Program-made: the position numbers and the translations under genes | Source of the DNA: an uncultured delta proteobacterium | Lineage (GTDB): Bacteria; Myxococcota_A; Polyangia; Polyangiales; Polyangiaceae | NCBI GenBank assembly: GCA_963826085.1 | Contig: CAWGVN010000002.1 | Coordinates: 1-64,000, forward strand | Length of the DNA: 64,000 nucleotides | Direction of reading: 5' to 3' | Notes under the pieces: model-generated | Database searches by the model: none | What the model was told of the DNA's origin: nothing | Seen by the model: the letters and a program-made list of their open reading frames with translations, nothing else | Shown here: positions 1 through 64,000 of the stretch, in pieces | How the letters are laid out: every line of letters begins with the position of its first letter | Numbering within the stretch: position 1 is the first letter of the stretch

Positions 1-465
1 GCGGCGTAGTGTCCGGCCCGGCACGCCCGTCGCTGCCCGTGCCTCGCGAAGCGACAGCGCGAGCTGCGCGAACACGCTGCCGAGCACCACCACCGCCTCG
101 ACGTACACCCGGCGTCCGAGAAAACGTAGCGATGGCGGCAACGCCCGTCGACGGCATCCACGCCGCCCGCAGCAGAGCGAGTGGCGCAGCCGCGAGGACT
201 CCCCGGCGCTCGCAAGCAGCCCGCCCCGCGGCTTGCGCAGGTAGTTGCCCCGGTGCAACGGCCCGCCACACCAGGAGCACCCAGCGACTGCCACCTGCTG
301 CGCGATTGCCGCGTCCCAACGGCTGACCAGCGCGAAGAACTCCACTCCCAACCACGATTCGTGCACCATCGAACACCTCCAGGCGTTAGCAACCCGGAGG
401 CGAGCCCCCTCGGAGACTTCTTGCAAGTTTTTCGAGGGGGCTTCGTTTCTTCTCCCTCACGAAAC

Positions 466-2028
466 GTGACCAGGATCGACCGAGAGCCCCTCCATCTGCG
501 TGCGCCTGCTCAGGCGCGTGCGGAGCGGCTTGGCGACACGAACAGCCCGGCGGACGACACGGACAGCACCTTCCTGCTCGGCGAATGCAGAACCGGCTGT
601 GGGGACGCCGACCGCTGGAAGGACAACCCGCGCGAGGCACTGAAGGGCCTGCCCATCGTCGTTGAACAGCACGACAAGAGCGGCAACTACCTGTCGACCC
701 ATGTGACGAGCTACACGCTCCGACAGCTGTACACCGGGCTGGATGGTCGCGGGGTATCGTATGCGTTTGCGAACGGGACTCAGAGCTATCTGTACGACAC
801 TGCGGCAGGTCCAGCCTCGAACCCGCAACTAGCCAGCCTTCCAGTCGTGTCGACGGAGACGGTCGGCGTGAGCGGTAACCCGACAAGTGTGGACCCGAAG
901 GACACGATGCTATCCTTCGAGATCCGTAACCCCACGAACGACGCGGTCCTCACCACAGAGACCACGGTTGATGCGTTCGGAAACCGCATCGACACAACGG
1001 ATCACGGCTGCGCCGCGTGCGGGGACGAGGCCATTACCACGCACACCGCGCCGTTCCTCGTCCCAAACAGCACGACCGGCTGGCTCTGGCGTACGCAGGA
1101 GACCTGGGTCGAAGGTGACGCACATCCCGGCAAGCGTAATGACACCTCCATTTCCTACAACGAAGAAGGCGATCCGGTCTCAACGTCCGCTGTGTTGACC
1201 GGAACGCTTCCTTTGCAGCGCACGGCCAGCACGAACCCAGCGCCAGGCCAGTCTACCGAAGGCAGCATCCAGCTCGACTCGAAGAGCTACACGCAACTCG
1301 GCACCCTCGCGCGGGAAGTATCGCCCAATGCCAGGTGCCGCACCGTCACGTACGACGAACAGTACGGCCAGCTTCCAATGGTCGAGGCTATCCACGTCGG
1401 CACCCAGACCGACAGCTCCGATCCCTGCACCGGCGCGCTCGCGCTGACCACTGCAGCGGCCTACGACCGCGGTTTCGCGCGGCCCGGCAACGTCTTCGAC
1501 ATGAACCTCCAGGCGACGTACGTCCGCTACGACCAGTTCGGGCGAACCGTCGCGCTGTATCGCCCGCCGGCCAATCCCCTGGCGGATCCCGGCGTTCTCC
1601 CGACAGTCAAGATCGAGTACTACCTGCCGGACTGGAGTGCGTCGCCGCTCGACCCGCCGACGAAACGGTACTCCGCGATCCACACGATGACGCAGGACGG
1701 CGCGGACCCGGGCGTCAACAGCTACCTCGAGTCGTGGAGCTTCATCGACGGCATGGGCCGCACCGTCGCCACGCTGAACGAGGGCGAGCAGACCGGCAAT
1801 TGGATCGTCAACAGCCTCGTCGACTACGACGCCAAATCCGCGGTCCGCCGGAAGTACCTCGCGTACTACCTTGATTTCGCGGGTGCGAGCGGGACCAGCG
1901 TTCCATTCCCCTTCACTGCTGCACCCGCTTCGTCCTACGGCCGCCAGCGCTACGACGCATTCGGTCGCCAGCTCGAGACCTTCGACCTGTGGAATTCCCC
2001 CGGTCTCGTGGACAGTGCTCTGGTTTGA
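466..2028 (+). CDS. Rhs/YD-repeat protein, N-terminal portion; reading frame terminates at the edge of an IS3-family insertion (likely disrupted gene)
   Basis: Translation is rich in YD-repeat motifs (YDEQYGQLP, RYDQFGRTVALY, YDAFGRQLETFDLW, VDYDAKSAVRRKYLAYYLD). Upstream of about 466 the frame looks non-coding, with lower-GC promoter-like sequence ttgcaagtttttcgaggggg. A GTG start near 466 is chosen by eye. The stop abuts the IS orfB stop (TGATTA). Confidence 0.55.
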   Translation: MTRIDREPLHLRAPAQARAERLGDTNSPADDTDSTFLLGECRTGCGDADRWKDNPREALKGLPIVVEQHDKSGNYLSTHVTSYTLRQLYTGLDGRGVSYAFANGTQSYLYDTAAGPASNPQLASLPVVSTETVGVSGNPTSVDPKDTMLSFEIRNPTNDAVLTTETTVDAFGNRIDTTDHGCAACGDEAITTHTAPFLVPNSTTGWLWRTQETWVEGDAHPGKRNDTSISYNEEGDPVSTSAVLTGTLPLQRTASTNPAPGQSTEGSIQLDSKSYTQLGTLAREVSPNARCRTVTYDEQYGQLPMVEAIHVGTQTDSSDPCTGALALTTAAAYDRGFARPGNVFDMNLQATYVRYDQFGRTVALYRPPANPLADPGVLPTVKIEYYLPDWSASPLDPPTKRYSAIHTMTQDGADPGVNSYLESWSFIDGMGRTVATLNEGEQTGNWIVNSLVDYDAKSAVRRKYLAYYLDFAGASGTSVPFPFTAAPASSYGRQRYDAFGRQLETFDLWNSPGLVDSALV

Positions 2029-2880
2029 TTATGCCGCCTGAGGCAGCGAGTGGGTCAACTCCATTTCGACGGGCGTGCGGTAGCCGATGGCAGAATGCCG
2101 CCTGACCGCGTTGTAGTAGTTCTCGATGTAGTCGGCGATGGCGTCGTAGGCCTCGGTCCTCGTCTGGAATGCGCAGCCGTGCACCAGCTCCTTCTTCAGC
2201 GTCGCGAAGAAGCTCTCTGCGACAGCGTTGTCCCAGCAGTCGCCGACGCGGCTCATGCTGGCGTCGATGCCGTGCGCCCGCAACCGCTCGCGGTACTCGG
2301 CGCTGGTGTACTGGCTCCCGCGGTCGGTGTGATGCACGAGCCCAGGCGCAGGAGAGCGACGCATGAGCGCCTGGTCGAGCGCAGCCAGCGCGAGCTCGCG
2401 GTCGAGCGAGCTGCGCAACGCCCAGCCGACGACACGACGCGAGTACAGGTCGAGCAGCACCGCCAGATAGGCCCAGCCCTCTGCCGTCCAGATGTACGTG
2501 ATGTCGCCGACCCAGCCTGCGTCCGGCCGTGCGGTGTTGAAGTTGCGCTCGAGGACGTTGGGCGCGACGGGATGGTGCGCTGCGCGCTCGGTCGTGCGCT
2601 TGAAGCGTCGCTTGGGCCTGCATTTCAAGCCGTCTTCGCGCATCAGCCGCTCGACGCGCTTGCGTCCCACACGATGGCCGCGCGCCTGCAGCTCGGCATG
2701 CACGCGTGGGCTGCCATAGCGCTCGCGATGCTCGCTGTGGATCGCCCGGATTTCAGCCTTCAGACGCTCGCACTGCCGCGCTCGCGCCGACGGCTTTGCC
2801 TTCGTCCAGGCGTAGTAGCCGCTGCGCGTCACCTGCAGCACATCGCACAGCAGCCCCACCGCGAACGTCGCCTTCTCCAC
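2029..2880 (-). CDS. IS3-family transposase OrfB (rve/DDE integrase catalytic domain), expected to be expressed as an OrfAB fusion by -1 frameshifting
   Basis: WVGDITYIWTAEGWAYLAVLLDLYSRRVVGWAL ... HHTDRGSQYTS ... GDCWDNAVAESFFATLKKE ... NYYNAVRRHSAIGYRTPVE gives a DDE triad context typical of IS3 OrfB. Confidence 0.8.
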   Translation of the reverse strand: MEKATFAVGLLCDVLQVTRSGYYAWTKAKPSARARQCERLKAEIRAIHSEHRERYGSPRVHAELQARGHRVGRKRVERLMREDGLKCRPKRRFKRTTERAAHHPVAPNVLERNFNTARPDAGWVGDITYIWTAEGWAYLAVLLDLYSRRVVGWALRSSLDRELALAALDQALMRRSPAPGLVHHTDRGSQYTSAEYRERLRAHGIDASMSRVGDCWDNAVAESFFATLKKELVHGCAFQTRTEAYDAIADYIENYYNAVRRHSAIGYRTPVEMELTHSLPQAA

Positions 2881-2900
2881 GTGGATGAACTCGTAGCGCT

Positions 2901-3206
2901 CTACGAATTTTCCTTCGCGAAGAAGGCTGCCGCTTTTTTTAGGATCTCGCGCTCCTGCTTGAGCCGCGCGTTCTCACGCCGCAGACGCTTCAGCTCCTCC
3001 TCCGGCGTCTCGCCACGCTCCCGGCGCACCTGCTCGCTCACGTCGGCGTACTTCTTCCGCCAACTGTGCAGCAGGTTCTCGGCAACTCCGAGGCTCGACG
3101 CCACGTCGCCAACCGTCCGCTCCCCTCGCGTCTCCATCAGACGCACGGCCTCGCGCTTGAACTCGTCCGTGTACTTCTTCCGCTTCTGCTTCTGCTTCGA
3201 TCCCAT
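2901..3206 (-). CDS. IS3-family transposase OrfA (DNA-binding subunit)
   Basis: MGSKQKQKRKKYTDEFKREAVRLMETRGERTVGDVASSLGVAENLLHSWRKKY... is a classic IS3/IS911 OrfA pattern. The internal Met at 3206 is chosen as the start. Confidence 0.8.
   Translation of the reverse strand: MGSKQKQKRKKYTDEFKREAVRLMETRGERTVGDVASSLGVAENLLHSWRKKYADVSEQVRRERGETPEEELKRLRRENARLKQEREILKKAAAFFAKENS
2934..2941 (-). promoter_or_regulatory. A AAA AAG slippery heptamer (programmed -1 ribosomal frameshift site of the IS3 transposase)
   Basis: The plus strand has a run of seven T (cgcttttttta). On the minus strand this reads CTA AAA AAA GCG in the orfA frame, the canonical A6G motif located in the orfA/orfB overlap. Confidence 0.6.
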
Positions 3207-3263
3207 GGCTTGCTCCCGAGGATACCCTCCTCGCGGGGTGTCCATGAAATCGGGGGAGGCTCA

Positions 3264-6200
3264 CTGGACGGCACGGTCACGCTCGCGTCGCGCTACCACG
3301 CCCTGTCCAGCGACCACTGGGACGCAGCGGACCTCGAGCCCGGACCCCACCAAGGCACCTACGCGAGCGTACGCAAGGACGGGCATGGCCGCACGGTCGA
3401 AACCACCGAGCGCATCCACAGTGGTGGCGCGATCGAAGAGCGGTACGTCGACACCCAGTACCTCCCCACGGGCGAGCCCGAGGTCATCAAGCGGAGGCGC
3501 GGTGGCGACCAGGTCACGCGCTGGATGCGGTACGACAGCCTCGGGCGGATGGTTCTCAACGCCGAGCCCGACACCACGGTCAACTTCAATCCAAGCCCCG
3601 GCGCCGATCCGGACACGATGAAGGCGTGGCGATACGCCTACAACGACAATGGCGACCTCGTCGGCACCAGCGATGCCCGCGGCTGCGGCGACGACTTCTA
3701 CTACGACCGCGCCGGCCGCCTGCAAGCCGAGGACTACTTCCCCTGCACGTCGACACAGCCGCCATACTCGCCCCCGGACTTCTCCACGCTATCCGGCATC
3801 GAGGTCTACTACCTCTACGACCAGCTCCCCAGCGGCAGTGCACCCGCGTGGCTGCAGCCGCCGTCCGGGATCTCCGGCGCGTACACCAAGGGCCGGCTTG
3901 TCGGCGTCTTCGATCGCGCGTCAACGACCTGGAGCAGCTTTGACCAGCGAGGCCGGGTCACGCAGTCGTCGGTCCGCGCGGCGAAGCCCTCGCCGACGGA
4001 TGTGTCGGCAGACTTCGCGGACCGGTACGCCTCGCGTTGGTACACCCGGCGCTTCGCCTTCGACGCTGCTGATCGGGAAGTCGGTGCCACCACTGGCGCC
4101 AAGGTGGCCGAACTCCAGGGGCTTCCCGCCTCCGCCGGAGGCATCGCTGGTGACACGAGCCTGGTCACAACGAGCTACACGTCGCGCGGCACGGTCGAGC
4201 AGGTCGGCGGTAGCTACCAGCGCGACTCCGCCACGCCCAACGTCGGCAACATCCAGCGCACCGCCGACGGGCTCATCACGGAGCTCCACTACGGCGATCT
4301 CGCCGACACCACCACCCACTACAGCTACGACAACCGCCGCCGCCTCAGCAGCGTCCAGACCTACCGCGGCCCCCCCAGCGCCTGGAGCGGAGGCATCAGC
4401 GGCGGCACCAGCTATCAGCCCAGCGCCGATCCCAACGGAGCCCCGCTGACCTTCCAGCTGTTGTTGCAGGACACCGACTACACCTACGACCCCGTCAACA
4501 ACCCCACCGAGATCCACGACTGGCGAAACCCCGCCGAATGGCCCGCAGGCGCCAAGCCCGTCACCCAGAAGATCCAGTACGACGACCTCTACAGAGCCAC
4601 CCGCATCGACTACCAGTACGCAGCCGGCGACGACAGATGGACCGACCCGTTCGAGGACGAGGACTCCAGCGTCAAACCCAGCGATACCCGCCGCGCCAAG
4701 CCCAGCCCCCACGTCGGCTTCGACAACCGCGTCCTCTACCAGAGCTACAAGTACGACTGGCTCGGCAACACCACCGCCACCGATGACGACGCCGGCGGTT
4801 TCTATGATCGCTCGCTCGGCACCGTCGAAAACGGCACGCCCGACGCAGGCCCCTACCAGCTGAAGAGCGCCCAGGGCACCGACAAGGGCACCACCGACCG
4901 CAGCGGCTCGCTGCAGACGATGTACGACGCCGCCGGCAACCTCACGCGCCTCGATGTGCGCCGCGCCGGCCCCTGCCTCCCCAAGGGCTCCAACTGCAAT
5001 GAGCGCTTCGACTATCGCTGGGACGAGGTCGGCCGCCTCGTCGAAGCCCTGCGCTGGGACGGCGCCCCCGGCGACATCACCACCATCCCGCCCGACAACA
5101 CCGCCGACGCCCACCTCCGGTACACCTACGACGCCGGCGACGACCGGGTCGTCAAGGAAGCCATCGACCGCACCGGCCAGTCGCGCTACACCGTCTACCT
5201 CTTCTCGACGCTCGAGCTACGCCGCGCGTCCTGGCTCTCTGACCACTACGGAGACACCGCCGCGACCGAGGTCGCCTACCTCAGCGCGCACGGCGTCACG
5301 CTAGGCCGCCTCTGGTACGAGCCCGATGCGAGCGTGCCCACCAACGGCGCCGCCAAGCTCCACGTCTTCTACCAGCTCGGCGACGCGCTCGGCTCGACCA
5401 GCGTCGTACTCGACCAGGCGACCGGGGAGCTCGTGGAGCGGGGGACGTTCGAGGGATACGGCGCGACGGAGAGCGACTACCGGCCTTCGCGGTGGAACGC
5501 GTACCGCGCCGACAGGAGGTTTACCGGGAAGGAAGAGGACGTCGAGGTTGGACTCTACTACTTCGGCAAGCGGTACCTGAATCCGTTCCTGGGGCGGTGG
5601 GTGAGTGCGGATCCGTTGGCGGTGCACGGCCTGAAGGCCGATCTGAACGCGTACGCGTACGTGCACGGCCAGGTGCTCCAGAACGTGGATCCGCTGGGAT
5701 TGGACCCGACGAACGAGAGCTCCCCGCAGGTCCAGAGCAACGAGGACGCCACCGTCAGCAACGCGTATGGCGAGAAGGTAACGGTGCTCCAGGAGGTCAC
5801 CATCACCGGCTCGCCGGCGAGGAGCCAGGCGGTGCCTGCGCCGGATCCGCTCCCCGTCACGTCCGCCCCGAACAAGGGCGGCGGGGGCGGAGCGTCGGGC
5901 ACGGGCGAGGAGTTCGGGCAGGGTGGGAGCTATGGAACCTACCGGGGCAGAGTCCCTGGCTCCGTGATCCCCACGCCGGCATGGCAGATCCAGCTGCTTG
6001 GCAATGGCCCGAAAAGCTTTGTCGACTTCGCGAAGCTCGCGGGGAAGAACGTCGCAGAGGGCGAGGTAATCGCGGTCGGGTGCTTCTACAACCCAAGCCT
6101 ATGCAAGCTGGTCGGCGGCGCGCTGATGGTCAGCTCGTCGCCGTCGACGCCGACCGCACAGGGAGCAAAGGACCGCGAAGCGCAGTTCTGGTTCGGGGGT

Positions 6201-6587
6201 GCGCTGTTCCTGGGAGGGTCGGCAGCGCCGGAGAGTTCGTCGGAATCGCCTGCAGTCGGCGGCACGACGAGTGCCGGAGAGCGAACGGTCGCCATGGGGC
6301 GTAACATGGCCGACAGAGTCATCCCGTACGCACAAAAAAACGGCTACGACTGGTACAAGGGCACGCCCGACTGGGTGCCGCGAGGCGCGATCGAAAAGCT
6401 CTCGCCGAAGGCACTTGAGAGGACAGACCTTTGGTTCAACAAGCGCTGGATCAATCGCGAGATGCGCACCGGCTCGAGGATCATGGACATCGGCGAACCC
6501 CCCGGCTATCCACCGAGCACCTTCTACGACATGGAGCGTCAGCAGGTCAGCGGGTACTGGAACTACTTCTTTGACTTCCAGCCATGA
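3264..6587 (+). CDS. Rhs-repeat protein, C-terminal portion: YD repeats, Rhs core ending in DPLGL, then an unclassified C-terminal (toxin) domain of about 295 aa
   Basis: YD-repeat-rich translation (YDSLGRMVLN, YAYNDNGDLVGTSDARG, YYDRAGRLQAEDYF, YTYDPVNNPTEIHDW, RYTYDAGDDRVVKE). Rhs core hallmark ...YYFGKRYLNPFLGRWVSADPLAVHG...AYAYVHGQVLQNVDPLGLDP at about 5540 to 5705. The tail after that has no recognizable known toxin fold. The ORF-track start (3066) lies inside the IS, so the frame is taken from the IS end. Confidence 0.75.
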   Translation: MDGTVTLASRYHALSSDHWDAADLEPGPHQGTYASVRKDGHGRTVETTERIHSGGAIEERYVDTQYLPTGEPEVIKRRRGGDQVTRWMRYDSLGRMVLNAEPDTTVNFNPSPGADPDTMKAWRYAYNDNGDLVGTSDARGCGDDFYYDRAGRLQAEDYFPCTSTQPPYSPPDFSTLSGIEVYYLYDQLPSGSAPAWLQPPSGISGAYTKGRLVGVFDRASTTWSSFDQRGRVTQSSVRAAKPSPTDVSADFADRYASRWYTRRFAFDAADREVGATTGAKVAELQGLPASAGGIAGDTSLVTTSYTSRGTVEQVGGSYQRDSATPNVGNIQRTADGLITELHYGDLADTTTHYSYDNRRRLSSVQTYRGPPSAWSGGISGGTSYQPSADPNGAPLTFQLLLQDTDYTYDPVNNPTEIHDWRNPAEWPAGAKPVTQKIQYDDLYRATRIDYQYAAGDDRWTDPFEDEDSSVKPSDTRRAKPSPHVGFDNRVLYQSYKYDWLGNTTATDDDAGGFYDRSLGTVENGTPDAGPYQLKSAQGTDKGTTDRSGSLQTMYDAAGNLTRLDVRRAGPCLPKGSNCNERFDYRWDEVGRLVEALRWDGAPGDITTIPPDNTADAHLRYTYDAGDDRVVKEAIDRTGQSRYTVYLFSTLELRRASWLSDHYGDTAATEVAYLSAHGVTLGRLWYEPDASVPTNGAAKLHVFYQLGDALGSTSVVLDQATGELVERGTFEGYGATESDYRPSRWNAYRADRRFTGKEEDVEVGLYYFGKRYLNPFLGRWVSADPLAVHGLKADLNAYAYVHGQVLQNVDPLGLDPTNESSPQVQSNEDATVSNAYGEKVTVLQEVTITGSPARSQAVPAPDPLPVTSAPNKGGGGGASGTGEEFGQGGSYGTYRGRVPGSVIPTPAWQIQLLGNGPKSFVDFAKLAGKNVAEGEVIAVGCFYNPSLCKLVGGALMVSSSPSTPTAQGAKDREAQFWFGGALFLGGSAAPESSSESPAVGGTTSAGERTVAMGRNMADRVIPYAQKNGYDWYKGTPDWVPRGAIEKLSPKALERTDLWFNKRWINREMRTGSRIMDIGEPPGYPPSTFYDMERQQVSGYWNYFFDFQP

Positions 6588-6820
6588 TCCGTATCCGTCG
6601 TTGCCAACCAAGCGCCCTTCTGCCTCGCCATCGCTACGAGGTCGAACTCGTTGATCCCGGGACGGGTGAAGTGACTTGGCGGAGGAAGACCACCACACCT
6701 GTCACGCTCATCGACCGGCACGTCGGCGTGGCAGAAGCCTGGGCCCTGGTCCATGCCGCCGACAGGGCATGGGACGAGGGCTCAAGTCAGTGGATCAGTT
6801 TGCCGGGGTCAGCCGGATGA
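6584..6820 (+). CDS. small ORF immediately downstream of the Rhs toxin (putative cognate immunity protein)
   Basis: A 78-aa ORF whose ATG overlaps the Rhs stop (ATGA), which is the usual toxin/immunity translational coupling. No family recognized; the assignment is by position only. Confidence 0.4.
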   Translation: MIRIRRCQPSALLPRHRYEVELVDPGTGEVTWRRKTTTPVTLIDRHVGVAEAWALVHAADRAWDEGSSQWISLPGSAG

Positions 6821-7086
6821 GTGTGGTCGAGACCGGTGTGAGTGTCCACCGACCTTTCATAGTCGTTTCGAGCCGATCCTGCTTCGGAAAATCCGGTTCC
6901 CCAGGTCGCCGGTCTCGCGCCGGACGACGCTCGATCGCAGGCCAGACGGATCCCGCCAGCCGCATCCATCATGCAGAGGCTCGATGAAACGATGACGCCG
7001 CTCTGTTCAGGCCGCTTCGCGCAATTCGACGACGGGCAGTTCCGCTCGTCCCTCGTGCGACGTGATCACGAGCGCGAGCGGAGCTG

Positions 7087-7506
7087 TCACCTGTCGCCGC
7101 AAGTGCTTTCGGGGCCTTCCCCGCGCCCGCACCTCGAGCGGCGGCCGCCCGGCGGCAGGAAGCCGGCCTTCGAGCACCTCGGCGGGAGTCGCGCCGCCGA
7201 GCGATTCGTGCGGCCGATGCTCGAGAGGGCGACGGCCGCCGGCAGGCTGCCGAGCACCAGCCCGGCCTTCAGCCGGAGCACGCGCCAGCCGGCCCTGGCG
7301 AGCGCGCGGTCCCGCCGCGCGTCCAGCCGCTCCCGCCCGCGATGCCAACCGCCGTCGACCTCCACGATCAACTTCACGGCGGGAGCGGCGAAGTCCGCGA
7401 TGTATTCCCCGACCACGACCTGCCGCCGGAATTGCACGCCGAGCTGCCGCCGGCAGAGCGCGGACCACAGCGCGCGCTCCGAAGCCGACGGCACCGCCCG
7501 CATCTC
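7087..7506 (-). CDS. DUF559 family protein (Vsr-like endonuclease domain)
   Basis: ...ERALWSALCRRQLGVQFRRQVVVGEYIADFAAPAVKLIVEVDGGWHRGRERLDARRDRALARAGWRVLRL is the DUF559 signature (E...D...H...R). Start taken at the internal M (MRAVPSA). The C-terminal tail may be shorter than the ORF. Confidence 0.65.
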   Translation of the reverse strand, partial: EMRAVPSASERALWSALCRRQLGVQFRRQVVVGEYIADFAAPAVKLIVEVDGGWHRGRERLDARRDRALARAGWRVLRLKAGLVLGSLPAAVALSSIGRTNRSAARLPPRCSKAGFLPPGGRRSRCGRGEGPESTCGDR

Positions 7507-7943
7507 TGCAGCGCGCGAAGCGAGCAGTGTGGAACGATCAGTGCCGACAGGACGATGATGACGATGCATGCGAGCCTCCTTCCCGGCGGAGCGGCCGGGC
7601 TACGCCCCCTCCGGCGCAGGCCGCATGACACGCCCCGGATCCGCACAATGCACTCGCAACGCCGCACTGCGCCGCGCACCGCCCGACAGAGCTGGGCGTG
7701 GCGGGCGGCGTGCGCCGCTCCCGCGGAGCCCGGTCGCTCCGCCGGGAAGGGGACACAGCACCTCTATCGACCCTGCTTGGCGCAGGCGTATCATCGTTGG
7801 CGTCCTGCCGCCGAGCTGGACGCGCCCCGCTCTGTGACAATCGGATTGCGACTCCGGGCAGCCGGCACGGACTGGCTGCCCGGCACGCCGGCTCCCCGGC
7901 CTTCGATGCGGCGCGAGAGCGGGAAACGGGGTACTCTTCACCT

Positions 7944-8171
7944 ATGAACGCTCGCAAGATCCGCGTCGAGAACGGTCGCATCAAGCTGGACGAGCCGACG
8001 ACGCTGCCTGATGGTGCCGAGGTGGAACTGGTGATCCTCAGTGGCGACGAGCTCGACGACGAGGAGCGAACTCGACTGCATGCATCCCTGGAGCGTGCGC
8101 TCGACGACGAGGACGCAGGCCGTGTCGTGGACGCGGACGAATTCCTCGCACAAATCCGCGCCGGGACGTGA
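7944..8171 (+). CDS. type II antitoxin (ParD/Phd-like addiction-module antidote component)
   Basis: A 75-aa acidic protein MNARKIRVENGRIKLDEPTTLPDGAEVELVILSGDELDDEERTRLHASLERALDDEDAGRVVDADEFLAQIRAGT. Its stop overlaps the GTG start of the downstream ParE-like toxin (GTGA). Confidence 0.5.
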   Translation: MNARKIRVENGRIKLDEPTTLPDGAEVELVILSGDELDDEERTRLHASLERALDDEDAGRVVDADEFLAQIRAGT

Positions 8172-8464
8172 AGCTCGAGATCCTCGAGGAAGCGCGAGCC
8201 CAGTACCGCAGGCAGAACGCCTGGTGGCGGCAGCATCGCGACGCGAAGACCCTGTTTGCCGAGGAATTCCTCGCAGCGCTCCGGCACCTGCGCAATGCGC
8301 CCGAAAGCGGTTCGCTCTACGCCCGGAAGCGGGGACGGACCATCCGACGCTGGCTCATGCCCAAGACGAAGTACCACATCTACTACCGCTTCGATCGCCG
8401 GCTGGATCTCGTGATCATCTACTCCGTGTGGGGTGCGCGACGGGGTGTTGGTCCGGAGTTGTGA
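8168..8464 (+). CDS. parE: ParE/RelE-family toxin
   Basis: A 98-aa protein with ...ARKRGRTIRRWLMPKTKYHIYYRFDRRLDLVIIYSVWGARR, a ParE-type C-terminal signature. It is coupled to the upstream antitoxin. Confidence 0.65.
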   Translation: MKLEILEEARAQYRRQNAWWRQHRDAKTLFAEEFLAALRHLRNAPESGSLYARKRGRTIRRWLMPKTKYHIYYRFDRRLDLVIIYSVWGARRGVGPEL

Positions 8465-8618
8465 GATTCTCCGCTTGGCGCCGCACGACCGCCCGCAGAC
8501 CGTATCCAGAATGCCAACATCGACGAGCTGGATCGCTGGGCGCTGTGCGTGCTCGACGCGACGAGCCTCGACGAGGTCCTCGCCGACTGACGCTGCTCGG
8601 GGCGCGGCCGTCGCGCCG

Positions 8619-9044
8619 TGAGCCTGGACCTGACCGGTGGCAGGGCGCAGCAGGCCTGCGCCTCGATGGAGAGCGGCACGCTGACGAGCGCCAGGTACTC
8701 GCTCTTCAGCGAGTGCCAGAAGCGCTCGATGACCGCGATCGAGCCATGTTTCCCGAGCGCGCCGAAGCGCGGCCGCACGCCGTGCTTCTCGCACCAGTCG
8801 CGGTACTCCTTCCGGAATTGCACGCCCTTGTCGGAGAGATGTAGCGCGGCGCGCGGCCGGCCTTGTGGACCGCGGCATCGAGCAGCGCGCAGATCTCCTT
8901 GGCCGTCGGCTCCTTCCTGAAAACCGTGAAAGCGATCGGCGCGCGCGAGAAGTGATCGAGCACGACGCCGATCCACCACGCGAAGGGCCAGCTGTTGCCG
9001 TCCAAATTGACGTCGTAGCGCGCAGCCGAATTGCGGTCGTACGA
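8619..9044 (-). pseudogene. DDE transposase (IS3/IS481-like integrase core) remnant, frameshifted and lacking N-terminal HTH
   Basis: Two minus-strand frames carry consecutive integrase-core pieces: YDVNLDGNSWPFAWWIGVVLDHFSRAPIAF...ISPTRACNSG, then (other frame) LHLSDKGVQFRKEYRDWCEKHGVRPRFGALGKHGSIAVIERFWHSLKSEYL. Confidence 0.55.
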
Positions 9045-9119
9045 TTCCGGCCCGGTTGCCGTTCTGTCGTCGTAGGTCGTGCTCCGTGCGGTCCTAGTCG
9101 TCGCGATCGTTACGACGCG

Positions 9120-9230
9120 CGCGGCCGGGCGGGCCGGATAGCCGGTCACACGAACGTGGCGACCACCCAGCGCTACGTGCATGCGAACGCAGGTGACCTG
9201 GTAGCCACCATCAGCAAGCTCCGGAGCTAG
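9120..9230 (+). pseudogene. tyrosine recombinase (phage-type integrase) C-terminal remnant adjacent to tRNA-Pro
   Basis: C-terminal ...RIAGHTNVATTQRYVHANAGDLVATISKL matches the conserved integrase tail (LGH...ATTQRYxH, catalytic Tyr). The upstream part of the ORF is not integrase-like and overlaps the transposase remnant. Confidence 0.5.
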
Positions 9231-9311
9231 TCAGAACTGGTAACGGAGTGGTAACGGCCCCCCCCCGCGTTGTCCAAGTACCTGAAACCCCAGAACAATC
9301 GTCAGAAATAG

Positions 9312-9386
9312 TCGGGGCGAGTGGATTCGAACCACCGACCCCTTGACCCCCAGTCAAGTGCGCTAACCAAACTGCGCTACGCCCCG
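9312..9386 (-). tRNA. tRNA-Pro (anticodon GGG)
   Basis: Minus strand: CGGGGCG-TA-GCGC-AGTTTGGTTA-GCGC-A-CTTGA-CTGGGGG-TCAAG-GGGTC-GGTGG-TTCGAAT-CCACT-CGCCCCG-A. A cloverleaf can be drawn with a 7-bp acceptor, a GG-containing D-loop, anticodon loop CU-GGG-GG and a TTCGAAT T-loop. CCA is not encoded. Confidence 0.85.
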
Positions 9387-9485
9387 ACCGCCCACGGCGG
9401 CCGGGCGGGCCGTCGAGGGTGAGCGGAACGTAGTCGAACGGATTGTGAATGCAAGCCCGGCGTCGGGCTTTGCACGCGGGCGCGC

Positions 9486-10772
9486 TCAGGATGGGATTTT
9501 GGGGCTGTCCGGCGCGTCTTGTCCGTCGTCCGGGGGCGGCGGGGTCAGGGTGCTGCTCCGCTCGAGCCGCGCCAGGTGGCGGGCCAACCGCCGATACAGC
9601 TCCGCCGCCAGAATGGGATCCGCGGCGCAGACCTCCTCGAAGTCGTCGGCGCGCACGCGCAGCAGCCTGGCGGTGCGCGCCACCGTGGGCAGCGGTCCTT
9701 TGCCCCAGACGCCGACCAGCGACTCGGGAAAGAGCAGCGCGCCGGTGCCCACCTGCCGGCCGCTCGTGCCCACTCCCGTCACGATCCCGTCGAGCACGAT
9801 GTACGCGACCAGATCGCTGGCGATCACGCGCGGAACGACGGCGCCCGCCTCGAGCTCGACTTCGACTGCCGCCGCCAGCGCCTCGAGCATCAGCGGCTGG
9901 TCGAGCTCGCTGAGCAGCGGACTCTGCGCGGCGTGCTCGAGATCCGCCGCGCCCAGCCCGCGATCCTCGCCGGGGCGCGTGACGAAGCGATCGCCGATCT
10001 CGATCACGATGGCGGTGGCGTTGTCGCGACCCTTCTGCCCTGCGCGACCGACCAGCGCGCGCGCGGCATCCTCGGGACTGCCGAGCCGAAGCAGCTGCGC
10101 CAGCTCGCTCTCGCCCTCCAGCTGATCGTGGACGCCGTCGGAGCAGAGCAGCAGCCGATCGCCGCGCGCTAGATCGACGAACAGCGCGTCCGCGGCCAGC
10201 GCGTCCGCGATGCCGATGGCGTTGATGAGCCGGTTGTGGCCCTGGGCGCGCCGGCGCGGTTCGAGCTTGCCGTCGGCCTTGAGCGACTCGAGCTGCGCGT
10301 GATCCTGCGTGAGCTGCAGCACCGCGTTCGAGCGCGCGAGGTACACGCGGCTGTCGCCGGCGTGCGCCACGAACGCGTGGTCGCGCGCCAGCCACACCAC
10401 GTCGAGCGTGGTGCCCATGCCGTGGCGCGCTGGATCCTGCTCCGCCTCGCGGCGCACCTTGTCGTTGGCGCGCTCCATCACGCGCTTGAGCCGGGCCAGC
10501 ATGTTGCGGCGCGTCTTCAGATCCGGCCGCGCGCAGTACTGGTCGCAGATCCCCTGCGACGTGGCGTCGGCGATGGCCTCCTTCACCTCGTCGACGGCGA
10601 GCCGCGCCGCGACCTCGCCGGCGGGATGCCCGCCCATGCCATCCGCGACGGCGAACACCGCGAGCCCCGGCTCGAGCAGCGCCACGTCCTCGTGCGTCGA
10701 GCGCGACCGCCCGATGTCCTCGCACACCGAGAACTCGATGCGGAAGTCGAAGCGGGGGACGAGGTGCGCCAT
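9486..10772 (-). CDS. PP2C-family Ser/Thr protein phosphatase with C-terminal cyclic-nucleotide-binding-like domain
   Basis: MAHLVPRFDFRIEFSVCEDIGRSRSTHEDV...FAVADGMGGHPAGEVAARLAV...GMGTTLDVV...LLCSDGVHDQL...DNATAIVIEI are PP2C motifs. A C-terminal block of about 120 aa ends ...DFEEVCAADPILAAELYRRLARHLARL. Confidence 0.8.
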   Translation of the reverse strand: MAHLVPRFDFRIEFSVCEDIGRSRSTHEDVALLEPGLAVFAVADGMGGHPAGEVAARLAVDEVKEAIADATSQGICDQYCARPDLKTRRNMLARLKRVMERANDKVRREAEQDPARHGMGTTLDVVWLARDHAFVAHAGDSRVYLARSNAVLQLTQDHAQLESLKADGKLEPRRRAQGHNRLINAIGIADALAADALFVDLARGDRLLLCSDGVHDQLEGESELAQLLRLGSPEDAARALVGRAGQKGRDNATAIVIEIGDRFVTRPGEDRGLGAADLEHAAQSPLLSELDQPLMLEALAAAVEVELEAGAVVPRVIASDLVAYIVLDGIVTGVGTSGRQVGTGALLFPESLVGVWGKGPLPTVARTARLLRVRADDFEEVCAADPILAAELYRRLARHLARLERSSTLTPPPPDDGQDAPDSPKIPS

Positions 10773-10848
10773 GGTCGATACAGTACTCCTACTCCGGTGC
10801 GATCCGGCAGAGCGCGAGCCGCGGATCCGTGATAAACGCGGCGCCACA

Positions 10849-11514
10849 ATGCGCGTGCTCGGCATCGAGACTTCCGCTCTGCGCGGCAGCGTCGCCCTGG
10901 TGGAGGCCGGCAGGGTCGTCCGCGCCGCGAGCCAGACCGAGCCGAACGCCCACGCCGAGCGCACCCTGCCGCTGGTCGAGCGGGTGCTGGCCGAGGCCGG
11001 CTGGGCGCGGAGCTCGCTCGATCGCGTCGCGGTCGGCATCGGCCCCGGGTCGTTCACGGGCCTGCGGATCGGCATGGCCCTGGGCCAGGGCATCGCGCTC
11101 GGGCTGGGCATTCCGGTGGTCGGCGTGGGCTCGCTCCGGGCCATGGCCGCGGCGGTTCCGGCCGATCGCAGCGGGCTCCGGGTGCCGCTGCTCGACGCGC
11201 GCCGGAGCGAGCTGTTCGCGGCCGTCTACGACGCTGCGGGGCAGGAGCTCGTCGCCCCGCTTGCCCTGCCGCAGGTCAGCGCGCTGTCCACCCTGGAAGA
11301 ACGGGCCCCCGGTGCGCGCGTCCTGATCGGGGAGGTGACGGCAGTGCTGGCCGTCCCCGGCGCGCTGCGCTCGGCGGAGACCGACCTGCCCCACGCCGGC
11401 TTCACCGCGATCGTGGGCGCCGGGCTGGACCCTGCGCTTTCTCCGGCCGAGCCGCTCTACGTCCGCGAGGCCGACGCGATCAAGCCGGACCTGCCGCCGT
11501 CTCCCTTCGGTTAG
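10849..11514 (+). CDS. tsaB: tRNA threonylcarbamoyladenosine biosynthesis protein TsaB
   Basis: MRVLGIETSALRGSVALVEAG...VAVGIGPGSFTGLRIGMALGQGIALGLGIPVVGV is the YeaZ/TsaB fold, at 222 aa. Confidence 0.8.
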   Translation: MRVLGIETSALRGSVALVEAGRVVRAASQTEPNAHAERTLPLVERVLAEAGWARSSLDRVAVGIGPGSFTGLRIGMALGQGIALGLGIPVVGVGSLRAMAAAVPADRSGLRVPLLDARRSELFAAVYDAAGQELVAPLALPQVSALSTLEERAPGARVLIGEVTAVLAVPGALRSAETDLPHAGFTAIVGAGLDPALSPAEPLYVREADAIKPDLPPSPFG

Positions 11515-11545
11515 CCGGTGGCGAAGCCCCCGCGCCTCGTCTAGC

Positions 11546-12268
11546 ATGCCTGGGCACATGGCATCTTCCGCGGATCCGGTGGAGGGCGGCGGGGAGAACC
11601 GACTGCTGGCGCGTTTCGGGCGGCGGTTCTCGGCGGGAGAAGTGCTGTTCAACGACGGCGACGCCGCGAAGGAAGCGTTCCTGCTGCAGGAGGGGCGCGT
11701 CCGGCTGATCAAGAAGGTGGGGGCCGTCGAGCGCAGCCTGCGCGTGCTCCGGCCAGGTGACCTGTTCGGCGAGACGGCGCTGATCGAGGGCGCGCCGCGC
11801 AACTCGACCGCCGTCGCCCTGTCCGACGGCGTGGCCCTGGCGCTGGATCAGGCGACCTTCGAGCAGGTGCTCTCGGGCAATCCGGGCGTGGGCTCGCGCG
11901 TGCTGCACCAGCTGATCAAGCGGCTGCGCGATGCGGAGGACCAGATCGAGATCCAGATGCTGCGCGACTCGCAGTCCAAGGTCGTGGTGGCCTTGCTCAA
12001 GCTGGCCTACCAGACGGCGGGGGCGCACACGACCGGGGCCGTGACGGTGCACATCTCGCCGATGGACCTGTCGACGCGGGTCGGCCTGGACGTGGACACC
12101 GTCAAGCGCAACGTCCAGCAGCTCCGCGAGAGCGGATACATCAACATCTCCGGCGAGCGCGTCGAGATCCCGGACATCGAGGCGCTGGGCGAGCTGTACG
12201 GGTTGCTCGGGGTCAAGGACCAGATCGTCGGCGGCGACGAGAGCTCCGGCCGCTCCGGCTCGCGCTAA
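11546..12268 (+). CDS. Crp/Fnr-family transcriptional regulator (cNMP-binding + HTH)
   Basis: ...VLFNDGDAAKEAFLLQEGRVRLIKKVGAVERSLRVLRPGDLFGETALIEGAPRNSTAVAL... is the cNMP domain. A C-terminal HTH follows (LSTRVGLDVDTVKRNVQQLRESGYI). Confidence 0.8.
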   Translation: MPGHMASSADPVEGGGENRLLARFGRRFSAGEVLFNDGDAAKEAFLLQEGRVRLIKKVGAVERSLRVLRPGDLFGETALIEGAPRNSTAVALSDGVALALDQATFEQVLSGNPGVGSRVLHQLIKRLRDAEDQIEIQMLRDSQSKVVVALLKLAYQTAGAHTTGAVTVHISPMDLSTRVGLDVDTVKRNVQQLRESGYINISGERVEIPDIEALGELYGLLGVKDQIVGGDESSGRSGSR

Positions 12269-12342
12269 CCCTGGAAAATCAGCCACGTAGCGGCCGCGTT
12301 CCGCGTTGACTCGACTGCTGCCGTGCGGTAGGTGGCGGGCAC

Positions 12343-13158
12343 ATGAGGGCAGTGGGTTATCGCCTGGCAGTTGCGCTTTCGCTGGCGCTCCTGCCCCCGC
12401 TGCTGTCGGCCTGCCCGCCCAGCCCGGACAACCCCCACGGCGGAGATCCCGGCCGGATGAGCGATGCCCAGTACGACATGGCTCGCGACCTGTGGCTGCG
12501 GCAGGGCAAGGCGCGCGAGGCGCTGGCCCACGCGCTCAAGGCCGTCGACCTGAACGACGACAACTCGGACGCCGAGCACCTGGTAGCGCTCATCTACCTG
12601 GACTTCTGCGAAAAGAGCCCCGATGACTGCCGGCTGAAAGACGCGGAGAAGTACACCCGCATGGCTCTGGACGCCCGGCCGGAATTCCGCGAAGCCAAGA
12701 ACACCCTGGGCGTCATCCTGATCCACGAGAAGCGCTACGCCGACGCCATCAAGGTGCTCAAGCCGCTCACGGCCGACATCCTGTACGAGACCCCCGAGAA
12801 TGCTTGGGGAAATCTGGGCTGGGCCTACCTGGAGAAGGGGGAGCTCGACAAGGCCATCGACGCCCTCCAGCGCAGCGTGGCGGCGCAGCCGAAGTTCTGC
12901 GTGGGCAACTACCGCCTGGGCCGGGCTTTCGAGCGGAAGAAGCAACTCGAATCGGCGCTGGAAGCCTATTCGAACGCCCTGGATACCGACTCGCCGGCCT
13001 GCAAGCGGCTGCAGGTGGCGTTCGCCGGCAAGGGTCGGGTCGAGCTGACACTGGGCAAGGCCGACCAGGCCAAGGCCGACCTCGAGCAGTGCGTGAAGCT
13101 CGATGAGTCGACCAAGGCCGGAAAAGAATGCAGCTCCATGCTGGGAAAACTCAAGTAG
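12343..13158 (+). CDS. TPR-repeat lipoprotein
   Basis: Signal peptide with lipobox LLSAC, then TPR-like repeats (EALAHALKAVDLNDDNSDAEHLVALIY; AWGNLGWAYLEKGELDKAIDALQRSV; NYRLGRAFERKKQLESALEAYSNAL). Confidence 0.75.
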   Translation: MRAVGYRLAVALSLALLPPLLSACPPSPDNPHGGDPGRMSDAQYDMARDLWLRQGKAREALAHALKAVDLNDDNSDAEHLVALIYLDFCEKSPDDCRLKDAEKYTRMALDARPEFREAKNTLGVILIHEKRYADAIKVLKPLTADILYETPENAWGNLGWAYLEKGELDKAIDALQRSVAAQPKFCVGNYRLGRAFERKKQLESALEAYSNALDTDSPACKRLQVAFAGKGRVELTLGKADQAKADLEQCVKLDESTKAGKECSSMLGKLK

Positions 13159-13173
13159 GCTCTGGGCCCCGCG

Positions 13174-13611
13174 ATGGAAACGGTCGGCCAATACCTCAAG
13201 AGGGAGCGCGAAGCGCGACGCATGAGCATCGAAGAGATCTCGCGCGCGACGCGTGTGCCGATGTCGAGTGTCGAACGCATCGAAGCCGATCAGTTCGACG
13301 AGCTTCCCGGTGAAGTCTTCGTGCGCGGCTTCCTCAAGTCGTATGCGCGTTCCGTCGGCGTGCAGAGCGACGACGTGCTCGCGCGCTACACCGCAAGCCG
13401 TCGCGTTGCGTGGGTGACGCCGCTGCCGATCTCCAGCCCGACGAAGCCGGCGCGCGGCCGGCGTTTCGGCGTAGCGATCGCGTTCGTGCTGCTGCTCATC
13501 CTGTTCACGTTGGCCCTCAGCATCGTGCTCAAGCCGCGCGGCGACGACATGCCGCAGGAGCTGTCGATGCGCGCGCCGGCAGCAGGCACGGTCGGCAGCT
13601 TCACGGGCTGA
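13174..13611 (+). CDS. RodZ-like helix-turn-helix membrane protein
   Basis: N-terminal XRE-type HTH with the RodZ pattern (LKREREARRMSIEEISRATRVPMSSVERIEADQFDELPGEVFVRGFLKSYARSVG), followed by one TM helix (FGVAIAFVLLLILFTLALSIVL). Confidence 0.6.
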   Translation: METVGQYLKREREARRMSIEEISRATRVPMSSVERIEADQFDELPGEVFVRGFLKSYARSVGVQSDDVLARYTASRRVAWVTPLPISSPTKPARGRRFGVAIAFVLLLILFTLALSIVLKPRGDDMPQELSMRAPAAGTVGSFTG

Positions 13612-13618
13612 GCCCGCC

Positions 13619-14350
13619 GTGGCGCGCCCGCGCGCGACATCCGCTGCACGCTCGCACACGACGCGCGCGCTCCTGCTCCGTCGCGTGAGCTACGGCGAGT
13701 CCGATCTGGTCGTGACGCTGTTCACCGAAGCGCTCGGACGCGTGAGCGCGTTGGCTCGCGGCGCGCGGCGCAGCCAGAAGCGCTTCGGCGGATCGCTCGA
13801 GCCGATGCACACGCTCAGCGTGCGGATCGACGAACGCGCGGGTGCGGAGCTGCTCGCGCTCAGGGAAGCAACGCTCGAGACGCCGCGGCATCATCTCGTG
13901 CGCGATCTGGATCGCATGCAGGCCGCGGGGCGCGCGCTCGGTTGGATCCGTCGCGCCGCGCCGCCGCGCACGCCCGAGCCGGACGCGTGGCGTGTGCTGC
14001 TCGAGCTGCTCGATCGCCTGGACGACGAACGCGACGCGCGCGCGCCGCGACTGCACCTCGCCGAGCTCGGCCTCAGGCTGCTGGCCGCGCTCGGCTGGGG
14101 GCTGGATCTAGAGCGCTGCGTCCGCTGCGGAAAACCCTGCGAACCGGGCCGCGCGGCCATGCTCGACGCCGCCCGCGGGGGGCTCGTCTGCCGGGCCTGC
14201 GGCGGGGCTCGCGTGCAGCTGGATGGCGCGGCGCGCGCGCGCCTGGCGTCCGCCGCGGCGGGTCAAAATCCTGGGCTTTCCGCCGAGGATGCCGATACCG
14301 CGCTGGCTCTGGTGGAGGTCGCGCTGCGCGAGCACATGGACATCGAGTGA
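13619..14350 (+). CDS. recO: DNA repair protein RecO
   Basis: LLLRRVSYGESDLVVTLFTEALGRVSALARGARRSQKRFGGSLEPMH matches the RecO N-terminal OB fold. A C-terminal Zn finger is present (CVRCGK...CRACGG). GTG start. Confidence 0.8.
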   Translation: MARPRATSAARSHTTRALLLRRVSYGESDLVVTLFTEALGRVSALARGARRSQKRFGGSLEPMHTLSVRIDERAGAELLALREATLETPRHHLVRDLDRMQAAGRALGWIRRAAPPRTPEPDAWRVLLELLDRLDDERDARAPRLHLAELGLRLLAALGWGLDLERCVRCGKPCEPGRAAMLDAARGGLVCRACGGARVQLDGAARARLASAAAGQNPGLSAEDADTALALVEVALREHMDIE

Positions 14351-14409
14351 GCGACGTCAACGTCCGCCGCTGCGTGGCGGGCGCCGGGCCGGTGTTCTAC
14401 ACTCGACGG

Positions 14410-15210
14410 ATGGCACCGAGGTGGATCGTGGTGGGGCTCTCGGCGGCGTTGCTGGTTCCGGCCGCGGCGTGGGCCGGGTCGTCGAGCCAGCACAAGGATT
14501 CGAGCTCGAAGAGCGACGCCAAGCTGCCGCCGCTGAAGGTGAGCATCGATCGCTCGAAGGTGGATCTCGCGGACCACCACCTGGAAGTGAAGATGTCGCG
14601 CACGGCGGCGTCCGTGCACATCAAGGTGATGGACGAGTCGGGCGACGTGCTCGCCGACGAGGAGCAGGACTTCAAGGGCAAGCCCGCGGGCACGCCGCTG
14701 GTCGTGACGTGGTCGCCCAAGAACGACTCGGCCGTCGCGCGCATCGAGGTGTTCTGTTACGACACGCACGGCTACTACTCGGGCGTCGCGATCGTCCCCT
14801 GGTCGGTGAGCATCCCGCACCAGGAGGTGCTGTTCGACACCGACAAGGCGATCATCAAGGCGAGCGAAAAGCCGAAGCTCGAGGACAGCTACGCGAAGAT
14901 CCAGCAGGCCATCAAGGAGCACAAGGATCTCGGCTCCATCAAGCTCTTCATCGGCGGGCACACCGACACGGTCGGCAGCGCGGCGCACAACCTCGAGCTC
15001 TCGCGCCGCCGCGCGCAGGCGATCGCCTCGTGGTTCCACCGTCGCGGCATCCGCATCCCCGTCTACTACGCCGGCTTCGGCGAGTCGGTCCCCGCGGTCA
15101 AGACCGCCGACAACGTGGACGAGCCCAGAAACCGCCGCGTCGACTACATCCTCGCGATCGATCCGCCAGCGATGAAGAGCGGCAGCAGCGTCGCCTGGCA
15201 TCACGGGTAG
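14410..15210 (+). CDS. OmpA-family protein (periplasmic, OmpA C-terminal-like domain)
   Basis: Signal peptide MAPRWIVVGLSAALLVPAAAWA. The C-terminus has the OmpA_C pattern ...LFIGGHTDTVGSAAHNLELSRRRAQAIASWF...RRVDYIL. Confidence 0.8.
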   Translation: MAPRWIVVGLSAALLVPAAAWAGSSSQHKDSSSKSDAKLPPLKVSIDRSKVDLADHHLEVKMSRTAASVHIKVMDESGDVLADEEQDFKGKPAGTPLVVTWSPKNDSAVARIEVFCYDTHGYYSGVAIVPWSVSIPHQEVLFDTDKAIIKASEKPKLEDSYAKIQQAIKEHKDLGSIKLFIGGHTDTVGSAAHNLELSRRRAQAIASWFHRRGIRIPVYYAGFGESVPAVKTADNVDEPRNRRVDYILAIDPPAMKSGSSVAWHHG

Positions 15211-15526
15211 GGCGGCGCCGGCGTCCGCCGGAGCGTGTCGTCGAGGGACGCCCGCGTCTGCACCTGGGTCATCGGGCGCACCCCACCAGGTCCCGGAGCA
15301 GGCGCGCCCCACACGTCCAAGCAGCTCCCCGGGCGGAGGCGCCGGATAGGGCTGGCAAGCCGCAGCGTCACGGGACGCAAAAGTAGCAAGTGGATTTCAA
15401 AGTCGTTTGCAAGAGATCCCGCAGACCTTGCGAACTGACGCAGATATGGCGGCGCAGCGAGTGGCGGCCGGCCCAAAAATGAACTTGATTTTCATTTTCA
15501 AATCTGCGAGCAATCCGATCCTGGAG

Positions 15527-16498
15527 ATGGGTCGAGCCATGTTGACGTTCCGCCGGCCTCCGGGGCTGGTCGCGGAAAAGCCATCGGGGGCGCGGAATGC
15601 GCTGGGAGACTACCTCGCGCGCGAGGCGCGGATGCTCCTGGCTTCGGCCGAGGCGTTCCGTTCGCTTTCCGACACGTTGTTCGCGGCGGGCGCGCCGTGC
15701 GCGCTGACCGGTCGCGCGGCGTGCGCGGCCAACGATCGCGCGCGCCACGCCGAGGTCGTGACACGACTGGCGTCGCGCTACGGCGGACGGCCGGCTCAGC
15801 TGCGCGTCGCGAGGCCGAAGCCACAAACGCTGCTCGAGCTCGCACTCGACAACGCCGCGGAGGGTTGCGTCCGCGATACGTACGCAGCGCTGCTCGCGTC
15901 GTGGCAGTCCGATCACGCGCGCAGCCGTGCCATCTCGGAGGCGATGGCGATGATCGCGCGCGACGGCACCCGCCACGCAGCGCTCGCGTGGGCGCTGTCG
16001 GACTGGGCCATGCCGCAGCTGCCGCGGCGGGATCAGGCGCGCGTTCGACGCGCGTGCATGGATGCGGTGGCGAGGCTCGAGCGCAGCGTGCGCGAGCCGG
16101 ATCCGTCGCTGGTCCGCCGCGCCGGGCTTCCGACGCGCGCCGAACAGCGGACGTTGATCGCGGAGCTGTGCCGCATGTTGTGGGACAAGCCCGACTGCAC
16201 GCGGAAGTCGAAGAACGCGCGGCGTCCGGAGCTGCTGACCCGGGGCCGGGTAGGCCGTCCGCCGGCGCGTTGGGGCCGGCTGGCGCTCTATGTCGAACAG
16301 CAGGGGCTATCGCGGCAGAGCGTCGCCCAAGAGCTCGGGATTTCCCGCAAGTTCCTCGACAACATCTGCCGCGAGGTGCGGCGCCCGGGGCCCGCGCTGG
16401 CCGAGCGGATCGAGCGGCTCACTCAGGGCAAGGTGAGCGTCGCCTATCTGATGGCGCTGCCGAAACACGACCGCCGCGGCCCCAAGCCGCGGCGGTGA
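15527..16498 (+). CDS. hypothetical protein, ferritin-like/four-helix region with C-terminal HTH-like segment
   Basis: Long ORF preceded by an AT-richer promoter-like stretch. There is an internal helical region with E/H-rich pairs (AEGCVRDTYAALLASW...AISEAMAMIARDGTRHAALAW). The C-terminal LSRQSVAQELGISRKFLDNICREV is HTH-like. Start uncertain. Confidence 0.4.
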   Translation: MGRAMLTFRRPPGLVAEKPSGARNALGDYLAREARMLLASAEAFRSLSDTLFAAGAPCALTGRAACAANDRARHAEVVTRLASRYGGRPAQLRVARPKPQTLLELALDNAAEGCVRDTYAALLASWQSDHARSRAISEAMAMIARDGTRHAALAWALSDWAMPQLPRRDQARVRRACMDAVARLERSVREPDPSLVRRAGLPTRAEQRTLIAELCRMLWDKPDCTRKSKNARRPELLTRGRVGRPPARWGRLALYVEQQGLSRQSVAQELGISRKFLDNICREVRRPGPALAERIERLTQGKVSVAYLMALPKHDRRGPKPRR

Positions 16499-16505
16499 GC
16501 GCAGC

Positions 16506-17156
16506 TCACGGACACTGATCGCTGGTCGGACAGGGCGGCGAGTTGTTCGCACCCGGACAGCACACCCAGACGCAGTCGGCGCTCGAGCCCACCGTCTCCG
16601 TCGTGCTGCTCTTGGCGGACTGTCCGCTTCCCGTGAGCGTGCCGGGATCGCCCGACCCCTGGTCGCCGTCGGTGTCGTGCCAGGGAGCGTTGCCGAGGAC
16701 GAAGCCGGATGCCGCGGTCGCCGCCAGATCGACCTGTCCCGGATCGACGCACACGGTCTGCTTCGCGGCGGTGCTTGCCGTCCCGCCGGCGACCGATACC
16801 GAGCACCAGTTGAGGTAGTTCTTCACGGTGAGCGGAACCTGGCTGCCGGTGCAGCCGCCGCCGCTGCCGCCGGTTCCAGCACTTCCGCCTGCGCCCGAGC
16901 TCCCGCCCGCGCCCGAGCTTCCGCCCGTGGAGCTGCCGGCCGTGCCGCCGCTTCCGCTGCCGCTGCTGCCGCCCGTGGAGCTGCCAGCGGTTCCGCCGGT
17001 GCCGCTGCCCGAGCTGCCGCCGCTGCCGCCGCTGGAACCCCCGGTGCCGCCGCTGCTGCTGCTCTTCTTCGAGCTGCTGCTGCAGCCGACGGTCGTTCCG
17101 AGCGCCAGCACAAAACCAAGAGAAGATACGTAGGCCAGGTTCCTCAAGTTGATCAT
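16506..17156 (-). CDS. Gly/Ser-rich lipoprotein with Cys-rich C-terminal domain
   Basis: MINLRNLAYVSSLGFVLALGTTVGC (lipobox), a GS-rich linker of about 80 aa, then a C-terminal module with 8 Cys. It is the only coding-looking part of the 1150-aa antisense ORF in the track. Confidence 0.6.
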   Translation of the reverse strand: MINLRNLAYVSSLGFVLALGTTVGCSSSSKKSSSSGGTGGSSGGSGGSSGSGTGGTAGSSTGGSSGSGSGGTAGSSTGGSSGAGGSSGAGGSAGTGGSGGGCTGSQVPLTVKNYLNWCSVSVAGGTASTAAKQTVCVDPGQVDLAATAASGFVLGNAPWHDTDGDQGSGDPGTLTGSGQSAKSSTTETVGSSADCVWVCCPGANNSPPCPTSDQCP

Positions 17157-17291
17157 GGTCAAGAGTGTCCTCTCTAGCCCGGAGGCGGTCAACTCCGCGT
17201 CGGGTCGCATCGAACGGACGCGCAAGTACCCGGCAACGCTGCGAATTGTCCGATGAGGTCGGGCCCGGCTCCAATCCTGTAGACTGGGTCC

Positions 17292-20003
17292 GTGAAGCTT
17301 GTCGGGTTCTGGTTGCTGCCGCTCGCCATTGTGCTTTCGGCCTGCTCGAACCTGGGAGAGATCCAGCCCGGCGTCTGCGGCAACGGGATCGTGGATCCGG
17401 GCGAGGACTGCGACGGGCCCGGTGCGGGCTGCGGCACGCTGGCCTCCGACCATCCCTGCCGCTTCGTGTGCGGCGCCGCGGCGGGGAGCTCCAATGCGAC
17501 CTGCCCGACCGGGTACGGTTGCGGTCACGACGGCGTGTGTCGCGCGGCCACCGGAAGTTTCGCGGAGCCGCAGGCGCTGCCCGGCGACCAGACCGTGGCC
17601 TTCTCCGTCGGCGACGTCGACGGCGACGGCAACGACGACATCGTGGGCGTCAACCAGGCCGGGTGGATCGGCGTGGACTATCTCGACGCAGGCGGGCTTG
17701 CCGCCACGGCGCGCTCGCACAGCGTGCAGTTGCCGTTTGCGCTGGGTCAGCTCACCGACGGCGACACGCGAGCCGACGTCGCCCATCTGCCGGGAGCCTC
17801 GGTCGGTGTGCTCACCGGCGGAGCCGATCGCAGCCTGACGCCGCAGGCCTACGCCGGCTTTGCAGTTCCCGCTTCCGGTTCCGGCAGGACGATCCTGTTC
17901 ACTCTCGACGCTGCCTACGTGCGGCCCGGGGAACAGGACTTCGAGAAGTTCGGCGGTCAGGAGTTCCTGGCCTGGACCGGTTCGCTGCTGTTCGTGCCGA
18001 TTGCGAACCAGAATCTGTTCTCCGTGGACGAGGCGAAGAGCACGCTCGCGCCCCGCCTCGCCGCGGGAGCCGTCCCCACCGGAAACATCGACGAGCGGGA
18101 GCAGACGTCGCCGTGCGACGAGTTCGTGCTCGCGGACCAGGGGTCGCCGGAAGTGTCGGTGTACACGCCGTGCAGTGGACCGGGCGAGCAGTGGAACACG
18201 GATCCGCACGCCTATCCGAAGGTGGAGCTGCCCGGTGGGGCGAAGGTGGGCGAAGGCGCGCTGCTCACCCGGATCAATCCGGGCGACAAGCACCTCGACC
18301 TGGTCATCGCCAGCCAGCCGTATCCCAACCCCGACCCGAGCAGCCCGATCTCGCAGGTCGCCGACATCTACGTCGCGTTCGGCGTCGGCGACGGCACGTT
18401 CAACAGCACTCCGCCGCCGGTCACGACGCCGGACCAGACGGCTGCGCTGCTGTTTCCCGGGATGTCGGGCCTGCCGCTCGCCACCGGGGATCTGAATGGC
18501 GACGGCGTCGACGACTTCGTGTTCCCGGACAGGGTGGTGGAGAGCGACCTGAAGACGTGCGCGGGGTGCTGGACCACCGTGCTGTCCGGTGAGGGATGGG
18601 CCCAGGCGCAGATCGCCGACTTCAACGGCAACGGCATCCCCGACTTCGTCACTGTCCCCATTGCAGGGCGCTACGTCGAGTTCTTCAACGGCACCGGCGG
18701 ACCGCTGTTCAACAAGTCCGAGATCCAGACCAACGGATACCCCAACGCGCTGACCCAGGGTGACTTCGACGGCAATCTGATCCCCGATATCGCAGTGGCG
18801 GAGGCCGGCGGCGTCGACGCTTGCCCTGGCACCGATCGCTCGGATTCCGTGTCGATCCTGTTCGGAAACGTGGGCGGGCCGCTGGGCTCTCCCCAGAGCA
18901 TGGGAAAGCTCGACTGCATTTCCCAGTTCGTGGCGGGCAACTTCTTCTTCGCCGCCGGAGTCGACTGGACTTCCGATCTCGCGGCGCTCGACGTGGCAGC
19001 GGACGGCAGCGAGCATGTCGCGCTGTTCGGGGGCTCGACCGCTCGCCAGCTCAGCGCGCCATTTCCACTCGATTCGACGGATTCGGTCAATTCCGATCTG
19101 GGGATCTCCATCCAGGCCGGCCAATTCGACAGCGACAAGTCGCACAGCGATCTGGCAGTGCTGGCGCTCGACGGGGCTCCGCCCCGCAAGCCGCGGCTGT
19201 GGGTGCTGCCGTCCACCGGAACCGCCAATCTGGAGAACGGATATCCCGCTCCGAACCTGGACCCGAAGACCGTACCGCTCGACGTGTGCTCGGCGCTCAC
19301 CGCGGAAGCCGACTTCGACGGCGATGGGATCGACGAGATGGTGCTGCTGGGGCGATCGTCCAAGGCGGGCGGTCTGGTCGCGATCGCCAAGGTCGATCCG
19401 AAGACCAAGGAGCTCCACATCGCCGCCACCCATCCGGTCTCCGACGTCGACTTGATCCAGCCCTCCATCTTCCGCTTCCAGTGCGCCGTCCGTCGCGATC
19501 CCCAGAATCCGGGCGTCGCGGACGCTCTGGATTCCACGCAGGTCCAGGTCACCGACATCGACGGAAAGAAGCAGATTGTCGTTCTGGGCGCGGCCGGCGG
19601 TTCGACGCCGCAGTCTGGACACGTGCTGCGCGCATTCTCCTGGCAGGGCGCCGGGCACGACATCGTCGAGTCGACCATTACGGCGCCGTCCGGTGTCGAT
19701 CCGCTGGGCTTTGCGGTCATGAACGCGGACGCCGACCCTGGGCCGGAAGTCGTGCTGGTGACTATCGACGGCGTGTTCGTCTCCAATCTGCAGGTCGCCT
19801 CCGACGGGTCGATGAAGCTCGGGCCGCTGTACTCGCCGGCGGGTGGCGAGCCGATCGCGCCGAACATGGTCATGCCGGGTATCGGCATCGAGGGCGTGAT
19901 CGGCGTCCGTCCGGGCGACTTCAACGGCGACGGCGTCCCGGATTTCGTCGTCGGGCACCAGACCGGGTTCAACGTCTACTACGGAGCTCCGGAGGTGCCA
20001 TGA
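17292..20003 (+). CDS. FG-GAP/VCBS-repeat lipoprotein with N-terminal Cys-rich repeat
   Basis: Signal peptide plus lipobox (IVLSAC), then Cys-rich GVCGNGIVDPGEDCDGPGAGCG (myxococcal Cys-rich repeat-like). Multiple FG-GAP-like Ca-binding loops follow: GDVDGDGNDDIV, GDLNGDGVDDFV, ADFNGNGIPDFV, GDFDGNLIPDIAV, ADFDGDGIDEMV, GDFNGDGVPDFVV. Confidence 0.8.
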   Translation: MKLVGFWLLPLAIVLSACSNLGEIQPGVCGNGIVDPGEDCDGPGAGCGTLASDHPCRFVCGAAAGSSNATCPTGYGCGHDGVCRAATGSFAEPQALPGDQTVAFSVGDVDGDGNDDIVGVNQAGWIGVDYLDAGGLAATARSHSVQLPFALGQLTDGDTRADVAHLPGASVGVLTGGADRSLTPQAYAGFAVPASGSGRTILFTLDAAYVRPGEQDFEKFGGQEFLAWTGSLLFVPIANQNLFSVDEAKSTLAPRLAAGAVPTGNIDEREQTSPCDEFVLADQGSPEVSVYTPCSGPGEQWNTDPHAYPKVELPGGAKVGEGALLTRINPGDKHLDLVIASQPYPNPDPSSPISQVADIYVAFGVGDGTFNSTPPPVTTPDQTAALLFPGMSGLPLATGDLNGDGVDDFVFPDRVVESDLKTCAGCWTTVLSGEGWAQAQIADFNGNGIPDFVTVPIAGRYVEFFNGTGGPLFNKSEIQTNGYPNALTQGDFDGNLIPDIAVAEAGGVDACPGTDRSDSVSILFGNVGGPLGSPQSMGKLDCISQFVAGNFFFAAGVDWTSDLAALDVAADGSEHVALFGGSTARQLSAPFPLDSTDSVNSDLGISIQAGQFDSDKSHSDLAVLALDGAPPRKPRLWVLPSTGTANLENGYPAPNLDPKTVPLDVCSALTAEADFDGDGIDEMVLLGRSSKAGGLVAIAKVDPKTKELHIAATHPVSDVDLIQPSIFRFQCAVRRDPQNPGVADALDSTQVQVTDIDGKKQIVVLGAAGGSTPQSGHVLRAFSWQGAGHDIVESTITAPSGVDPLGFAVMNADADPGPEVVLVTIDGVFVSNLQVASDGSMKLGPLYSPAGGEPIAPNMVMPGIGIEGVIGVRPGDFNGDGVPDFVVGHQTGFNVYYGAPEVP

Positions 20004-21220
20004 AGCGGCGCGCGGCTATCCTCGGGACTCTTCTGCTGGCGCTGGCCTCGCCGGCGCGCGCCGACACGGCGCGGGCGTACTTCGACATCGGCGCCAAGGC
20101 GTACGAAGCTGGCCGCTACCTGGACGCCGCGCACGCGTTCGAGGAGGCCTACCGCCTGTCGAAACGGCCGGGCCTGCTGTTCTCGCTCGGACAGGCGAAC
20201 CGCATGGAGTTCTTCGCCAGGAGCGATCCCGCGCGGCTGAGGGACGCGGTCCATTACTACAAGCTCTACGTCCAGCAGGCTCCGTCCGGGGACCGCGTCA
20301 AGGATGCAACGGCCGCGCTGACCACGCTCGCGCCCCTGCTGGAGAAGCTGGGCGACGCAGCGTCCTCGCCGTACGCCCCGGCCGCGTCCGGCAAGCCGCG
20401 CGTGATGATCTCGTCGCCGACCGAGGGCGCGCAGATCACGTTCGACGGCAAGCGCGTGAGCGACCCGTACATGGCCGAGGTCGCCGCCGGCAAGCACCAG
20501 GTCGTGCTTTCTGCGCCGGGATACAAGGACTACCGGCGGGAGATCGTCGTGGACGAGAAGAACGGCGTGCCCCCGCTCGATATCGCGCTTGAAGAGAAGC
20601 CCGCTCGGCTCGTCATCAACGCGCCGGAGGGCGCCGACGTGACCATCGACGGTCGGCTCCAGGGTACGACGCCGCTTCCGCCGCTCGGCGTGGCTTCTGG
20701 AACGCACTTCATCGCGGTGACTCTCAACGGTCACGGGGCGTTCAGCCGGACTGTCGCCCTCCAGCGCGGCGAGCAGAAGACCCTCGACGCCGAGCTGCAT
20801 GTTACCGGGCAGCGCACGGCGAGCTGGGTGCTGATGGGCGTTGGCGCGGGCGGCATCGTCGCCGGCGGCGTGCTCGGCTACGTCGCGCTGAAGAAGGATT
20901 CGGATGCCAAGGCGATCCAGAACGCCGACTCGTCGCAAGGCAATCTGCCGCCCGGCGAGCTGGGCCGCTACAACTCGCTGCGCCAGAGCCGCGACAACTT
21001 CCGGCTCGCTTCCGTCATCGCTTTCGGCGCCGGCGCCGGCGTGGCCGCAGTCGGCCTGGTCCTGCACGCATTCGACCAGCCGAAACCGCCGCTGCCTCCT
21101 CTCGAGCAGACGACGCCCGGTGCGCCCAGACGCACCACTCCCGAGCCCGGCTTCGAGATCAGCGCCGCGCCGCTCTGGCAGCCGGGGTTTGTCGGCGCGT
21201 CGGCGGGCGGGCGGTTCTGA
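20000..21220 (+). CDS. PEGA-domain protein with signal peptide and C-terminal TM helix
   Basis: The start overlaps the upstream stop (ATGA). Signal peptide MKRRAAILGTLLLALASPARA. Two PEGA-like modules (VMISSPTEGAQITFDGKRVSDPYMAEV...LSAPGYKDYRREIVV; LVINAPEGADVTIDGRLQGTTPLP...GTHFIAVTLNGHGAFSRTV), then a hydrophobic helix (WVLMGVGAGGIVAGGVLGYVAL). Confidence 0.75.
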   Translation: MKRRAAILGTLLLALASPARADTARAYFDIGAKAYEAGRYLDAAHAFEEAYRLSKRPGLLFSLGQANRMEFFARSDPARLRDAVHYYKLYVQQAPSGDRVKDATAALTTLAPLLEKLGDAASSPYAPAASGKPRVMISSPTEGAQITFDGKRVSDPYMAEVAAGKHQVVLSAPGYKDYRREIVVDEKNGVPPLDIALEEKPARLVINAPEGADVTIDGRLQGTTPLPPLGVASGTHFIAVTLNGHGAFSRTVALQRGEQKTLDAELHVTGQRTASWVLMGVGAGGIVAGGVLGYVALKKDSDAKAIQNADSSQGNLPPGELGRYNSLRQSRDNFRLASVIAFGAGAGVAAVGLVLHAFDQPKPPLPPLEQTTPGAPRRTTPEPGFEISAAPLWQPGFVGASAGGRF

Positions 21221-21223
21221 ACG

Positions 21224-22138
21224 TCAGGCGATCACGTCCGAGAACAATCCGCTGGAGACCCCGTTCGAAAACCAGGTCATGACGCGCGCGGCCGCCTCCG
21301 TCTCGCTGGCCTCTCCGAGCAGCGGAGCGACGCGCTCGAGCGCATCGCCGAGCGATTCGCCCGCGGCGAGCGCTTCGAACAGCGCCGCCATCGCCGGCTC
21401 GAGCTCCATGCGCCATATCGTCGCGCCCGTGCGGTAGACCGCAACGCTGGTAGCCCCAGCGGCGGGAACCGCGGGCGACCCGCCGCTGCGGAACGCCTGC
21501 AGATAGGCGTTCGCCGGATAGTCCAGCTTCAGGATCCGGAGCGAGGGATTGGCGACCAGGCGCGCCTCTCCCCAGGCGTCCGCGGGCACGCGCGCCAGAT
21601 CTTCCGGCGTGATCACGCTCGAGGTCGGCGCGTGGATGACGAGCACGATCGCCCACTCCAGGCTCGCGAGGTCCGCGGCGAAGCCGAGTTGCTCGTCGCG
21701 ACACAGCCCGGACATGTGCTGCCCGAACACGTTCAGGTTCGGCCCGGTCGACGGGAAGCGCGCGATGTACCTCCTGCACAGCGCGTTGAAGCGCTCCTCG
21801 CCGAGGTGGTGCTGGAGCACCGGGTAGTCGTCGGCGAGGCAGTCGACAAGCCGCGCGTGATAGCCGCGGCGGTAGATCTCCAGGCGCTCGAGCGAGCTGA
21901 GCGCTCTGCTGGGCGTCACGAGCGCGGCGGCAGAGCGGTCGTCGACGGGCGCCGGCTCCGACTCCGCCGTGGTGATGATCGCCTCGAACCACTGCTGCTG
22001 CGCGCGCAGGTCGAGCTTTGCCGGGAGCCATGCCGGAGCCGAGCCGTGGCGGGCGTGTGCGGGAACCTCGAGGTGCGCGGGCGTGGCGCTCGCGCGCTCG
22101 TGCGTGCCGATCGAATCCGCGGTGGCCTGCCGCTTCAC
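21224..22138 (-). CDS. DUF2063-family protein (MbnC/HvfC-like partner of DUF692)
   Basis: GTG start overlaps the DUF692 stop (GTGA). The N-terminus has ...LDLRAQQQWFEAIITTAESEPA...ERLEIYRRGYHARLVDCLADDYPVLQHHLGEERFNALCRRYIARFPS, the pattern I recall for DUF2063 N-terminal domains that always follow DUF692 genes. Confidence 0.7.
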   Translation of the reverse strand: MKRQATADSIGTHERASATPAHLEVPAHARHGSAPAWLPAKLDLRAQQQWFEAIITTAESEPAPVDDRSAAALVTPSRALSSLERLEIYRRGYHARLVDCLADDYPVLQHHLGEERFNALCRRYIARFPSTGPNLNVFGQHMSGLCRDEQLGFAADLASLEWAIVLVIHAPTSSVITPEDLARVPADAWGEARLVANPSLRILKLDYPANAYLQAFRSGGSPAVPAAGATSVAVYRTGATIWRMELEPAMAALFEALAAGESLGDALERVAPLLGEASETEAAARVMTWFSNGVSSGLFSDVIA

Positions 22139-22965
22139 GCGCTCGCTCCGACGAACTCGTGCGCCCGGAGCGCCTCCGCGTGGGTCTCCTCGAGGGACGG
22201 GATATCCACGTCCCACTCCAGCAGCACGCTGGCTCCGCCGGCCCGCTTGTGGGCGACGGCGAGCAGCTCCCACACCGGATCGATGACGGGGCCGATGTGC
22301 GAATCGATGATGTGCGTGCCGAAGTCCGTGTGGCCCGCGACGTGGAACTGGATCACCCGCTCGTAGGGTACGGCGTTCAAGTACTCCATCGGATCGAAGC
22401 CGTGGTTCTTCGAGGAGACGTAGACGTTGTTCACGTCGAGCAGGATCGCGCAGTCGGCGTCTTCCGCCAGGCGTCCGAGGAATTCCCACTCGCTCATGCT
22501 GGCGCCGGTAAGCTCGGCGTACGTGGACGGGTTCTCGAGCGCCAGCGGCGCGCCGAGGAAATCCTGGACCTCCCGCACGCGCGCTGCGACGTGCGCGAGC
22601 GCTTCCTCCGTGTAGGGCAGGGGAAGCAGATCGTGCGTGTTCCTGCCGGCGACGCCCGTCCAGCACAGATGGTCGGAGACCCAGAGGGCGCCGACGCGGT
22701 CGCGCAGAGCACGGAGCTCGGCGAGATAGTCGCGATCGAGCGGATCCGTCGAGCCGATGGACAGCGACACGCCGTGCATCACGACGGGATACGCGCCGGC
22801 GATCGCGTCGAGGTAGTCCAGCGGGCGGCCGGACGTGTGCATGTAGTTTTCGCTGATGATCTCGAAGAAGGCGACGGGCGGCCGATCCTCGACGATGCGC
22901 TGGTAGTGCTTCGTCCTCAGGCCGAGCCCGGCTCCGAGATCGGGCAGATCGAATCGCTTCTTCAT
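22135..22965 (-). CDS. DUF692-family protein (MbnB/HvfB-like multinuclear non-heme iron enzyme, TIM-barrel)
   Basis: MKKRFDLPDLGAGLGLRTKHYQRIVEDRPPVAFFEIISENYMHTSGRPLDYLDAIAGAYPVVMHGVSLSIGSTDPLDRDYL...WVSDHLCWTG...LALENPSTY...ILLDVNNVYVSSKNHGFDP...IQFHVAGH are hallmark DUF692 blocks. Confidence 0.85.
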   Translation of the reverse strand: MKKRFDLPDLGAGLGLRTKHYQRIVEDRPPVAFFEIISENYMHTSGRPLDYLDAIAGAYPVVMHGVSLSIGSTDPLDRDYLAELRALRDRVGALWVSDHLCWTGVAGRNTHDLLPLPYTEEALAHVAARVREVQDFLGAPLALENPSTYAELTGASMSEWEFLGRLAEDADCAILLDVNNVYVSSKNHGFDPMEYLNAVPYERVIQFHVAGHTDFGTHIIDSHIGPVIDPVWELLAVAHKRAGGASVLLEWDVDIPSLEETHAEALRAHEFVGASA

Positions 22966-23033
22966 GGGGCTCGAGCCGGACCGCACCGGCGTCTCCGGTG
23001 CGGTCCGTCCCGGATGCGATCAGCCGATGCCGA

Positions 23034-23309
23034 TCAGTTGCCGCCCGAGTCGCCGCCGCCCGTGTCGCTGCCGCCGCTCGAATCGTCGCCGCCGCTCTTC
23101 ATGCCCGTGCAGGAGTGCTTCTCCGGTGCCGGGGCCGGCGCTGCTCCCATTCCGCTGCCCGTGCAGGAGTGCTTGGCCGGCGCGGCCGCGGGTGTCGCGT
23201 CGCTGCCCGAGGGCGTGTTCGGTTGCGGGGTGGCGCCGCCGCCACAACCCGTGGCTCCCGCCAGGATCCCGCCGACTGCCGCCGTCAAAAGAGCATTCTT
23301 GATGTTCAT
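23034..23309 (-). CDS. small Cys-motif lipoprotein, candidate DUF692 substrate/precursor peptide (paralog 2)
   Basis: A 91-aa protein. Signal and lipobox MNIKNALLTAAVGGILAGATGC are nearly identical to paralog 1. The core carries two KHSCTG motifs (AKHSCTGSGMG...EKHSCTGMKSGG) and a Gly/Asp/Ser tail. It lies immediately upstream (same strand) of DUF692. Confidence 0.6.
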   Translation of the reverse strand: MNIKNALLTAAVGGILAGATGCGGGATPQPNTPSGSDATPAAAPAKHSCTGSGMGAAPAPAPEKHSCTGMKSGGDDSSGGSDTGGGDSGGN

Positions 23310-23558
23310 GTTCCCTCTTGTCAGGTTGCGTGAGTGCGCGCTCCGGCTTGGAGCTTGCCCCGGTATGTACGGGCCAGGCGGCAAGCCGTTACATCTGATC
23401 TCGCACTTCTCGTTCGATTCGAGGCTTGTCCAACGATTGACGCCCGTCAATCTGTATCTGATCTGGCGCCGCCTGCGCGCGGGGCGCCGGAGCCTGGGTG
23501 GTGGCGCCTGGAGCGCCGAGCACGGAGCGCGGCGCCCAGGCGCTGGAGTCGGAGGCGA

Positions 23559-23819
23559 TCAACCGTGGCAGCCGCCCTGGCCCTTGCAGTCGTTCATGCC
23601 CTTGCAGGCATGCGAGTCGGTCTTGCAGCCGCCCTGGCCCTTGCAGTCGTTCAGGCCCTTGCAGGCGTGCTTGGCGGGTGCTGCGGCCGGTGCCCCGGCG
23701 GGAGCGGCGGTGCCCGCGGACGGCGCGTTCGGCGCTGGGGTGGCGCCGCCACCGCAACCCGTAGCTCCGGCGAGGATTCCGCCCACAGCCGCTGTCAACA
23801 GAGTGCTCTTGATGTTCAT
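23559..23819 (-). CDS. small Cys-motif lipoprotein, candidate DUF692 substrate/precursor peptide (paralog 1, DUF2282/HvfA-like core)
   Basis: An 86-aa protein MNIKSTLLTAAVGGILAGATGC..., with core AKHACKGLNDCKGQGGCKTDSHACKGMNDCKGQGGCHG. That core is two tandem HACKG-x-NDCKGQGGC units and resembles the conserved Cys block (..CyG.akaGkNDCa...sCaGq..) of DUF2282 peptides that pair with DUF692/DUF2063. Confidence 0.7.
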   Translation of the reverse strand: MNIKSTLLTAAVGGILAGATGCGGGATPAPNAPSAGTAAPAGAPAAAPAKHACKGLNDCKGQGGCKTDSHACKGMNDCKGQGGCHG

Positions 23820-23963
23820 GGAGTTTCCTCTTCAGTTGATGAGGCAAGAATCCGCCTCGTGTCCACTTGTCTACGCAGAAGATGCTTATGCGGATCGCCC
23901 GGAGCCGTTACAGGGGACGCTCTGCATTCCGGCTGGCGAGGCTCGCCGCGGCCGCGGGAGCCG

Positions 23964-25400
23964 TCAATCCGAACGCGGTGAGACGATGGCTTTGCGGATC
24001 TTCGCGTCGGGCGCGGAATCGTCGAAGACAACCGCCTTGCCCGCCGCGCGCACGCCCAGCTTCTGGAACAGGGCACCCAGATCCGCGCTGCCCGGCGAAA
24101 GCGCGAGCCGGGCGTACAGATCGCGCAGCACATGGGTGCCCGTGGCCCGGTCGCCGACCTCCAGCACCTTCGAAATATCCCAGTAGTTCTGGTTGGTAGC
24201 GCCGGTCGCCCCGATGGCTCTGAGCACCGTGTCGAGCGAACGGGTGTTGCGCGTGCGCTCGCGGATTTCCACGTCCGCGAGCAGACAGAACAGCGCGCCT
24301 CCCCAGTAGGTGCGGCCCCAGGTCCGGGTCTTTTCCAGGCCCTGATCCCCCGGTCCCGGCAGGCCCTGGGGCAGCCCCTCGACCAGATCTCCCCACACCT
24401 TCTGCGGCGTCACGAGCCCGACACGTACGCGTGCGATGGGCTCCACGTACGTCGCCAGACCCTCCATGAGCCAGGCGTGCCGCCAGCCGAGGTCCGGGAA
24501 ATTCACGTGCAGGAGCTCGTGCGTCACGACCCAGTCGTCGCGCGTGTTGTCCGCCGTGACGCCGTCGCCGACGCGGATCAAGGTTGCGGGTCCTCCGCCG
24601 CCGAGCGTCAGGCCGCGCGTCGGCCCCTTCGAGCCCTTCATCACGAGGATGAGGGCGCGGTGCGCCGGCGGATGTCCGAGGTAGTACTTCGCGACCGCGC
24701 CCGTCGAGGCGTGGACCCACGAGAACACGTCGCGGTCGCTGAGCGGGAGGCGCGCCGGCGCGATGCCGACCTGGATCGTCGCGTCGCCGGCCGCGACGCT
24801 GCCCACGTGCACGGGACCGAACGCCGCAAAGCTCGAATCCTCCATGTCATCGACGTCCATCTCGAAGCCGTCCCCGCCGCGATGCACGCCCGTGATGAAA
24901 TGCGAGCCGGCGCCGGGGCTCACGTAGAACTCGAATTCCGAACCGCTCGGCGCCCGTGACGGATGGAGCAGCCACGACGACGGGGGCGCGAACACCACGT
25001 TGCCCGAAGCTATCGCGGTGTCGGGCGCGTCGATCGTGTCCGCTGCCCGCATGAGATCGAATCGATAGCGGACGCGGCAACCCTGCACGCACGGCACGGG
25101 CCACGCGGCGCCGCGACGCGCCACGGGGATCCAGCGCGATCCGCTTGCCACCGCGACGTCGTGCACGAAGGGTTGCGAGTCGGCGTCGATGGCGAGGCCG
25201 GGCGCCGGAGCGGAGCCGAAGCTCGCTTCCACGGCCAGCTCCTGGGCTTGCCGGGCGCTGACGGCATAGCGCCATGCCACGTGCGGCCCGGCAGGACGTG
25301 GTGGGTCGCGTGGCGCCCTGCTCGTGCAACCCAGCGTCACGACGACCAGCCCGGAAACCAGGAGGCCCCGGGCCGTGCGCTGTAACGCTCTCTTGCCGGC
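23964..25400 (-). CDS. putative zinc metallopeptidase lipoprotein (HExxH...E)
   Basis: The motif THELLHVNFPDLGWRHAWLMEGLATYVE (HExxH + Glu) sits in a roughly 480-aa ORF. An N-terminal signal-like KRALQRTARGLLVSGLVVVTLGC carries a lipobox. No canonical start codon was found just upstream of the signal peptide, so the 5' end is uncertain. Confidence 0.5.
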   Translation of the reverse strand, partial: AGKRALQRTARGLLVSGLVVVTLGCTSRAPRDPPRPAGPHVAWRYAVSARQAQELAVEASFGSAPAPGLAIDADSQPFVHDVAVASGSRWIPVARRGAAWPVPCVQGCRVRYRFDLMRAADTIDAPDTAIASGNVVFAPPSSWLLHPSRAPSGSEFEFYVSPGAGSHFITGVHRGGDGFEMDVDDMEDSSFAAFGPVHVGSVAAGDATIQVGIAPARLPLSDRDVFSWVHASTGAVAKYYLGHPPAHRALILVMKGSKGPTRGLTLGGGGPATLIRVGDGVTADNTRDDWVVTHELLHVNFPDLGWRHAWLMEGLATYVEPIARVRVGLVTPQKVWGDLVEGLPQGLPGPGDQGLEKTRTWGRTYWGGALFCLLADVEIRERTRNTRSLDTVLRAIGATGATNQNYWDISKVLEVGDRATGTHVLRDLYARLALSPGSADLGALFQKLGVRAAGKAVVFDDSAPDAKIRKAIVSPRSD

Positions 25401-25442
25401 GGCGTATGGACAGGAGACGCTCCTCCAGAAGAGGGAACCACC

Positions 25443-25934
25443 ATGGGACTCAAGAAGATCGCAGACACGCTGGTAGAAAAGCTCGAGAGCATCGGCTGGG
25501 TGGCGCCGTTGTTGGGCCGCCTCTCGGTGGGGCTTCTCTTCCTTTCCACCGGATGGGGGAAAGTGCATCACGTCGACAAGATCACGCACTTCTTCCAGAC
25601 CCTTGGTATTCCCGCTCCGGGGTTCAACGCGGTGTTGGTAGGCTATAGCGAGCTCATCTGCGGTTCGCTCCTGGTTATCGGGCTCCTCACGCGACTCGCT
25701 ACGATTCCGCTCATCGTGAGTATGATCGTCGCGATCCTCACTGCCAAGCTCAAGAGCATCCACGGTCTATTCGATCTGGTGGGGGCCGATGAATTCACGT
25801 ATCTGTGCGTGCTCATCATGGTCGGCGTGATCGGCCCCGGGCTCTTGTCGCTCGATCATCTGGTCGCCAGGCGCCTCTGGCCGAAGTCCGGGGCTGCACC
25901 GGAGCGGGAGCCGGAGCGGCAGCAGGCGGAGTAG
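25443..25934 (+). CDS. DoxX-family membrane protein
   Basis: MGLKKIADTLVEKLESIGWVAPLLGRLSVGLLFLSTGWGKV... has four predicted TM helices typical of DoxX. Confidence 0.8.
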   Translation: MGLKKIADTLVEKLESIGWVAPLLGRLSVGLLFLSTGWGKVHHVDKITHFFQTLGIPAPGFNAVLVGYSELICGSLLVIGLLTRLATIPLIVSMIVAILTAKLKSIHGLFDLVGADEFTYLCVLIMVGVIGPGLLSLDHLVARRLWPKSGAAPEREPERQQAE

Positions 25935-25935
25935 C

Positions 25936-27510
25936 TCACGGCATCGGCCTCGAGTGTGCGGACGGCGCTTCCGGCACCGACGGCCAGCCGCCGCTCCACT
26001 CCACGGTATCGACGAGCATCAGACGCTGGTCGCCGGGGCCGTTCACGTGGCCGCTCTGCCAGGCGTGGTAGACGATGTAGGTGTCGGTCGGTGTGTCGAG
26101 CACCGAGCAGTGTCCGGGCCCAATCCACCGGCTGCTGCTCGAGAGGATCGGTCCGCCCTTCTTCTGGTACGGACCGAGCGGCGAGCTCGAGCGCGCGACG
26201 CCGACCGCGTACGTCGCGTTGTAGTACGCGTTGCCGCTGTAGAAGAGGTAGTAGTAGCCGCCGCGCGCGACGACCCACGGCCCTTCCACCACGCTGCCTT
26301 CCCAGCCCTGGTTGTTCACGATGAGCTGGACGCGCGAGCCGGTGAGCGCCGTGCCGTTCGCCGAGAGCTTCTGGCCGTAGATGGGCGTCGGCTTTCCGAG
26401 CGCGTTGCCATCCGCCTTCCACACCAGGTACGGCGTTCCGCTCGAGTCGGTGAACTCGCTTGGATCGATCATGCCCATCGACGCGTCGTGCACCAGCGGC
26501 TGTCCGATGTCGGTGAACGGGCCGAGCGCGCTCGACGCGGTGGCGGCGCCGACCGAGAGCTGCCCGTCCTGGGCGCGCGCGGTGAAGTAGGCGACGTAGT
26601 GGCTGCCTACCTTGTGGATCTCCGGGGCCCAGAAGTCGCTCTTCGCCCACGACGGCTTGTTTGCCGACGGGAAGATCGAGCCGGCGGAGGTCCAGTGCAC
26701 CAGATCGGGCGACGTCCTGATCGGGAACGCGTTGGTCGCGTTGCCGCTCGTGCAGACGACGACGTACTGGTTGCCGTCGTGAAGCACGCCCGGATCCGCG
26801 CAGCCGGTGGGGATGACGGGGTTCTCGTACAGGCCGCCGCATCCCTCGTAGCGGAACGACATTGCGCAGCTGCCGTTGAAGTGCGGCGCCCAGCCGTTGG
26901 AGAGTGTGGCGTACGACGTGGCGCCCTGGTTCGTGCAGGAGCGGTTCCAGAACACGCGCCGGCCAACGTCGTCGTACTGGGCGGGATGGTTCTGCGGCGG
27001 GAGCCAGTCGCTGCCGTATGTGATGCGCGTCGTGCATTGGGTTGGACCGCCGCAGGTGGTGTCGAGCGCGATCACGCAGGCGCTGTGCCCGGAGAAGACC
27101 GGCTGCCAGCCATTGGAGAGCGTGGCCGTCGAGTTCTGTCCGCTGTCCTGGCATGAGCCGTCCCAGGTGACGCTGCCTTTCACCTCGTCGAATTGATCGG
27201 GGTGATTCGACGCATGGATCCAGGCATCGCCGTAGGTGATGCGCGTGGTGCAAGGCGTCGCGCCGCCGCTGCCGCCCGATCCGGCGTTGCCGCCCGATCC
27301 GGCGGCGCCGCTCGTGCCGCCGGCGCCGCTGTCGGCGCCCGCCTCGGCGCCGCTTCCTCCGCCGCCCGAGTCCGTCGCTGCAAAGCCGGCCGTGGAGACG
27401 TCCCTGTCCGTGGATGCGTCACTCGCGGAGCGCGAGCTGGTCCCGCTTCCGCAGCCGTACGCGAAGGCGACTGCGAGGGCAGAACAAGCGGCGATTCGAG
27501 TCGTGCGCAC
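25936..27510 (-). CDS. glycoside hydrolase family 43 lipoprotein with two N-terminal Cys-containing repeat modules
   Basis: The C-terminal half has the GH43 five-bladed propeller pattern (...GCADPGVLHDGNQYVVVCTS...DFWAPEIHKVGSHYVAYFTA...MIDPSEFTDSSGTPYLVWK...EGPWVVARGGYYYLFYSG). Lipobox AFAYGC. Two repeats of about 70 aa begin CTTRITYG. Confidence 0.75.
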   Translation of the reverse strand: MRTTRIAACSALAVAFAYGCGSGTSSRSASDASTDRDVSTAGFAATDSGGGGSGAEAGADSGAGGTSGAAGSGGNAGSGGSGGATPCTTRITYGDAWIHASNHPDQFDEVKGSVTWDGSCQDSGQNSTATLSNGWQPVFSGHSACVIALDTTCGGPTQCTTRITYGSDWLPPQNHPAQYDDVGRRVFWNRSCTNQGATSYATLSNGWAPHFNGSCAMSFRYEGCGGLYENPVIPTGCADPGVLHDGNQYVVVCTSGNATNAFPIRTSPDLVHWTSAGSIFPSANKPSWAKSDFWAPEIHKVGSHYVAYFTARAQDGQLSVGAATASSALGPFTDIGQPLVHDASMGMIDPSEFTDSSGTPYLVWKADGNALGKPTPIYGQKLSANGTALTGSRVQLIVNNQGWEGSVVEGPWVVARGGYYYLFYSGNAYYNATYAVGVARSSSPLGPYQKKGGPILSSSSRWIGPGHCSVLDTPTDTYIVYHAWQSGHVNGPGDQRLMLVDTVEWSGGWPSVPEAPSAHSRPMP

Positions 27511-27651
27511 CGCGATCAGGGTCGGCGGTGCGCACCGCCGGTGTCAAGCAATACGCGAGGCGACCTCGCGCTGCGACAACCCGTGCGACGAAATAAAAAA
27601 TTCGAGCACCCGCCTCCGCCGGCGTGTGCCGGCGGAGGCGGGCCCCGACGC

Positions 27652-28755
27652 TCAGCTCGGGAGCTTGCCCTGGCCGAGCAGGTCGGCCGGAAGCAGCGCC
27701 TTGAGCGAATCGGCGCCGACCACGAGGCGCACCTCCTGGATGCGGCTCGCGATCTCCTTGATGCTCTCGAGCTCCTTCAGGCGCAGCAGCACCGGCTGCT
27801 CCGCCATGACGCGCGCGGTGTTCGCGAGCGAACGGGTCGCGGCCGTCTCCTCGCGACGGAGGATGACGTTGGCCGCGGCCTCCTTCTCGGCCTCGATGAC
27901 GCGGTTGAGAAGAGTCTTCATCTCACCCGGCAGGACGATGTCCTTGAGACCGACGCGCTCGATGCGCACGCCCAGCCGCGCCGCCTTCGGCACCGAATCC
28001 TCCTCGAGGAATCGGGTCAGGGCGTCGCGGCCCTCGAGCAGCTCGTCCAGGGTGACGCCCGAGACGAACTGACGCGCGGCGAGCTGCACGACGAGGTAGA
28101 CCGCATCGCGCACGTTCGAGATCGAGGTCACGACCTTGGCCGGGTCCTCGATCGCGTACTCGACCGTGAGCGTCAGGCGCAGGCTCACCTTGTCACGGGT
28201 GAGCAGCTCCTGACCCACGAGCGACACCTGCTCGCTGCGCATGTCGACGGCCGACAGCTGGACCTCCGCGCCCGGGTGCGACCAGAAGGCGTAGCGACCC
28301 GGCTCGAGCACGCGCTCGAGCTTGCCGCGCACGAACATCAGGCCGCGCTGGTGCGCGATGACCGTGACGAGAGCGTACTCGCTCTTCGGCACGACGGCCT
28401 TGAGCTCATCGGTCAGCTCCGGCATCGGCTCGTCGACGCGGTACACCTCGAGCGATACCTCCGGATCGACAATCCAGTAGCGGTGCGTACCCGGACGCAG
28501 GAACACGGCCGGCACGCCGTCCTCGTACAGGACGCCGCGCTCCAGTGCGCCGAGCGTCACCTCGGCGTACCAGTCGGCCGGCAGGAGCGCGCGCACGGCC
28601 GGCTCGGCACGGAACACGAGCTCCCTCACGTTGAAGCGCACCTCGCCGAGGCGCGCTCCCCACACGCGGTGGCGGCCCGGGCCGAGTGCCCTGAGCGGCA
28701 CACCGTCCTTGAGCACGACCACACGCTCGAACAGACGAACATCATAGTGCTTCAT
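27652..28755 (-). CDS. SPFH/Band-7 (slipin/HflC-like) domain protein
   Basis: MKHYDVRLFERVVVLKDG... with a central SPFH block (LLTRDKVSLRLTLTVEYAIEDPAKVVTSISNVRDAVYLVVQLAARQFVSGVTLDELL...) and a C-terminal coiled-coil. Confidence 0.8.
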   Translation of the reverse strand: MKHYDVRLFERVVVLKDGVPLRALGPGRHRVWGARLGEVRFNVRELVFRAEPAVRALLPADWYAEVTLGALERGVLYEDGVPAVFLRPGTHRYWIVDPEVSLEVYRVDEPMPELTDELKAVVPKSEYALVTVIAHQRGLMFVRGKLERVLEPGRYAFWSHPGAEVQLSAVDMRSEQVSLVGQELLTRDKVSLRLTLTVEYAIEDPAKVVTSISNVRDAVYLVVQLAARQFVSGVTLDELLEGRDALTRFLEEDSVPKAARLGVRIERVGLKDIVLPGEMKTLLNRVIEAEKEAAANVILRREETAATRSLANTARVMAEQPVLLRLKELESIKEIASRIQEVRLVVGADSLKALLPADLLGQGKLPS

Positions 28756-29269
28756 GGCTCGAAGCCTCCAAGCCGGAACCGCCGGCATGCGGGGAGACAC
28801 GGGGTCTCCGTTGATCGAGTTCATCCCTGGGGACCGCGAGCGCGAGCGAGCCCGCGATGAGCGAGTCGCCGCCCGGAGGGCGGCGCAGCGAGTCGCGTCG
28901 GGGGTCCGGGGGCGGTGAGCCCCCGGCGGAGGATTACGGCGGGGGTGGGTGGGTGGGATGGAGAAGGGGGTCCTGTCGGCAGGGTCGCCCGATGGGCTCG
29001 TCCGCACCGCGCCGGCGCGCGCTTCACGAAGCGCACGCGTTTGCGAAGAGAAGAGCGCCATCACGGACCCGGCGCGGCGCGGGAAAGCGGGGCTCCGACG
29101 CAGGGACGGTGGCGGTCGCCGCGACGATGGTCGCCGTCCGTACGAAGGAGCGCTGCTGTCCCGGGCACGCGTCGGGGATCACCGCGAGCGCGCGAGCGCG
29201 CTCCGGCGAAGGGGCTGGCCTGCCGACCGGGACCGGTTTGCGTGAAGACGTTACAGGTCTTCTGGCTTT

Positions 29270-29342
29270 ACGGATTGTCATTCCGTTGCTCTACCTGGCT
29301 GAGCTACATGCGCTCTCGCACATGGCGGGATTCGAACCCGCG
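29270..29342 (-). other. tRNA-Val(GAC)-like locus with permuted/rearranged order: T-arm + 3' acceptor strand directly followed by 5' acceptor, D-arm and anticodon arm
   Basis: Minus strand: GCGGG-TTCGAAT-CCCGC-CATGTGC-G-AGA-GCGCATG-TA-GCTC-AGCCAGGTA-GAGC-A-ACGGA-AUGACAA-TCCGT. The 5' half is a clean tRNA 5' half (anticodon GAC) but no T-arm follows it. Instead a perfect T-arm plus a 7-nt 3' acceptor strand complementary to the 5' acceptor (with G3-U70) precedes it. Confidence 0.4.
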
Positions 29343-29727
29343 GCTGGTCGACATCCCGCGGAACGCACCGGCCCGATACCAAAGGCAAGAACGCATTGCG
29401 CGCAGCCCAGGGCAGGGTGGTGTGCCGTGTGTCGAGATGCCGGAGCGACGAGCGGGAATTGCACCCGCATCCCCGGAGTGGCGCTCCAGGATCCTTCTGG
29501 TTGGACGATCGTCGCAGCGGCCGTCGAGACGCGAACGCGCTCTGGCGCACGCGCTCACGGCGGCGGCGGAAGCAGGAGGAGTCGCACCCCACACCTCGCA
29601 GTGCGCACCCGCTGATGGCGGGGCCCGCCCCTACGGACGGATCTGACCAGCGCCAACAGCGCGAGCACGCAAATCGTCAACGCGCGCATCCGCAGCAGTG
29701 AAACCGCGACGGCGACGCGAGTCAACG

Positions 29728-29757
29728 AGGTGCGGGGCCGGAGAATCGAACTCCGCT
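29728..29757 (-). other. orphan tRNA 3'-end-like fragment (T-arm + acceptor strand)
   Basis: Minus strand CGGAG-TTCGATT-CTCCG-GCCCCGC-A-CC. No matching 5' acceptor (GCGGGGC) was found within the upstream 90 nt, so it is not a complete tRNA. Confidence 0.35.
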
Positions 29758-29849
29758 TTTTCCACCTTGTCGCCGCTGGCGAGCTGCAGCGTCCCGGCCA
29801 TCGGGGTGGCGGCACATAAGAGGAGAACTCGGCTACTCTAGGGGCGCCG

Positions 29850-30338
29850 ATGGCGGACGTGGACAAGGCCCTGCTGATCGAGGCGGCTGTCGCGCGGCTG
29901 CGCGAGGAGGCGGAGGCGCTGCGCGAGTCGGCGCGCCAGACGCGCGAGGGCGCCATCCACGAGGAGAGCCGCGCCGAGAACGACAAGGACACGCGCGGCC
30001 TGGAGGCGAGCTACCTCGCTCGCGGGCAGGCCGCCCGCGTGGAAGAGACCGAGGGTGCGGTCACGAAGCTGTCCTATCTCGAGCTGCGATCCTTCGGTCC
30101 GGACGATCCGATCGCGCTGTCGGCGCTGGTGACCACCGAAGTCGACGGCGCCGAGCGGCGCTATTTCCTCGTGCCCGATGGGGGCGGCCAGCGCTTGAAG
30201 GTGGGCGGGGTCGAGGTCCAGCTTCTGACGCCGGTGTCTCCGGTGGGGCGCGCGCTGATCGGCAAGCGCGCGGGCGACAGCTTCGAGCTGAAGCTGGCCG
30301 GTGGCCTCAGGGAGTACGAGATCGTCGAAGTCCGCTAG
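29850..30338 (+). CDS. GreA/GreB-family transcription elongation factor-like protein
   Basis: N-terminal coiled-coil (LIEAAVARLREEAEALRESARQTREGAIHEESRAEN) and C-terminal FKBP-like domain (RRYFLVPDGGGQRLKVGGVEVQLLTPVSPVGRALIGKRAGDSFEL). Confidence 0.7.
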   Translation: MADVDKALLIEAAVARLREEAEALRESARQTREGAIHEESRAENDKDTRGLEASYLARGQAARVEETEGAVTKLSYLELRSFGPDDPIALSALVTTEVDGAERRYFLVPDGGGQRLKVGGVEVQLLTPVSPVGRALIGKRAGDSFELKLAGGLREYEIVEVR

Positions 30339-30343
30339 GGCCG

Positions 30344-31186
30344 GTGTCGTCGAACCACTTCGCGGCGAAACCGGCTTCCGGTATCGTGCGCGGCGTGTCG
30401 AACAGAAAGACAGCGATTGTCACGGGAGCGTCCAGCGGGATCGGGGCCGAGTGTGCCCGCCTGCTTGCGGGGCGCGGCTACGACGTAGTGATCGTGGCGC
30501 GGCGGCTCAAGCGGCTGGAAGCGCTCGCGAAGGAGATCGAGTCCGCGCATGGCGTCCGCGTGACGCCGATGCAGCTCGACATCTCCGTAGCGGGCGCGGC
30601 AGAGGAGCTGTTCGCGCGGACGGAGGGCGCGGGCATCGCCATCGAGGTGCTCGTCAACAACGCCGGCTTCGGCACACAGGGGTTCTTCCCCGACATCCCG
30701 TGGGACAAGACTGCCGAGCAGCTCCAGCTCAACGTCGTCTCGCTCACCGAGCTCACCCAGCGCTTCACCGCGGCGATGCGCGCCCGCGGCGCCGGCTACG
30801 TGCTGAATGTCGCCTCCATCGGCGCCTACATGCCGGTGCCCGGCTACGCCACCTATGCGGCGGGCAAGGCGTATGTCCGCAACTTCTCCGAAGCGCTCGC
30901 CCACGAGCTGCGCGGCAGCGGCGTCCAGGTGTGCTGCCTGTGTCCGGGGCCGACCGAAACCGAGTTCATCGCCGTATCCGGGCAAAGCGTGCCCGCGTGG
31001 CAGAAGATCGCGTTCATGAGCGCGGGGCGCTGCGCGCGCATCGGCATCCGCGCGCTCTTCAGCGGGCGCCGCCTGGTCGTGAGCGGCTTCGTGAACACGC
31101 TGATGATGTGGTCGCTGCGCTGGTTGCCACGGCGCCTCGTCACCTGGTCGGCGGCCCTTTTCATGGAAGGGCCGCGCCCCGCGTGA
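30344..31186 (+). CDS. SDR-family oxidoreductase
   Basis: TAIVTGASSGIGAECARLLAGRGYDVVIVARR...VLVNNAGFG...YAAGKAYV is the Rossmann TGxxxGxG plus YxxxK catalytic motif. Confidence 0.8.
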   Translation: MSSNHFAAKPASGIVRGVSNRKTAIVTGASSGIGAECARLLAGRGYDVVIVARRLKRLEALAKEIESAHGVRVTPMQLDISVAGAAEELFARTEGAGIAIEVLVNNAGFGTQGFFPDIPWDKTAEQLQLNVVSLTELTQRFTAAMRARGAGYVLNVASIGAYMPVPGYATYAAGKAYVRNFSEALAHELRGSGVQVCCLCPGPTETEFIAVSGQSVPAWQKIAFMSAGRCARIGIRALFSGRRLVVSGFVNTLMMWSLRWLPRRLVTWSAALFMEGPRPA

Positions 31187-31296
31187 CGCCGCGGGAAGAT
31201 AGTGCCCGTTTTGCGTCCGGGCCAGACGGGCGACGACTCGACGATGCGCGGGGATGCTTGGCTTTCGGGAACAGCCGCGCAGAAGTCGTCGCCGGG

Positions 31297-31827
31297 CTAG
31301 GAGATGCCTGCGCGGGCAGTGCCCGCACAGAAGTCGCGCCACTCGATCGGCGCCGTCGTCGGATCGACGAGCGGAGCCGTGAGCGGCAGTGAGGCCGGGC
31401 GCCACGGCGGCTTCAGGGGCCGCATGCGCGCCTCGTCCGGTGTCTTGTCTGCCTTCCGCGCGTTGCACGGATAGCAGGCGGTCACGATGTTCTCCCAGAC
31501 CGTTCGGCCGCCGCGCGAACGCGGCAGCACGTGGTCGTAGGTGAGCTTCGACATCGGCAGCCGCGTACGGCAGTAGGCGCAGGTGAAGTTGTCGCGCAGG
31601 TAGACGTTGAAACGCGAGAACTTCACGCCACGCTTCACTGCCGCGAGCCGCCCCTTGAGGCGGATCACCGCCGGCAGCCGTATGACCGTGGACGGCGAGC
31701 GGACCTCGTCGTCGTAGTTGGCGATCACGTCCACCTTCTCCAGGTAGACGAGCGTGATCGCCTCCTGCCACCCGATCACCTTGTGCGGGAAGTACCACGG
31801 AGTGAGCACGAGCGTTCGCGCGGTCAT
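31297..31827 (-). CDS. HNH endonuclease-domain protein
   Basis: ...FTCAYCRTRLPMSKLTYDHVLPRSRGGRTVWENIVTACYPCNARKADK is the HNH motif (C-x2-C ... H-N...N ... C-x2-C). Confidence 0.75.
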   Translation of the reverse strand: MTARTLVLTPWYFPHKVIGWQEAITLVYLEKVDVIANYDDEVRSPSTVIRLPAVIRLKGRLAAVKRGVKFSRFNVYLRDNFTCAYCRTRLPMSKLTYDHVLPRSRGGRTVWENIVTACYPCNARKADKTPDEARMRPLKPPWRPASLPLTAPLVDPTTAPIEWRDFCAGTARAGIS

Positions 31828-32198
31828 GGGTCACCTGCCTTGTCTTGGGGTTTCTGTGTGTTCTCCTTTCGCTGGGCCTCCCTGCCTGGAGTTGAACCAG
31901 GAAACCCGGTTTCGTAGACCGGGGCCTGCGTCCGGCAGGACAGGGAGCGGGTGTGGCGCAGCGAACGTGCTTGCGCCGATGGCGCCCGCGAAGGGAATCG
32001 CACCCTCCTCACTGGATCGACAATCCAGCCGCTTCACTAGATGCGTACGCGGGCTGCCGGGCAGCCGTGGCGGGCTGCCCGTGGGAAGCGCGCGCACCAA
32101 CGCGTTGGCGGTGATGGACGCGCTTCCCGTCGCACGGATTGTCAGAGAACAGGGCGCACCACGGCGCCGACCGCACAGGGCCTGGTCCTGATCCGGAC

Positions 32199-32250
32199 CT
32201 CGAAATGCAGAAAAGCCGCCTGGGAGGACCCGAGGCGGCTTCTCGAACGC
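32199..32250. repeat. conserved hairpin motif, copy 1 (CGAAATGCAG-AAAGCCGCC...GGCGGCTT-CTCGAA)
   Basis: cgaaatgcagaaaagccgcctgggaggacccgaggcggcttctcgaa has an 8-bp stem AAGCCGCC/GGCGGCTT flanked by conserved CGAAATGCAG and CTCGAA. It lies in a 0.9 kb region with no convincing CDS. Confidence 0.4.
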
Positions 32251-32488
32251 TGCAATGAGCGACGATGCCACCTACGTGATCATCACCTCCAGGCTTCCGC
32301 CAGCCGCGAAATCAGGGCGCAGTGCGGTATGCGACAACACGCACTTGTCCTGGACCGCGACAAGCAGATACGGAGTCCGCTGCAGAGCGGATTGTCGGTT
32401 CATGGGTCGTGTCATATGTCCTTCGGGTTCGAGGGTGAGGGGTGGGTTCTGCTTGGGCTTCCCGGCGCCGGCGGCGTCTCGAAAGGGC

Positions 32489-32545
32489 CGAAATGCAGCG
32501 AAGCCGCCGGGATTTCCGCGGCGGCTTCGAGAATACCCGCGAGGG
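32489..32545. repeat. conserved hairpin motif, copy 2
   Basis: ccgaaatgcagcgaagccgccgggatttccgcggcggcttcgagaa has the same flanks and stem (AAGCCGCCG/CGGCGGCTT) with a different loop, about 290 bp downstream of copy 1. Confidence 0.4.
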
Positions 32546-32755
32546 GTATGCTGTCCGGAGCCGCCTATCCGGAATCGCCTCCGACCGCCTGGGGGCGGAG
32601 GTTCAACGCAGCGCGCCACTCGGTGCGATGCGTATCGAGGATTGTAGAACTGGTCTTCATGTAACGGTGTCTGATGGGTACGCGATGATTCAACGTCTGT
32701 CAACGCTCGAAGTTTCAATTTTTCTTTCGTCGAGTTGTCCGTCTCCTGGTCAGCG

Positions 32756-33480
32756 TCACGACGCCGCCGGTACCCCGCGCTCTGGTTGGGGGCGCTCTTG
32801 TTCGAACTGGGCGTAGTGCCGGTACCAGAACCAGAACGACAGCGCGCCCAGGAGGTGCCAGGCAGCGTGGCCCGTGAAGATGTGGTTGTCCGGATTGCAG
32901 GCGACACCGAGCTTGTCGAGCCACCACAGCGTGTATGACAGCACGAAGGTGATTCCCACCGCGATCAGCGCGCCGTAGCGCGTCTGTTTGCGGTAACGGA
33001 ACGCCGCCGCCAGCTCGAGCGACAGGAACACGACGACGTGCGCGATGAACAGCACGATGCCGGCGCTCGTGAAGAGCAGGAGCAGCGCTGCCGAAGCGAC
33101 GACGAGCGCGGCATAGATGGCGATTTCCGTGCGCGGCCGCAGCGGCCGGAGCCGGGCGATGTTCAGGGTGATGAACAGGCTCGACTCGAGGAACATCACT
33201 CCCTGGTCGAGCATCTGCCCGAACAGCGTGCCCGTCGCGTGCAGCGCAGCGGAGGCGATGCCGGTCAGGATCGCGATCGGCCCCAGCCATCCGGCGCGGG
33301 GCGTGCTCGCGTCGCGACGCCCAGATCACGACCACGCCGGCGACGACGAAGCCCAGGTTCGACCAGGTGTTCGCCGGCTGGGTCACCCACGCGCAGAGAT
33401 CGCGCTCGCAGAAGTGGAGATTGGCCGGCGCGAAGCCGCTCCACGGGCACATCCCGGGCGCATGCACCGCGCCAGAGTGG
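32756..33480 (-). pseudogene. ceramidase-like polytopic membrane protein with apparent frameshift
   Basis: An N-terminal segment in one frame (...FCERDLCAWVTQPANTWSNLGFVVAGVVVIW) has a ceramidase-like start. The remaining TM helices plus IFTGHAAWHLLGALSFWFWY are in another frame (ORF 32756..33214). The switch is near 33220 to 33300. The family is a tentative guess. Confidence 0.4.
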
Positions 33481-33510
33481 CCGTAGCGCCGGAGTGCGGC
33501 AAGCGGGATC

Positions 33511-34449
33511 GTGCTAGGTGCAGGGGCGATGGCTCGCTGGTGGTGTGCTGCCGTGGCGCTCTGGGCGAGCGTGGCCTGCTCGAAGGCCCACAAGTCGCCC
33601 GCGCCAACGGCGTCGGTCGCGACAGTCGCGAGCGTGCCGGCGTCGGCCAGCGCGGCTCCTGCAAAACCTTCCGCACCGGCCAAGCGCCTCGCGCTTCGCG
33701 TCGAACGGCGCATCGGAAACGGCCGCGACGCACTGTCCGCCACGTTGTACCGCTACGCCGGCGCCGCGACGCATGGCCACCTATGGGTCGCGCGCATCCT
33801 ACCCGCCAAGGCGAGCTTCGAGGTTCTGCCTGCGACGCATCCGCGCCCGCTGGCCGTGATCCTGAAAGGCCACGAGCCGCTGGGCGACTACGTGGCGATA
33901 AACGGCGGCTTCTACGATGACGAGAAGCCGATGGGGCTCGTCGTCGCCTCGGGCAAGCTCGTCGCACCGCTCCGCAAGCATGGCGGCTCGGGCGTGTTCC
34001 TGCTGGAGTCCGGGCGTCCTTCGATCGTCGCGCGCGACGACTACCGGCCGCACTCGGCGCTGGCGCTGCAGAGCGTCGACCGGCTCGTCGACAAGGGCAG
34101 CGTGCTCGTGCGACCGCGTCCGGGCCTTCGCCGCGATGCGCGCTCGGCCGTCGCCATCGATGCCGACGGCGCGGTGTTGTTCGTGGTGGCGTTCGACGCG
34201 CGCGCTGCGTTCCCGTTGTCGGACGACGCGATCCGCATGAGCGCGCCCTGCACGACCACCGGTCCGACCCTGCTCGAGTTCGCGCAGCTGCTCGCTCGCG
34301 AACTCGGCGCGCGCTTCGCGCTGAACCTCGACGGAGGCTCGTCGACGTCCATGCGCATGCGCATCGGCAAGACGCAGCTGGACGTGGTCGCGCACCGCGC
34401 GACAATCAATGCGCTGGTCGCCTCCAGACCTGGCCCGGCGCCGAAATGA
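33511..34449 (+). CDS. secreted phosphodiester glycosidase-like (DUF2233/NAGPA-like) protein
   Basis: Signal peptide. Motifs ...YVAINGGFYDDEKPMGLVVASGKLVAP... and ...RSAVAIDADGAVLFVVAFDARAA...FALNLDGGSSTSM resemble the DUF2233 family. Confidence 0.55.
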   Translation: MLGAGAMARWWCAAVALWASVACSKAHKSPAPTASVATVASVPASASAAPAKPSAPAKRLALRVERRIGNGRDALSATLYRYAGAATHGHLWVARILPAKASFEVLPATHPRPLAVILKGHEPLGDYVAINGGFYDDEKPMGLVVASGKLVAPLRKHGGSGVFLLESGRPSIVARDDYRPHSALALQSVDRLVDKGSVLVRPRPGLRRDARSAVAIDADGAVLFVVAFDARAAFPLSDDAIRMSAPCTTTGPTLLEFAQLLARELGARFALNLDGGSSTSMRMRIGKTQLDVVAHRATINALVASRPGPAPK

Positions 34450-34504
34450 GCGAGCCCACCGTCCCTTGTCGCGACGGTGGGCTTCCCTTCATCGGTCGTG
34501 ACGC

Positions 34505-34819
34505 TCAGCGACGGAAGCGTCCGCCGCCGCCGCCGCGACCACCGCCGCCGCCGCCGCCGCCGCCGCGCGCCGGGCGATCGTTCGCCTCGTTGACGCGGAT
34601 GTTGCGGCCGTCGAGCATCTGCCCGTCCATCTCCTCGATGGCGCGCTGGGCGGACCCGGCGTCGCCGTACGTGACGAAACCGAAGCCGCGAGAGCGACCG
34701 GTCTCGCAATCGGTGACCACCTTCGCCTCGACGATTTCGCCAAAGCCTTCGAACGCCTCACGGAGACCGTGATCGTCGGTCCCCCAGGCCAAACCACCTA
34801 CAAACAACTTGTTTCCCAT
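34505..34819 (-). CDS. RRM-type RNA-binding protein with Gly/Arg-rich tail
   Basis: MGNKLFVGGLAWGTDDHGLREAFEGFGEIVEAKVVTDCETGRSRGFGFVTY carries the RNP-2 (LFVGGL) and RNP-1 (RGFGFVTY) motifs. The C-terminus is a GGGGRGGGG tail. Confidence 0.8.
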   Translation of the reverse strand: MGNKLFVGGLAWGTDDHGLREAFEGFGEIVEAKVVTDCETGRSRGFGFVTYGDAGSAQRAIEEMDGQMLDGRNIRVNEANDRPARGGGGGGGGGRGGGGGRFRR

Positions 34820-34876
34820 GTCTCTGCTCTCTTCTCTCTCTCTCACCCGGACGATTCGCACGCTGCAACGACAGCG

Positions 34877-35188
34877 CTACCCCTCGTCCGTTGGATCCTT
34901 GCCGTAGCTCTTGCCCGCGCGGCTGCGTCGGGCGTTCCGGCTCGCGTTCCAGGAGCTGCGTGCAGCGGCATAGACCGCCCGGGCAACTTCTTCGTGCGCG
35001 TCATCGGGGGTCATGTGCTCGCCGATGATGCGGATTGCGAGGGTACGCGCTTCCGACAGCGTGCCCGGCCACATCCCCACGTCGCGTCCGTCGGCCTCCA
35101 GCCCGATGCGGACGGCATCGGCCCATGACTTCCCGGCCGCTTGTGCGGCGAGAGCGATAGCGCTGGGAGCGTTGGTGCGGGACATCGA
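34877..35188 (-). CDS. hypothetical small protein
   Basis: The C-terminal 103 aa of a longer ORF (MSRTNAPSAIALAAQAAGKSWADAVRIGLEADGRDVGMW...EVARAVYAAARSSW) look protein-like; the upstream part looks non-coding. Confidence 0.3.
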   Translation of the reverse strand, partial: SMSRTNAPSAIALAAQAAGKSWADAVRIGLEADGRDVGMWPGTLSEARTLAIRIIGEHMTPDDAHEEVARAVYAAARSSWNASRNARRSRAGKSYGKDPTDEG

Positions 35189-35725
35189 GCGAGCAGAGCA
35201 CGCTTCGTCCACACACACTGAGCGACCGGATAGTGGGCGAAGGAGGGCGGACCCTCCACGGCTTCGTCGAGCAAGGTGTGACACGGGGGCCCCGGGGGTG
35301 CAACGCGAAACGACGCAGGTCAGAATTGCCGGCTGACGGACAGACTGCACCCGGCGGGCGAGCAGGCCGGCGTGGCACTCCAGCCAACCGCCCAGAGCCC
35401 GCGCTCGTCCTGGCGCGCCGCCGACAAATCCTCCAGGCCGAGCCAGAGCGAGAGGCTGCCCATGCCAATGGCGAGTCCGCCTGCAGAGATAGGCCCGCCC
35501 CTCCGGATGGCCGAGGCGGAGCGTCCGCCGCATCGCTGGAAGCACTACTGAATCCGATCCGGTCGTCCGGATCGGAGCGCGGGACGCAGCCCGTGCACGC
35601 GACTCCGGCCGCGACGCATCGGGTGCGCACCGGGCGTGGCGTGACGCGACAACGGGACATGCGCGTCGCTGGCGCGCGCTTTGCACCTGCTCGCGCACCC
35701 AACCCTAACAGAGGGGGACTACGCG

Positions 35726-37246
<1,521 letters not shown>

Positions 37247-37251
37247 GAGCA

Positions 37252-37593
37252 ATGACGGTCGAGCCACAGGTCGTGGCGACTGAAGCCGCCGTCCGGCTGA
37301 TCCGGAAGCTGAGGGACGAGCATGGTCCTCTCATGTTCCATCAGTCGGGCGGCTGCTGCGACGGCAGCGCCCCGATGTGCTTCGCGCAAGGCGAGTTCCG
37401 CATCGGGGCGCGCGACGTCCTGCTCGGCGAAGTCGACGGCACGCCCTTCTACATCGGCGGCGACCAGTACGAGCTCTGGAAGCACACCAGGCTCACGCTG
37501 GACGTCGTTCCCGGCCGAGGCGCGGGTTTCTCGCTGGAAGCGCCGGAGGGAATGCGCTTCATCATCCGATCGGACGTGTGCGCGACGGGGTAG
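37252..37593 (+). CDS. DUF779-family protein (ALDH-associated)
   Basis: MTVEPQVVATEAAVRLIRKLRDEHGPLMFHQSGGCCDGSAPMCF...GTPFYIGGDQYELWKHTRLTLDVVPGRGAGFSLE shows the Cys-Cys-Asp-Gly pattern of DUF779 proteins found downstream of ExaC-type ALDHs. It starts 5 nt after the ALDH stop. Confidence 0.7.
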   Translation: MTVEPQVVATEAAVRLIRKLRDEHGPLMFHQSGGCCDGSAPMCFAQGEFRIGARDVLLGEVDGTPFYIGGDQYELWKHTRLTLDVVPGRGAGFSLEAPEGMRFIIRSDVCATG

Positions 37594-37699
37594 GGGCGGG
37601 CGCCTGGGCCGCCGCACGTGGACGCGCCGCCGACGCCGGGAGTTGAATATCCCACGCCGCTGATCCATGTATCGGCCCTGCATTCGATCGGAGGCGGGC

Positions 37700-38605
37700 A
37701 TGACGGAACAGGACGGGCGGGAAAGGGAAGTTGCGATCATCAGCGGCGGCGCGTCGGGGATCGGTCTGGCGCTGTCGAAAGAGATGGCGCGGCGCGGGTT
37801 CGAGGTGGTGATGGCGGACCGGCAGCTGGAGCAGGCCGAACAGGGGGCCGCGGCGATCCGCGATGCGGGCGGACGCGCCACAGCCGCGAAGCTCGACGTG
37901 CGCGACGCCGACGCCTTCCAGCGCCTGGCCGACGAGACGGTGCGGCGCGCGGGGCGCATCGACTACCTGTTCAACAACGCTGGCATCGGCGTCGCCGGAG
38001 AAATGGACTCGTACAGTCGTGAGGACTTCGACAACGTCATCGACGTGAACCTGCGCGGCGTGGCCTACGGCATCCTGGCGGCGTATCCGCACATGCAGAG
38101 ACAGCACAGCGGGCATATCGTCAACACGGCTTCGCTCGCGGGGCTTCTGCCGGAAGCGGGCATGGGTAGCTACACGGCCACGAAGCATGCCGTGGTCGGC
38201 CTTTCGAAGGGACTGCGCCTGGAGGCGAAGCGCCATGGCGTGAAGGTGTCGGTGCTGTGCCCCGGCGTCATCCGCACGCCGATACTCGCCGGCGGTCGTT
38301 ACGGTCGGACAAGCAACGTTGCCGCCGACGCCAAGCAGATCGAAGCCTGGTGGGAGCGCCTGCGGCCGATGGACCCCGACGAGTTCGCGAAGAAGGCACT
38401 CGCGCAGGTCTTCAGGAACAAGGCGGTCATCGTTGTGCCGGGCTGGTGGAAGGCGCTCTGGTACCTCGACCGCCTCTCTCCGGCGCTAGGCATGGTGCTG
38501 GCGGCCAAGTCGCTCGAAACCATCCGGCAAATGGTCGAGCAGGCGTCGGAGGAGCCCGAGGCACGCCCCGGGGAAGTCGAGCAAACCGCAGCCCGCATGA
38601 ACTGA
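37700..38605 (+). CDS. SDR-family oxidoreductase
   Basis: VAIISGGASGIGLALSKEMARRGFEVVMADR...YLFNNAGIG...YTATKHAVVGL. Confidence 0.8.
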   Translation: MTEQDGREREVAIISGGASGIGLALSKEMARRGFEVVMADRQLEQAEQGAAAIRDAGGRATAAKLDVRDADAFQRLADETVRRAGRIDYLFNNAGIGVAGEMDSYSREDFDNVIDVNLRGVAYGILAAYPHMQRQHSGHIVNTASLAGLLPEAGMGSYTATKHAVVGLSKGLRLEAKRHGVKVSVLCPGVIRTPILAGGRYGRTSNVAADAKQIEAWWERLRPMDPDEFAKKALAQVFRNKAVIVVPGWWKALWYLDRLSPALGMVLAAKSLETIRQMVEQASEEPEARPGEVEQTAARMN

Positions 38606-38665
38606 CCGCATGCCCGCAATTGCGCGCGCGTGCCGCCGTGCCGCGCGATGCTATGTTCCGCGCCG

Positions 38666-40105
38666 ATGCGCAGCCTGCTTGCATCCGGAATCGCCATCGT
38701 TGCGCTCGCGGGGTGCGCGTCGCGCGGACCGCGGGCCGAGCCACCGGCGCGATCGGCTGCGGGCGATGCGGACATCCGCAAGCTGGTACTCGATGCCGCG
38801 GCCGGCAGCGGGACCTGCGAGCGGCTGCGCGATCGCTTCATCGGGCTTCCCGCGGGGCAGGGTGCGACTGTTGCATCCGCCGGCATCACGCCGATTGTGG
38901 GACGCTGGTGGATCCGCGGCTGTTCGGTCGCGCGCGACGGCGACGCTCTGCGCCTCGAGCTGTCGGGTCCGGCGTGGTACCGCGTCGACCGGGTGCGGAG
39001 CGGCTATGCATTGCACCAGTACGTCTACTTCGACGTCGATGCCACGCTCGAGGGCGCGCTGGACATCGGCTACGACCCGCACGCGCGGCTGGCTTCCGTC
39101 TGGTTCACGCCGACCCAGGGCGCGGGCGTGAAGCTGCGATCGCTGGGCAAGCTCGATCTGCATGCTCAAAGCCTCCTGTCGTGGCTGGCTCTGCCCGTCG
39201 CCGACGAGCTGGCGACGGGCGAGGTCGTCTCCGAGGGCGAGGCGAAGTTCCGGCGGCAGCTCGACGCGGGCGTGACGCTCACGGTCGACCTTGCGCACGG
39301 CGCGCAGGTGGATCTGGTGCCGGGGCAGCTTGCGCGCGGCCAGGCGCCGGAGCGCCCATACAGCGATGGAAAGCCGTGGCTCGCGAACGAACGTGTCGAG
39401 CTCTTTCCCGGTGGGCTCGGCGTCGACGGCCCGTTTCCGCCCCAGCGCACCAGCATCGACGAGCAGCTCGAGAGCGGCGCCGGGCTCGACTATTCGCTGG
39501 TGTGCTCCCGCGATCTAGAGCTCGCGTTCAATGCCGTGACAGGTGGCGATGCGCCGAAGCTGCCGCCCAGCGCGGTGTTCCAGCGCGGCCGCCTGTCGCT
39601 CGCGGCGAGCGTGCCGGTCGTGGCGCAGTGCCCCTGGTACCTGGTGACGGCGACGAGTGCGCCGCGGGCGCTGGCGGTGTTGCGCGTCCGGGACGGTCAG
39701 CCTCTGACTGGCAGCGCACGCTCGGTCGTGGTGCGCCTCACGCTTGTGTCATTCGACGTGAACCGGACCGATCCACACGGCGACAGCTGGGACCCGCTGG
39801 ACGGCGCGCCCGATCCGGAGATCGACTTGAGGCACGATGGCCACCGCACGCGGCTCTTTTCCGCGTCGGACGTTTATCGAGCCACGCCGGACGTCGCCGC
39901 GCCCGATCCGTTCGAGCTCACGCCCGGCGCGCCCATTTCCATCGTCGCCGTCGATCAGGATGCGGTGTTCGACGATCCGATCGGCACCGCGACGCTACGC
40001 TTCGCGAATGGCGTCAGGAGCGGCGTGCGGGAGCTGCCGCTGCGGCTCGACGGCAAGACGACCGGGCACGTGCGGGTGCAGGTGGACATCGTAGGGAAAT
40101 GGTGA
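38666..40105 (+). CDS. hypothetical lipoprotein
   Basis: MRSLLASGIAIVALAGCAS (lipobox) followed by about 460 aa with protein-like composition. No family recognized. Confidence 0.55.
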   Translation: MRSLLASGIAIVALAGCASRGPRAEPPARSAAGDADIRKLVLDAAAGSGTCERLRDRFIGLPAGQGATVASAGITPIVGRWWIRGCSVARDGDALRLELSGPAWYRVDRVRSGYALHQYVYFDVDATLEGALDIGYDPHARLASVWFTPTQGAGVKLRSLGKLDLHAQSLLSWLALPVADELATGEVVSEGEAKFRRQLDAGVTLTVDLAHGAQVDLVPGQLARGQAPERPYSDGKPWLANERVELFPGGLGVDGPFPPQRTSIDEQLESGAGLDYSLVCSRDLELAFNAVTGGDAPKLPPSAVFQRGRLSLAASVPVVAQCPWYLVTATSAPRALAVLRVRDGQPLTGSARSVVVRLTLVSFDVNRTDPHGDSWDPLDGAPDPEIDLRHDGHRTRLFSASDVYRATPDVAAPDPFELTPGAPISIVAVDQDAVFDDPIGTATLRFANGVRSGVRELPLRLDGKTTGHVRVQVDIVGKW

Positions 40106-40510
40106 CGACGGACGTTGCGTCGGGCGCATGATATCGTGCCATCACGATGCGGATTTCGAGCTCGTCCTCGATCCTGCTATCGACAAGGTCAACGACCCGC
40201 CAACGCTGTTCGGCGCACCGTCGGGGGACTCCCTGCTCGCTTCGTGGGACGCGCAGACGGACCAGGGCGGAGCGGTCGAAACCCATCGCCTCGACTGCGT
40301 CCAGGCGAACTGAGTCGCTTGGCCCAGGGCCGGAAAAGCGTCGGATTCGCTCCGCGGCTCGTCGTTTGGCCGCTTTGGTGCTACAAATGCCCTGTCGCCT
40401 CGGGATTCGGTCGCAGGGCCGCGCGCGTTGGCGACGCAGCGATGTCCCCGCCCGGCGCATGCCGCGCCCGGTCGGCCGCGCGCTGTCACGTGGCGAAGGA
40501 AGGTCCTCGC

Positions 40511-41491
40511 ATGACCCATGCAACATCCGATAGCTCCAATCTAGCCGTCTACCAGCACAAGAAGCGGCGCGAATGGGGCCTGGCCGTCCTGGCCTGGGAG
40601 CACCGCGACAAGCGCGGTTACGTTTTCGAGAACGGTCAGCTTCGTGTGCTCGTGCAGGACTTCTTCCCGATGATGCGCCAGGTGGATCGCCCCACCGACG
40701 AGGTCCGGGCGCTCCACGAGACGCTGCGGCCAGAGCTCGACGCCGCCCGCGCCGAGGTCGGTGCAGCCGCCCAGCCTGCGCTCCGCAAGTCGACGTCGCC
40801 GCTCTCGTTCGATGACCAGCTCGCGCGTTTCCACGCCCTGTTCCCTGCCGGGTTCGAGGACGCGGCGTGGGTGGAGCAGCAGCGTGGAGCGACGGCATCC
40901 CGGCGACTGGGCGCCCACCGGGATCCTGCCATCGCGGAAGCGCAACAGATGCTGGGCGCCGCGGTGCTGGACAAGAGACTGGCGGGCGACGAGTACCGGG
41001 CCATCTACGAAAGCGCGCTTTCGCTGCTCGAGCGCACGGATCTCGTACCCACCTCCGAGCTGAAAGTGATTCGCGATCTGGATGCCCGCGGTCAGCGGGA
41101 GCTGTCGCTCATGATCGCGGAGCTTCTACACGGACCCGGCGAACGCGGCACACGGCTCGAACGCTTCAGCACGGCTTTCCACGACGTGTTCGGCGCGCCG
41201 CCCGGGTGGCGGCTTGCCACGGCGTTGCCGGCTCTGGTCGCGCCGGAAGAGTGCATCGTCATCCGCCCCGCGACGTTCCGCACGCAGGCGAAGCGCACGG
41301 TCGCCGGGTTCTCGCTTGCCAAGTTCCCGGTCGTTGCCGGCTATCGGCGCTGCCTGGCCGTGGCGGAGGTCGTTCGTGCCCGGCTGGTGGAACACGGTGA
41401 GAAGCCGCGCGATCTGATGGACGTGTACGACTTCATCGTCGTGACGCTGACAGCCACTTCTTCGAAGCGAGCTGCTCCGAAGAAGAAGTAG
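40511..41491 (+). CDS. hypothetical protein
   Basis: ATG start MTHATSDSSNLAVYQHKKRREWGLAVLAWEHRDKRGYVFENGQLRV... gives a coding-like 326 aa ORF. The region upstream of this ATG in the long ORF looks non-coding. Confidence 0.5.
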   Translation: MTHATSDSSNLAVYQHKKRREWGLAVLAWEHRDKRGYVFENGQLRVLVQDFFPMMRQVDRPTDEVRALHETLRPELDAARAEVGAAAQPALRKSTSPLSFDDQLARFHALFPAGFEDAAWVEQQRGATASRRLGAHRDPAIAEAQQMLGAAVLDKRLAGDEYRAIYESALSLLERTDLVPTSELKVIRDLDARGQRELSLMIAELLHGPGERGTRLERFSTAFHDVFGAPPGWRLATALPALVAPEECIVIRPATFRTQAKRTVAGFSLAKFPVVAGYRRCLAVAEVVRARLVEHGEKPRDLMDVYDFIVVTLTATSSKRAAPKKK

Positions 41492-41496
41492 TCAGC

Positions 41497-41853
41497 TCAT
41501 TGGGCGTCGACGACCTCGGTGCGCACTTCGTCCAGCATCGCCGACAGTTCCTGCTGCGCCTTGGCGCGGCTGGAACCGGCCGCCTTCAAGTACGCCCGAT
41601 AGGCGGTCTCGAGCCTGCGCATCGCGTCGGTGATCGTGCTGACGCGCTCCGCATCCCTGGGATTTCCGTTGAACACGCCGGAAGCCAGGCGATCAGCAGC
41701 GCCCAGCCGGCTCATGAGCTGGGATGCACTGTTCTTGAGCGGCTGGGGCGCAACTTCCGAGGAATCCCACGACGAGACGCGCAGCGTGGCGTCCAGGGAC
41801 TCGACCAGCTCCTCCAGGGAATTGCGGAAAACCGTGACTCGTCTGTCTTTCAT
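41497..41853 (-). CDS. hypothetical small protein
   Basis: MKDRRVTVFRNSLEELVESLDATLRV...AMLDEVRTEVVDAQ is 118 aa and helical-looking. Confidence 0.35.
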   Translation of the reverse strand: MKDRRVTVFRNSLEELVESLDATLRVSSWDSSEVAPQPLKNSASQLMSRLGAADRLASGVFNGNPRDAERVSTITDAMRRLETAYRAYLKAAGSSRAKAQQELSAMLDEVRTEVVDAQ

Positions 41854-42034
41854 CTGGCTCCTGTGGGCTGGCTCCCGGCCGTTCGTGTGTGGAAGGTGCG
41901 GAAGAATCGTCCGCATCACGCCGGGGCATCGTCCCCCCGCAGGGGGAGCCACGTCTTCGTGAAGGACTGCAGTCTAGCGACAACGCCCGACTCCGCAAGC
42001 GTTCATGCCGAAGCGGCGCGATCTTCTGCGCGCG

Positions 42035-42751
42035 TTACCCGAGCGTCGCCGCCGCGGTGCGGACCATTCCCGCCGCATCGTCCGTGACCATCGCGCCATG
42101 CGAGACGATCACGCGCGCGAGATCCGGCGTGTCCGCCAGGCGTTCGAGGTGCGTCCTGAGCGCGCGCCGGTCCTTGGCGACGAACCAGCGCACGATGCGC
42201 GAGACACGCGGCCCGCCCGTGGACTGGGTGATGCGGCGGAGCACGAAGCCGGTGAAACCCGGCAGGTTTTTCATGTTGAAGATGACGTCATTGAACACGA
42301 GCGTAGCGCCGCCGCCGCTCTTCACGATCATCACGCCCTCGCGCTCGGCGGTGCCGTCCAGCGTTGCGAACGAAACCGCGTCGTCCGTGGGGAAGTCGTC
42401 GTAGGTTCCGTCGACGCGCACGACTTCCTCGACCTTCTTCCGCGCGCCTGCCGGGCAGTAGACGCGCGCGTCGGGGTAGCGCCCGGCAAACGCCGGCGCG
42501 TCCAGCCGGTGGTAGCCGTTCGGGACGACCAGGGCCGTCACCTTGCCCCAGCCGTCGAGCCGCTTCATGGAGGCGTCGTCCAGCGGCACGGCGTTGTGCA
42601 CGACGATGCCACCGTCGGCGCGCTTCGCGAGCGTCATGACGCGCTTGAGCGGCATGTTGCCGAGCGTGCCTTCCACGCGCCACAGGTTGTCGTCCAGCTC
42701 CTCGATCGGCTGGTGCGGGAGCACGGTCCAGGTGCGGTTTGCCTTGGGCAT
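42035..42751 (-). CDS. DUF4336-like protein
   Basis: ...WRVEGTLGNMPLKRVMTLAKRADGGIVVHNAVPLDDASMKRLDGWGKVTALVVPNGYHRLDAPAFAGRYPDARVYCP... resembles DUF4336. The family is assigned from memory. Confidence 0.55.
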   Translation of the reverse strand: MPKANRTWTVLPHQPIEELDDNLWRVEGTLGNMPLKRVMTLAKRADGGIVVHNAVPLDDASMKRLDGWGKVTALVVPNGYHRLDAPAFAGRYPDARVYCPAGARKKVEEVVRVDGTYDDFPTDDAVSFATLDGTAEREGVMIVKSGGGATLVFNDVIFNMKNLPGFTGFVLRRITQSTGGPRVSRIVRWFVAKDRRALRTHLERLADTPDLARVIVSHGAMVTDDAAGMVRTAAATLG

Positions 42752-42793
42752 GGGCGGAGCGTAGCCGCATCGTTCCAGGCTTGCGAGCCGCGC

Positions 42794-43510
42794 CTAGAAC
42801 GTCTGGTTCGCGTAACGGAACAGCAGATACGTCGGATTCTGCGACGTGGGGTCCACGACGATTGCGCCGTCCGGGTAGCCGTCGTTGCGGTGGATCTGGT
42901 GGGCGCTGCTGGGCTCGCTGCCGTCGGAGTAGGCGAAGACGGAGACCCTGGCGCCGATCGTCATGTGGTTGCAGATGAACGCGACGCCCTGGTCCAGCGT
43001 GACCGTCGTGAAGTCTTTGCTGTGCACGCCGAGATACGACGGGTAGTCGAGGTTCATGTTCACGTGCCAGCCCTCGGCCCAGGGCGGGCCGAGCAGCGCC
43101 GCGCTCGCCGTGTCGACGGCGACGCCGTTGACCGACACGACCATCCGCTGCACCTGCCCCTGCATCGACAGCTCCAGCACGACGTGCGTGCTGTTCGGCA
43201 TCGCGCACTGCTGGTCCACCGGGCGCACCAGCGCCACCAACGTGCCGTCGGCGCGGCCGTCGCTCTTGGTGATCAGCGATCCGAAGGTGTCGGCGCAGGT
43301 CTTGGCCTTGTCGTCGCAGCTGACTGGCGCGGCGTCGGCGTCGGCAGCGGAGTCTGCAGCGGCGTCGCCAGGCGACGACTCGGCGCCGGAATCGCTTGCA
43401 GCGGTATCGGATCCGCCATCGTGCGCCGGCGGCGTCGCGTGGGAGGAAGGCGTCGAGCCGCAGCCCGCCGCGGCGAAGAAGAGTGGCAAAACCAGCGTGC
43501 GAGGAAGCAT
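42794..43510 (-). CDS. hypothetical lipoprotein
   Basis: MLPRTLVLPLFFAAAGCGS (lipobox), an Asp/Ala/Ser-rich linker, then a globular C-terminal part. Confidence 0.5.
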   Translation of the reverse strand: MLPRTLVLPLFFAAAGCGSTPSSHATPPAHDGGSDTAASDSGAESSPGDAAADSAADADAAPVSCDDKAKTCADTFGSLITKSDGRADGTLVALVRPVDQQCAMPNSTHVVLELSMQGQVQRMVVSVNGVAVDTASAALLGPPWAEGWHVNMNLDYPSYLGVHSKDFTTVTLDQGVAFICNHMTIGARVSVFAYSDGSEPSSAHQIHRNDGYPDGAIVVDPTSQNPTYLLFRYANQTF

Positions 43511-43607
43511 GACGGGGCCCGGAACGTACCACGGGTGCCGGTGCAGGAAAGGGTCTGGTCGCGTGGCGGCGTGCGACGCGGCGTGATATGCGCCGGCGCG
43601 AGCGGAG

Positions 43608-45068
43608 GTGCCCTTGAGCTGGTCGAGATACCTGTTGTGTGCGGCGGCGATGCTGCTTCCGGCGTGCGGCTTCGTGAAGATCACCACGCCCGGCGAGTAC
43701 CAGGCCGGCAGCGGTCGCTACAGCGGCAAGGAGTGCAAGAAGAACTCCTGGAAGACCGACTCGGCAGAGGACAACGTGCTGCGCAGGGTCTGCGATCGCT
43801 CGTTCCTGTACGCCGCACCGGTGGATGCCGCCATGGCCGTGCAGAGGCGTCACAAGAAGTTCGATGACCGGCACCCGGACATGCTCGCCGCGGCATACAA
43901 CGTCATCGACTGCTCGCGCGAGTGCGACGCCTTCCCGCTGGCAATGGGCGTGAGCTCGTACTACGCGGGGATCCTCGACAAGGCCGCGCTCACGAAGCAG
44001 ATCGCGCCTCTGGAGCTGTCCGCCGACGCCAAGTCGGCCTTCGTCGACGCCGCGATCGACGCGAAGCAGAAGGTGCTGGCCGCGGCCGCCAAGCTCGATC
44101 CGCGCCGGGAGCACATGTACGTCGAGACCGTCGCCAGCGTGGTGAAGGAGCGGAACGCATACTTCGAGGCGCACCGCGACCTGTACAGCAGGCTGGACGC
44201 TCTGGAGGCGCAGGCCAAGACCGCACGCGCGGCGGCCAAGGCGCCCGCTGATCTGGTCGACGGCTTGCAGAAGCTCCGCGCGGAGTACTTCTCGACGTGC
44301 AAGAGCGACGAGTGTCGATTCGATCCGTTCGTCATCGAGACCACGCGTCAGCTCGTGTTGCTCTACATTGCTGCGGGCGACGAGCTCGGCGCCCGTGCGG
44401 AAAATGGGCTCCTCGCCGAGAAGGCGGCGGGTCGGCACCTGTTCAGCGTCGAGACCGGAACCGCGGTCTACAAGGCGATGCAGGAGGAGCGCCACGCCTG
44501 GGAGCTCTACACGAAGGCCAAGGATGCCGGCCTGGATGCGGTGACGCTGAAGACGCGCTTCGGAGATCCGCCGCCCATCCAGGTCGATCCGTCGAGCGAC
44601 TACGTGGGCTCCGACAACCTGCCGGATCTCACGCAGGCGCTCGGCACGGACGAAGGGCGGAGCGCGATCCACGTCGAGGGTGGCATCGTGGCGGGCGTGT
44701 CGCCGACGAACCGTTCTTCGCGCGGCGCCAAGCTCTCGCGCGTCGCGTTCCGGCCCAACGTGTCGCAGGAAGACGTGGAAAACTGCTACCACACAGGACG
44801 CGTGAGCGGCGTGCGCTTCGACGGCAACAGCGCCGAGCTCGAGTACGAGACCGTTTGCAACGTCGTCGGCAGCCGGACGCACGTCGACAAGGTGGAGCCT
44901 CTGTTCGTGCCGTCGAGCGAGGTCGCGCGCGTGCGCCCCGGCGAAAACCTCGAGGCCATGGTCGACGGCAAGCACGAGGGCCTGGTGGTCCGTTCGCTCG
45001 CCCGCCACACGGGCAAGTCGAAGGCGCCCACGCGGGTGCTGCAGATCCGCGGCGCGCGGCTGCCATGA
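43608..45068 (+). CDS. hypothetical lipoprotein
   Basis: MPLSWSRYLLCAAAMLLPACG (lipobox), 486 aa, coding-like. Confidence 0.55.
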   Translation: MPLSWSRYLLCAAAMLLPACGFVKITTPGEYQAGSGRYSGKECKKNSWKTDSAEDNVLRRVCDRSFLYAAPVDAAMAVQRRHKKFDDRHPDMLAAAYNVIDCSRECDAFPLAMGVSSYYAGILDKAALTKQIAPLELSADAKSAFVDAAIDAKQKVLAAAAKLDPRREHMYVETVASVVKERNAYFEAHRDLYSRLDALEAQAKTARAAAKAPADLVDGLQKLRAEYFSTCKSDECRFDPFVIETTRQLVLLYIAAGDELGARAENGLLAEKAAGRHLFSVETGTAVYKAMQEERHAWELYTKAKDAGLDAVTLKTRFGDPPPIQVDPSSDYVGSDNLPDLTQALGTDEGRSAIHVEGGIVAGVSPTNRSSRGAKLSRVAFRPNVSQEDVENCYHTGRVSGVRFDGNSAELEYETVCNVVGSRTHVDKVEPLFVPSSEVARVRPGENLEAMVDGKHEGLVVRSLARHTGKSKAPTRVLQIRGARLP

Positions 45069-45119
45069 GCGGCATCGGGCGGCGGGAAGCCAGGCGCGCG
45101 CCGCCGCGTAGAACGCAGT

Positions 45120-46001
45120 ATGCGGAGGTTCATCCTGATCGCGGGGTGCGCGGTGCTCTTCCGCAGCGCGCCGGCACGGGCCTGGGAATGCCCGCACAAG
45201 CCGGCGGCCGAGCTCGAGAGCCCGCAGCGGGCGAAGGCGCCCTTGAACGCGCACCTGCGCGTGCGCTTCACGATGATGCCGACGGCGGCCGACCTCGCCG
45301 AGATCACGCTGCGCCGCGTGGGCGGCAAAGCCGTGCCGTTCCGGGCGCGGGCGCTGCCGGAGCACGCGCCGGAGAAGCCCGTCGCCGGCTACCATCCTTC
45401 GGTGCTGATGGAGCTGGTGCCGCTCCAGAAGCTCCGCGCCGACTCGCACTACGAGCTCGCGTGGAAGATGAGCGAGCGGGCGCTTGCGGTCTGGCGGAAT
45501 CCGTGGCGGGGCAACGTGCTGTCCGTGGGCAAGTTCACCACCAGCAGCAGCGTCGACGACAAGCCTCCCACGCTGCCCGCGCAGCTTGCGACTGCGTTTG
45601 TCGACCGCGGCTACGTCTGGCACACCTACAAGAACGACGATCCCGGTTACGTTCCCCCGACGCGGCTCAGGGCCTGGCCCCAGGGGCTGGTCGATGTCGC
45701 GGGTGTCAGCGACGACCAGACGCCGTCCGACGAGCTCTACTATCTGGCGTGGCGCGTGGGCGAGGAGAAGACGGCGTTCCTGCTCGGGCGCCGGGAGTTC
45801 TACTCGCACGTTTTCGAGATCGGCGACGGCGAGCCGCCCTACGAGTGCCAGACGAGCTATCAGTTCCCGTTCCCGAAGAAGGAGCGGCGCTTCTCGATGG
45901 CCGTGGTGGCGATCGATCTCGCCGGCAACGTCAGCGCGCCGCGCTACTTCCTGCTCGACCGCAGCCACATCAAGCGCAAGGTGCCGAAGTCCTTCCAGTG
46001 A
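45120..46001 (+). CDS. hypothetical secreted protein
   Basis: Signal peptide MRRFILIAGCAVLFRSAPARA, 293 aa. Confidence 0.5.
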   Translation: MRRFILIAGCAVLFRSAPARAWECPHKPAAELESPQRAKAPLNAHLRVRFTMMPTAADLAEITLRRVGGKAVPFRARALPEHAPEKPVAGYHPSVLMELVPLQKLRADSHYELAWKMSERALAVWRNPWRGNVLSVGKFTTSSSVDDKPPTLPAQLATAFVDRGYVWHTYKNDDPGYVPPTRLRAWPQGLVDVAGVSDDQTPSDELYYLAWRVGEEKTAFLLGRREFYSHVFEIGDGEPPYECQTSYQFPFPKKERRFSMAVVAIDLAGNVSAPRYFLLDRSHIKRKVPKSFQ

Positions 46002-46007
46002 GCGTGC

Positions 46008-47132
46008 TCACGGCGCGCACGGATCCGGCGGCGGGGGAACCGGCGGCGCCACCGCGCCCAGCTTGACCGCGGAGCCCTTGAAACCGAGACCGATGCTGAT
46101 GGCGTTGCAGGTCTTGCCCGGATCTCCGTTGGTGCCGTCGGACATGATGTCGCTGGCGGCCCTGATCTGCTGCGCGATGCTGTCGAAGTTGAAGCCGTTG
46201 CACAGGCTGGGGTCGAACGAGCCGGCGATCCTCTTCAGCTCGCTCACGAAGGCTTCAATATCGATCACGCCCGCGATCACGCCGTTGAAGGCCGCCGCCT
46301 GCGTGCCGGCGCCCTTGAGCTGCATACTGAAGATGGCCTGGCTGATCGGCAGGTTCATCGTGTACCCCTGCACCATGAGCGGGAGCACGAACTGCGCCTC
46401 GCTGCCGGAGACCCAGACGCCGCCGCTGACGTAGCTGTTGGGGAACTTCACCTTGGGAGCGTTCAGGTTGCCGTTGTTCACCGACTCGTAGGTGACGGGC
46501 CACACGTCCGTGCCGTTGAAGAGCGCAGGCGAACCCTTGTTCGCGCCGGCGTACAGCGCTCCTGTGACGCCGTTCTGGTCCGGAGCTGTCGTGAGCTTGT
46601 CGAGCCTGAACAGCTCGGTAGACGAGCCGTCCGAGATCGCCCCGTTCGTAGTACCCGCGGGGGTCGCGGCCTCGGAAGTCATCAGCGGCATCAGGTTCGC
46701 GCCGAAGGAGTTGTCGATGCCTCCGTTGCCGTCGGTCTCGACGTCGAGCGGATTGGCGCCGGGCTGCAGCTTGCAGTGGTTCGTGTCACCCGGCTTCGAG
46801 AGCAGGCCGTCGAGGTTGTAGCCGATGGACTTCCAGGCGTTTGGATCCGGCTCTCCCTGCAGGTTGACGTTGCCGAGGAAGAAGTAGCTGATGGCGATGA
46901 CGGTCTCGGTACCGCTCGTGTTGGGCTTTGCCGAGCTGGCGAGCGGAGGTGTGATGCCCGCACCTCCCCCGGTGGAGCCGGCGTACCCGCCTCCGGTTCC
47001 GGAGCTGCCGCCAGTGCCGGGGCCGCCGCCGGTACCGGTCCCGCTCGTCACGCTGCCGCCGCACCCAATCGCCGCCGTGCCCGCGACGAGCATCGCCAGC
47101 GTTAGCGATACCCCTGCGCGAAGATAGGTCAC
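46008..47132 (-). CDS. Gly-rich hypothetical lipoprotein
   Basis: ...LTLAMLVAGTAAIGCGGS lipobox, a Gly/Thr/Ser-rich linker, then a large globular domain ending ...PPVPPPPDPCAP. The start is placed at a GTG at about 47132. Confidence 0.55.
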   Translation of the reverse strand: MTYLRAGVSLTLAMLVAGTAAIGCGGSVTSGTGTGGGPGTGGSSGTGGGYAGSTGGGAGITPPLASSAKPNTSGTETVIAISYFFLGNVNLQGEPDPNAWKSIGYNLDGLLSKPGDTNHCKLQPGANPLDVETDGNGGIDNSFGANLMPLMTSEAATPAGTTNGAISDGSSTELFRLDKLTTAPDQNGVTGALYAGANKGSPALFNGTDVWPVTYESVNNGNLNAPKVKFPNSYVSGGVWVSGSEAQFVLPLMVQGYTMNLPISQAIFSMQLKGAGTQAAAFNGVIAGVIDIEAFVSELKRIAGSFDPSLCNGFNFDSIAQQIRAASDIMSDGTNGDPGKTCNAISIGLGFKGSAVKLGAVAPPVPPPPDPCAP

Positions 47133-47166
47133 AAGCTCTATCTCTATCGGAGCGCGGCGCCGGGCG

Positions 47167-48999
47167 CTACTGGATCGTCGGCACCACAACGTCGTTGATC
47201 GGTGCGACGCCCGCGCCGGCTGGATAGGCGTAGCTCACGTACTGGGAGTAGAAGCCCTTCAATTGCGTGCCGGTCTCGGCGGAGCCCCAGCCCCAGACGG
47301 TGACGCCGAACGAGTCCTTGCTGCTGATCACGTGGCGGCCGTTGTCACAGCCGTTCTGCCCCTGGAAGTTGTGCCGCGACAGATCGATGCGCGTGTACTC
47401 GTACTTCCCGGACTTGCCGACGGGCTGCCAGCCCGTCAGATTGCCGGCGCAGTCGAGCTTCACGTCGGAGAAGCCCTTCTTGCCCTTGATGCGCACTACC
47501 ACCAGGTTGGTCTCGGGGTAGGTCGGGTCCGTGAAGAAGATGTACTTCTGCAGGTACTCGCCGGGCGGGACGATATTGACGAACTCGGCGTCGCCGCGGC
47601 CATCGCTGTTGCCCTGGGGGTCCGGGTCGTATAGCCCGGCGCCCGTCATGTGCGCCGACATGTAGAACGGATGCTTGGCGTCCTGGCTCTTGACGACGTA
47701 CGGGCCGGGCGCGTCGAACTGCGCGACCTGGCCGCGGTTCAGGGTCTTCGGTGCGCCAGTCGGCGCGGCCGGATCGTAGCTGAGCTGGGTGCCGTCGACC
47801 GCGCCGATCATGCGCCAGGGAGGCGACTCTTCCTGGCCGTCGTAGCGGTTCCGGTAGCGCACGGCGACGTATTCACTGCCCAGCGCCTTGACCGGCGGGA
47901 TCTGCTGGTGAGCGCTGTCGTCGCAACACGCCTCGACGCTGTAGGTGGTCATGCCGCTCCACAGGCCCACCGGCACGTTGGACTGGATGACGCTTCCGGC
48001 GAGGTCCGCGATCTGCGTGAGCTGCAGTACCTGTCCCTTGTCGAGGTTGTAGATGGTCTGCTGGCCCTTGGGTCCGGCTGCCACGCCGGCACCGCCCTTG
48101 ATGGCGTTCACCGGGTTGATCTTGATTGCGGTGTTGTCCTGTGCCGCGACGATCTCCGTGAAGGGCGACAAGCCCGGACCCGGGTCCGCGGCGAGGTAGT
48201 TGGTCCCCCAGGCCGAGGTCGGAAGCAATAGCGTGGCGCTGGTAAGCGCGCTCTGACCGCCGCCGTAGGGATAGATGTCGTAGCCTGTGACTGGAACGGA
48301 CGTGATGATGTGGAACGCCTTGCCGATCCCCGTGCCGTGCGTTGCACCATCGGCGTTCAACATCTTGTTCACGCCGGCAGGGCACTTGATGTTGGTCCCG
48401 GGGGTGATGAGGTTCGGCTGCTGGCTCAAGAACAGGATGGCAACCTGTCCCGCCGGAATCGCGTTGCCCTGGAGCGGCGTGTAGGTGATGGAAGGGCCGG
48501 TCCCTTTCGGGATGTACCCGAACTGCGACACGTCGTATTGCTGGCCGCCGTATTCGACGAGCACGCTTGCCGGCGCGTTCCAGGTGTTGACGACGTAGGC
48601 AGCGAAGCACCCGCCCGTCGCGCCGAACGCGATGTCCGGCTCGACCGAATAGTAGTCGCAGCCGAAGGTGCTCTTGTTCGCGACCGCGCTGTCGCATGCC
48701 TTCACGCACTTGCCGCCCGGTACGCAGCCTTGATCGCTGGGGCAGCTCTTGAGCACGTTGCCGTCGCAGTCGACGTAGTCGTGCAGATCGCTCGAGCAGT
48801 GCGGTCCCGTGCAGGTGCCGGGATTGCCGAACGCGCCGAATCCGCCGCTGCCGCCCGTAGCGCCGATCCCGCCCGATCCGCCGGACGAGGAGCCGCCGCT
48901 GCCGGTGTGCTGATCGTTGGTACCGGATGCGGAGCAGGCGCCGCCAGCGACCAGCGCCAGTGCGGCGAGCGTTCCAAGCAGTGCACGCGTCAAGGACAT
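47167..48999 (-). CDS. large hypothetical lipoprotein (Cys-rich N-terminal module plus beta-rich domains)
   Basis: MSLTRALLGTLAALALVAGGACS lipobox, GS-rich linker, a Cys-rich block (CTGPHCSSDLHDYVDCDGNVLKSCPSDQGCVPGGKCVKAC), then about 450 aa beta-rich. Confidence 0.55.
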   Translation of the reverse strand: MSLTRALLGTLAALALVAGGACSASGTNDQHTGSGGSSSGGSGGIGATGGSGGFGAFGNPGTCTGPHCSSDLHDYVDCDGNVLKSCPSDQGCVPGGKCVKACDSAVANKSTFGCDYYSVEPDIAFGATGGCFAAYVVNTWNAPASVLVEYGGQQYDVSQFGYIPKGTGPSITYTPLQGNAIPAGQVAILFLSQQPNLITPGTNIKCPAGVNKMLNADGATHGTGIGKAFHIITSVPVTGYDIYPYGGGQSALTSATLLLPTSAWGTNYLAADPGPGLSPFTEIVAAQDNTAIKINPVNAIKGGAGVAAGPKGQQTIYNLDKGQVLQLTQIADLAGSVIQSNVPVGLWSGMTTYSVEACCDDSAHQQIPPVKALGSEYVAVRYRNRYDGQEESPPWRMIGAVDGTQLSYDPAAPTGAPKTLNRGQVAQFDAPGPYVVKSQDAKHPFYMSAHMTGAGLYDPDPQGNSDGRGDAEFVNIVPPGEYLQKYIFFTDPTYPETNLVVVRIKGKKGFSDVKLDCAGNLTGWQPVGKSGKYEYTRIDLSRHNFQGQNGCDNGRHVISSKDSFGVTVWGWGSAETGTQLKGFYSQYVSYAYPAGAGVAPINDVVVPTIQ

Positions 49000-49161
49000 G
49001 GGGACCCTCCAGCGCGCTGCGGCGCGGCAGCGCGCGGAGGCATTACGCCACGGAAAACCAGCCTCGTCCACGATTATTTCGGCGGGCCGGCCGGAAGCGG
49101 CGTGTCACCGTCGCGCTGCGCGTCCAGCTGCAACGCGTCGAACGTTGGCGGCGTTGACAGC

Positions 49162-52146
49162 ATGCGCGTGCCGGGCCAGTGGCCGCGTATGCGCGCTTGG
49201 CCCATCGCTCTGACGGTCGTGCTAGCGGCCTGTGGAGGTCCGCGGGCGACGCACTTCCCGCCGGCAACACCAAAGACACCCGCGACAGCGTCCGACGCGC
49301 GTGCTCCGCAGCAGACGGCGCCGGTCGTCGATCCGCTCGCGCCTCTGCCACCCGGGGCCGTTGCTCGCTGCGGCACGGCGCGCCTGCGCTTCCTGTCGAA
49401 GCCCATGTCCGCGTCGATCGACAATCGCGGCCGGATCCTTTCGATAGAGGACGTCGACGGACAGCGCGTGCTGCGCGACGTGGTCAAGGGAACGGTCGTC
49501 AGGACGCTTCCCGATTCGGCAGTAACCCAGCTGACCCCGGATGGAACCCGGCTGGTGTCGATCCGCCCAGGCCAGCACCAGGGCCAGCTCGTGCTGGTCG
49601 TCTCGCCGGCATCCGGCAAGGAGTCGGGACGCGTCGGGCTCGAGCTGCCGCCGGAGCCGGAGCAGCGGGCGCCGGGCGTTGTCGATCGCCTGCAGATCAC
49701 CGCCGACAGTCGTCGCGCCCTGGTGATCGCCGGCACGACCTTGTTCGCCGTTGCGCTCGACACGCCGCGCATCGAATGGAAGAAGACGCTCCAGGGCGAC
49801 AGCATCGAAGCGCTGAGCGGCGACGGAACGCGAGCGCTGGTGCTTACCCGGTTCCGGAAGGAAAACCGGGGAATGCTGGGCGTCCTTGCCGCGACCAATC
49901 GAAAAGGCGTGCTCTCCCTCGTCGACGCGCAGAGCGGCCGCACGCTGCGCGCGCTCGGCACGCCCAAGGCTCCGTTCGAATACTCGGACGCGGCGCTCTC
50001 GCACGACGGGACTCGCGCGTTCATCGGCAAGGTGGATGGCCTGGATGTGATGGACGAAAAGACCGGCACGCTGCGCCCGTTCGTCCACATCGTGGCTCAC
50101 GGTCTCGGCGGGCTATCGGTGGGCCGCGGTCGGCTGCTGGTCTCCCCCGACGACAGCCGCCTGACGTACCAACAGCACGGCGTGTTCCTGATCGACGCGA
50201 AGAGCGGCCGCCTGCACAAGTTGCCGGAGAAGGCGAGCCCGCTCGCGTTCTCTCCGGACGGGCGCCTGCTGCTCTACCGCGTCGTCAGTGCGGCGCGCGT
50301 GCAGGGCAAACACTACCGCGTTCCTGCGGGGCACCGCGGGCCGGTCACCACGCTCGCCTTCACCGACGGCGGACGGCGTCTGGTCTCGGCGGCCGGCTCG
50401 GTGCGCACCTGGGATTTGCGGACTGGAGCCCCGCTCGGAGCGAGGGACCTGGACGGCGTCGACGTGCGCGTTGCCGCTTCCCCGCGCGGAGGTACGGCCA
50501 TCGCGGCGGGTGACCTGGTGCTGGCGCGCGGCGGTCGAACCCTCCGCATCGGGGCGCCCGATCGCCTGTCGCGGATCGCGTTCGCGCCCGACGGCGAGCT
50601 GTTCGTGGGAACGCTGAACGAGTTCAGCGCGTTTCGCTCGCACGCCGCAGGGGTCAGGTTGCAGCCCGGCCGCACGCTGTTCCGGCTCTCGCCCGAGGGT
50701 CGCACTCTGGCCTCCGCGAACGTCGGCGACGTGGTCGGCTTGGCCGTCGCCCCTCACGGCAAGCGCATCGCCGTCTACGCGCGGAGCTTCGCCTTCAACC
50801 GACAGCGCGGCAGCGTCGAGCTGCGCGATGCGGCGACGCTCGACCGGCTAGAGCCGCTGCCCGGGCTCGAGCGGTACAACACGGCGCTCGCGTTTGCGGG
50901 AGCAGGGCGGCTGATCGCGTCGAGCAGCGCCGAGGGCGCCGCCCTGTACGAACTGGCGTCGCACAGTATCACGCGGCGCTTTGCGCTCGGCCACTGCTGC
51001 GGGGCGTTGGCGGTGTCGCCGGACGGCAAGCTGTTGGCGCTCGGCGCCGACGCCGACGTGCAGCTCTGGGATATCGACCAGCGCGAGCTCCGTGGCGTGT
51101 TCCGTGGTCACTCCGGCGATGTCGATGCGCTGGCGTTTTCTCCGGATGGAAAGCTGCTCGCGTCGGGCAGCCGCGACACCAGCGTGTTGGTCTGGGACAC
51201 CGGCAGAGCTCCCCCTCCGCCGCATCCGCCAGCGCCGGCGATTGACGAGCCCGCCGTCCCGTCGCTCGCCGCGCTTGCGCGTGGCCGTCGCGGCGAGCGC
51301 ATCGCGATGCTGTCGCACGGCAAGCTGGCGGCTCCAGGCGAGAAGCTGCCGCGGCTGCCGGCAGGCCTGCTGGCGGTGTCGCGCGGCCCGGCCGCGAGCT
51401 GCGTCATCACCGCTGCACGCAAGGTGATGTGCTGGGGCGGCACGCTGGGCTCGAAATCGACGGCACTGCGACTTGTACCGGGCGTTTCCAATGCGCATCG
51501 CATCGCGGTCGGCCTGGCCTACGCCTGCGCCATCGACGGCGCCGGCAGGCTGAGCTGTTGGGGCTCGCTCGGCGGAGCGGTCAGCGACCAGGCGCCTGCG
51601 ACGCTTGCGCTGCCGGGGAAGGTCCGCGACATCCAGATCGGTCTCGCGCACGCGTGCGCGCTAATCGACAGCGGCCATGTGCTGTGCTGGGGCGACAACA
51701 ACGCGGGACAGCTCGGCATCGGCATTGCGCCCTACGCGCGCACTCCCACCGAGGTTGTGGGGATCTCCGACGCCGTGGCGATCGCGGTCGGCCAGCAACA
51801 CAGCTGCGCGCTCGGCCATGCGGGCAGCGTGCTGTGCTGGGGCGACAACGGCTCGGACCAGCTCGGCGACGGAACGGGGGTCGCCAGCCGTGCGCCGGTT
51901 CGTGTGCGCGGCCTGCGCCCCGCTTCTTCAATCGCTGCGGAGCAGAGCGCCACGTGCGCCGTCGTCGATGCCCGCGTCATGTGCTGGGGGCGACTGGCCG
52001 GTTTCCGCCGCAGCGAGGTGCACTTCGTCGAGCCCACCGCGGTCGACGCTCTGGGCAAGGCCTCGACGGTCCGCCTGGTGGCCGATCACGTCTGCAGCGA
52101 AGACGGCGCGGCGGTCCGATGTGCGCGCTTCCGTCGCCGGCTATAG
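49162..52146 (+). CDS. WD40/beta-propeller + RCC1-repeat lipoprotein
   Basis: Signal and lipobox (IALTVVLAACGG). The middle region has WD40-like repeats (FRGHSGDVDALAFSPDGKLLASGSRDTSVLVWD; GHRGPVTTLAFTDGGRRLVSAAGSVRTWDL). The C-terminal third has RCC1-like repeats (CWGDNNAGQLGIG; CWGDNGSDQLGDGT; HSCAL/HACAL). Confidence 0.7.
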   Translation: MRVPGQWPRMRAWPIALTVVLAACGGPRATHFPPATPKTPATASDARAPQQTAPVVDPLAPLPPGAVARCGTARLRFLSKPMSASIDNRGRILSIEDVDGQRVLRDVVKGTVVRTLPDSAVTQLTPDGTRLVSIRPGQHQGQLVLVVSPASGKESGRVGLELPPEPEQRAPGVVDRLQITADSRRALVIAGTTLFAVALDTPRIEWKKTLQGDSIEALSGDGTRALVLTRFRKENRGMLGVLAATNRKGVLSLVDAQSGRTLRALGTPKAPFEYSDAALSHDGTRAFIGKVDGLDVMDEKTGTLRPFVHIVAHGLGGLSVGRGRLLVSPDDSRLTYQQHGVFLIDAKSGRLHKLPEKASPLAFSPDGRLLLYRVVSAARVQGKHYRVPAGHRGPVTTLAFTDGGRRLVSAAGSVRTWDLRTGAPLGARDLDGVDVRVAASPRGGTAIAAGDLVLARGGRTLRIGAPDRLSRIAFAPDGELFVGTLNEFSAFRSHAAGVRLQPGRTLFRLSPEGRTLASANVGDVVGLAVAPHGKRIAVYARSFAFNRQRGSVELRDAATLDRLEPLPGLERYNTALAFAGAGRLIASSSAEGAALYELASHSITRRFALGHCCGALAVSPDGKLLALGADADVQLWDIDQRELRGVFRGHSGDVDALAFSPDGKLLASGSRDTSVLVWDTGRAPPPPHPPAPAIDEPAVPSLAALARGRRGERIAMLSHGKLAAPGEKLPRLPAGLLAVSRGPAASCVITAARKVMCWGGTLGSKSTALRLVPGVSNAHRIAVGLAYACAIDGAGRLSCWGSLGGAVSDQAPATLALPGKVRDIQIGLAHACALIDSGHVLCWGDNNAGQLGIGIAPYARTPTEVVGISDAVAIAVGQQHSCALGHAGSVLCWGDNGSDQLGDGTGVASRAPVRVRGLRPASSIAAEQSATCAVVDARVMCWGRLAGFRRSEVHFVEPTAVDALGKASTVRLVADHVCSEDGAAVRCARFRRRL

Positions 52147-52189
52147 AAGAAGTCTTGATCCCCATGGATGCCGACCTACTGTGTCATCC

Positions 52190-53467
52190 GTGGCGGACAG
52201 GGAAAGCCGGATCTCGTTCAAGTCGGTGTTCATCGCGGTGTTCCTGGGCACGGCGCTGGTGGTGGCGGCGATGTTCGTCAACAGCCGCCGCCCCGCGGTC
52301 GAGCGCGGGCAGCCGACTCCGCAGCTCGTGGAGGCCACCGGCAAGTGCGCCGAGTGCCACCGTCACGAGACGTTGGCGATCGTCCACCAGTACGAGATGA
52401 GCCGGCACGCCCGGCAGGGCGTCAACTGCCTCGACTGCCACCGCGCCGCCCCCGGTCAGAAGACCCAGGAGCACAAGGGGTTCACCATCGCCGTGAGCCT
52501 GACCGCGAAGAACTGCGCGCAATGCCACGCGGCGGAATACCGGCAGTACGAGCGCAGCCGGCACGCGGCGCCGGCGTGGGCCGCGGTCAACGGCGCGGAG
52601 GATTTCTCGAAAGGACAGCTCGCGGAGGGCGAGCGCTACCACAAGGGTTGGGTCGACCGGAAACCGAACGCGCTGGCCATGCTGGAGGGCGATGCGGCGA
52701 TGCGGCGGGGCTGCGACAGCTGTCACAGCATCGGCAAGCCCAATGCGGACGGCTCGCTCGGCACCTGCACCGACTGCCACTCGCGTCACGACGCGTCGGT
52801 GGCCACGGCCCGGCTGCCCACGACTTGCGGCCAGTGCCACATGGGGCCGGACCACTCGCAGATCGAGATCTACGACGAGTCGAAGCATGGCGTGCTGTTC
52901 AACGCCGAGCGCGCCAGCATGAACCTCGGGGCATTCCCCGACCGGCTGACCACCAAGGACATGCCCGTGCCGACCTGCGCCACCTGCCACATGAGCGGCC
53001 TGGAGGGGATGGGGGTCACTCACGACATGAGCGAGCGGCTCTCCTGGTACCTGTTCGAAGCCGTCTCCAGGAAGCGGCCGAACTATCTCCAGGGCCAGAC
53101 CAAGATGAAGGAGGTCTGCACGAAGTGCCACGCGTCGAGCGGCGTGAAGCGCTTCTACGACAACGCCGAACGGGTCGTGCAGGACACCAACGCGAAGGTC
53201 CAGAGCACGCTCGCGATCGTGGACGGCTTGAGGAAGGACGGGCTGCTCACGCCCAAGCCCTTCGACGAGCCCATCGAGTTCATGGCGTTCGACCTGTGGC
53301 ACTACTTCGGTCGCACCACCAAGCACGGCGCCTTCATGGGAGGCGCGGACTTCGTGCAGTGGCACGGCAACTACGAGCTGTTGCGACACAAGGTGCAGAT
53401 CGAAGCGGCGGCTCGGGAAATCCGCGCGCGCGCTGCGAACAAGCCGGAGCCGCATGCGACTCCCTGA
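52190..53467 (+). CDS. octaheme c-type cytochrome (eight CxxCH motifs) with N-terminal membrane anchor
   Basis: CxxCH motifs: CAECH, CLDCH, CAQCH, CDSCH, CTDCH, CGQCH, CATCH, CTKCH. N-terminal hydrophobic helix FIAVFLGTALVVAAMFV. GTG start, 52181 or 52190. Confidence 0.75.
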   Translation: MADRESRISFKSVFIAVFLGTALVVAAMFVNSRRPAVERGQPTPQLVEATGKCAECHRHETLAIVHQYEMSRHARQGVNCLDCHRAAPGQKTQEHKGFTIAVSLTAKNCAQCHAAEYRQYERSRHAAPAWAAVNGAEDFSKGQLAEGERYHKGWVDRKPNALAMLEGDAAMRRGCDSCHSIGKPNADGSLGTCTDCHSRHDASVATARLPTTCGQCHMGPDHSQIEIYDESKHGVLFNAERASMNLGAFPDRLTTKDMPVPTCATCHMSGLEGMGVTHDMSERLSWYLFEAVSRKRPNYLQGQTKMKEVCTKCHASSGVKRFYDNAERVVQDTNAKVQSTLAIVDGLRKDGLLTPKPFDEPIEFMAFDLWHYFGRTTKHGAFMGGADFVQWHGNYELLRHKVQIEAAAREIRARAANKPEPHATP

Positions 53468-54317
53468 GCGCCTGCGCGGTCTATCGCCTCACTGGCTGGT
53501 GGAGCTGTTCGCCACGAGCAACATCGCGTTCCTCGCCCTGGACATCTACCTGGCGCATCTGGAGAACAATTTCGCGCGCCATGTGGAGTGGCTGCCGGTG
53601 CTCTTCTCCTGCGTCGCACCGCTGGCGCTGGTGCCGGGGCTGTTCGGCGGGCGCTACCAGCGCGGGGCATGCCGCCGGCTCGGCTACGTCGTCGGCATCG
53701 CGGCGCTCCTGGTCGGCGTCGCCGGCATGCTGCTGCATCTCCAGAGCGCGTTCTTCGAGCTGAGGACGCTCAAGAGCCTGGTGTACACCGCGCCTTTCGT
53801 GGCGCCGCTTTCCTACGTCGGAGTGGGGCTCTTGCTGATCCTCAACCGGATGGAGCCGCGCGCGTCGCCGGACTTCGGTGTGTGGGTGCTGTTTCTGGCG
53901 ACGGGCGGTTTTGTCGGCAACCTGGCGCTGTCGCTGCTGGACCACGCGCAGAACGGCTTCTTCTCCGCGGCCGAGTGGATACCCGTGGTGGCCGCGGCAT
54001 TCGGTCTCGCCTTCTTCTCCACGGCCTTGTTCCGGCGCGGCCGGCCGTACATCAAGCTGTCACTCGGCGTTGCGGCGCTGGAAGGCGCCGCCGGTCTGCT
54101 CGGCTTCGGGCTGCACCTGGCGGCGAACCTCGGCCAATCGAACGCGCCGCTCGGGGACCGCCTCGTCTACGGCGCGCCGCTCTTCGCACCGCTGCTCTTC
54201 ACGGATCTCGCAGCGCTCGCGGCGCTCGGCCTATGGCAGATGTTGCGGACCGCCGCGACCGGTCCTCTCCGCCGCACTACGCCGGTATCGACGGCAGGCG
54301 CCGCACCAGCTCCTTGA
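53454..54317 (+). CDS. polytopic membrane protein coupled to the octaheme cytochrome
   Basis: Overlaps the cytochrome stop by 14 nt. It has 7 to 8 hydrophobic helices. No family recognized. Confidence 0.55.
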   Translation: MRLPERLRGLSPHWLVELFATSNIAFLALDIYLAHLENNFARHVEWLPVLFSCVAPLALVPGLFGGRYQRGACRRLGYVVGIAALLVGVAGMLLHLQSAFFELRTLKSLVYTAPFVAPLSYVGVGLLLILNRMEPRASPDFGVWVLFLATGGFVGNLALSLLDHAQNGFFSAAEWIPVVAAAFGLAFFSTALFRRGRPYIKLSLGVAALEGAAGLLGFGLHLAANLGQSNAPLGDRLVYGAPLFAPLLFTDLAALAALGLWQMLRTAATGPLRRTTPVSTAGAAPAP

Positions 54318-54588
54318 AGTGCTGCCACTCCGTAGCGGGCCAGATCTCGGTCTGCGCGTCGCCGTAGACGCGCACCAGCGCCGGAACCTTGATTGCAGTG
54401 TCGATGTCAGGCGCCTTGAAGATGTCGACGTAGTCGGCCGGTCCGAGCACGGCGAAGCTGCCGATCCACTCGACGCCCGGACACTCCCGCCGGATGGACT
54501 CCATGACCCGACGCTCCACATCCTCCAGGGCATGCGGAGACGGCAGAGATCCGGGAGCCAGGCGCGTCAGCATGATGAATGTGTCCAT
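54277..54588 (-). CDS. GYD-domain protein
   Basis: MDTFIMLTRLAPGSL...VEWIGSFAVLGPADYVDIFKAPDIDTAIKVPALVRVYG matches the GYD family pattern. Confidence 0.6.
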   Translation of the reverse strand: MDTFIMLTRLAPGSLPSPHALEDVERRVMESIRRECPGVEWIGSFAVLGPADYVDIFKAPDIDTAIKVPALVRVYGDAQTEIWPATEWQHFKELVRRLPSIPA

Positions 54589-54701
54589 CGCGGTTCCTCC
54601 TCCCCGTGCACTGGTCATGCACGCGGCGTGCCGGTCGACGGCGTCCGGTGCGGAGCGACGTGGAAAATTGCCACGCCGCGCGGCGGTGTTATCCATGGCG
54701 T

Positions 54702-55205
54702 ATGTCCATTCGGATCGGGATAGCCTTCGGTGCGGCGTGCCTGGCCGCTGCGCCGGGTGTCCGGGCAGCCGGATCGACCACCGATGCGAACCGGACGTCG
54801 CCCACGCGTGTCGAGCTGCGCGTTCCGGTCGAAAGCCGCGCCGATGCCCCCAGCAGCACTCCGGATTGGCCGGCCGTGGGTGGCGGCTTGACGTTGTTCG
54901 GGCTCGGTTACGGGGTCGCGCTGTACGTCGGCGCGCGGCAGGGCTTCCAGGGTGGCGGCGCCTGGCTCGGCGCGCCGGTGGTCGGACCGTGGGCGGCTCT
55001 CGCCGCCCACGTCGATAGCAACGAATGGGGCATCGCCGGCGATGGCGTGCTGCAGCTCGGCGGAGCGCTCATCGCGAGCGCCGGCTTCCTCTATCCGAAG
55101 CGCACGCTGGGGCCGGCGCAGGCGCGCATCGCTCCGTACCTGACCACATCGACGCAGGCGGACCGTCCTGGCGGCTGGTCACTCGGCGTGCGCGGCACGT
55201 TCTAG
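54702..55205 (+). CDS. hypothetical secreted Gly-rich protein
   Basis: MSIRIGIAFGAACLAAAPGVRAAG signal peptide, 167 aa. Confidence 0.4.
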   Translation: MSIRIGIAFGAACLAAAPGVRAAGSTTDANRTSPTRVELRVPVESRADAPSSTPDWPAVGGGLTLFGLGYGVALYVGARQGFQGGGAWLGAPVVGPWAALAAHVDSNEWGIAGDGVLQLGGALIASAGFLYPKRTLGPAQARIAPYLTTSTQADRPGGWSLGVRGTF

Positions 55206-55308
55206 CCCGGCAGGGTTCATGACGGTCGTCATCCCCGCGCTGGCCGACGCGACGCGGCCGTCCTAGGGTGGCTCTTGTTGCGGGTAGGCAGGGCCTCGAC
55301 CCGCCCCG

Positions 55309-56652
55309 GTGTCGCCCATGGTTCTCGATTCGCGACGCAACCGATCACCCGCAGACGAGCGCGAGCAGCGCATCGAACGGCAGCTGCTCGAACGCAACGT
55401 CGAGCTGGAAGTGATCAACGCGGTCTCCATCGCGGTGACCGAATCGCTCGAGCTCGAAACGATCCTCGAGCGGACGCTGGACGCGGTGTTGCGCGTGAGC
55501 GGGCTGGCGCCGTCCGGCGGCATCTTCCTGCTGGACGAGGAGCTGGGCGAGCTCCGGCTCGTAGCCCACCGCGGCCTGAAGCCGGACTTCGCCGAGCACG
55601 AACAGCGCGTGAAGGTGGGCGAGTGCCTGTGCGGTCTGGCCGCGGCGACCGGCGAGTTGATCGGCTCGCCCGATTCCTGCGCGGATCCGCGCCATACCCG
55701 CTGTCGCGATGGCTGCAGCCACTCGCACATCGTCGTGCCGCTCGCGGCGCACGAACGCGTGCGGGGCGTGATGTTCCTGTACCCGCCCGCCGGCCACGAG
55801 CTGGATACCAGTCAGCGTCGCCTGTTCTCGACGATCGGCCGGCAGATCGGCGTCGCGATCGAGCACGCGATCGTCTACCACAGCACCGGTGCGGAGCTCC
55901 GGCGCAAGGTGGTGGAGCTCGGCGCCGCGTTGCAGGAGGCGGAGCGCCATCGCACGCACGCCAGCGAGGTGCAGCGCCTCAAGGACGACTACGTCACGAT
56001 GGTCTCCCACGATCTGCGCACCCCGCTTTCGGGCATCCTGGCGCAGGCGGAGCTCGCCCGCCGCCGCGCCGAGCGCGCCGGAAACACTTCGTGCGCGGAA
56101 GCCGCCGAGGCAATCATCCGCGGCGGGCAGCGCATGAACTCGATGATTACCGACCTGGTCGAGTCCGCGCGGCTGGAGTCGGGCCAGGTGTCGCTCGACA
56201 TCGAGAGCGTCTCGGCGACGACCCTGGTCTCCGACGTGCTGGACATGCTTCCGGCCGTCGACCGCCAGCGCGTCGACCAGGACCTTCCGGAGGTGCTGCC
56301 CCTCGTGCGTGCCGATCGGGCGCGCATCGGCCGTGTGGTCACGAACCTGGTGACCAACGCGCTCAAGTACTCGCCCACCGAAGCGCGCGTGACGGTGCGG
56401 CTGAGCGGCGACGAACGCGAGGTGACCGTGAGCGTCGAGGATCGCGGCATCGGCATCGATCCCATCGCGCTACCCCGCGTGTTCGAGCGCTTCTATCGCG
56501 CGTGCGGCGTGACGGGTCCCGATGGTCTCGGGCTGGGTCTGTACATCACGCGACTTCTGGTCGAAGCGCACGGCGGAAGCATCGCGGCGGATAGCGTGAA
56601 GGGCGAGGGCTCGACGTTCCGGTTCACGCTGCCGGTTGCGGCAGCTCGCTAG
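55309..56652 (+). CDS. GAF-domain sensor histidine kinase
   Basis: The GAF-like region contains CxxC/CxxxC (ECLCGLAA...CADPRHTRCRDGC). H-box MVSHDLRTPLSGI. HATPase motifs N (VVTNLVTNALKYS), G1 (VEDRGIGI), G2 (GLGLGLYITRLLVEAHGG). No response regulator is adjacent. Confidence 0.8.
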   Translation: MSPMVLDSRRNRSPADEREQRIERQLLERNVELEVINAVSIAVTESLELETILERTLDAVLRVSGLAPSGGIFLLDEELGELRLVAHRGLKPDFAEHEQRVKVGECLCGLAAATGELIGSPDSCADPRHTRCRDGCSHSHIVVPLAAHERVRGVMFLYPPAGHELDTSQRRLFSTIGRQIGVAIEHAIVYHSTGAELRRKVVELGAALQEAERHRTHASEVQRLKDDYVTMVSHDLRTPLSGILAQAELARRRAERAGNTSCAEAAEAIIRGGQRMNSMITDLVESARLESGQVSLDIESVSATTLVSDVLDMLPAVDRQRVDQDLPEVLPLVRADRARIGRVVTNLVTNALKYSPTEARVTVRLSGDEREVTVSVEDRGIGIDPIALPRVFERFYRACGVTGPDGLGLGLYITRLLVEAHGGSIAADSVKGEGSTFRFTLPVAAAR

Positions 56653-56892
56653 GCCGCTCGACGCGCGCGATGCCGTAGTCATCCGGACAACGCCGTTCCA
56701 GGCACGGCACCACAATACGCTTCCACCACTCTTCGAGCAGCGAGTGGCGGCGGTCCAGCTGTACTTTTGCGGCGCCGCCGTTTCCTTGAAGTTCACGTGA
56801 CAATGCGGGAACGGAGGAGCATCCTCGCGCGTTGGCCACTGAAGGAGCGCTCGTGCGTTGCGCTCCCGGACCACCTTCCTTGGAGACTGCCG

Positions 56893-58110
56893 ATGAAGCG
56901 GAACGTTGGCGCGCTGTTCGCGGTCATGCTGCTGGGTGCGGGCTGCGGCGCGCAGAGCAGCGGTTCGCCGGGATCAGGTTCTGGCGGCGCGGGCGGCGGA
57001 AGCGCGACCGGCGGCAACGGAGCCGGCGGCAGCGCGGGCAGCGCGACCGGAGGGAGCTCGTCGGGCGGTAGCGCCGGCTCCGGAGGGGGCGCGGGTGGCA
57101 GCGGCACGGGCGGCACCGCGGCGACCGGCGGCGCGGCCGGAGCCCCCGCAGGCGGGGCGGGCGGCAGCACGTCGACGGGCGGAAGCGGCGGACAGGGAGG
57201 CTCGTCGAGCGGCGGAGCGCCCAGCAGCTCGAACCTGGACATCATCGTGGAGCCGAGCGACAAGGGCGCCGCGCTCACGCAGGCGATCAAGAACGCCAAG
57301 CAGTCGGTACACGTGACGATGTACCTCCTGACCGATACCGAGGACATCAACGCGCTCATCGCCCAGCACAAGGCCGGACACGACGTGCGCGTGGTGCTCA
57401 ACAAGAACTTCTACTCGGGGACCGGCAACGGGGCCGTCTACAACCAGTTGAAGAGCGCCGGCGTGCCCGTGCACTGGGCGCCTTCGGGATTCACCTACAC
57501 GCACGAGAAGTGCGTGATCATCGATGGCAAGGCGGCGTGGATCATGACCATGAACGCCACCTACGGCGCGCCGATCTACAACCGCGAGTATCTCGCCGTC
57601 GATCGCGATCCGGCCGACGTGAGCGAGGCGGATACCGTCTTCAAGGCGGACTATGCCGGTCAGGCGGCTACGGTGAGCGGCAAGCTCGTCGTCTCGCCGG
57701 TGAACTCGCGCAGCAAGCTCGACGCGCTGATCAACGGCGCGACCAAGCGCCTCGACATGGAGGCGGAGGAGCTCAGCGACTACGTCCTGGTCGGCGATCT
57801 GGCCAACGCTGCCGATCGCGGCGTGCAGGTGCACATCGTGCTGTCCGACTCGAGTCCCTCCGCCGCGCAGACCAAGTCCGTCGCGACGCTCAAGTCGCAC
57901 GGGGTGAAGCTCGTAACCCTGCACAATCCGTACGTGCACGCCAAGTCGCTGGTTGCGGACGGCAGCACGGCCTACGTCGGCTCGGAGAACTTCACGCAGA
58001 ACTCGCTCATGTACAACCGCGAGCTCGGAATCATCTTCAATAGCGCCACCCAGGTCAGCAAGGTCCTCACCACGACGAACAAGGACTTCGCAAACGGGAC
58101 GGCACTGTAG
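56893..58110 (+). CDS. phospholipase D-like (two HKD motifs) lipoprotein
   Basis: Lipobox (LLGAGCG) plus a GS-rich linker. HKD motifs HEKCVIIDGKAAWIMTMN and HAKSLVADGSTAYVGSENF. Confidence 0.75.
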   Translation: MKRNVGALFAVMLLGAGCGAQSSGSPGSGSGGAGGGSATGGNGAGGSAGSATGGSSSGGSAGSGGGAGGSGTGGTAATGGAAGAPAGGAGGSTSTGGSGGQGGSSSGGAPSSSNLDIIVEPSDKGAALTQAIKNAKQSVHVTMYLLTDTEDINALIAQHKAGHDVRVVLNKNFYSGTGNGAVYNQLKSAGVPVHWAPSGFTYTHEKCVIIDGKAAWIMTMNATYGAPIYNREYLAVDRDPADVSEADTVFKADYAGQAATVSGKLVVSPVNSRSKLDALINGATKRLDMEAEELSDYVLVGDLANAADRGVQVHIVLSDSSPSAAQTKSVATLKSHGVKLVTLHNPYVHAKSLVADGSTAYVGSENFTQNSLMYNRELGIIFNSATQVSKVLTTTNKDFANGTAL

Positions 58111-58232
58111 CCGGGGGCTCGCGGGCGTACGTGGACCGCGAGCGGAACATTGCGCTCACGGCGGTGGGAAAGCGTTGCGGGCGGGCAATTGCCGGGAGCA
58201 TTTCCCGATCCAGAGGGATAGGATTCTCCACC

Positions 58233-59361
58233 ATGCGTGGCTTGGGGCTTGTTTCCGGATTGCTTGCCTGCAGTGTGCTCATGGCGGGATGCGCGGCGGA
58301 GCGGGACGGGACTCCGTCCGACGGTCTCGGCTCCACCGGGCAGGCAGTGAAAGTGTGCGCGGCGGGCCCGACGACCAAGGGCATCGACGTGTCGCACTGG
58401 CAGGGCACCATCGACTGGCAGCAGGTCAAGGGCGACGGTATCCAGTTCGCATTCGCGAAGGCGACCCAGGACACGACCTTCATCGATCCCGAGTTCGCGA
58501 ACAACTGGGCGGGCATGAAGCAGGCAGGCATCCTGCGCGGCGCGTATCACTTCTTTAGCGCGAGCGTGGACGGAACGGCGCAGGCGGATCACTTCGTGCA
58601 GGTGATGGGTCCGCTGGCGGACGGCGACCTGCCGCCGGTGCTCGATCTCGAGACGTTCCGACGGTCAGTCGGCGGCGACGGTGATCCAGCGCGCGAAGGA
58701 TTTCATGGCGGAAGTCCAGAAGCTGACGGGACGCACCCCGGCGCTATATTCCGGGGGTTTCTTCAAGGGAACGCTCGGCAACCCGTCCGGCTTCTCGCAA
58801 TACTACCTCTGGGATGCGAACTGGGGCGTGAGCTGCCCCAACATCCCCGACGCCGGCTGGAGCACGTGGACCTTCTGGCAGTACACCGATAGCTCGAGCG
58901 TGGCAGGCATCGGCAACGGCAACACCGCCGCTGTGGACGCCGACGAGTTCAACGGCACGCTCCAGGATCTCGTCAAGCTCACCTCTCCGGGCACTGGAGG
59001 CAGCGGCGGCACCGGAGGCGCGGGCGGTGCCGGAGGAGCGGCAGGTTCTGCTGGAGCTGCAGGCACGGCGGGTAGCGGCGGCTCCGTGGACGGCGGCGTC
59101 GGTGGAACCGGCGGCATCTCGACCGGCGGCAGCGCCGGCGCGAGCTATGACGCAGGCATGGGCGGAGCGGGCCCCACCACCGACGACGGCGGGCTCGGCG
59201 CGAAGCCGCCGCCGTATCCCGCGTGGTTCGACTCGAGCTGCGCGCTGGCGGACTCGCCGGCAGGTGAGGGGAGCGGCTGGCTCGTCTTCGCCACGTTGGG
59301 CATCGTGGCTGTCGCGCGGCGGCGCCGGCGCGCGCCGCGCGGATGCGCCGCCGAGCGCTAG
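58233..59361 (+). pseudogene. GH25-family lysozyme lipoprotein with MYXO-CTERM-like tail; apparent frameshift near 58660
   Basis: Frame A: lipobox plus GIDVSHWQGTIDWQQVKGDGIQFAFAKATQDTTFIDPEFANNW...PPVLDLE (GH25 catalytic N-terminus). Frame C continues DGQSAATVIQRAKDFMAEVQKLTGRTPALYSG...WTFWQYTDSSSVAGIGN. The tail ends CALADSPAGEGSGWLVFATLGIVAVARRRRRA. Confidence 0.6.
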
Positions 59362-59772
59362 TACTGCTCGAGGCCGACCAGGGAACGGCGTGCGAGCCGC
59401 CGTGCCCAGGCGAGGGTGCGCGCCACATCGAGGAGGGAGGCTGCGACCCGACGCATCATGCTGCGGCGCGCGATGGGTGCAGATGTTTGCATGCTGCTCG
59501 AGGGTGCATGGGGCGTGCCACGCATTGACGCCTGACAAGACCGGCGGAAATCAGCCCCGTGCGCCCGCGTAGGCCCGCGCGCGTGTGGGGATGGCACGCA
59601 CAGTGCAAACCAGTTGTGGCATGTCGAACAAGGCGTGCGCGGTGGAAGCGGACCGCTCCCGCGCGCGCGGTATCTGCGCGAACCTGGGCAAGTGCGGTTC
59701 CCCGTCCGGCGCAGAGCTGGCGCGCTCCGGGAGCGCGCCCGCAAGGCTTGCACGATCCGCGTGGAAACCGCG

Positions 59773-61275
59773 ATGACGGCGCCCATCCCTGTCCCGAAAA
59801 CGAGCGGTCGCGGCCGGCTCGGTCGCTACGACGCGATTGTCGTCGGCAGCGGGGTGGGGGGATCGGTCACCGCAGCGCTGTTGGCGGCGCGGGGCTTTTC
59901 CGTTCTCGTGGTCGAGAAGAACCCGGTGCTGGGCGGCATCCTGGCTTCCACGCGCCGCGACGGTTTCAAGCTGGACGTGGGCAGCCACCTGATCTCGCGC
60001 GGCGAGCGCGGCCCGCTTGGAGAGGTGCTGCGCTCGCTCGGGCTCGACCAACCGCGCTTCATCACGCATCCCATTCCCGTGCGCTCGCGCGGCATGTTCG
60101 AGCTCGCGGCGCCGGAGCGCCGCCGGCAGCTGCCCGCGTACGCGCTGGAGGCGGCGCGGCGCCTCTCCCTGCCGGCCCGCGAGACCATGGCGCTGGGGCG
60201 AATGCTGTTCCAGGTGTTCACGCTGACCGAATTCGAGCTGAGGCGCTGGGATCGCCGCACGCTGGACGAGTTCATCCGCCAGCACAGCGAACACCCGGGC
60301 GCGTACTTCCTGTTCAGCTTCCTGGCGAGCATCTTCTTCGTCCTGCCGCCGTGGAAGGTGTCGGCCGGCGAGGCGATCCGCTGTCTGCGTTCGGTGATCT
60401 CCGCCTACTCCCTGTCGTACGTGGAGGGCGGGATGGACAGCATTCCGCACGCCCTGCTCGGTCTGGTCGGGCCCGCGGGTGGCGATCTGGTCGTGGGACG
60501 TCAGGTCACTGCCATCCGCCAGAACCACTGTGGTCTGCAGGTGGTGACCGACGATGGAGCCGAGTACCGCTCGCCGGTCGTGGTCTGCAACATGGCAGCG
60601 GCCGACGTAGTGGCGCTGTGTGACGGTCTCGACATACCCCCGGAATATGCCGCGCGCGTGGCGGCCATCGAGGGGTCGGGCAATGCCCACCAGCTCAAGC
60701 TCGCCCTGCGCCGCCCGCTGATCGAGGAAGGATGCCTCATCGGCGGCGTGTCGCTGGAGGGCAGGACGCTGGACGACCTGAGCCTGGAGTTGATGCAGAA
60801 CACCGTCGGCGCCATCGACGAGGGGCGCGTGTCCGATCCGCTCGCCATCTACGCCCCGGTGCCGACCAACTACGATCCGTCACTGGCGCCGGAGGGCGCG
60901 CAGCTGGTGGTGGCCAGCATCTACGGGCCGGTGAACCCAGATCCCGCCGACCCGCCAGAAAAGTGGCGCGAGCGGGCGCTCCAGGCTTTCGCGAGCATCG
61001 TGCCGCATCTGTACGACGAGCTCTTGTTCGTCGAGTTCGAGCCGGTGCCGGCGATCGGCGCGTGGATGGGCAAGCACAACCGCGCCGCGATCACCAACGG
61101 CCAGCTCCCCGGACAGGTCGGGCGTGATCGGTTGCCTGTGACGACGCCGATGCCCGGTCTGTACCTGTGCGGCGATGGCGCGGGCGGACGCGGCATCGGC
61201 ACGGAGCTGGCCGCGTCGTCAGCCGTGGAAGCGGTGCAGGCCATCCTCTCGCACGCCAGGTCGGAGGCGGCATGA
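59773..61275 (+). CDS. phytoene-desaturase (CrtI) family FAD-dependent oxidoreductase
   Basis: YDAIVVGSGVGGSVTAALLAARGFSVLVVEKNPVLGGILASTRRDGFKLDVGSHLI is the CrtI-type dinucleotide-binding N-terminus. C-terminal ...LYLCGDGAGGRGIGTELAASSAVEAV. Confidence 0.7.
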   Translation: MTAPIPVPKTSGRGRLGRYDAIVVGSGVGGSVTAALLAARGFSVLVVEKNPVLGGILASTRRDGFKLDVGSHLISRGERGPLGEVLRSLGLDQPRFITHPIPVRSRGMFELAAPERRRQLPAYALEAARRLSLPARETMALGRMLFQVFTLTEFELRRWDRRTLDEFIRQHSEHPGAYFLFSFLASIFFVLPPWKVSAGEAIRCLRSVISAYSLSYVEGGMDSIPHALLGLVGPAGGDLVVGRQVTAIRQNHCGLQVVTDDGAEYRSPVVVCNMAAADVVALCDGLDIPPEYAARVAAIEGSGNAHQLKLALRRPLIEEGCLIGGVSLEGRTLDDLSLELMQNTVGAIDEGRVSDPLAIYAPVPTNYDPSLAPEGAQLVVASIYGPVNPDPADPPEKWRERALQAFASIVPHLYDELLFVEFEPVPAIGAWMGKHNRAAITNGQLPGQVGRDRLPVTTPMPGLYLCGDGAGGRGIGTELAASSAVEAVQAILSHARSEAA

Positions 61276-61940
61276 ACGACCTGATCGCTTCTGTCGTGTG
61301 GCTGCTGGTGCTCGCGGGCGGCGTCGGCTGCTGCCTGCTTCTGCATCAGCTCGGGCTTCGGGCGACCTATGTGCGCGATCTGCTCCATGTTGGAACCGGC
61401 GTGTGGGTGCTGGGCTGGCCCTGGTGGCGCGGAGTCGCCGCGCCGGCATTGATCCTGGGCTTCGCGCTGGCCGTGACGGCGGCGCTGCCGCTGCTGGCGC
61501 GGCGCAGCAGCTGGGCCGCGCTTGTCGTCGGCAGCTTCGCGAGCGGTGACGAGCGCTGGACCGGCCTGACGCTGTACGTGGTCGCGTACGCCGCGCTCAC
61601 CTGCGCGGGCCTGGCCGACCGCGCGTTCGCCGCGGCTGCTGCCCTGCTCGCTCTGTCGCTCGGCGACGGCATCGGCGGCGCTGTGGGCCGCCGTTTCGGC
61701 GCACATCGTTACCGCGCGCCCGGCGGCAAGGAAAAGACACTGGAAGGCTCGCTGGCGGTGGCGCTGGCCGCGGCGGCCGGTGTCGCGATCGCAGCCTGGC
61801 GCTTCGGCGCGCACCCAGGCGCGTCGGGCATCGTCGGGCTCGGACTCGTCGCCGCGGTTGCGGAAGCGCTCGCTCCTCGCGGCAGCGACAACGTGATCGT
61901 GCCGGCGGCCGTGTGGGGCGCGGCCAGATTGTTCACATAG
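61272..61940 (+). CDS. CTP-transferase-1 family membrane protein, polyprenol/phytol/dolichol-kinase-like
   Basis: The start overlaps the upstream stop (ATGA). There are 6 to 7 TM helices. Motif ...SLGDGIGGAVGRRFGAHRYRAPGGKEKTLEGSLAVAL matches the GDGxAxxVGRRFG...K(S/T)xEGS signature shared by phytol kinase, dolichol kinase and CdsA. Confidence 0.55.
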   Translation: MNDLIASVVWLLVLAGGVGCCLLLHQLGLRATYVRDLLHVGTGVWVLGWPWWRGVAAPALILGFALAVTAALPLLARRSSWAALVVGSFASGDERWTGLTLYVVAYAALTCAGLADRAFAAAAALLALSLGDGIGGAVGRRFGAHRYRAPGGKEKTLEGSLAVALAAAAGVAIAAWRFGAHPGASGIVGLGLVAAVAEALAPRGSDNVIVPAAVWGAARLFT

Positions 61941-61949
61941 GAGAGACAG

Positions 61950-62903
61950 ATGGCACACGCAGTGCATCCGGGGACGGCGCCGCACGATCGCGAGCGACAC
62001 GGTAACATCGCACAGGGGATCTGGCGCGTCGCGGATCCGAAGATCACCCTGGCATCGGTCGCGTCGATGATCCTCGGCGCGGCGATCGCGGCGTGGCAGG
62101 GGCCCATTGCCTGGGGCTGGCTCGCGCTGACCGTGCTGGGCGTCTTCTTCTTCGAGGCCGCGAAGAACGCGTCCGGCGAGATCTTCGACTGGGACTCCGG
62201 CACGGACCAGGCCCTCGCCGAGAACGAGCGGACGCCATTTTCCGGCGGCAAGCGCGTGATCGTCGACGGGCTGATGACGCGCCGCCAGGCGGCGTGGATG
62301 GCGGCTGTGTTCTACGCACTGGGCATCGCGGCGGGGCTGGCGATCGTCGCCCTGCGCGAGCCGCGCGTGCTGTGGCTCGGCATGCTGGGCGCCGGGCTCG
62401 CCTTCTTCTACCACGCGCCGCCGTTCAAGCTCTCCTACCGCGGGCTCGGCGAGACGGCCGTGGCGCTGGCGTACGGACCGGTGATCGCGTGCGGCACGTA
62501 CCTGGTGCAGCGCCACGGCGTGTCGCTGGAGGTGCTGGTCGCGTCGCTGCCGCTCGGCGTGGCGATCATGGCGTTTCTCTGGATCAACGAGTTCCCCGAC
62601 GCGCGCGCGGACGAGCTGGCGGGCAAGCGCACGCTGGTGGTGCGGCTCGGGCGCCCTCGCGCGGCGCGCGCGTTCTCGCTGCTCGTGGCTGTGACCTACG
62701 CGGGGCTCTTGGCGCTTCCGCTCGTCGGATTGCCGCTCGGGATCTGGGGCGGCTTCATCGGGTTGCCCTTCGCGGCACGTGCGGCGCGCAGGCTGATGCG
62801 CTTCCCGGAGACACCGGCGGAGCTGGTGCCGGCGCAGGGTCTGACGCTGCTGTCGTTCGTGCTGCTCGCGGTCGGGGCGGCGCTGGGGATGTGGCTTGGC
62901 TGA
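61950..62903 (+). CDS. UbiA-family aromatic/polyprenyl prenyltransferase
   Basis: 8 to 9 TM helices. Asp-rich motifs NASGEIFDWDSGTDQ and NEFPDARADELAGKRTLVVRLG (second DxxxD region) are typical of the UbiA superfamily. Confidence 0.75.
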   Translation: MAHAVHPGTAPHDRERHGNIAQGIWRVADPKITLASVASMILGAAIAAWQGPIAWGWLALTVLGVFFFEAAKNASGEIFDWDSGTDQALAENERTPFSGGKRVIVDGLMTRRQAAWMAAVFYALGIAAGLAIVALREPRVLWLGMLGAGLAFFYHAPPFKLSYRGLGETAVALAYGPVIACGTYLVQRHGVSLEVLVASLPLGVAIMAFLWINEFPDARADELAGKRTLVVRLGRPRAARAFSLLVAVTYAGLLALPLVGLPLGIWGGFIGLPFAARAARRLMRFPETPAELVPAQGLTLLSFVLLAVGAALGMWLG

Positions 62904-63834
62904 GGGCGTACAGAGGCGCCTGCACTTCGTGCTCGGCAAGGGCGGCGTCGGAAAATCGACGCTCGCTGCCGCGCTGGCGCTCGCCGCGAAGCGCCGCGGC
63001 GCGGAGGTGCTCGCGATCGAGCTCGGCGCGCCGGGCGGCTTGTCGCGCGCGCTCGGCGCGGAGCCGGCCCAGCCCGGAGCGATTGTCACGGCGCCGTCGG
63101 GCGTGGCGCTGAGCTGGTTCGACGGCGGGGCGGCGCTGTCCGAGTACCTCGGGCGCGTGGTGCGGCTCGGCCCGCTGCTCGACAAGGTCTTCGCCCATCC
63201 GCTCTACCGCGCGTTCGTCGACGCAGCCCCGGGCCTGAAGGAGCTGATGGCGATGGGCAAGGTGCGCGACGAGTACTCGCTGCACAAGGAGCACGGCCAG
63301 CCGCACTGGGACGTGGTGGTGGTCGACGCGGGCGCTTCGGGTCACGCCATCGAGCACCTGCGCATGCCGGCCGCCGCGGCGGAGACGTTCCACTCCGGGC
63401 GCGTGCATCGCGAGTCGCGCCGCGTCCATGCCCTGTTCGGCGATCCGGCAGAGACGTCGATCTGGGTGGTGGCGACGCCGGAGGAGATGCCGCTCGCCGA
63501 GGCGGCGGAGAGCGTGGCGAAGCTCGGCGACGCGGGGCTCGGCGTGACGCACGTCGTGGTCAATCGCTGCCGGCCGATCGCACCGGACGGCGTAGAGACT
63601 GTGCTCGCCACGATCGAAGCGCTGTCCGTAGCGGATGCCGCGCGACGCGCGGCCCGCGACGGGCTGGTCGTGTCGGCGCGGCGGGCGCTCGGCTGGCAGC
63701 AGATCCAGGAACGCGGCATCGCCGCCCTGGTCGAGCAGACAGGAGCGCGGCCGCTCAGGCTGCCCATCCTGCGGGAGGTGCACGCGCCGGAGCTGGCGGA
63801 GCTCGGCGAGATCCTCTGGGGGGCCGAAGCATGA
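62896..63834 (+). CDS. ArsA/GET3-family P-loop ATPase
   Basis: The start overlaps the UbiA stop. Deviant Walker A FVLGKGGVGKSTLAAALALAAKRRGAEVLAIEL. Switch regions DVVVVDAGASGHAIEHLRMP and ...IWVVATPEEMPLAEA. Confidence 0.7.
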   Translation: MAEGVQRRLHFVLGKGGVGKSTLAAALALAAKRRGAEVLAIELGAPGGLSRALGAEPAQPGAIVTAPSGVALSWFDGGAALSEYLGRVVRLGPLLDKVFAHPLYRAFVDAAPGLKELMAMGKVRDEYSLHKEHGQPHWDVVVVDAGASGHAIEHLRMPAAAAETFHSGRVHRESRRVHALFGDPAETSIWVVATPEEMPLAEAAESVAKLGDAGLGVTHVVVNRCRPIAPDGVETVLATIEALSVADAARRAARDGLVVSARRALGWQQIQERGIAALVEQTGARPLRLPILREVHAPELAELGEILWGAEA

Positions 63835-64000
63835 GCCTGGGCGCGCTGCTCGAGCAACACCGGCTCGTGGTGTGCGTCGGCACCGGCGGCGTCGGCAAGA
63901 CCACGCTCTCCGCCGCGCTGGCGCTGGGCGGCGCGCTTTCAGGGCGGCGCGCGATGGTGCTCACGATCGATCCGGCGCGGGCTCTTGCGCGCGCGCTCGG
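63831..64000 (+). CDS. second ArsA/GET3-family P-loop ATPase (5' part; continues beyond window)
   Basis: ATGA overlap with the previous gene. VVCVGTGGVGKTTLSAALALGGALSGRRAMVLTIDPARAL is the same deviant Walker A. Confidence 0.6.
   Translation, partial: MSLGALLEQHRLVVCVGTGGVGKTTLSAALALGGALSGRRAMVLTIDPARALARAL

What the first reader, a model, noticed from the sequence alone, without database searches (positions are those of the whole stretch)
21224..23819. DUF692/DUF2063 (MbnBC/HvfBC-like) peptide-modification cluster with two lipoprotein precursors carrying repeated KH(A/S)C(K/T)G cysteine motifs
On the minus strand lie two small paralogous lipoproteins (23559..23819 and 23034..23309), then a DUF692 TIM-barrel gene (22135..22965) whose stop overlaps (GTGA) the start of a DUF2063-like gene (21224..22138). 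DUF692+DUF2063 pairs are the MbnB/MbnC-type enzymes that convert Cys in a co-encoded peptide into oxazolone/thioamide metal-binding groups (methanobactin, HvfA, TglA-type chemistry). The first peptide core is AKHACKGLNDCKGQGGCKTDSHACKGMNDCKGQGGCHG, a tandem duplication of an HACKG-x-NDCKGQGGC unit reminiscent of the DUF2282 Cys block. The second core keeps KHSCTG twice but replaces the rest with Gly/Asp/Ser-rich sequence. Both are predicted lipoproteins (Cys of LAGATGC), so the modified product would be membrane-tethered. This combination may be an undescribed variant of the MbnBC-type maturation systems.
Basis: partly seen in the sequence, partly recalled or inferred. Interest (0 to 1): 0.8.

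Follow-up and report, generated by a model that had tools for sequence, protein, structure and literature searches.

The report
Lipid-anchored bufferin copper-peptide gene cluster
The four genes are real, but they form a bufferin-2 ("captophorin") cluster, an already described system that turns cysteines of an exported peptide into copper-binding rings; the only unusual parts are a rare two-cysteine second precursor and a conserved neighbouring peptidase gene.

Summary
On the minus strand lie two paralogous lipobox peptides, PepA (23559-23819) and PepB (23034-23309). They are followed by a DUF692/MNIO gene (22135-22965) whose stop overlaps (GTGA) the start of a DUF2063 gene (21224-22138).

The interpretation needs correcting. 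The enzyme is a BufB equivalog (NCBIfam 346 bits, cutoff 310). PepA is a BufA2-type (BUF_6/12Cys, "Cys-Lys") bufferin, not DUF2282-like. For this subfamily the published chemistry is 5-thiooxazole, not oxazolone/thioamide. Lipoprotein Buf2 precursors (about 16%), tandem precursor genes and lipidated "DAG-RiPPs" are already published.

What is less ordinary:
- PepB is a tandem-duplicated, diverged copy that keeps two of the six Cys (KHSCTGM twice). It was found in only three related Polyangiaceae-type assemblies, is under purifying selection, and is the sole precursor beside bufBC in two of them.
- An M61-like zinc-peptidase lipoprotein and a divergent DoxX gene form a conserved module with bufA-B-C in 7-9 of the 12 closest further relatives.
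- Sigma-F-like ECF promoter motifs precede pepB and doxX, with a degenerate one before pepA.
- A strong hairpin follows each precursor gene.

Verdict: a new member of a known kind with a minor variant precursor. Interest is modest.

The parts
25443..25934 (+). DoxX-family membrane protein (bufD-like), transcribed divergently from the cluster
   Evidence: Pfam DoxX E 1.3e-19 (71 bits, cutoff 23.6). NCBIfam HvfX family 65 bits, below its cutoff of 80. Found in the same divergent position in 8 of the 12 closest further relatives, L004-L015.
25381..25406 (+). ECF-type promoter-like motif TGTAAC-N16-CGTA, 37 nt upstream of the doxX ATG
   Evidence: One of only 2 matches in the 64 kb window, against 0.03 expected. 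Resembles the Caulobacter sigma-F site GTAACC-N16-CGAA (PMC3511200).
23964..25418 (-). M61/M1-like gluzincin lipoprotein (HELLH...WLMEGLATY; lipobox VTLGC); start codon unresolved
   Evidence: AF2 model pLDDT 88.8. Best PDB fold matches are M61 aminopeptidases: 7xyo E 1.7e-15, 4fgm, 8j9c. H, E, H and E of the zinc motif are invariant in 34 homologues. Sits directly upstream of the precursor gene in 9 of the 12 closest further relatives. There is no ATG/GTG/TTG between 25568 and 25340. The public gene call is 422 aa, which by my arithmetic is 23964-25232 (P0142).
23887..23912 (-). Degenerate copy of the ECF-type motif upstream of pepA (TGTAACGGCT...CATA in place of CGTA)
   Evidence: It is homologous by position to the pepB and L004 promoter motifs in alignment A1.
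23559..23819 (-). pepA: BufA2-type (BUF_6/12Cys, Cys-Lys group) bufferin precursor with a lipoprotein signal peptide and 6 core Cys
   Evidence: NCBIfam BufA2 E 1.2e-12 (47.9 bits, cutoff 60). 732 relatives. Six Cys invariant in the 40-sequence alignment A4. All 40 sequences match BufA2. The exact sequence is absent from the protein collection, so it was probably not called as a gene in the source assembly.
23504..23543 (-). GC-rich stem-loop just downstream of the pepA stop codon
   Evidence: The MFE structure contains a stem of about 14 bp. The z-score of the whole 126-nt stretch is only -1.5.
23368..23393 (-). ECF-type promoter-like motif TGTAAC-N16-CGTA, about 60 nt upstream of the pepB ATG
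   Evidence: 2 matches in the window, 0.03 expected. The same motif lies upstream of the PepB orthologues in L001 and L002 and of the PepA orthologue in L004. A T/GAAAC...CGTA variant precedes the precursor in 6 further Polyangiaceae loci.
23034..23309 (-). pepB: diverged tandem duplicate of pepA; a lipobox peptide keeping 2 Cys (KHSCTG(M) twice), with a genome-specific Gly/Asp/Ser repeat tail
   Evidence: The DNA is homologous to the pepA unit from about 170 nt upstream of the ATG. Only 3 database members, including itself. dN/dS 0.19-0.33. Sole precursor beside bufBC in L001 and beside the cut MNIO gene in L002.
22969..23017 (-). Strong stem-loop between the pepB stop and the bufB start (13-bp perfect GC-rich core, no U tract)
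   Evidence: dG -46.1 kcal/mol and z -4.63, with 0 of 200 shuffles folding as well. By my reading of the dot-brackets, 13 of 15 related loci have a comparable hairpin at this position with different sequences.
22135..22965 (-). bufB: multinuclear non-haem iron oxidase (MNIO, formerly DUF692)
   Evidence: Pfam PF05114 E 1.7e-105. NCBIfam MNIO_BufB 346.1 bits against a cutoff of 310. Closest solved relative 3bww, E 3.3e-46. The Asp of the EWD motif, aligned with the ERD motif of 3bww, is conserved.
21224..22138 (-). bufC: DUF2063 partner protein; its GTG start overlaps the bufB stop (GTGA)
   Evidence: Pfam DUF2063 69.9 bits (cutoff 27.2). NGO1945_C 25.2 bits (cutoff 27). NCBIfam HvfC 55.7 bits, below its cutoff of 142. 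The overlap is in the sequence. The same 304-aa product is in the public collection.

Best explanation
This is a bufferin-2 ('captophorin', Cys-Lys group) biosynthetic cluster of a Polyangiaceae-type myxobacterium.

**Shown by sequence.**
- Gene order is bufA (two copies), bufB, bufC.
- A divergent doxX and an M61-like lipoprotein gene lie upstream.
- Each precursor copy is a complete expression unit: an ECF-type promoter motif, a ribosome-binding site, the ORF and a terminal hairpin.

**Inferred from the characterised Caulobacter, Fontimonas and Neisseria systems.**
1. A sigma-F-like ECF sigma factor switches the genes on under copper or other metal stress.
2. The hairpins keep precursor mRNA in excess over read-through bufBC mRNA.
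3. In the cytoplasm BufC presents the precursor to the iron enzyme BufB. BufB uses O2 to convert selected Cys into 5-thiooxazoles (-4 Da each).
4. The peptide is exported by Sec. The lipobox Cys22 is diacylglycerylated, the signal peptide is removed by signal peptidase II, and the N-terminus is acylated.
5. The result is a Pro/Ala-linked, membrane-tethered periplasmic copper chelator.

**PepA and PepB.** PepA is the canonical six-Cys substrate. PepB arose by tandem duplication of the pepA unit and lost four Cys. I consider it a second, minimal two-site substrate with probability about 0.6. The reason is that it alone is kept in front of an intact bufBC in L001, and in front of the cut MNIO gene in L002.

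The confidence of 0.85 refers to the family assignment and overall mechanism, not to the PepB part.
For: **Family assignment.**
- BufB equivalog above its cutoff, and DUF2063 partner.
- PepA and 39 relatives all match BufA2, with six invariant Cys.
- A single BufA2-like precursor lies directly upstream of the MNIO gene in most of the 80 related loci.

**Module.** DoxX | M61-like | bufA | bufB | bufC is complete in 7 of the 12 closest further relatives (L004-L015), and the M61-like gene is present in 9 of them.

**Duplication.** The pepB unit aligns with the pepA unit from the 3' end of the M61-like gene through the promoter motif.

**PepB is a real gene.**
- dN/dS 0.19-0.33.
- Its promoter motif and hairpin are conserved in L001 and L002.
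- It is the only small Cys peptide beside bufBC there.
- bufB in L001 is still under purifying selection (dN/dS 0.17).

**Regulation.** TGTAAC-N16-CGTA occurs twice in the window against 0.03 expected, in front of pepB and doxX. The Caulobacter buf operons are sigma-F dependent with the site GTAACC-N16-CGAA (PMC3511200).

**Chemistry and function.** 5-thiooxazole formation and copper protection are shown for Buf1, Buf2 and fontiphorin (PMC11626156, PMC13097082). Lipidation of MNIO products through the lipoprotein pathway is shown for DybA, tested for NedA, and predicted for bufferins (PMC13056109).
Against: - Nothing here is experimental. No modification, lipidation or copper binding has been shown for these peptides.
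- PepA scores below the NCBIfam BufA2 cutoff (47.9 against 60). It lacks the C-terminal part of that model, matching only positions 15-62 of 79.
- The AF2 model of PepA is unstructured (pLDDT 52), so the predicted bufferin fold could not be confirmed.
- PepB has Cys-Thr, not the Cys-Lys dyad of its family. The retained Cys correspond to CysI and CysIV. In Caulobacter Buf2, CysI is unmodified and forms a disulfide.
- No sigma factor or anti-sigma gene was seen among the neighbours scanned.
- The two other two-Cys lipoproteins of this kind (P0140, P0124) are not next to an MNIO gene.
- MAGs L001 and L002 could carry a canonical bufA2 elsewhere in the genome.
Confidence: 0.85

Rival explanations
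1. PepB is not a BufBC substrate. It is an unmodified periplasmic Cu(I)-binding lipoprotein that uses the His, Cys and Met side chains of its two KHSCTGM motifs. It is merely co-regulated with the bufferin genes, and PepA (or an orphan bufA2 elsewhere in the genome) is the only substrate.
For: - The two other two-Cys lipoproteins recovered by the PepB profile lie in metal-resistance neighbourhoods without an MNIO gene.
  - P0140 is next to a multicopper oxidase, an outer-membrane factor, a CusB/CzcB-type protein and a P-type ATPase.
  - P0124 is near a CDF transporter and a CsoR-type repressor.
- PepB lacks the Cys-Lys dyad, and FonBC assays show that residues flanking Cys govern turnover.
- Many bufferin precursors are encoded away from MNIO genes (PMC12452194).
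Against: - PepB sits between pepA and bufB and keeps the family's promoter motif, precursor-terminal hairpin and gene order.
- In L001, and in L002 as far as that contig reaches, it is the only candidate substrate next to bufBC; bufB of L001 remains under purifying selection.
- It is a direct duplicate of a BufA2 gene.
Confidence: 0.25
2. One reading: an MbnBC/HvfBC-like system that installs oxazolone/thioamide pairs, representing an undescribed class.
For: - MNIO plus partner-protein architecture.
- HvfB and MbnB are detectable relatives of the enzyme.
- HvfBC was originally reported to make oxazolone/thioamide (PMC11252979).
Against: - BufB passes its equivalog cutoff, whereas HvfB (258 against 360) and MbnB (58 against 325) fail theirs.
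- There is no EGKCG repeat and no MbnA-like leader/core.
- Bufferins carry 5-thiooxazoles, and oxazolin has been revised to 5-thiooxazole.
- The class, including its lipoprotein forms, is published.
Confidence: 0.05
3. PepB is a decaying, non-functional remnant of a duplicated bufA2 gene.
For: - It has lost four of six Cys.
- It carries a slippage-type low-complexity tail.
- The family is tiny, with 3 members.
Against: - dN/dS 0.19-0.33 at dS 0.43-0.73, comparable to bufB.
- The signal peptide, lipobox, both KHSC(T/S)G sites, the ribosome-binding site, the promoter motif and the hairpin are all conserved in three genomes.
- In two genomes pepB is kept while pepA is absent from the locus.
Confidence: 0.05

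Closest known systems
Bufferin 2 (BufA2B2C2, BUF_6/12Cys) of Caulobacter vibrioides; 'Cys-Lys' group of captophorins
   Same: - Gene order bufA-bufB-bufC.
- MNIO of the BufB equivalog family, with a DUF2063 partner.
- Exported precursor with six Cys in Cys-Lys-Gly contexts.
- An ECF sigma-F-like promoter motif.
- Expected 5-thiooxazole chemistry and copper buffering.
   Different: - PepA has a lipoprotein rather than a signal-peptidase-I signal. About 16% of Buf2 precursors share this.
- PepA has a long Pro/Ala linker.
- PepA has a compact 2 x (H-x-C-K-G-x-N-D-C-K-G-Q-G-G-C) core and lacks the C-terminal part of the BufA2 model.
- A doxX gene is present, whereas Caulobacter buf2 lacks one.
- There is an extra M61-like gene and a second, two-Cys precursor.
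DAG-RiPPs (lipidated MNIO products: DybA, NedA; PMC13056109)
   Same: The precursor carries a lipobox. It would be modified in the cytoplasm by an MNIO and then handed to the general lipoprotein pathway. That paper lists bufferins among the families with signal-peptidase-II signals.
   Different: - The characterised examples are ChrH-type macrocycles (CPxCGxG) and an EGKCG oxazolin.
- In the papers I read, no lipidated BufA2-type bufferin and no two-Cys KHSCTGM peptide has been characterised.
Oxazolin/fontiphorin (HvfABC, FonABC; Lys-Cys EGKCG repeats)
   Same: MNIO plus DUF2063 partner plus DoxX; repeated short Cys motifs; copper detoxification. PepB resembles them in having isolated single-Cys sites separated by flexible spacers.
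   Different: - The motif is K-H-S-C-T-G, not E-G-K-C-G.
- The enzyme fails the HvfB cutoff.
- There are only two sites.
Methanobactin MbnABC
   Same: MNIO chemistry acting on Cys; a copper-binding product.
   Different: - Distant enzyme (58 bits against a cutoff of 325).
- From general knowledge of the family, methanobactin also differs in having a different partner protein (MbnC), a secreted chalkophore product, a leader peptide without a Sec signal, and an oxazolone/thioamide product.

Membership tests
Bufferin 2 / BufA2 (BUF_6/12Cys, captophorin Cys-Lys group) | MNIO enzyme of the BufB equivalog family | tested here: met
   NCBIfam NF050167 MNIO_BufB 346.1 bits against a cutoff of 310. Pfam PF05114 E 1.7e-105.
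Bufferin 2 / BufA2 (BUF_6/12Cys, captophorin Cys-Lys group) | DUF2063 partner protein encoded immediately after the MNIO gene | tested here: met
   PF09836 69.9 bits (cutoff 27.2). GTGA overlap with bufB. The C-terminal NGO1945_C/RRE-like domain is only borderline at 25.2 against 27.
Bufferin 2 / BufA2 (BUF_6/12Cys, captophorin Cys-Lys group) | Strict gene order precursor-MNIO-partner | tested here: met
   pepA, pepB, bufB and bufC are co-directional. The same order holds in the related loci.
Bufferin 2 / BufA2 (BUF_6/12Cys, captophorin Cys-Lys group) | Precursor with an N-terminal Sec-type signal peptide | tested here: met
   Both peptides have K4, a hydrophobic stretch and the lipobox A-T-G-C22. 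This was assessed by a sequence rule only; no SignalP tool was available.
Bufferin 2 / BufA2 (BUF_6/12Cys, captophorin Cys-Lys group) | Six (or twelve) conserved Cys, mostly in Cys-Lys contexts - PepA | tested here: met
   C-x5-C-x5-C-x6-C-x5-C-x5-C; all six Cys invariant in alignment A4.
Bufferin 2 / BufA2 (BUF_6/12Cys, captophorin Cys-Lys group) | Six (or twelve) conserved Cys, mostly in Cys-Lys contexts - PepB | tested here: not met
   Two core Cys, each followed by Thr (Ser at the first site in L001). No BufA2 hit.
Bufferin 2 / BufA2 (BUF_6/12Cys, captophorin Cys-Lys group) | Precursor reaches the curated score of the NCBIfam BufA2 model | tested here: not met
   PepA scores 47.9 bits against a cutoff of 60 (E 1.2e-12) and matches model positions 15-62 of 79. 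All 40 family members match at E <= 1e-3.
Bufferin 2 / BufA2 (BUF_6/12Cys, captophorin Cys-Lys group) | Catalytic base Asp of 5-thiooxazole-forming MNIOs (FonB-Asp249 equivalent) | tested here: met
   Asp of LLEWDVDIP aligns with the ERD motif of 3bww and is conserved in every locus that covers the site. The equation with FonB-Asp249 is my inference. The iron ligands were not checked one by one.
Bufferin 2 / BufA2 (BUF_6/12Cys, captophorin Cys-Lys group) | Small folded bufferin domain predicted by AlphaFold | tested here: inconclusive
   The PepA model has pLDDT 51.8 and no secondary structure.
Bufferin 2 / BufA2 (BUF_6/12Cys, captophorin Cys-Lys group) | Cys converted to 5-thiooxazole; copper binding; protection from copper stress | not testable with these tools
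   Needs co-expression, mass spectrometry, NMR and phenotypes.
Bufferin 1 (DUF2282) | Pfam DUF2282 match with four conserved Cys | tested here: not met
   No DUF2282 hit for PepA or PepB at E <= 0.1.
Oxazolin / HvfABC (Lys-Cys group) | HvfB equivalog and EGKCG repeats in the precursor | tested here: not met
   HvfB 257.6 bits against a cutoff of 360; HvfC 55.7 against 142. No EGKCG in either peptide.
Methanobactin MbnBC | MbnB equivalog | tested here: not met
   TIGR04159 58.4 bits against a cutoff of 325. PDB MbnB chains match at only 2.8e-10 to 2.1e-08.
Chryseobasin-related DAG-RiPPs (ChrA/DybA with ChrH-type MNIO) | CPxCGxG motif, ChrA_rel model and ChrH-type MNIO with a C-terminal helical bundle | tested here: not met
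   PepB against ChrA_rel scores 26.1 bits against a cutoff of 40. ChrH scores 38.7 against 600. No CPxCGxG motif is present.
DAG-RiPP concept (any MNIO-modified lipoprotein) | Lipobox Cys in a precursor encoded next to an MNIO gene | tested here: met
   Sequence rule. Actual lipidation is not testable here.

The most novel reading that the evidence does not exclude
PepB defines a minimal, lipid-anchored, two-site captophorin. Its single-Cys K-H-S-C-T-G-M sites (Cys-Thr rather than Cys-Lys) are still made into 5-thiooxazoles by a BufB-type enzyme. In some Polyangiaceae it has replaced the canonical six-Cys bufferin. The conserved M61-like lipoprotein would be a dedicated processing enzyme of these tethered bufferins, for example trimming or releasing the Cys domain from its Pro/Ala linker.
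Probability: 0.25. Interest if true: 0.45.

Novelty: new member of a known kind. Interest (0 to 1): 0.3.

Why it matters
The main result is a reclassification. The cluster belongs to the bufferin/captophorin copper-buffering RiPPs, now one of the largest MNIO families, so it does not open a new class.

It is still useful in three ways.
- It is a natural pair of substrates for one BufBC: a six-Cys Cys-Lys peptide and a two-Cys Cys-Thr peptide. That makes it a compact test case for what BufB needs around a target Cys.
- It is a candidate for the first characterised lipidated bufferin.
- The conserved M61-like lipoprotein is a possible accessory gene. None of the bufferin papers I read mentions it.

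Tried and rejected
- **More PepB-type genes.**
  - A word-indexed search of 5.8 billion proteins found only 3, including PepB itself.
  - A back-translated scan of JGI metagenomes found none.
  - A degenerate DNA pattern for KH[ST]CTGMK gave 36 matches, none in a plausible reading frame or context.
  - A full HMMER profile search of 1.84 billion representatives returned only BufA2 lipoproteins plus two other two-Cys variants.
- **PepA structure.** The prediction was too poor to use (pLDDT 52), so no fold search was run on it.
- **Specificity residue.** I looked for a change in BufB that tracks the Cys-Thr substrate, at the position after the catalytic Asp. The window has a unique Val (EWDVD). 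L001, which has PepB only, and L004, which has PepA only, both have EWDAE, so there is no correlation.
- **ChrA-related hit of PepB.** It is below cutoff (26 bits against 40), there is no CPxCGxG motif and no ChrH-type enzyme; I attribute the hit mostly to the lipoprotein signal region.
- **BufC in the PDB.** No hit by sequence.
- **Known RNA families.** None in 20500-26500 at E <= 1.
- **Anti-phage defence models.** No hits.
- **Intrinsic terminators.** No canonical terminator with a U tract is associated with the hairpins.
- **Sigma or anti-sigma gene.** None among the ten neighbouring genes scanned.
- **Start codon of the M61-like gene.** It could not be fixed.

Full report

Yes. The window is about 68-70% G+C. 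On the minus strand, in order of transcription, it carries four ORFs:
- PepA, 23559-23819, 86 aa
- PepB, 23034-23309, 91 aa
- a 276-aa ORF, 22135-22965
- a 304-aa ORF, 21224-22138

Both peptide ORFs have a Shine-Dalgarno-like sequence. Both start MNIK..LLTAAVGGILAGATGC, that is, a basic residue, a hydrophobic stretch and a lipobox with Cys22. I assessed this by rule only, because no signal-peptide predictor was available.

The PepA core is AKHACKGLNDCKGQGGCKTDSHACKGMNDCKGQGGCHG. PepB has KHSCTG twice. H-x-C-[KT]-G occurs four times in all six frames of the 64 kb window, all within these two ORFs.

The 276-aa ORF matches Pfam MbnB_TglH_ChrH (the former DUF692) at E 1.7e-105, and the 304-aa ORF matches DUF2063 at E 2.2e-19. 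The stop of the first overlaps the GTG start of the second (GTGA).

**2. What family is it?**

NCBIfam places the enzyme in the bufferin maturase equivalog: MNIO_BufB at 346.1 bits against a cutoff of 310. It fails HvfB (257.6 against 360), MbnB (58.4 against 325), ApyH and ChrH. The closest solved structure by sequence is 3bww, a DUF692 protein (E 3.3e-46). MbnB chains match at only 2.8e-10 to 2.1e-08.

PepA matches the BufA2 model ('periplasmic bufferin-type metallophore') at E 1.2e-12. At 47.9 bits it is below the cutoff of 60, and it covers only model positions 15-62 of 79. It has 732 relatives. In a 40-sequence alignment the six Cys are invariant, and the consensus is AKHACKGQNDCKGQGGCKTDKHACKGQNDCKGQGGCKG. 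All 40 sequences hit BufA2, the best at 2.1e-21.

Neither peptide hits DUF2282. So this is a bufferin-2 system, not a DUF2282, methanobactin or oxazolin system.

**3. What the literature already covers**

- Leprevost et al. 2024 (PMC11626156) showed that BufB and BufC convert Cys of exported precursors to 5-thiooxazoles. In Buf2 the four central Cys each lose 4 Da and CysI and CysVI form a disulfide. [quoted passage not shown]
- Antoine et al. 2025 (PMC12452194) describe Buf2 (BUF_6/12Cys) as a large family. About 16% of its precursors have lipoprotein signal peptides, some BGCs have tandem precursor genes, and the core is bufA, MNIO, DUF2063 and DoxX. They also mention hundreds of unclassified small signal-peptide ORFs with 1-18 Cys in front of MNIOs of the same cluster.
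- Gadgil et al. [quoted passage not shown] They revise oxazolin to 5-thiooxazole.
- The 2026 'DAG-RiPP' paper (PMC13056109) shows that lipobox-bearing MNIO substrates are lipidated by the general lipoprotein pathway. It lists bufferins among the families with such signals.

**4. Anatomy beyond the four genes**

I fetched 80 loci encoding relatives of BufB from species-representative genomes. The best was 80% identical and came from a Myxococcales lichen MAG, followed by loci labelled mostly Polyangiaceae. I added four loci found through PepA and PepB relatives.

Most carry one BufA2-type precursor of 6 or 12 Cys immediately upstream of the MNIO gene. The Polyangiaceae ones are lipobox peptides with Pro/Ala-rich linkers, like PepA.

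Among the 12 closest further relatives (L004-L015):
- the divergent doxX gene is present in 8;
- a roughly 450-aa gene directly upstream of the precursor is present in 9;
- the complete module, doxX (divergent) | that gene | bufA | bufB | bufC, is present in 7.

The window has exactly this module (doxX 25443-25934; the upstream gene 23964 to about 25418), plus PepB inserted between PepA and bufB.

The upstream gene has:
- the gluzincin motif HELLH...WLMEGLATY, whose zinc-motif residues are invariant in 34 homologues;
- a lipobox;
- weak Pfam hits to Peptidase_M1 and M61;
- more than 7,000 relatives, some labelled 'predicted metalloprotease with PDZ domain'.

Its AlphaFold model (pLDDT 88.8) best matches M61 aminopeptidase structures (7xyo E 1.7e-15, 4fgm, 8j9c), then M1 aminopeptidases. 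Its start codon is unresolved in the window.

None of the bufferin papers I read mentions such a gene, and a search for the terms together found none. Whether it acts on the bufferin is unknown.

**5. Origin and status of PepB**

A DNA alignment shows that the pepB unit is homologous to the pepA unit from about 170 nt upstream of the ATG. The shared stretch includes GATTGACGG, which in the pepA unit contains the stop codon of the M61-like gene. It also includes AGCCTC and the motif TGTAACGGCT. PepB is therefore a tandem duplicate of the whole pepA expression unit.

In the coding part, PepB keeps the first Cys of each half-repeat and has lost the other four. For example, MNDCKG became MKSGGD.

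Only three PepB-type proteins exist among 5.8 billion clusters: PepB itself, P0122 (83% identical) and P0123 (70% identical). Two metagenome scans and a full profile search added none.

All three keep the signal peptide, the lipobox, AAAPAK(H/G)SC(T/S)G and KHSCTGMKSGG. The spacer and tail vary. The Gly/Asp/Ser tail is a 15-18 nt tandem repeat found only in this genome.

Pairwise dN/dS is 0.19-0.33 at dS 0.43-0.73. For comparison, bufB gives 0.16-0.17.

In L001 (BufB 85.5% identical) the PepB-type gene is the only small Cys peptide in front of bufB-bufC. In L002 (92.9% identical over the 71 residues the contig covers) it precedes the cut MNIO gene. In both it lies next to the same GH43 gene that flanks the window's doxX, with no doxX, M61-like gene or pepA in between. 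L004 (BufB 87% identical) has doxX, the M61-like gene, PepA-type, bufB and bufC but no PepB.

The simplest history is that pepA duplicated in the ancestor of the window, L001 and L002 lineages, and the doxX-M61-pepA segment was later lost in the L001 and L002 lineages. Retention of PepB alone beside bufBC that are under selection is the main argument that it is a genuine substrate. That is an inference.

**6. Regulation signals**

TGTAAC-N16-CGTA occurs twice in the window against 0.03 expected. One copy is 23368-23393 (minus strand), upstream of pepB. The other is 25381-25406 (plus strand), 37 nt upstream of doxX. The pepA unit has the same -35-like element but CATA in place of CGTA (23887-23912).

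The motif, or a T/GAAAC...CGTA variant, precedes the precursor gene in L001, L002, L004, L005, L007, L009, L010, L012, L013 and L021. It resembles the experimentally supported Caulobacter sigma-F site GTAACC-N16-CGAA, which drives both buf operons (PMC3511200). No sigma or anti-sigma gene was found among ten neighbouring genes.

Between the pepB stop and the bufB start lies a 13-bp perfect GC-rich stem-loop with dG -46.1 kcal/mol and z -4.63. By my reading of the dot-brackets, 13 of 15 related loci have a comparably strong hairpin of different sequence at the same place. A second hairpin follows pepA.

None of these has a U tract. I read them as partial terminators or mRNA stabilisers that set the precursor-to-enzyme ratio, as is common in RiPP operons. 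That reading is inference.

**7. Mechanism proposed**

In brief: metal stress switches on a sigma-F-like ECF sigma factor, which drives transcription of pepA, pepB (with read-through into bufBC) and doxX. BufC and BufB then oxidise selected Cys to 5-thiooxazole in the cytoplasm. After Sec export, Lgt, LspA and Lnt process Cys22. The product is a tethered periplasmic copper chelator.

The gene content and motifs are shown. Every biochemical step is transferred from characterised homologues.

**8. Weak points and rivals**

- PepB has Cys-Thr rather than Cys-Lys, and FonBC assays show that flanking residues govern turnover.
- The retained Cys correspond to CysI and CysIV, and in Caulobacter Buf2 CysI is not modified.
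- The two other two-Cys lipoproteins found (P0140, P0124) lie in copper or metal-resistance neighbourhoods without an MNIO gene. An unmodified His/Cys/Met copper-binding role for PepB is therefore a serious rival, at about 0.25.
- I found no BufB residue change that tracks the substrate type.

**9. Verdict**

This is a new member of the known bufferin-2/captophorin kind. It has a rare two-Cys paralogous precursor and a clade-specific M61-like neighbour as its only unusual features. Interest: 0.3.

Noticed in passing
window 23964-25418 (-): An M61/M1-like zinc-peptidase lipoprotein (HELLH...WLMEGLATY) lies directly upstream of the bufferin precursor here and in 9 of the 12 closest further relatives. 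None of the bufferin papers I read mentions it. No canonical start codon precedes its lipobox in the window.
   Followed up: partly
window 23559-23819 (-): The exact PepA sequence is absent from the 15-billion-protein collection, whereas PepB, the M61-like protein and BufC from the same 331,564-bp public contig are present. The canonical precursor was evidently not called as a gene in the source assembly.
   Followed up: yes
L122 4001-4282; L124 511-753: Two other two-Cys lipobox peptides related to this family are not next to an MNIO gene. P0140 (KHACAAHGSCGGMMK) sits beside a multicopper oxidase, an outer-membrane factor, a CusB/CzcB-type protein and a P-type ATPase. P0124 sits near a CDF transporter and a CsoR-type repressor.
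   Followed up: partly
window 23040-23097 (-): The Gly/Asp/Ser tail of PepB is encoded by a 15-18 nt tandem repeat (2.4-2.7 copies). It is absent from both orthologues, so it looks like a recent slippage expansion rather than a conserved feature.
   Followed up: yes
window 22210-22222 (-), BufB residues 250-254: BufB has EWDVD after the catalytic Asp, where 51 of the 84 sequences covering the site have Ala (EWDAE/EWDAD). The Val is unique in this set. It lies at or next to the site reported to contact the substrate residue that follows Cys.
   Followed up: partly
L034 5558-5956; L083 829-1059; L074 4843-5412: Some relatives of this BufB have quite different lipobox or signal-peptide precursors upstream. 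Examples are EGANKCSGANGCG repeats, KNACSGKDGCSGKDGC repeats and KKGCKGEGHSCAPGKC. Precursor turnover around this enzyme clade therefore appears high.
   Followed up: no
window 17292-21220 (+) compared with L001 8119-9072: Compared with L001, the window has an FG-GAP repeat lipoprotein (17292-20003) and a TPR/PEGA-domain protein (about 20000-21220) inserted between bufC and the HTH_3 gene. The flanks (TPR, HTH_25, HTH_3, GH43, GreA-like) are otherwise syntenic.
   Followed up: partly
window 16506-19958 (-), 22018-24186 (+): Very long open frames (1150 aa and 722 aa) run antisense to real genes. This is typical of 68-70% G+C DNA. They have no family support and overlap the FG-GAP gene and the bufferin genes, so they should be ignored.
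   Followed up: partly

Follow-up and report, generated by a model that had tools for sequence, protein, structure and literature searches.

A probable Buf2-type bufferin cluster of a Polyangiaceae-like myxobacterium with an old precursor duplication and a cysteine-poor second precursor

The locus and its genes

The window analysed in this study is the whole of a 64,000-nucleotide stretch of contig CAWGVN010000002.1. The genes of interest run on its minus strand in the order precursor A, precursor B, bufB (an MNIO) and bufC (DUF2063), with a DoxX gene near by in divergent orientation. The features are as follows.

21224 to 22138, minus strand: bufC, DUF2063/RRE-type partner (Pfam DUF2063, 2.3e-19, 69.9 bits, cut-off 27.2)
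22135 to 22965, minus strand: bufB, MNIO (DUF692) maturase (Pfam PF05114 MbnB_TglH_ChrH, 1.7e-105)
22972 to 23012, minus strand: hairpin 2, in the gap between B and the MNIO gene (inverted repeat; folding)
23034 to 23309, minus strand: precursor B, reduced paralogue of A (shared signal peptide; two core Cys only)
23368 to 23392, minus strand: ECF/sigmaF-like promoter motif of B, GTAACG-N15-CGTA (conserved in L001 and L002)
23437 to 23452, minus strand: upstream box of B, GATTGACGG extended to the perfect palindrome TTGACGGGCGTCAA (identical in the window, L001 and L002)
23504 to 23543, minus strand: hairpin 1, starting 16 nt past the stop of A
23559 to 23819, minus strand: precursor A, canonical six-Cys Buf2-type bufferin precursor (BufA2 similarity, six invariant Cys, homologues)
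23887 to 23911, minus strand: ECF/sigmaF-like promoter motif of A, GTAACG-N15-CATA (pattern match)
23961 to 23969, minus strand: upstream box of A, GATTGACGG, overlapping the stop of the peptidase gene
23964 to 25400, minus strand: putative zinc metallopeptidase lipoprotein with an HELLH...E motif (weak M1/M61 resemblance; start codon uncertain)
25382 to 25406, plus strand: ECF/sigmaF-like promoter motif of DoxX, GTAACG-N15-CGTA, ending 37 nt 5′ of the DoxX start
25443 to 25934, plus strand: DoxX-family membrane protein, BufD/HvfX-like (Pfam DoxX, 1.3e-19, 71.1 bits, cut-off 23.6), divergent from the cluster

The MNIO, a protein of 276 residues, scores 346.1 bits against the NCBIfam model NF050167 MNIO_BufB, above the cut-off of 310 that identifies BufB; it reaches 258 bits as HvfB (cut-off 360) and 38.7 bits as ChrH (cut-off 600). 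It matches PDB 3BWW (3.3e-46), and its ExD motif, EWDV, is aligned with ERDF of that structure. The GTG start of bufC overlaps the bufB stop codon (GTGA), and its product is a PME type 1 partner that gives 25.2 bits with NGO1945_C (cut-off 27, marginal) and 55.7 bits with the HvfC model (cut-off 142). The DoxX protein scores 65 bits against the NCBIfam HvfX family, under the cut-off of 80. The matches of the peptidase to Pfam Peptidase_M1 (E = 0.0066) and M61 (E = 0.042) are both under cut-off, and no ATG, GTG or TTG occurs in the 45 codons upstream of its lipobox. The original prediction that the two small genes encode RiPP-like precursors is borne out by their neighbours, as the two lie directly 5′ of an MNIO above the NCBI BufB cut-off (346 > 310 bits) and of a DUF2063 partner.

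Buf2-like precursors lie 5′ of the MNIO gene in 63 of 81 related loci, these being the loci in which our scan detected a precursor. The layout DoxX, peptidase, precursor, MNIO, BufC also occurs in L004, L006, L009 and L011-L014, and in 10 Polyangiaceae loci the peptidase gene lies between DoxX and the precursor. It had been suggested to look for orthologous loci with one versus two precursors, and such loci exist: L001 (ERZ25039500 contig_22833) and L002 (SRR31012008) carry B only, L004 carries A only, at a distance of 65 nt from bufB, and L062 and L034 have multiple precursors. In L001 and L002, B is the sole precursor 5′ of the MNIO gene and both DoxX and the peptidase are absent; bufB and bufC lie directly 3′ of B in L001, and in L002 bufC runs off a short contig. 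The best MNIO match among the GTDB representatives returned was 80%.

We consider it probable that the locus is a Buf2-type bufferin (captophorin) RiPP biosynthetic cluster from a Polyangiaceae-like myxobacterium, in which the precursor gene was tandemly duplicated long ago. The kind of system is already known, and what is new is the reduced-cysteine precursor variant B. The bufferin/captophorin chemistry, in which Cys is converted to 5-thiooxazole and copper is bound, would apply here by extension from the enzyme family only.

Precursor A and the shared signal peptide

Precursor A has 86 residues and the RBS GAGGA, and the GC3 of A and B (0.82 and 0.84) supports coding on the minus strand. 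There are 732 homologues of A in the databases searched. In an alignment of 77 sequences its core cysteines C53, C59, C65, C72, C78 and C84 are all invariant, giving the six cysteines by which Buf2 is defined, in the pattern CKGxNxCKGxGGC, twice. Its position is also that of a Buf2 precursor, with a hydrophobic N-terminus ending at Cys22 and the gene order A-(B)-bufB-bufC. Against NCBIfam NF050166 BufA2 it scores 47.9 bits (E = 1.2e-12), under the equivalog cut-off of 60, as do all the lipobox-type Polyangiaceae homologues tested, A included (44-54 bits). An AlphaFold2 model of A with 77 sequences was uninformative (mean pLDDT 51.8).

The N-terminus that A shares with B is a predicted Sec/SPII lipoprotein signal peptide with its lipobox cysteine at Cys22, followed by a Pro/Ala tether, and is not a classical cytoplasmic leader. 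Both precursors read L-A-G-A-T-G-C; conservation of the lipobox Cys in the family exceeds 90%, and the h-region pattern AAxxG...G...C is near-invariant among 77 homologues. The lipobox, A-T-G-C, is atypical in having Ala instead of Leu/Val/Ile at position -3. The suggestion that such a leader implies modification before export matches the published model for bufferins and DAG-RiPPs (PMC11626156, PMC13056109), and the enzymes encoded here have no signal peptide. The signal peptide of Buf1 was found to be dispensable for modification on overexpression (PMC11626156), and the same group later mentioned preliminary data that the signal peptide belongs to the recognition sequence (PMC12452194). Lipoprotein signal peptides occur on about 16% of Buf2 precursors (PMC12452194), and lipidated MNIO RiPPs have been demonstrated (PMC13056109). 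The conserved N-terminus of A and B may also be part of the BufBC recognition sequence.

The first 26 residues of A and B had been reported as near-identical. The near-identity stands, but not the length, since the string quoted comprises 28 residues, over which there are two differences (S5N and T6A). The further claim that the cores are different or diversified did not hold, as the similarity also covers the Pro/Ala linker and reaches the first core motif, AAPAKH(A/S)C(K/T)G. The two core cysteines of B align with CysI and CysIV of A. Because the similarity extends past the leader and the second Cys of B aligns with the fourth Cys of A, we regard the cores as homologous and B as a reduced A; by this alignment the cores are not freely diversified, and B is the derived form, with four Cys lost.

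Promoter motifs and hairpins

The ECF/sigmaF-like promoter pattern has three matches in 64 kb (A, B and DoxX) versus 0.04 expected by chance, and since it was built from the upstream regions of A and B, the independent evidence consists of the DoxX match and the other loci only. In most Polyangiaceae loci inspected, G[TA]AAC-N16-CGTA is found 5′ of the precursor. An exact match to the box GATTGACGG occurs at only two places in the window, 58-60 nt 5′ of a GTAAC motif in each case, and the box is found also in L004, L001 and L002. The distal part of the spacer, 160 nt 5′ of B, is conserved in the B-only loci L001 and L002. A sigma70 and terminator consensus scan returned one weak promoter-like site, overlapping the start codon of B, and zero terminator-like sites. 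The sigmaF motif of Caulobacter is GTAACC-N16-CGAA, and sigmaF drives both buf1 and buf2 (PMC3511200, PMC11626156). The motif described here resembles these sigmaF-dependent promoters, with a spacing that is off by one base and a -10 element of CGTA versus CGAA. A further difference from Caulobacter is that no sigma or anti-sigma gene, including a sigF/nrsF pair, was found among the 10 candidate small ORFs of the window that were scanned.

The spacer between A and B, given earlier as about 250 bp with palindromes, measures 249 bp, and its palindromes, at 23503-23517 and 23532-23543, are the two halves of one hairpin (hairpin 1). Folding the spacer RNA, as had been proposed, gave -40 kcal/mol for hairpin 1 (z = -4.4), with 0 of 200 shuffles folding as well. 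Hairpin 2, which had been overlooked, is stronger (-46.1 kcal/mol, z = -4.9); it has a 13-bp perfect stem, with outer pairs that extend to 3 nt or less from the start codon of the MNIO gene. The hairpins that follow A in L004 and B in L002 are its homologues. A hairpin follows every precursor gene examined in related loci (z from -1.5 to -5.9). Hairpins 1 and 2 are followed by no U-tract (T-run) of the kind that a canonical intrinsic terminator has; in some relatives, such as L014, T-runs do follow the hairpin. Hairpins after precursor genes are common in RiPP operons.

The duplicated unit, of about 510 bp, thus includes the GATTGACGG box, the ECF-sigmaF-like promoter motif, a 5′UTR of about 70 nt, the RBS, the precursor gene and a GC-rich hairpin, so that the locus reads [promoter-A-hairpin1][promoter-B-hairpin2]-bufB-bufC. 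Each copy has its own box, promoter motif and hairpin, and the same motif stands in front of DoxX, so that A and B are probably transcribed as separate but co-regulated units. Hairpin 1 would most likely be a terminator or stabiliser of A. More generally, the post-precursor hairpins are most likely leaky terminators or 3′-end stabilisers that would place precursor mRNA in excess over enzyme mRNA, and hairpin 2 may in addition block access to the start region of bufB. A role in stoichiometry is plausible, given that the hairpin is real and that every related locus examined has one after its precursor gene.

The original prediction had instead been that the spacer palindromes could act as an attenuator or processing site. 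Such a reading would make A, B, bufB and bufC one operon transcribed from upstream of A, with the spacer hairpin attenuating or processing the transcript and so fixing how much A is made relative to the genes downstream. It draws on the strength of hairpin 1, which is unlikely to arise by chance, on the occurrence of hairpins after precursor genes throughout the family and on the arrangement of four genes on one strand with short gaps. The strong hairpin is confirmed, but attenuation as its only role is not, because the distal 160 nt of the spacer form B's own predicted promoter region, with its own box and promoter motif, and are kept in genomes that have no A upstream; read-through from A is therefore unnecessary. 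In addition, the sequence of hairpin 1 is not conserved outside the window, being absent as such from both L001 and L002, the hairpin lacks a U-tract, and an Rfam scan of 22800-25600 at E <= 1 gave no match. We regard a single operon as rather unlikely for these reasons, and as partly compatible with our preferred reading of separate units, since an internal promoter does not preclude leaky termination.

The nature of precursor B

Precursor B has 91 residues and the RBS AGAGGGA. Its two core cysteines, Cys49 and Cys67, each lie in KHSCTG, with Met directly after the second motif and after Ser-Gly in the first. Only three B-type proteins were found among the 5.8 billion in the databases searched; in these three sequences K[H/G]SC[T/S]G...KHSCTGMKSGG is invariant, and the C-terminal tail varies in length and sequence. 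The six- or twelve-Cys definition of Buf2 does not cover B, which has no BufA2 HMM match, so that B, judged by its alignment with A, descends from the Buf2 family but is no member of it by definition. A metagenome protein-pattern scan for further B-type genes gave 448 pattern matches, none of which was confirmed, and a DNA pattern for KHSCTGMK gave 36 matches in metagenomes, all by chance and in unrelated contexts. An exhaustive HMMER search with the B core alone returned 19 matches; each is a large repeat protein containing a TPEAAPAKEGYTFSGW motif, and we rejected them as spurious.

As part of the explanation of the locus that we hold probable as a whole, B would be a rare, old duplicate that has two of the six Cys and yet is functional. 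Beyond this, we tentatively suggest that B may stand for a new class of minimal lipopeptides derived from bufferins: disordered, tethered to the membrane, with two isolated His-x-Cys-x-Gly sites that BufBC would turn into thiooxazoles, and able in sister lineages to replace on its own the folded six-Cys bufferin, DoxX and the peptidase, the window then being an intermediate state with both A and B.

The contrary view is that B is a decaying or non-RiPP paralogue, unmodified by BufB and either being lost or acting as a small lipoprotein that binds metal through unmodified His, Cys and Met. Modification of B by BufB is indeed uncertain, because the CysI position is unmodified in Caulobacter Buf2 (PMC11626156) and no Lys follows the Cys in B; Lys after Cys defines the 'Cys-Lys' substrate group (PMC13097082). 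The failure of B to fit the Buf2 definition, its variable tail and the tiny size of its clade would all suit decay, and the loss of DoxX and the peptidase from the B-only genomes can be read as decay of the cluster. Against this, the duplication is old (dS 0.85, see below), but three genomes still have the ORF, RBS, promoter motifs and the two Cys motifs undamaged, and the core blocks of B show a dN/dS of about 0.2. Moreover, L001 retains bufB and bufC right after B. Its MNIO scores 342 bits, above the BufB cut-off, and dN/dS between the window and L001 (B-only, full-length gene) is 0.17, the same level as that found when the window is compared with the A-only L004 (0.16), which indicates that the L001 enzyme, behind B as its sole precursor, is still under purifying selection. 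We therefore think that a decaying or non-RiPP B is unlikely. The enzyme site after the catalytic Asp, which has been proposed to read the residue after Cys (PMC13097082), gave no signal of a B-specific change, as it reads DVD in the window and DAE in both the B-only L001 and the A-only L004.

Age of the duplication

A repeat search found a direct repeat of 136 nt (23175-23310 versus 23685-23820) with 76% identity and a spacing of 510 nt. The duplication was to be dated by nucleotide alignment, which shows it to be old: over the first 28 codons of A and B, dS is about 0.85 and dN about 0.034, with 12 of about 24 synonymous sites differing versus 2 of 60 non-synonymous sites. The leader described earlier as conserved is accordingly one that selection has kept, and no recent copy. 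It is very improbable that the leader similarity is the mere residue of a recent segmental duplication or of gene conversion, without selective meaning. The flanks were indeed copied too (box, promoter, UTR and the 510-nt spacing), but the site counts already contradict a recent origin, the dS between A and B exceeds that of the MNIO gene between genomes (0.55-0.65), the upstream regions have diverged except for the motifs, and the window B is nearer to its L002 orthologue (dS = 0.37) than to A.

Tandem precursor genes have been noted for bufferins (PMC12452194), and the arrangement here is that of tandem precursors in other RiPP clusters, in which several precursor genes with the same leader share one enzyme pair (PMC12452194). 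L062 has two six-Cys precursors with an identical 28-residue leader, and L034 is likewise an independent tandem-precursor example. The copies in L062 and L034 retain the full Cys set, whereas the window B lost four Cys, and B then outlived the original in sister genomes.

Comparison with known systems

The closest known system is bufferin 2 of Caulobacter vibrioides (BufA2-BufB2-BufC2; Buf_6/12Cys; 'Cys-Lys' captophorins), with which the locus shares the order of precursor, MNIO and DUF2063 partner, the six-Cys pattern of A, an N-terminal export signal on the precursor and an MNIO that passes the BufB model. It differs from that system in the predicted lipoprotein type of the signal peptide, in having two precursor genes and an attached DoxX and M1-like peptidase, and in B, which has two Cys only, each followed by Thr instead of Lys.

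A signal peptide ending in a conserved Cys next to an MNIO is also common to the DAG-RiPPs (DybA, NedA), MNIO RiPPs matured by the lipoprotein pathway and described by the van der Donk laboratory, whose paper predicts lipidated bufferins (PMC13056109). The peptides whose lipidation that paper showed are of the chryseobasin and oxazolin types, with no Buf2 peptide among them, and the A-T-G-C lipobox described here is a prediction from sequence. The oxazolin/fontiphorin/gonophorin peptides (HvfA/FonA) resemble B in that B too is probably disordered with repeated single-Cys motifs (x-x-C-G), and their motifs are converted to thiooxazoles by MNIO/PME1 pairs for copper binding (PMC13097082). However, theirs read E-G-K-C-G, with Lys before Cys, in many repeats, versus the two K-H-S-C-T-G of B; the enzyme here is BufB-like and under the HvfB cut-off, and B comes from a Buf2 gene and not from the EGKCG family.

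We rejected a chryseobasin-related origin of B (a ChrA-like lipopeptide and not a bufferin) as hardly credible: myxobacterial ChrA-like lipopeptides do exist (PMC13056109) and NCBIfam ChrA_rel_RiPP weakly matches B (26 bits) and P0002 (19 bits), but these scores are under the cut-off of 40 and P0003 has no match, the defining CPACGMG motif is absent from B, the adjacent MNIO gives 346 bits as BufB versus 39 as ChrH (cut-off 600) and at 276 residues is too short for the extra C-terminal domain of ChrH, and B can be shown to be a paralogue of A, a Buf2 gene.

Proposed mechanism and significance

The following scheme is drawn from published work on bufferins and DAG-RiPPs. Under metal (copper) stress, one alternative sigma factor would turn on A, B-bufB-bufC and DoxX together. 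BufB and BufC would then turn precursor Cys into 5-thiooxazoles in the cytoplasm, after which the conserved N-terminus would direct export by Sec and entry of the peptides into the lipoprotein pathway (Lgt, LspA, Lnt). This N-terminus is under strong purifying selection and may serve in BufBC recognition as well. The mature products would be tethered to the membrane by Cys22 and the flexible Pro/Ala linker and would bind copper in the periplasm. The product of A is expected to be an ordinary one, with four thiooxazoles and one disulfide. That of B is most likely small, disordered and lipid-anchored, with two thiooxazoles or with His/Cys/Met ligands. B could apparently replace A, as the L001 and L002 lineages would have lost DoxX, the peptidase and A and retained B-bufB-bufC.

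No group of MNIO-made RiPPs is larger than the bufferins/captophorins, which are widespread as a defence against copper. The clade described here bears on three questions about them, namely how the enzymes recognise a substrate that has an export signal in place of a leader, how cysteines are chosen and what DoxX does. It offers a natural experiment in which one enzyme pair faces a six-Cys substrate, a two-Cys derivative with the same signal peptide, or both, depending on the genome. An unmodified B would make the locus one more lipidated Buf2 cluster, accompanied by a degenerate paralogue. A modified B would provide a minimal substrate on which recognition and the choice of Cys could be worked out, and would mean that at least one function needs neither the folded domain nor the disulfide, DoxX or the peptidase. 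Should B prove to be a minimal two-thiooxazole lipopeptide, the conservation of the signal peptide over differing cores would be comparative evidence that it doubles as the BufBC recognition leader.

Cluster identity and the two precursors

The original prediction of two small genes with a near-identical N-terminus was borne out, since genes A and B, whose coding on the minus strand is supported by GC3 values of 0.82 and 0.84, have only two mismatches within their first 28 residues. They lie directly ahead of an enzyme pair, BufBC:

25443-25934, strand opposite to the A/B cluster, DoxX gene near the cluster
23559-23819, minus strand, gene A, 86-residue ORF
23034-23309, minus strand, gene B, 91-residue ORF
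22135-22965, bufB, MNIO/DUF692 enzyme (Pfam 1.7e-105; NCBIfam MNIO_BufB 346 bits, cut-off 310 bits)
21224-22138, bufC, DUF2063 partner protein, GTG start overlapping the MNIO stop codon

Independent repeat detection at the nucleotide level recovered A and B as a 136-nt direct repeat with 76% identity and 510-nt spacing. The precursors begin with M-N-I-K, a hydrophobic stretch and then L-A-G-A-T-G-C, a predicted lipoprotein-type signal peptide. The leader had been described as shared and the cores as different; the first part stands, and the second holds only in part, because the likeness extends across a Pro/Ala linker and into AAPAKH(A/S)C(K/T)G, the first Cys motif, and the second Cys of B aligns with the fourth of A. 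Beyond the leader the likeness is weak (E = 4e-5, BLASTP with the cores alone). The RiPP reading was right in outline, for a system already known: the downstream genes identify the locus as a bufferin (captophorin) system, MNIO, DUF2063 and DoxX genes being the set found in such clusters (PMC11626156, PMC12452194, PMC13097082). One putative HELLH metallopeptidase lipoprotein gene lies between DoxX and A.

Gene A matches the NCBI BufA2 model with E = 1.2e-12 and 47.9 bits, which is under the strict cut-off of 60, as are the scores of all lipobox-type relatives tested. Its 732 homologues, mostly from Polyangiaceae, carry the CKGxNxCKGxGGC pattern twice with all six Cys invariant. Lipoprotein-type signal peptides have been reported in about 16% of Buf2 precursors and tandem precursor genes have been noted for bufferins (PMC12452194), and lipidated MNIO RiPPs ("DAG-RiPPs") have been shown experimentally in subfamilies other than Buf2 (PMC13056109), so taken as a whole the locus belongs to an already known type of system. 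Two unrelated loci are independent cases of tandem Buf2 precursors, L062 (4573-4821 and 5132-5389, both with six Cys, the same 28 leader residues and cores that differ) and L034 (1160-1441 and 1634-2047), and the same-leader tandem pattern thus recurs in unrelated lineages.

A 15-billion-protein collection lacks the exact A protein (best match 85% identical) and includes the B protein of this genome; the deposited annotation of the source genome apparently misses gene A.

Age of the duplication and selection on the leader

Nucleotide alignment, proposed originally as a way to date the duplication, shows the event to be old. Across the 28 leader codons, changes occur at 12 of about 24 synonymous and 2 of about 60 non-synonymous sites (dS = 0.85, dN = 0.034), and dS is 0.88 in the shared block PAAAPAKHxCxG. 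These values are at least as large as the between-genome MNIO dS of 0.55-0.65, and B of the window is nearer to the B of a related locus, L002 (dS = 0.37), than to A. The leader likeness does not stem from a recent segmental copy, given the gap between dS and dN and the closeness to the L002 gene; nor does it stem from recent gene conversion, and purifying selection keeps the amino-acid sequence of the leader. In 77 homologues the signal peptide has a near-invariant hydrophobic core. Such constancy is uncommon among signal peptides and fits a part in BufBC recognition, as suggested from preliminary data (PMC12452194). The Buf1 signal peptide was dispensable under overexpression (PMC11626156).

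Within A, the half-domains (xHACKGxNDCKGQGGC; 23568-23620 and 23625-23677, minus strand) are 91% identical in DNA with dS of about 0.12, far more alike than A and B (about 0.85). This points to homogenisation within the gene or to an internal duplication of much later date.

Gene B and the loci with one precursor

The core of B has only two Cys, each in K-H-S-C-T-G, with Met directly after the second motif and Ser-Gly intervening after the first, followed by a variable Gly/Ser/Asp tail. A 5.8-billion-protein collection held three B-type proteins (the window's own, P0002 and P0003), all with K[H/G]SC[T/S]G...KHSCTGMKSGG; two metagenome scans yielded no further ones, nor did exhaustive HMMER searching with just the B core as query. 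Of the six core Cys of Buf2-type precursors, B retains the equivalents of CysI and CysIV, with Thr and not Lys after the Cys. In the Caulobacter Buf2, CysII-V are modified, and CysI and CysVI are unmodified and joined by a disulfide (PMC11626156).

A comparison of one- and two-precursor loci, also proposed originally as a check, proved informative. B is the sole precursor directly upstream of the MNIO gene in L001 (319-kb contig, DUF2063 gene next) and L002 (2.2-kb contig ending within the MNIO gene), and the sole precursor of L004 is A-type, 85% identical to A. With MNIOs that are 85-87% identical to one another, the window, L001 and L004 thus show three architectures side by side within a single small clade. 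Seven further Polyangiaceae loci have the layout DoxX(reverse)-peptidase-A-MNIO-BufC complete and others have part of it, so this layout is ancestral. A GH43 gene flanks DoxX in the window and lies upstream of B in L002 (directly) and L001 (one unrelated gene between), so DoxX, peptidase and A have been deleted there. The L001 MNIO scores 342 bits, over the BufB cut-off, and MNIO dN/dS is the same for the window against L001 (0.17) as against A-only L004 (0.16), both of which speak for a functional B-only system.

Putative promoter motifs and hairpins

The duplicated unit includes the upstream region. The 9-mer box GATTGACGG is found exactly twice in the 64 kb, once before A and once before B, each copy 58-60 nt ahead of a GTAACG motif. 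GTAAC[G/C]-N15-C[G/A]TA matches at three places in the window, where 0.04 matches would be expected by chance:

23887-23911, upstream of A
23368-23392, upstream of B
25382-25406, upstream of DoxX, an independent match ending 37 nt before the start

Most of the Polyangiaceae relatives inspected have G[TA]AAC-N16-CGTA ahead of the precursor gene. These motifs resemble the Caulobacter sigmaF motif, GTAACC-N16-CGAA (PMC3511200); buf1 and buf2 are under sigmaF control in copper stress (PMC11626156).

The palindromes predicted in the 249-bp A-B spacer are present (23503-23517 and 23532-23543), and folding, which had been proposed as a check, shows them to be the arms of a single hairpin (23504-23543) that begins 16 nt past the A stop (-40 kcal/mol, z = -4.4; none of 200 shuffles folds equally well). 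L001 and L002, where B has no A gene ahead of it, share with the window the 160 nt upstream of B, a stretch that holds the box, the TTGACGGGCGTCAA palindrome and the putative promoter motif, but not the hairpin portion of the spacer. The spacer is therefore two-part: a 3' hairpin of A and B's own putative promoter region. A stronger hairpin between B and bufB (22972-23012; -46 kcal/mol, z = -4.9) is homologous to the post-A hairpin of L004, and its outer pairs come within 3 nt of the MNIO start codon. All relatives examined have a strong hairpin 3' of the precursor gene, with T-runs in a few; the window hairpins have no U-tract after them and no Rfam match. They are likely leaky terminators or 3' stabilisers that would keep precursor mRNA in excess.

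The GTGA overlap at 22135-22138 (minus strand; bufC GTG start, bufB TGA stop) suggests bufB-bufC translational coupling. By contrast, bufB itself lacks an obvious Shine-Dalgarno sequence, and the bases around its start are paired within the second hairpin.

Neighbouring genes and other clusters

The putative zinc metallopeptidase lipoprotein (23964-25400, minus strand; HELLH...E motif, weak Pfam M1/M61 matches) separates the precursor from DoxX in 10 Buf2 clusters of Polyangiaceae (the window, L004 at 6112-7491, L005-L007, L009 and L011-L014). B-only loci lack it, as they lack DoxX and A. It is a candidate lineage-specific accessory gene for bufferins, one possible role being release of the peptide from its lipid anchor. 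In the window, the 45 codons upstream of its lipobox contain no ATG, GTG or TTG, and the gene may begin within the putative promoter motif of DoxX. The window (15350-21220, plus strand) and L001 (8119-9072) are syntenic on the bufC side (HTH_3, HTH_25 and TPR genes), and between bufC and the HTH_3 gene the window is about 4.7 kb longer, with a 903-residue FG-GAP/VCBS-like lipoprotein (17292-20003) and, at about 20003-21220, a TPR/PEGA-like gene.

Among 63 Buf2-like precursors from L022-L084 (ORFs taken upstream of the MNIO, about 5400-5900 per locus), 33 have a twin-arginine-like x-R-R-x-F-x-K before the hydrophobic stretch (e.g. NRRDFNKL, DRREFTKI), mostly in Acidobacteriota, Planctomycetota and Verrucomicrobiota, suggesting Tat rather than Sec export for these; a literature search found no paper joining twin-arginine with MNIO RiPPs. 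In four Planctomycetota loci (L032, L040, L041, L045) the upstream precursor is accompanied by another Cys-rich gene, precursor-like but different from it, on the downstream side of the MNIO (about 7150-8050 in each).

Proposed function

Judging from the family, an ECF sigma factor would induce the cluster under metal stress, BufBC would turn Cys into 5-thiooxazoles in the cytoplasm, the precursor would be exported via Sec and the lipoprotein pathway, and copper would be bound at the membrane. Because B is conserved ahead of a constrained enzyme pair, we lean slightly towards its being modified by BufB. The signal-peptide oddity, lipoprotein variants and tandem precursors are already known for bufferins; what appears to be new is the promoter-plus-hairpin duplication unit, and the two-Cys reduced paralogue that has taken the place of the canonical precursor in sister genomes.

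Follow-up and report, generated by a model that had tools for sequence, protein, structure and literature searches.

The window, by which we mean the whole stretch of 64,000 nucleotides analysed here, carries on its minus strand a gene for a slipin and, about 470 nt from the slipin start codon, a tRNA-like element with its arms in permuted order. The slipin matches P0001 (367 aa) at 100%, and the names of its homologues point to the Polyangiaceae (Myxococcota). PADLOC and NCBIfam searches with the slipin returned nothing specific. The genes around the element are the following.

27652 to 28755, minus strand: slipin (Band-7/SPFH) gene, 367 aa (Pfam Band_7, E = 3e-25)
29444 to 29515, minus strand: non-canonical tRNA-Gly(GCC)-like gene, directly upstream of the RNA (Rfam tRNA, 40.1 bits)
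31297 to 31830, minus strand: HNH endonuclease gene
31875 to 31947, minus strand: Arg-like tRNA-like gene
31983 to 32054, minus strand: Asp tRNA-like gene

The tRNA-Gly(GCC)-like gene has the T-loop UGCAAUU, a D-loop without GG, and C33; it was missed by ARAGORN in the window and is conserved in four relatives (L001–L004). The HNH gene and the tRNA-like genes between 31297 and 32054 are the remnant of a long tRNA array that relatives possess. The tRNA-like element itself, read 5′ to 3′, consists of the following parts.

29360 to 29380, minus strand: 5′ leader and 5′ strand of the closing stem, GGTATCGGGCCGGTGCGTTCC (MFE fold, RNAalifold, invariant ATCGG and GTG.GT.CC)
29371 to 29364, minus strand: motif CCGGTGCG inside the 5′ leader
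29342 to 29359, minus strand: linker from the closing stem to the T-arm, CGCGGGATGTCGACCAGCC; C29342 is the position-48 partner of G15
29325 to 29341, minus strand: T-arm, GCGGG-TTCGAAT-CCCGC (sequence, Rfam match, pairing in relatives)
29307 to 29324, minus strand: closed acceptor hairpin, CATGTGC-GAGA-GCGCATG, with a 7-bp stem (five of seven pairs compensatory)
29324 to 29318, minus strand: 3′ acceptor strand, CATGTGC
29317 to 29314, minus strand: acceptor loop, GAGA
29313 to 29307, minus strand: 5′ acceptor strand, GCGCATG (seven pairs with the 3′ strand, G3–U70 among them)
29306 to 29305, minus strand: T8 and A9, ahead of the D-arm
29288 to 29304, minus strand: D-arm, GCTC-AGCCAGGTA-GAGC (two of four pairs compensatory)
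29270 to 29286, minus strand: anticodon-like arm, ACGGA-ATGACAA-TCCGT, preceded by A (three of five pairs compensatory)
29244 to 29262, minus strand: extra hairpin, GAAGAC-CTGTAAC-GTCTTC, at the position of a class-II variable arm
29222 to 29243, minus strand: 3′ strand of the closing stem, ACGCAAACCGGTCCCGGTCGGC (MFE fold, RNAalifold)
29186 to 29203, minus strand: GC-rich hairpin right after the RNA, GAGCGCGC..GCGCGCTC (sequence)

Between 29341 and 29270 the minus strand thus presents the T-arm, the 3′ acceptor strand, the GAGA loop, the 5′ acceptor strand, the D-arm, and the anticodon arm, exactly the order that the original prediction had proposed, and every one of these elements was confirmed. 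The prediction had also paired the two acceptor strands, and they do form seven base pairs, including G3–U70, with covariation in relatives. As it had further noted, no T-arm is present 3′ of the anticodon arm; a 6-bp hairpin with a 7-nt loop (29262 to 29244) stands there instead. The topology is that of a circularly permuted cloverleaf, with a loop across the acceptor end and with the RNA termini at the point where the T-arm would otherwise adjoin the variable region. The anticodon-like loop of the window RNA has 7 nt, with U33, A37-A38, and the triplet GAC. In the MFE fold, the two flanks are joined by a closing stem between GGGCCGG (29374 to 29368) and CCGGTCC (29236 to 29230). The conserved structured element spans at least about 29380 to 29222, and the interval 29270 to 29342, to which the element was originally assigned, is its core.

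The T-arm…D-arm pattern was matched once in the window and in none of 100 shuffles, and the fold of the region has z = −3.0 against shuffled controls; the arrangement of the T-arm and D-arm is not due to chance. ARAGORN called no tRNA at 29270 to 29342, and the Rfam tRNA model scored the window RNA at 26.8 bits, short of its 29-bit gathering score, by taking the extra hairpin as a false T-arm. The expectation that no ordinary complete tRNA would be found here was accordingly borne out. The GC-rich hairpin that follows the RNA may be a terminator or an attenuator, with the U-tract missing, and relatives have comparable GC-rich hairpins at the matching position. No sigma-70 promoter was found by prediction. 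An invariant GGCAC…CTGC block (29426 to 29412), a candidate sigma-54 promoter, has a GG-N11-GC spacing, one base over the canonical N10 of sigma-54 promoters.

Conservation and covariation among relatives

We compared loci that encode slipin homologues, with identities from 88% down to about 55%. Twelve Myxococcota slipin loci were examined (the window, L001–L004, L259, L262, L263, and L395–L398), and the permuted element was found once in each. Covariation in the core was assessed in an unfitted MAFFT alignment of eight loci, which covers 21 pairs in four helices. In this alignment, 98.2% of the cells are paired and double changes occur in 11 of the 21 pairs; the observed covariation values were reached by none of 500 shuffles, and slid controls had only 26–49% of their cells paired. 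When three distant loci were added (11 in total), 97.7% of the cells in the T, acceptor, and D helices were paired, with 34 double-change cells.

The helices differ in how they vary. The T-arm is paired in 100% of the cells in 11 sequences, with double changes at two pairs. The acceptor hairpin, which spans the supposed junction, covaries the most (compensatory changes in five of its seven pairs). Its stem has seven positions in all of the loci, with at most one mismatch (L259 and L263), and its loop ranges from 4 to 55 nt. RNAalifold independently recovered all four helices, together with a long-range stem that joins the 5′ and 3′ flanks (alignment columns 30–43 with 211–223). The partners in this closing stem differ among the sub-lineages, and its covariation is weak: in L003, L004, and L259, the helix is made instead by GACCTGG, in the homologue of the linker, and CCAGGTC. 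In the 5′ leader, ATCGG and GTG.GT.CC are invariant among the five loci compared. Inspection by eye revealed compensation in the extra hairpin as well (GAAGAT/ATCTTC in L001, GAAGGC/GCCTTT in L003, CGACA/TGTCG in L004, and AACACT/AGTGTT in L259), and this hairpin is absent from L262. Moreover, G15:C48 of the window RNA is replaced by A15:U48 in L263, which is the Levitt-pair alternation of tRNAs. A covariance model of the core (R1) gave 78–95 bits for family members, 40–60 bits for canonical YrlA, and less than 47 bits for the junctions of adjacent real tRNAs.

The positions by which a tRNA would be identified behave differently from the stems. In eight loci the triplets are GAC, GUC, UGU, GAU, UUU, AUU, UGU, and GUU, that is, seven different ones, while U33, A37-A38, and all four stems are retained. 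Between the window (GAC) and L002 (UGU), whose slipins are 88% identical, the triplet accounts for three of the seven differences in the core. The assignment of the locus to tRNA-Val(GAC) could not be upheld in view of this variation. Since the anticodon is unconstrained, the RNA appears to be read by its shape and not by its codon. The discriminator base is also variable (G, C, A, or U), and G3–U70 is found in only three of eight loci. N-CCA is encoded directly after the 3′ acceptor strand in L003 and L263, and most loci are without CCA. In more distant members, the anticodon-like loop has 5 nt (L402), or the anticodon region is divergent and extended (L395–L398). An alanyl-tRNA synthetase identity through G3–U70 was considered separately and ruled out, as the pair is not conserved.

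Slipin linkage and related RNAs in other bacteria

The linkage of the RNA to the slipin gene is obligate among the Myxococcota loci: all 12 have the two on one strand, with the RNA upstream. The distance is 265–540 nt in ten of them, including 265–295 nt in L395–L398, and four genes stand between the RNA and slipin in L259. Conserved blocks occur in the leader that runs from the RNA to the slipin start codon.

In the Polyangiaceae, the RNA is the final element of a tRNA array. Directly upstream of it lie 7, 8, and 24 tRNAs in L002, L004, and L262, respectively, and L259 has an array as well (range 7–24). In L001, L002, L262, and L263 the arrays come with an HNH endonuclease gene, and RtcB and RbfA are present in L262 as well. 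These Polyangiaceae arrays match the L-arrays described in 2021 (PMC8421152), with 24 tRNAs, RtcB, and HNH in L262, and 7–8 tRNAs in L002 and L004, the former with HNH; all that is left in the window is the HNH gene with three odd tRNA-like genes. The RNA is nevertheless no property of these arrays. In L395 and L396 the RNA and slipin stand alone, with no tRNA gene within 7 kb in the ARAGORN and Rfam scans (L397 and L398 lay outside that scan), and the HNH-linked phage arrays L384–L386 are without the permuted RNA. We thus rejected the RNA as a component of the L-type array. Since the RNA is kept without tRNA arrays and is missing from phage arrays, its constant partner is the slipin gene.

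Other gene neighbours were also sought. No RtcB or nucleotidyltransferase was present among the window ORFs scanned, and among the Myxococcota loci RtcB was found only in L262. The few adjacent RtcB or nucleotidyltransferase genes mean that the link to RNA repair rests on L262, an enterobacterial rtcR–slipin locus, and the literature. No Ro60/TROVE gene occurred near the RNA: the scanned window ORFs included none, and neither did the relatives' gene tables (5–7 kb per side). As a control, 17 YrlA-type loci, with a closed acceptor but no anticodon hairpin, were taken from the genome-scan matches listed, and their 102 flanking ORFs included nine TROVE, seven RtcB, seven RtcA, and one Band_7. The T-arm…D-arm pattern scans of genome and metagenome contigs yielded, among the matches listed, mostly adjacent ordinary tRNAs and no family members. 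Two viral pattern scans returned many closed-acceptor hairpins on phage contigs, which lacked the anticodon hairpin, and no match combined a closed anticodon hairpin with a missing downstream T-arm.

Outside the Myxococcota, searching plasmid and secondary-replicon records with slipin (tblastn) identified near full-length homologues with 34–41% identity, and each of them has a tRNA-like RNA upstream. In Subdoligranulum (Firmicutes), a permuted T-arm, a closed 7-bp acceptor, a D-arm, and a closed anticodon-like hairpin lie about 250 nt 5′ of slipin. In Burkholderia cenocepacia, a stem-enclosed T-arm is followed by a cloverleaf in normal order, in which the tip of the anticodon arm is a GAAA tetraloop. 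Photobacterium has two abutting cloverleaves 5′ of slipin, and the order in Citrobacter (L400) starts with rtcR and runs through a sigma-54-like promoter, a T-arm with a hairpin, and slipin to a nucleotidyltransferase. An unannotated region upstream of slipin is present in about 30% of complete E. coli genomes. None of the Rfam families covers these slipin-upstream RNAs.

The motif (C)CGGUGCG, at 29371 to 29364 in the window, occurs at the 5′ side of the non-Myxococcota slipin-upstream RNAs and of actinobacterial YrlA-type loci, and GGTGCG is also found 5′ of the slipin-linked RNAs in L401, L402, and L403.

Because abutting cloverleaves occur in Proteobacteria, a tandem origin suggests itself for the permuted form: a first tRNA-like sequence may have supplied the T-arm and 3′ strand, and a second, joined to it, the 5′ strand, D-arm, and anticodon arm. 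Tandem tRNA copies with deletions, which had been named among the alternatives, are therefore plausible as an origin, given the Photobacterium and Burkholderia layouts, but do not describe the present state of the locus.

A candidate tRNA-shaped partner of slipin

We consider it likely that the locus encodes an ncRNA of about 160 nt, a circularly permuted mimic of a whole tRNA that is the RNA partner of the downstream slipin and belongs to the class of b7a-tRNA and of YrlA beside Band-7. From its 5′ end, the RNA would comprise a leader, the T-arm, the closed 7-bp acceptor, the D-arm, the anticodon-like arm, the variable-arm-like hairpin, and a 3′ strand that pairs with the leader. It would fold into a tRNA-like L shape, which the change from G15:C48 to A15:U48 fits. 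Since the acceptor end is closed, the RNA would not be chargeable as transcribed. We propose that it may act, in trans or as a processed leader, as a cofactor or decoy through which enzymes that recognise tRNA are joined to the oligomeric scaffold of slipin. The setting would be a response to RNA or tRNA damage, and the candidate enzymes are an RtcB-type ligase, nucleotidyltransferases, and anticodon nucleases. The RNA is probably a cofactor or decoy in such an RNA-damage response, and the model for the RNA–slipin pair would be a Y RNA working with Ro60.

According to the summary by Wang et al. (2018, 10.1101/312249), Burroughs and Aravind (2016) predicted that RtcB lies beside Band-7 and a tRNA-resembling “band 7-associated tRNA”, or b7a-tRNA, in some bacteria; YrlA occasionally adjoins Band-7 as well. 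In that summary, both the b7a-tRNA/Band-7/RtcB link and the YrlA–Band-7 link are predictions without experimental validation. On the description in that summary, the permuted window form and b7a-tRNA share a predicted tRNA-resembling ncRNA by a Band-7/slipin gene, with RtcB or rtcR nearby in some genomes (L262 and Citrobacter L400), and adjacency to a Band-7/SPFH gene was found in 12 of 12 Myxococcota loci. All four tRNA arms are present and covary in the window RNA, yet they are permuted and the acceptor is closed, in contrast to the normal order and open acceptor ends of the Burkholderia and Photobacterium cloverleaves. Unlike the predicted association with RtcB, most Myxococcota loci have no adjacent ligase or nucleotidyltransferase. 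Taken with the summary's account, the best reading is that the window RNA is an additional example of the predicted class of Band-7-associated tRNA mimics, itself known since the predictions of 2014–2016.

Several of the observations could also be accommodated by an element acting in cis, namely a tRNA-shaped RNase P/RNase Z signal or stabiliser that would keep slipin mRNA apart from the array transcript, or a leader with a regulatory effect on slipin. The position on the same strand, 265–540 nt 5′ of slipin in 10 of 12 loci, the conserved blocks in the leader before the slipin start codon, and the place at the end of the tRNA array in Polyangiaceae all agree with this possibility. We regard it as unlikely, because the RNA is kept where the array is missing (L395 and L396), four genes intervene before slipin in L259, a GC-rich hairpin stands 3′ of the RNA, and the full tRNA tertiary signature with its Levitt-pair covariation exceeds the needs of a cleavage signal.

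Could the RNA be a tRNA after all? Permuted tRNA genes, in which the 3′ half precedes the 5′ half with a short linker, occur in Cyanidioschyzon merolae, prasinophyte algae, and some archaea. Their mature products are decoding tRNAs whose anticodons are conserved, and maturation passes through a circular intermediate that the BHB splicing endonuclease produces together with a ligase; bacteria are not known to have this endonuclease. The 3′-half-first order and the complementary acceptor strands are common to the window RNA, which differs by its unconstrained anticodon and its slipin partner. The original prediction had likened the locus to these algal and archaeal genes, but the RNA groups with bacterial tRNA-mimic ncRNAs, with which it shares a partial YrlA match and the Band-7/slipin linkage. 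A bacterial precedent for a permuted tRNA-like gene is the two-piece tmRNA, encoded by the permuted ssrA of alpha-proteobacteria and some cyanobacteria, in which the acceptor–T piece comes first and the intervening loop is excised. The tmRNA has no D-stem or anticodon arm, and is marked by a tag reading frame, G3–U70, an encoded CCA, and its partner SmpB; the window RNA, in contrast, has a D-stem and an anticodon arm, and is without a tag frame, an encoded CCA, or SmpB.

There is a small chance that RNase P cleavage, trimming, and CCA addition take out the acceptor loop in vivo, which would leave a two-piece, permuted, complete tRNA that is chargeable and whose anticodon is free to change. Such a mature form is conceivable because the acceptor stem is constant at seven positions, the loop varies from 4 to 55 nt, N-CCA is encoded in two loci, and M. 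smegmatis YrlA, the acceptor stem of which also has 7 bp, provides a precedent: it is cut by RNase P in vitro, and in vivo it is both cleaved and given a CCA (Chen et al. 2014, PMC4201824). If this were true, the two-piece tRNA might be a decoy for anticodon nucleases, or an aminoacyl donor or mis-decoder held or presented by the slipin cage, and it would be the first split or permuted tRNA in bacteria whose acceptor end is functional.

We also find it very improbable that the locus is a genuine permuted tRNA gene. In that case, RNase P would cut 5′ of G1, within the acceptor loop, and 3′ trimming and CCA addition would yield a two-piece aminoacylated tRNA, held by the acceptor and closing stems, that serves translation or aminoacyl donation. 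The constant stem beside a loop that varies as though dispensable, the canonical anticodon loop (7 nt, U33, A37), the N-CCA of L003 and L263, and the RNase P cleavage and CCA gain of M. smegmatis YrlA (PMC4201824) all speak for it. However, close relatives differ in the anticodon as readily as in the freest positions of the D-loop, the discriminator varies among all four bases, G3–U70 is confined to three of eight loci, most loci do not encode CCA, and distant members (L402 and L395–L398) have non-canonical anticodon-like loops or arms.

The alternative that the RNA is an ordinary Ro60-binding Y RNA, YrlA proper, with its Rsr protein encoded elsewhere in the genome, is likewise quite improbable. 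It draws on the Rfam searches, in which YrlA (RF02553) was the best non-tRNA match of the window RNA: model positions 28–81 correspond to the T-arm, closed acceptor, and D-arm, an order common to both RNAs. The score of 38.4 bits is under the gathering score of 69, however, as are those of the relatives (38.6–43.9 bits), including L001, L002, L004, and L262 (40–44 bits). The G15:C48/A15:U48 alternation and the signature of tRNA tertiary pairs are also common to YrlA and the window RNA family, the Levitt-pair alternation having been noted for YrlA (PMC4201824), and in both a long stem joins the 5′ and 3′ ends. The differences concern the parts by which YrlA works with Ro60. YrlA carries the motif GNCGAAN0-1G near its 5′ end, the presumed Ro60 contact (PMC4201824), and this motif had no match in 29342 to 29400 of the minus strand, the nearest sequence being GUCGAC, which is unconserved in L001 and L002. 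YrlA has no anticodon loop, and its anticodon stem, built from 5′ and 3′ segments that lie far apart, runs on into the Ro60-binding stem; the window RNA has a closed hairpin of 5 bp and 7 nt at this place, with no open stem into a Ro-binding helix, and its ends exit from the variable region, unlike those of YrlA. Finally, YrlA is defined in part by a TROVE gene that lies no more than about 4 kb away and shares its strand. TROVE genes make up 9 of the 102 ORFs at the control loci, whereas none was found in the scanned window ORFs or the gene tables of the relatives.

Two of the alternatives offered in the original prediction, a scar left by recombination at a tRNA att site and a tandem pair of tRNA genes, partly deleted and in decay, would account for an order that looks like two abutting tRNAs, the 3′ half of the first against the 5′ half of the second, as the abutting tRNA-likes 5′ of the Photobacterium slipin also suggest. 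Neither is credible for an element that is kept, with precisely one copy per locus, in 12 loci with slipin identities from 88% to about 55%, and that shows compensation in all four helices, above all in the junction-spanning acceptor hairpin.

We return to the reading of the RNA as a tRNA-shaped partner of slipin. The proposed partnership between a slipin subfamily and a dedicated tRNA-shaped RNA predates the present locus as a prediction only, and the RNA class currently escapes both the tRNA finders and Rfam. The loci described here present the RNA and slipin as a two-part module that persists without RtcB, Ro60, or tRNA arrays, and in which the RNA structure is supported by covariation. They also provide a series of forms to compare, from the permuted one in Myxococcota and a Firmicute to the cloverleaves of Proteobacteria, which are normal or tandem. 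Membrane scaffolds of the Band-7/slipin kind are ubiquitous, their roles in bacteria are mostly obscure, and the partnership of RNA and slipin is hereby made directly testable.

Atypical tRNA genes of the arrays

Immediately 5′ of the permuted RNA, a tRNA-Gly(GCC)-like gene is kept in the window and in L001–L004, four of the Myxococcota slipin loci that carry this RNA. The T-loop of the gene, UGCAAUU, is non-canonical, with G at position 55, the D-loop is devoid of GG, and C33 is present in the window and L001. The window copy scores 40 bits with Rfam, and ARAGORN makes no call for it. The gene is similar to the staphylococcal non-proteinogenic tRNA-Gly, in which GUGC replaces GTPsiC. This odd UGC T-loop is common to several array tRNAs: the window has it in tRNA-Asp, L004 in tRNA-Ala, and L262, the locus with the 24-tRNA array, in tRNA-Glu. 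A non-standard tRNA sub-class seems to be resident in these tRNA arrays.

Atypical tRNA genes
Window 29444-29515 (-), L001 5354-5427, L002 5224-5297, L003 4627-4699, L004 5196-5268: tRNA-Gly(GCC)-like
Window 31983-32054 (-): tRNA-Asp, UGC T-loop, GGGUGCGAUUCCC
L004 4502-4572: tRNA-Ala, UGC T-loop
L262 3587-3660: tRNA-Glu, UGC T-loop
Window 31875-31947 (-): Arg(ACG)-like, called by ARAGORN, under the Rfam threshold

In the window, the HNH gene is set apart from the tRNA-Gly-like gene by two genes on the opposite strand:
29850-30338 (+): GreA/GreB-like gene
30344-31186 (+): short-chain dehydrogenase gene

The matching interval in L002 is filled by tRNA genes, and the pair looks like an insertion splitting the window's tRNA array. 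Further window genes came up during the scan for the TROVE (Ro60) domain. They lie at 22135-23019 (-), 2029-2973 (-), 2943-6587 (+) and 51665-53467 (+) and encode a RiPP-modifying enzyme of the MbnB/TglH/ChrH type, an IS3-family transposase adjoining an RHS-repeat protein, and a multi-haem cytochrome.

Sequences flanking and interrupting the slipin-linked RNA

From the permuted RNA to the slipin start codon, the window has a leader of ~470 nt (28756-29220, -), which holds blocks kept in L001–L004, such as GATGCCCGGCGCGTGCCCGGG and GGACGGCGACCATCGTCGCGGCGACC. A similar block, CGGTGATCGCCCGG, is common to L395 and L396, two further Myxococcota loci. These conserved blocks may represent additional RNA structure or a small ORF. 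The slipin-linked RNA of L395 has a 55-nt insertion in its acceptor loop (6600-6665). Two hairpins that are alike, CCCAAACACGTGTTTGGG and CCCCAAACACTTGTTGGGG, make up this insertion, which resembles a small repeat element.

In E. coli STEC639, the region upstream of the slipin–nucleotidyltransferase pair (L399 4283-4811) is unannotated, and it is full-length in 1629 of the 5426 complete E. coli genomes in the collection searched. A search with the model of the permuted-RNA core did not find the tRNA-like core in this region, whereas the Citrobacter counterpart contains a T-arm and a hairpin.

Promoter-like block and 5′ motif

An invariant GGCACAC...CCTGC block (window 29426-29412, -) separates the tRNA-Gly-like gene from the permuted RNA. 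It is similar to a sigma-54 promoter, but its GG-N11-GC spacing is one base over. The Citrobacter slipin locus has TGGCAC-N5-TGGCA, with the correct sigma-54 spacing, beside rtcR (L400 ~4516-4532).

Near the 5′ side of the slipin-linked tRNA-like RNAs, a (C)CGGUGCG motif occurs in four phyla, and it is also found in actinobacterial YrlA-type RNAs.

Positions of the (C)CGGUGCG motif
Window 29371-29364 (-)
L401 ~4549-4558, L402 ~2595-2604 and L403 ~2596-2605: slipin loci outside Myxococcota
L105 and L051

The motif may be a protein-binding site that these RNAs have in common.
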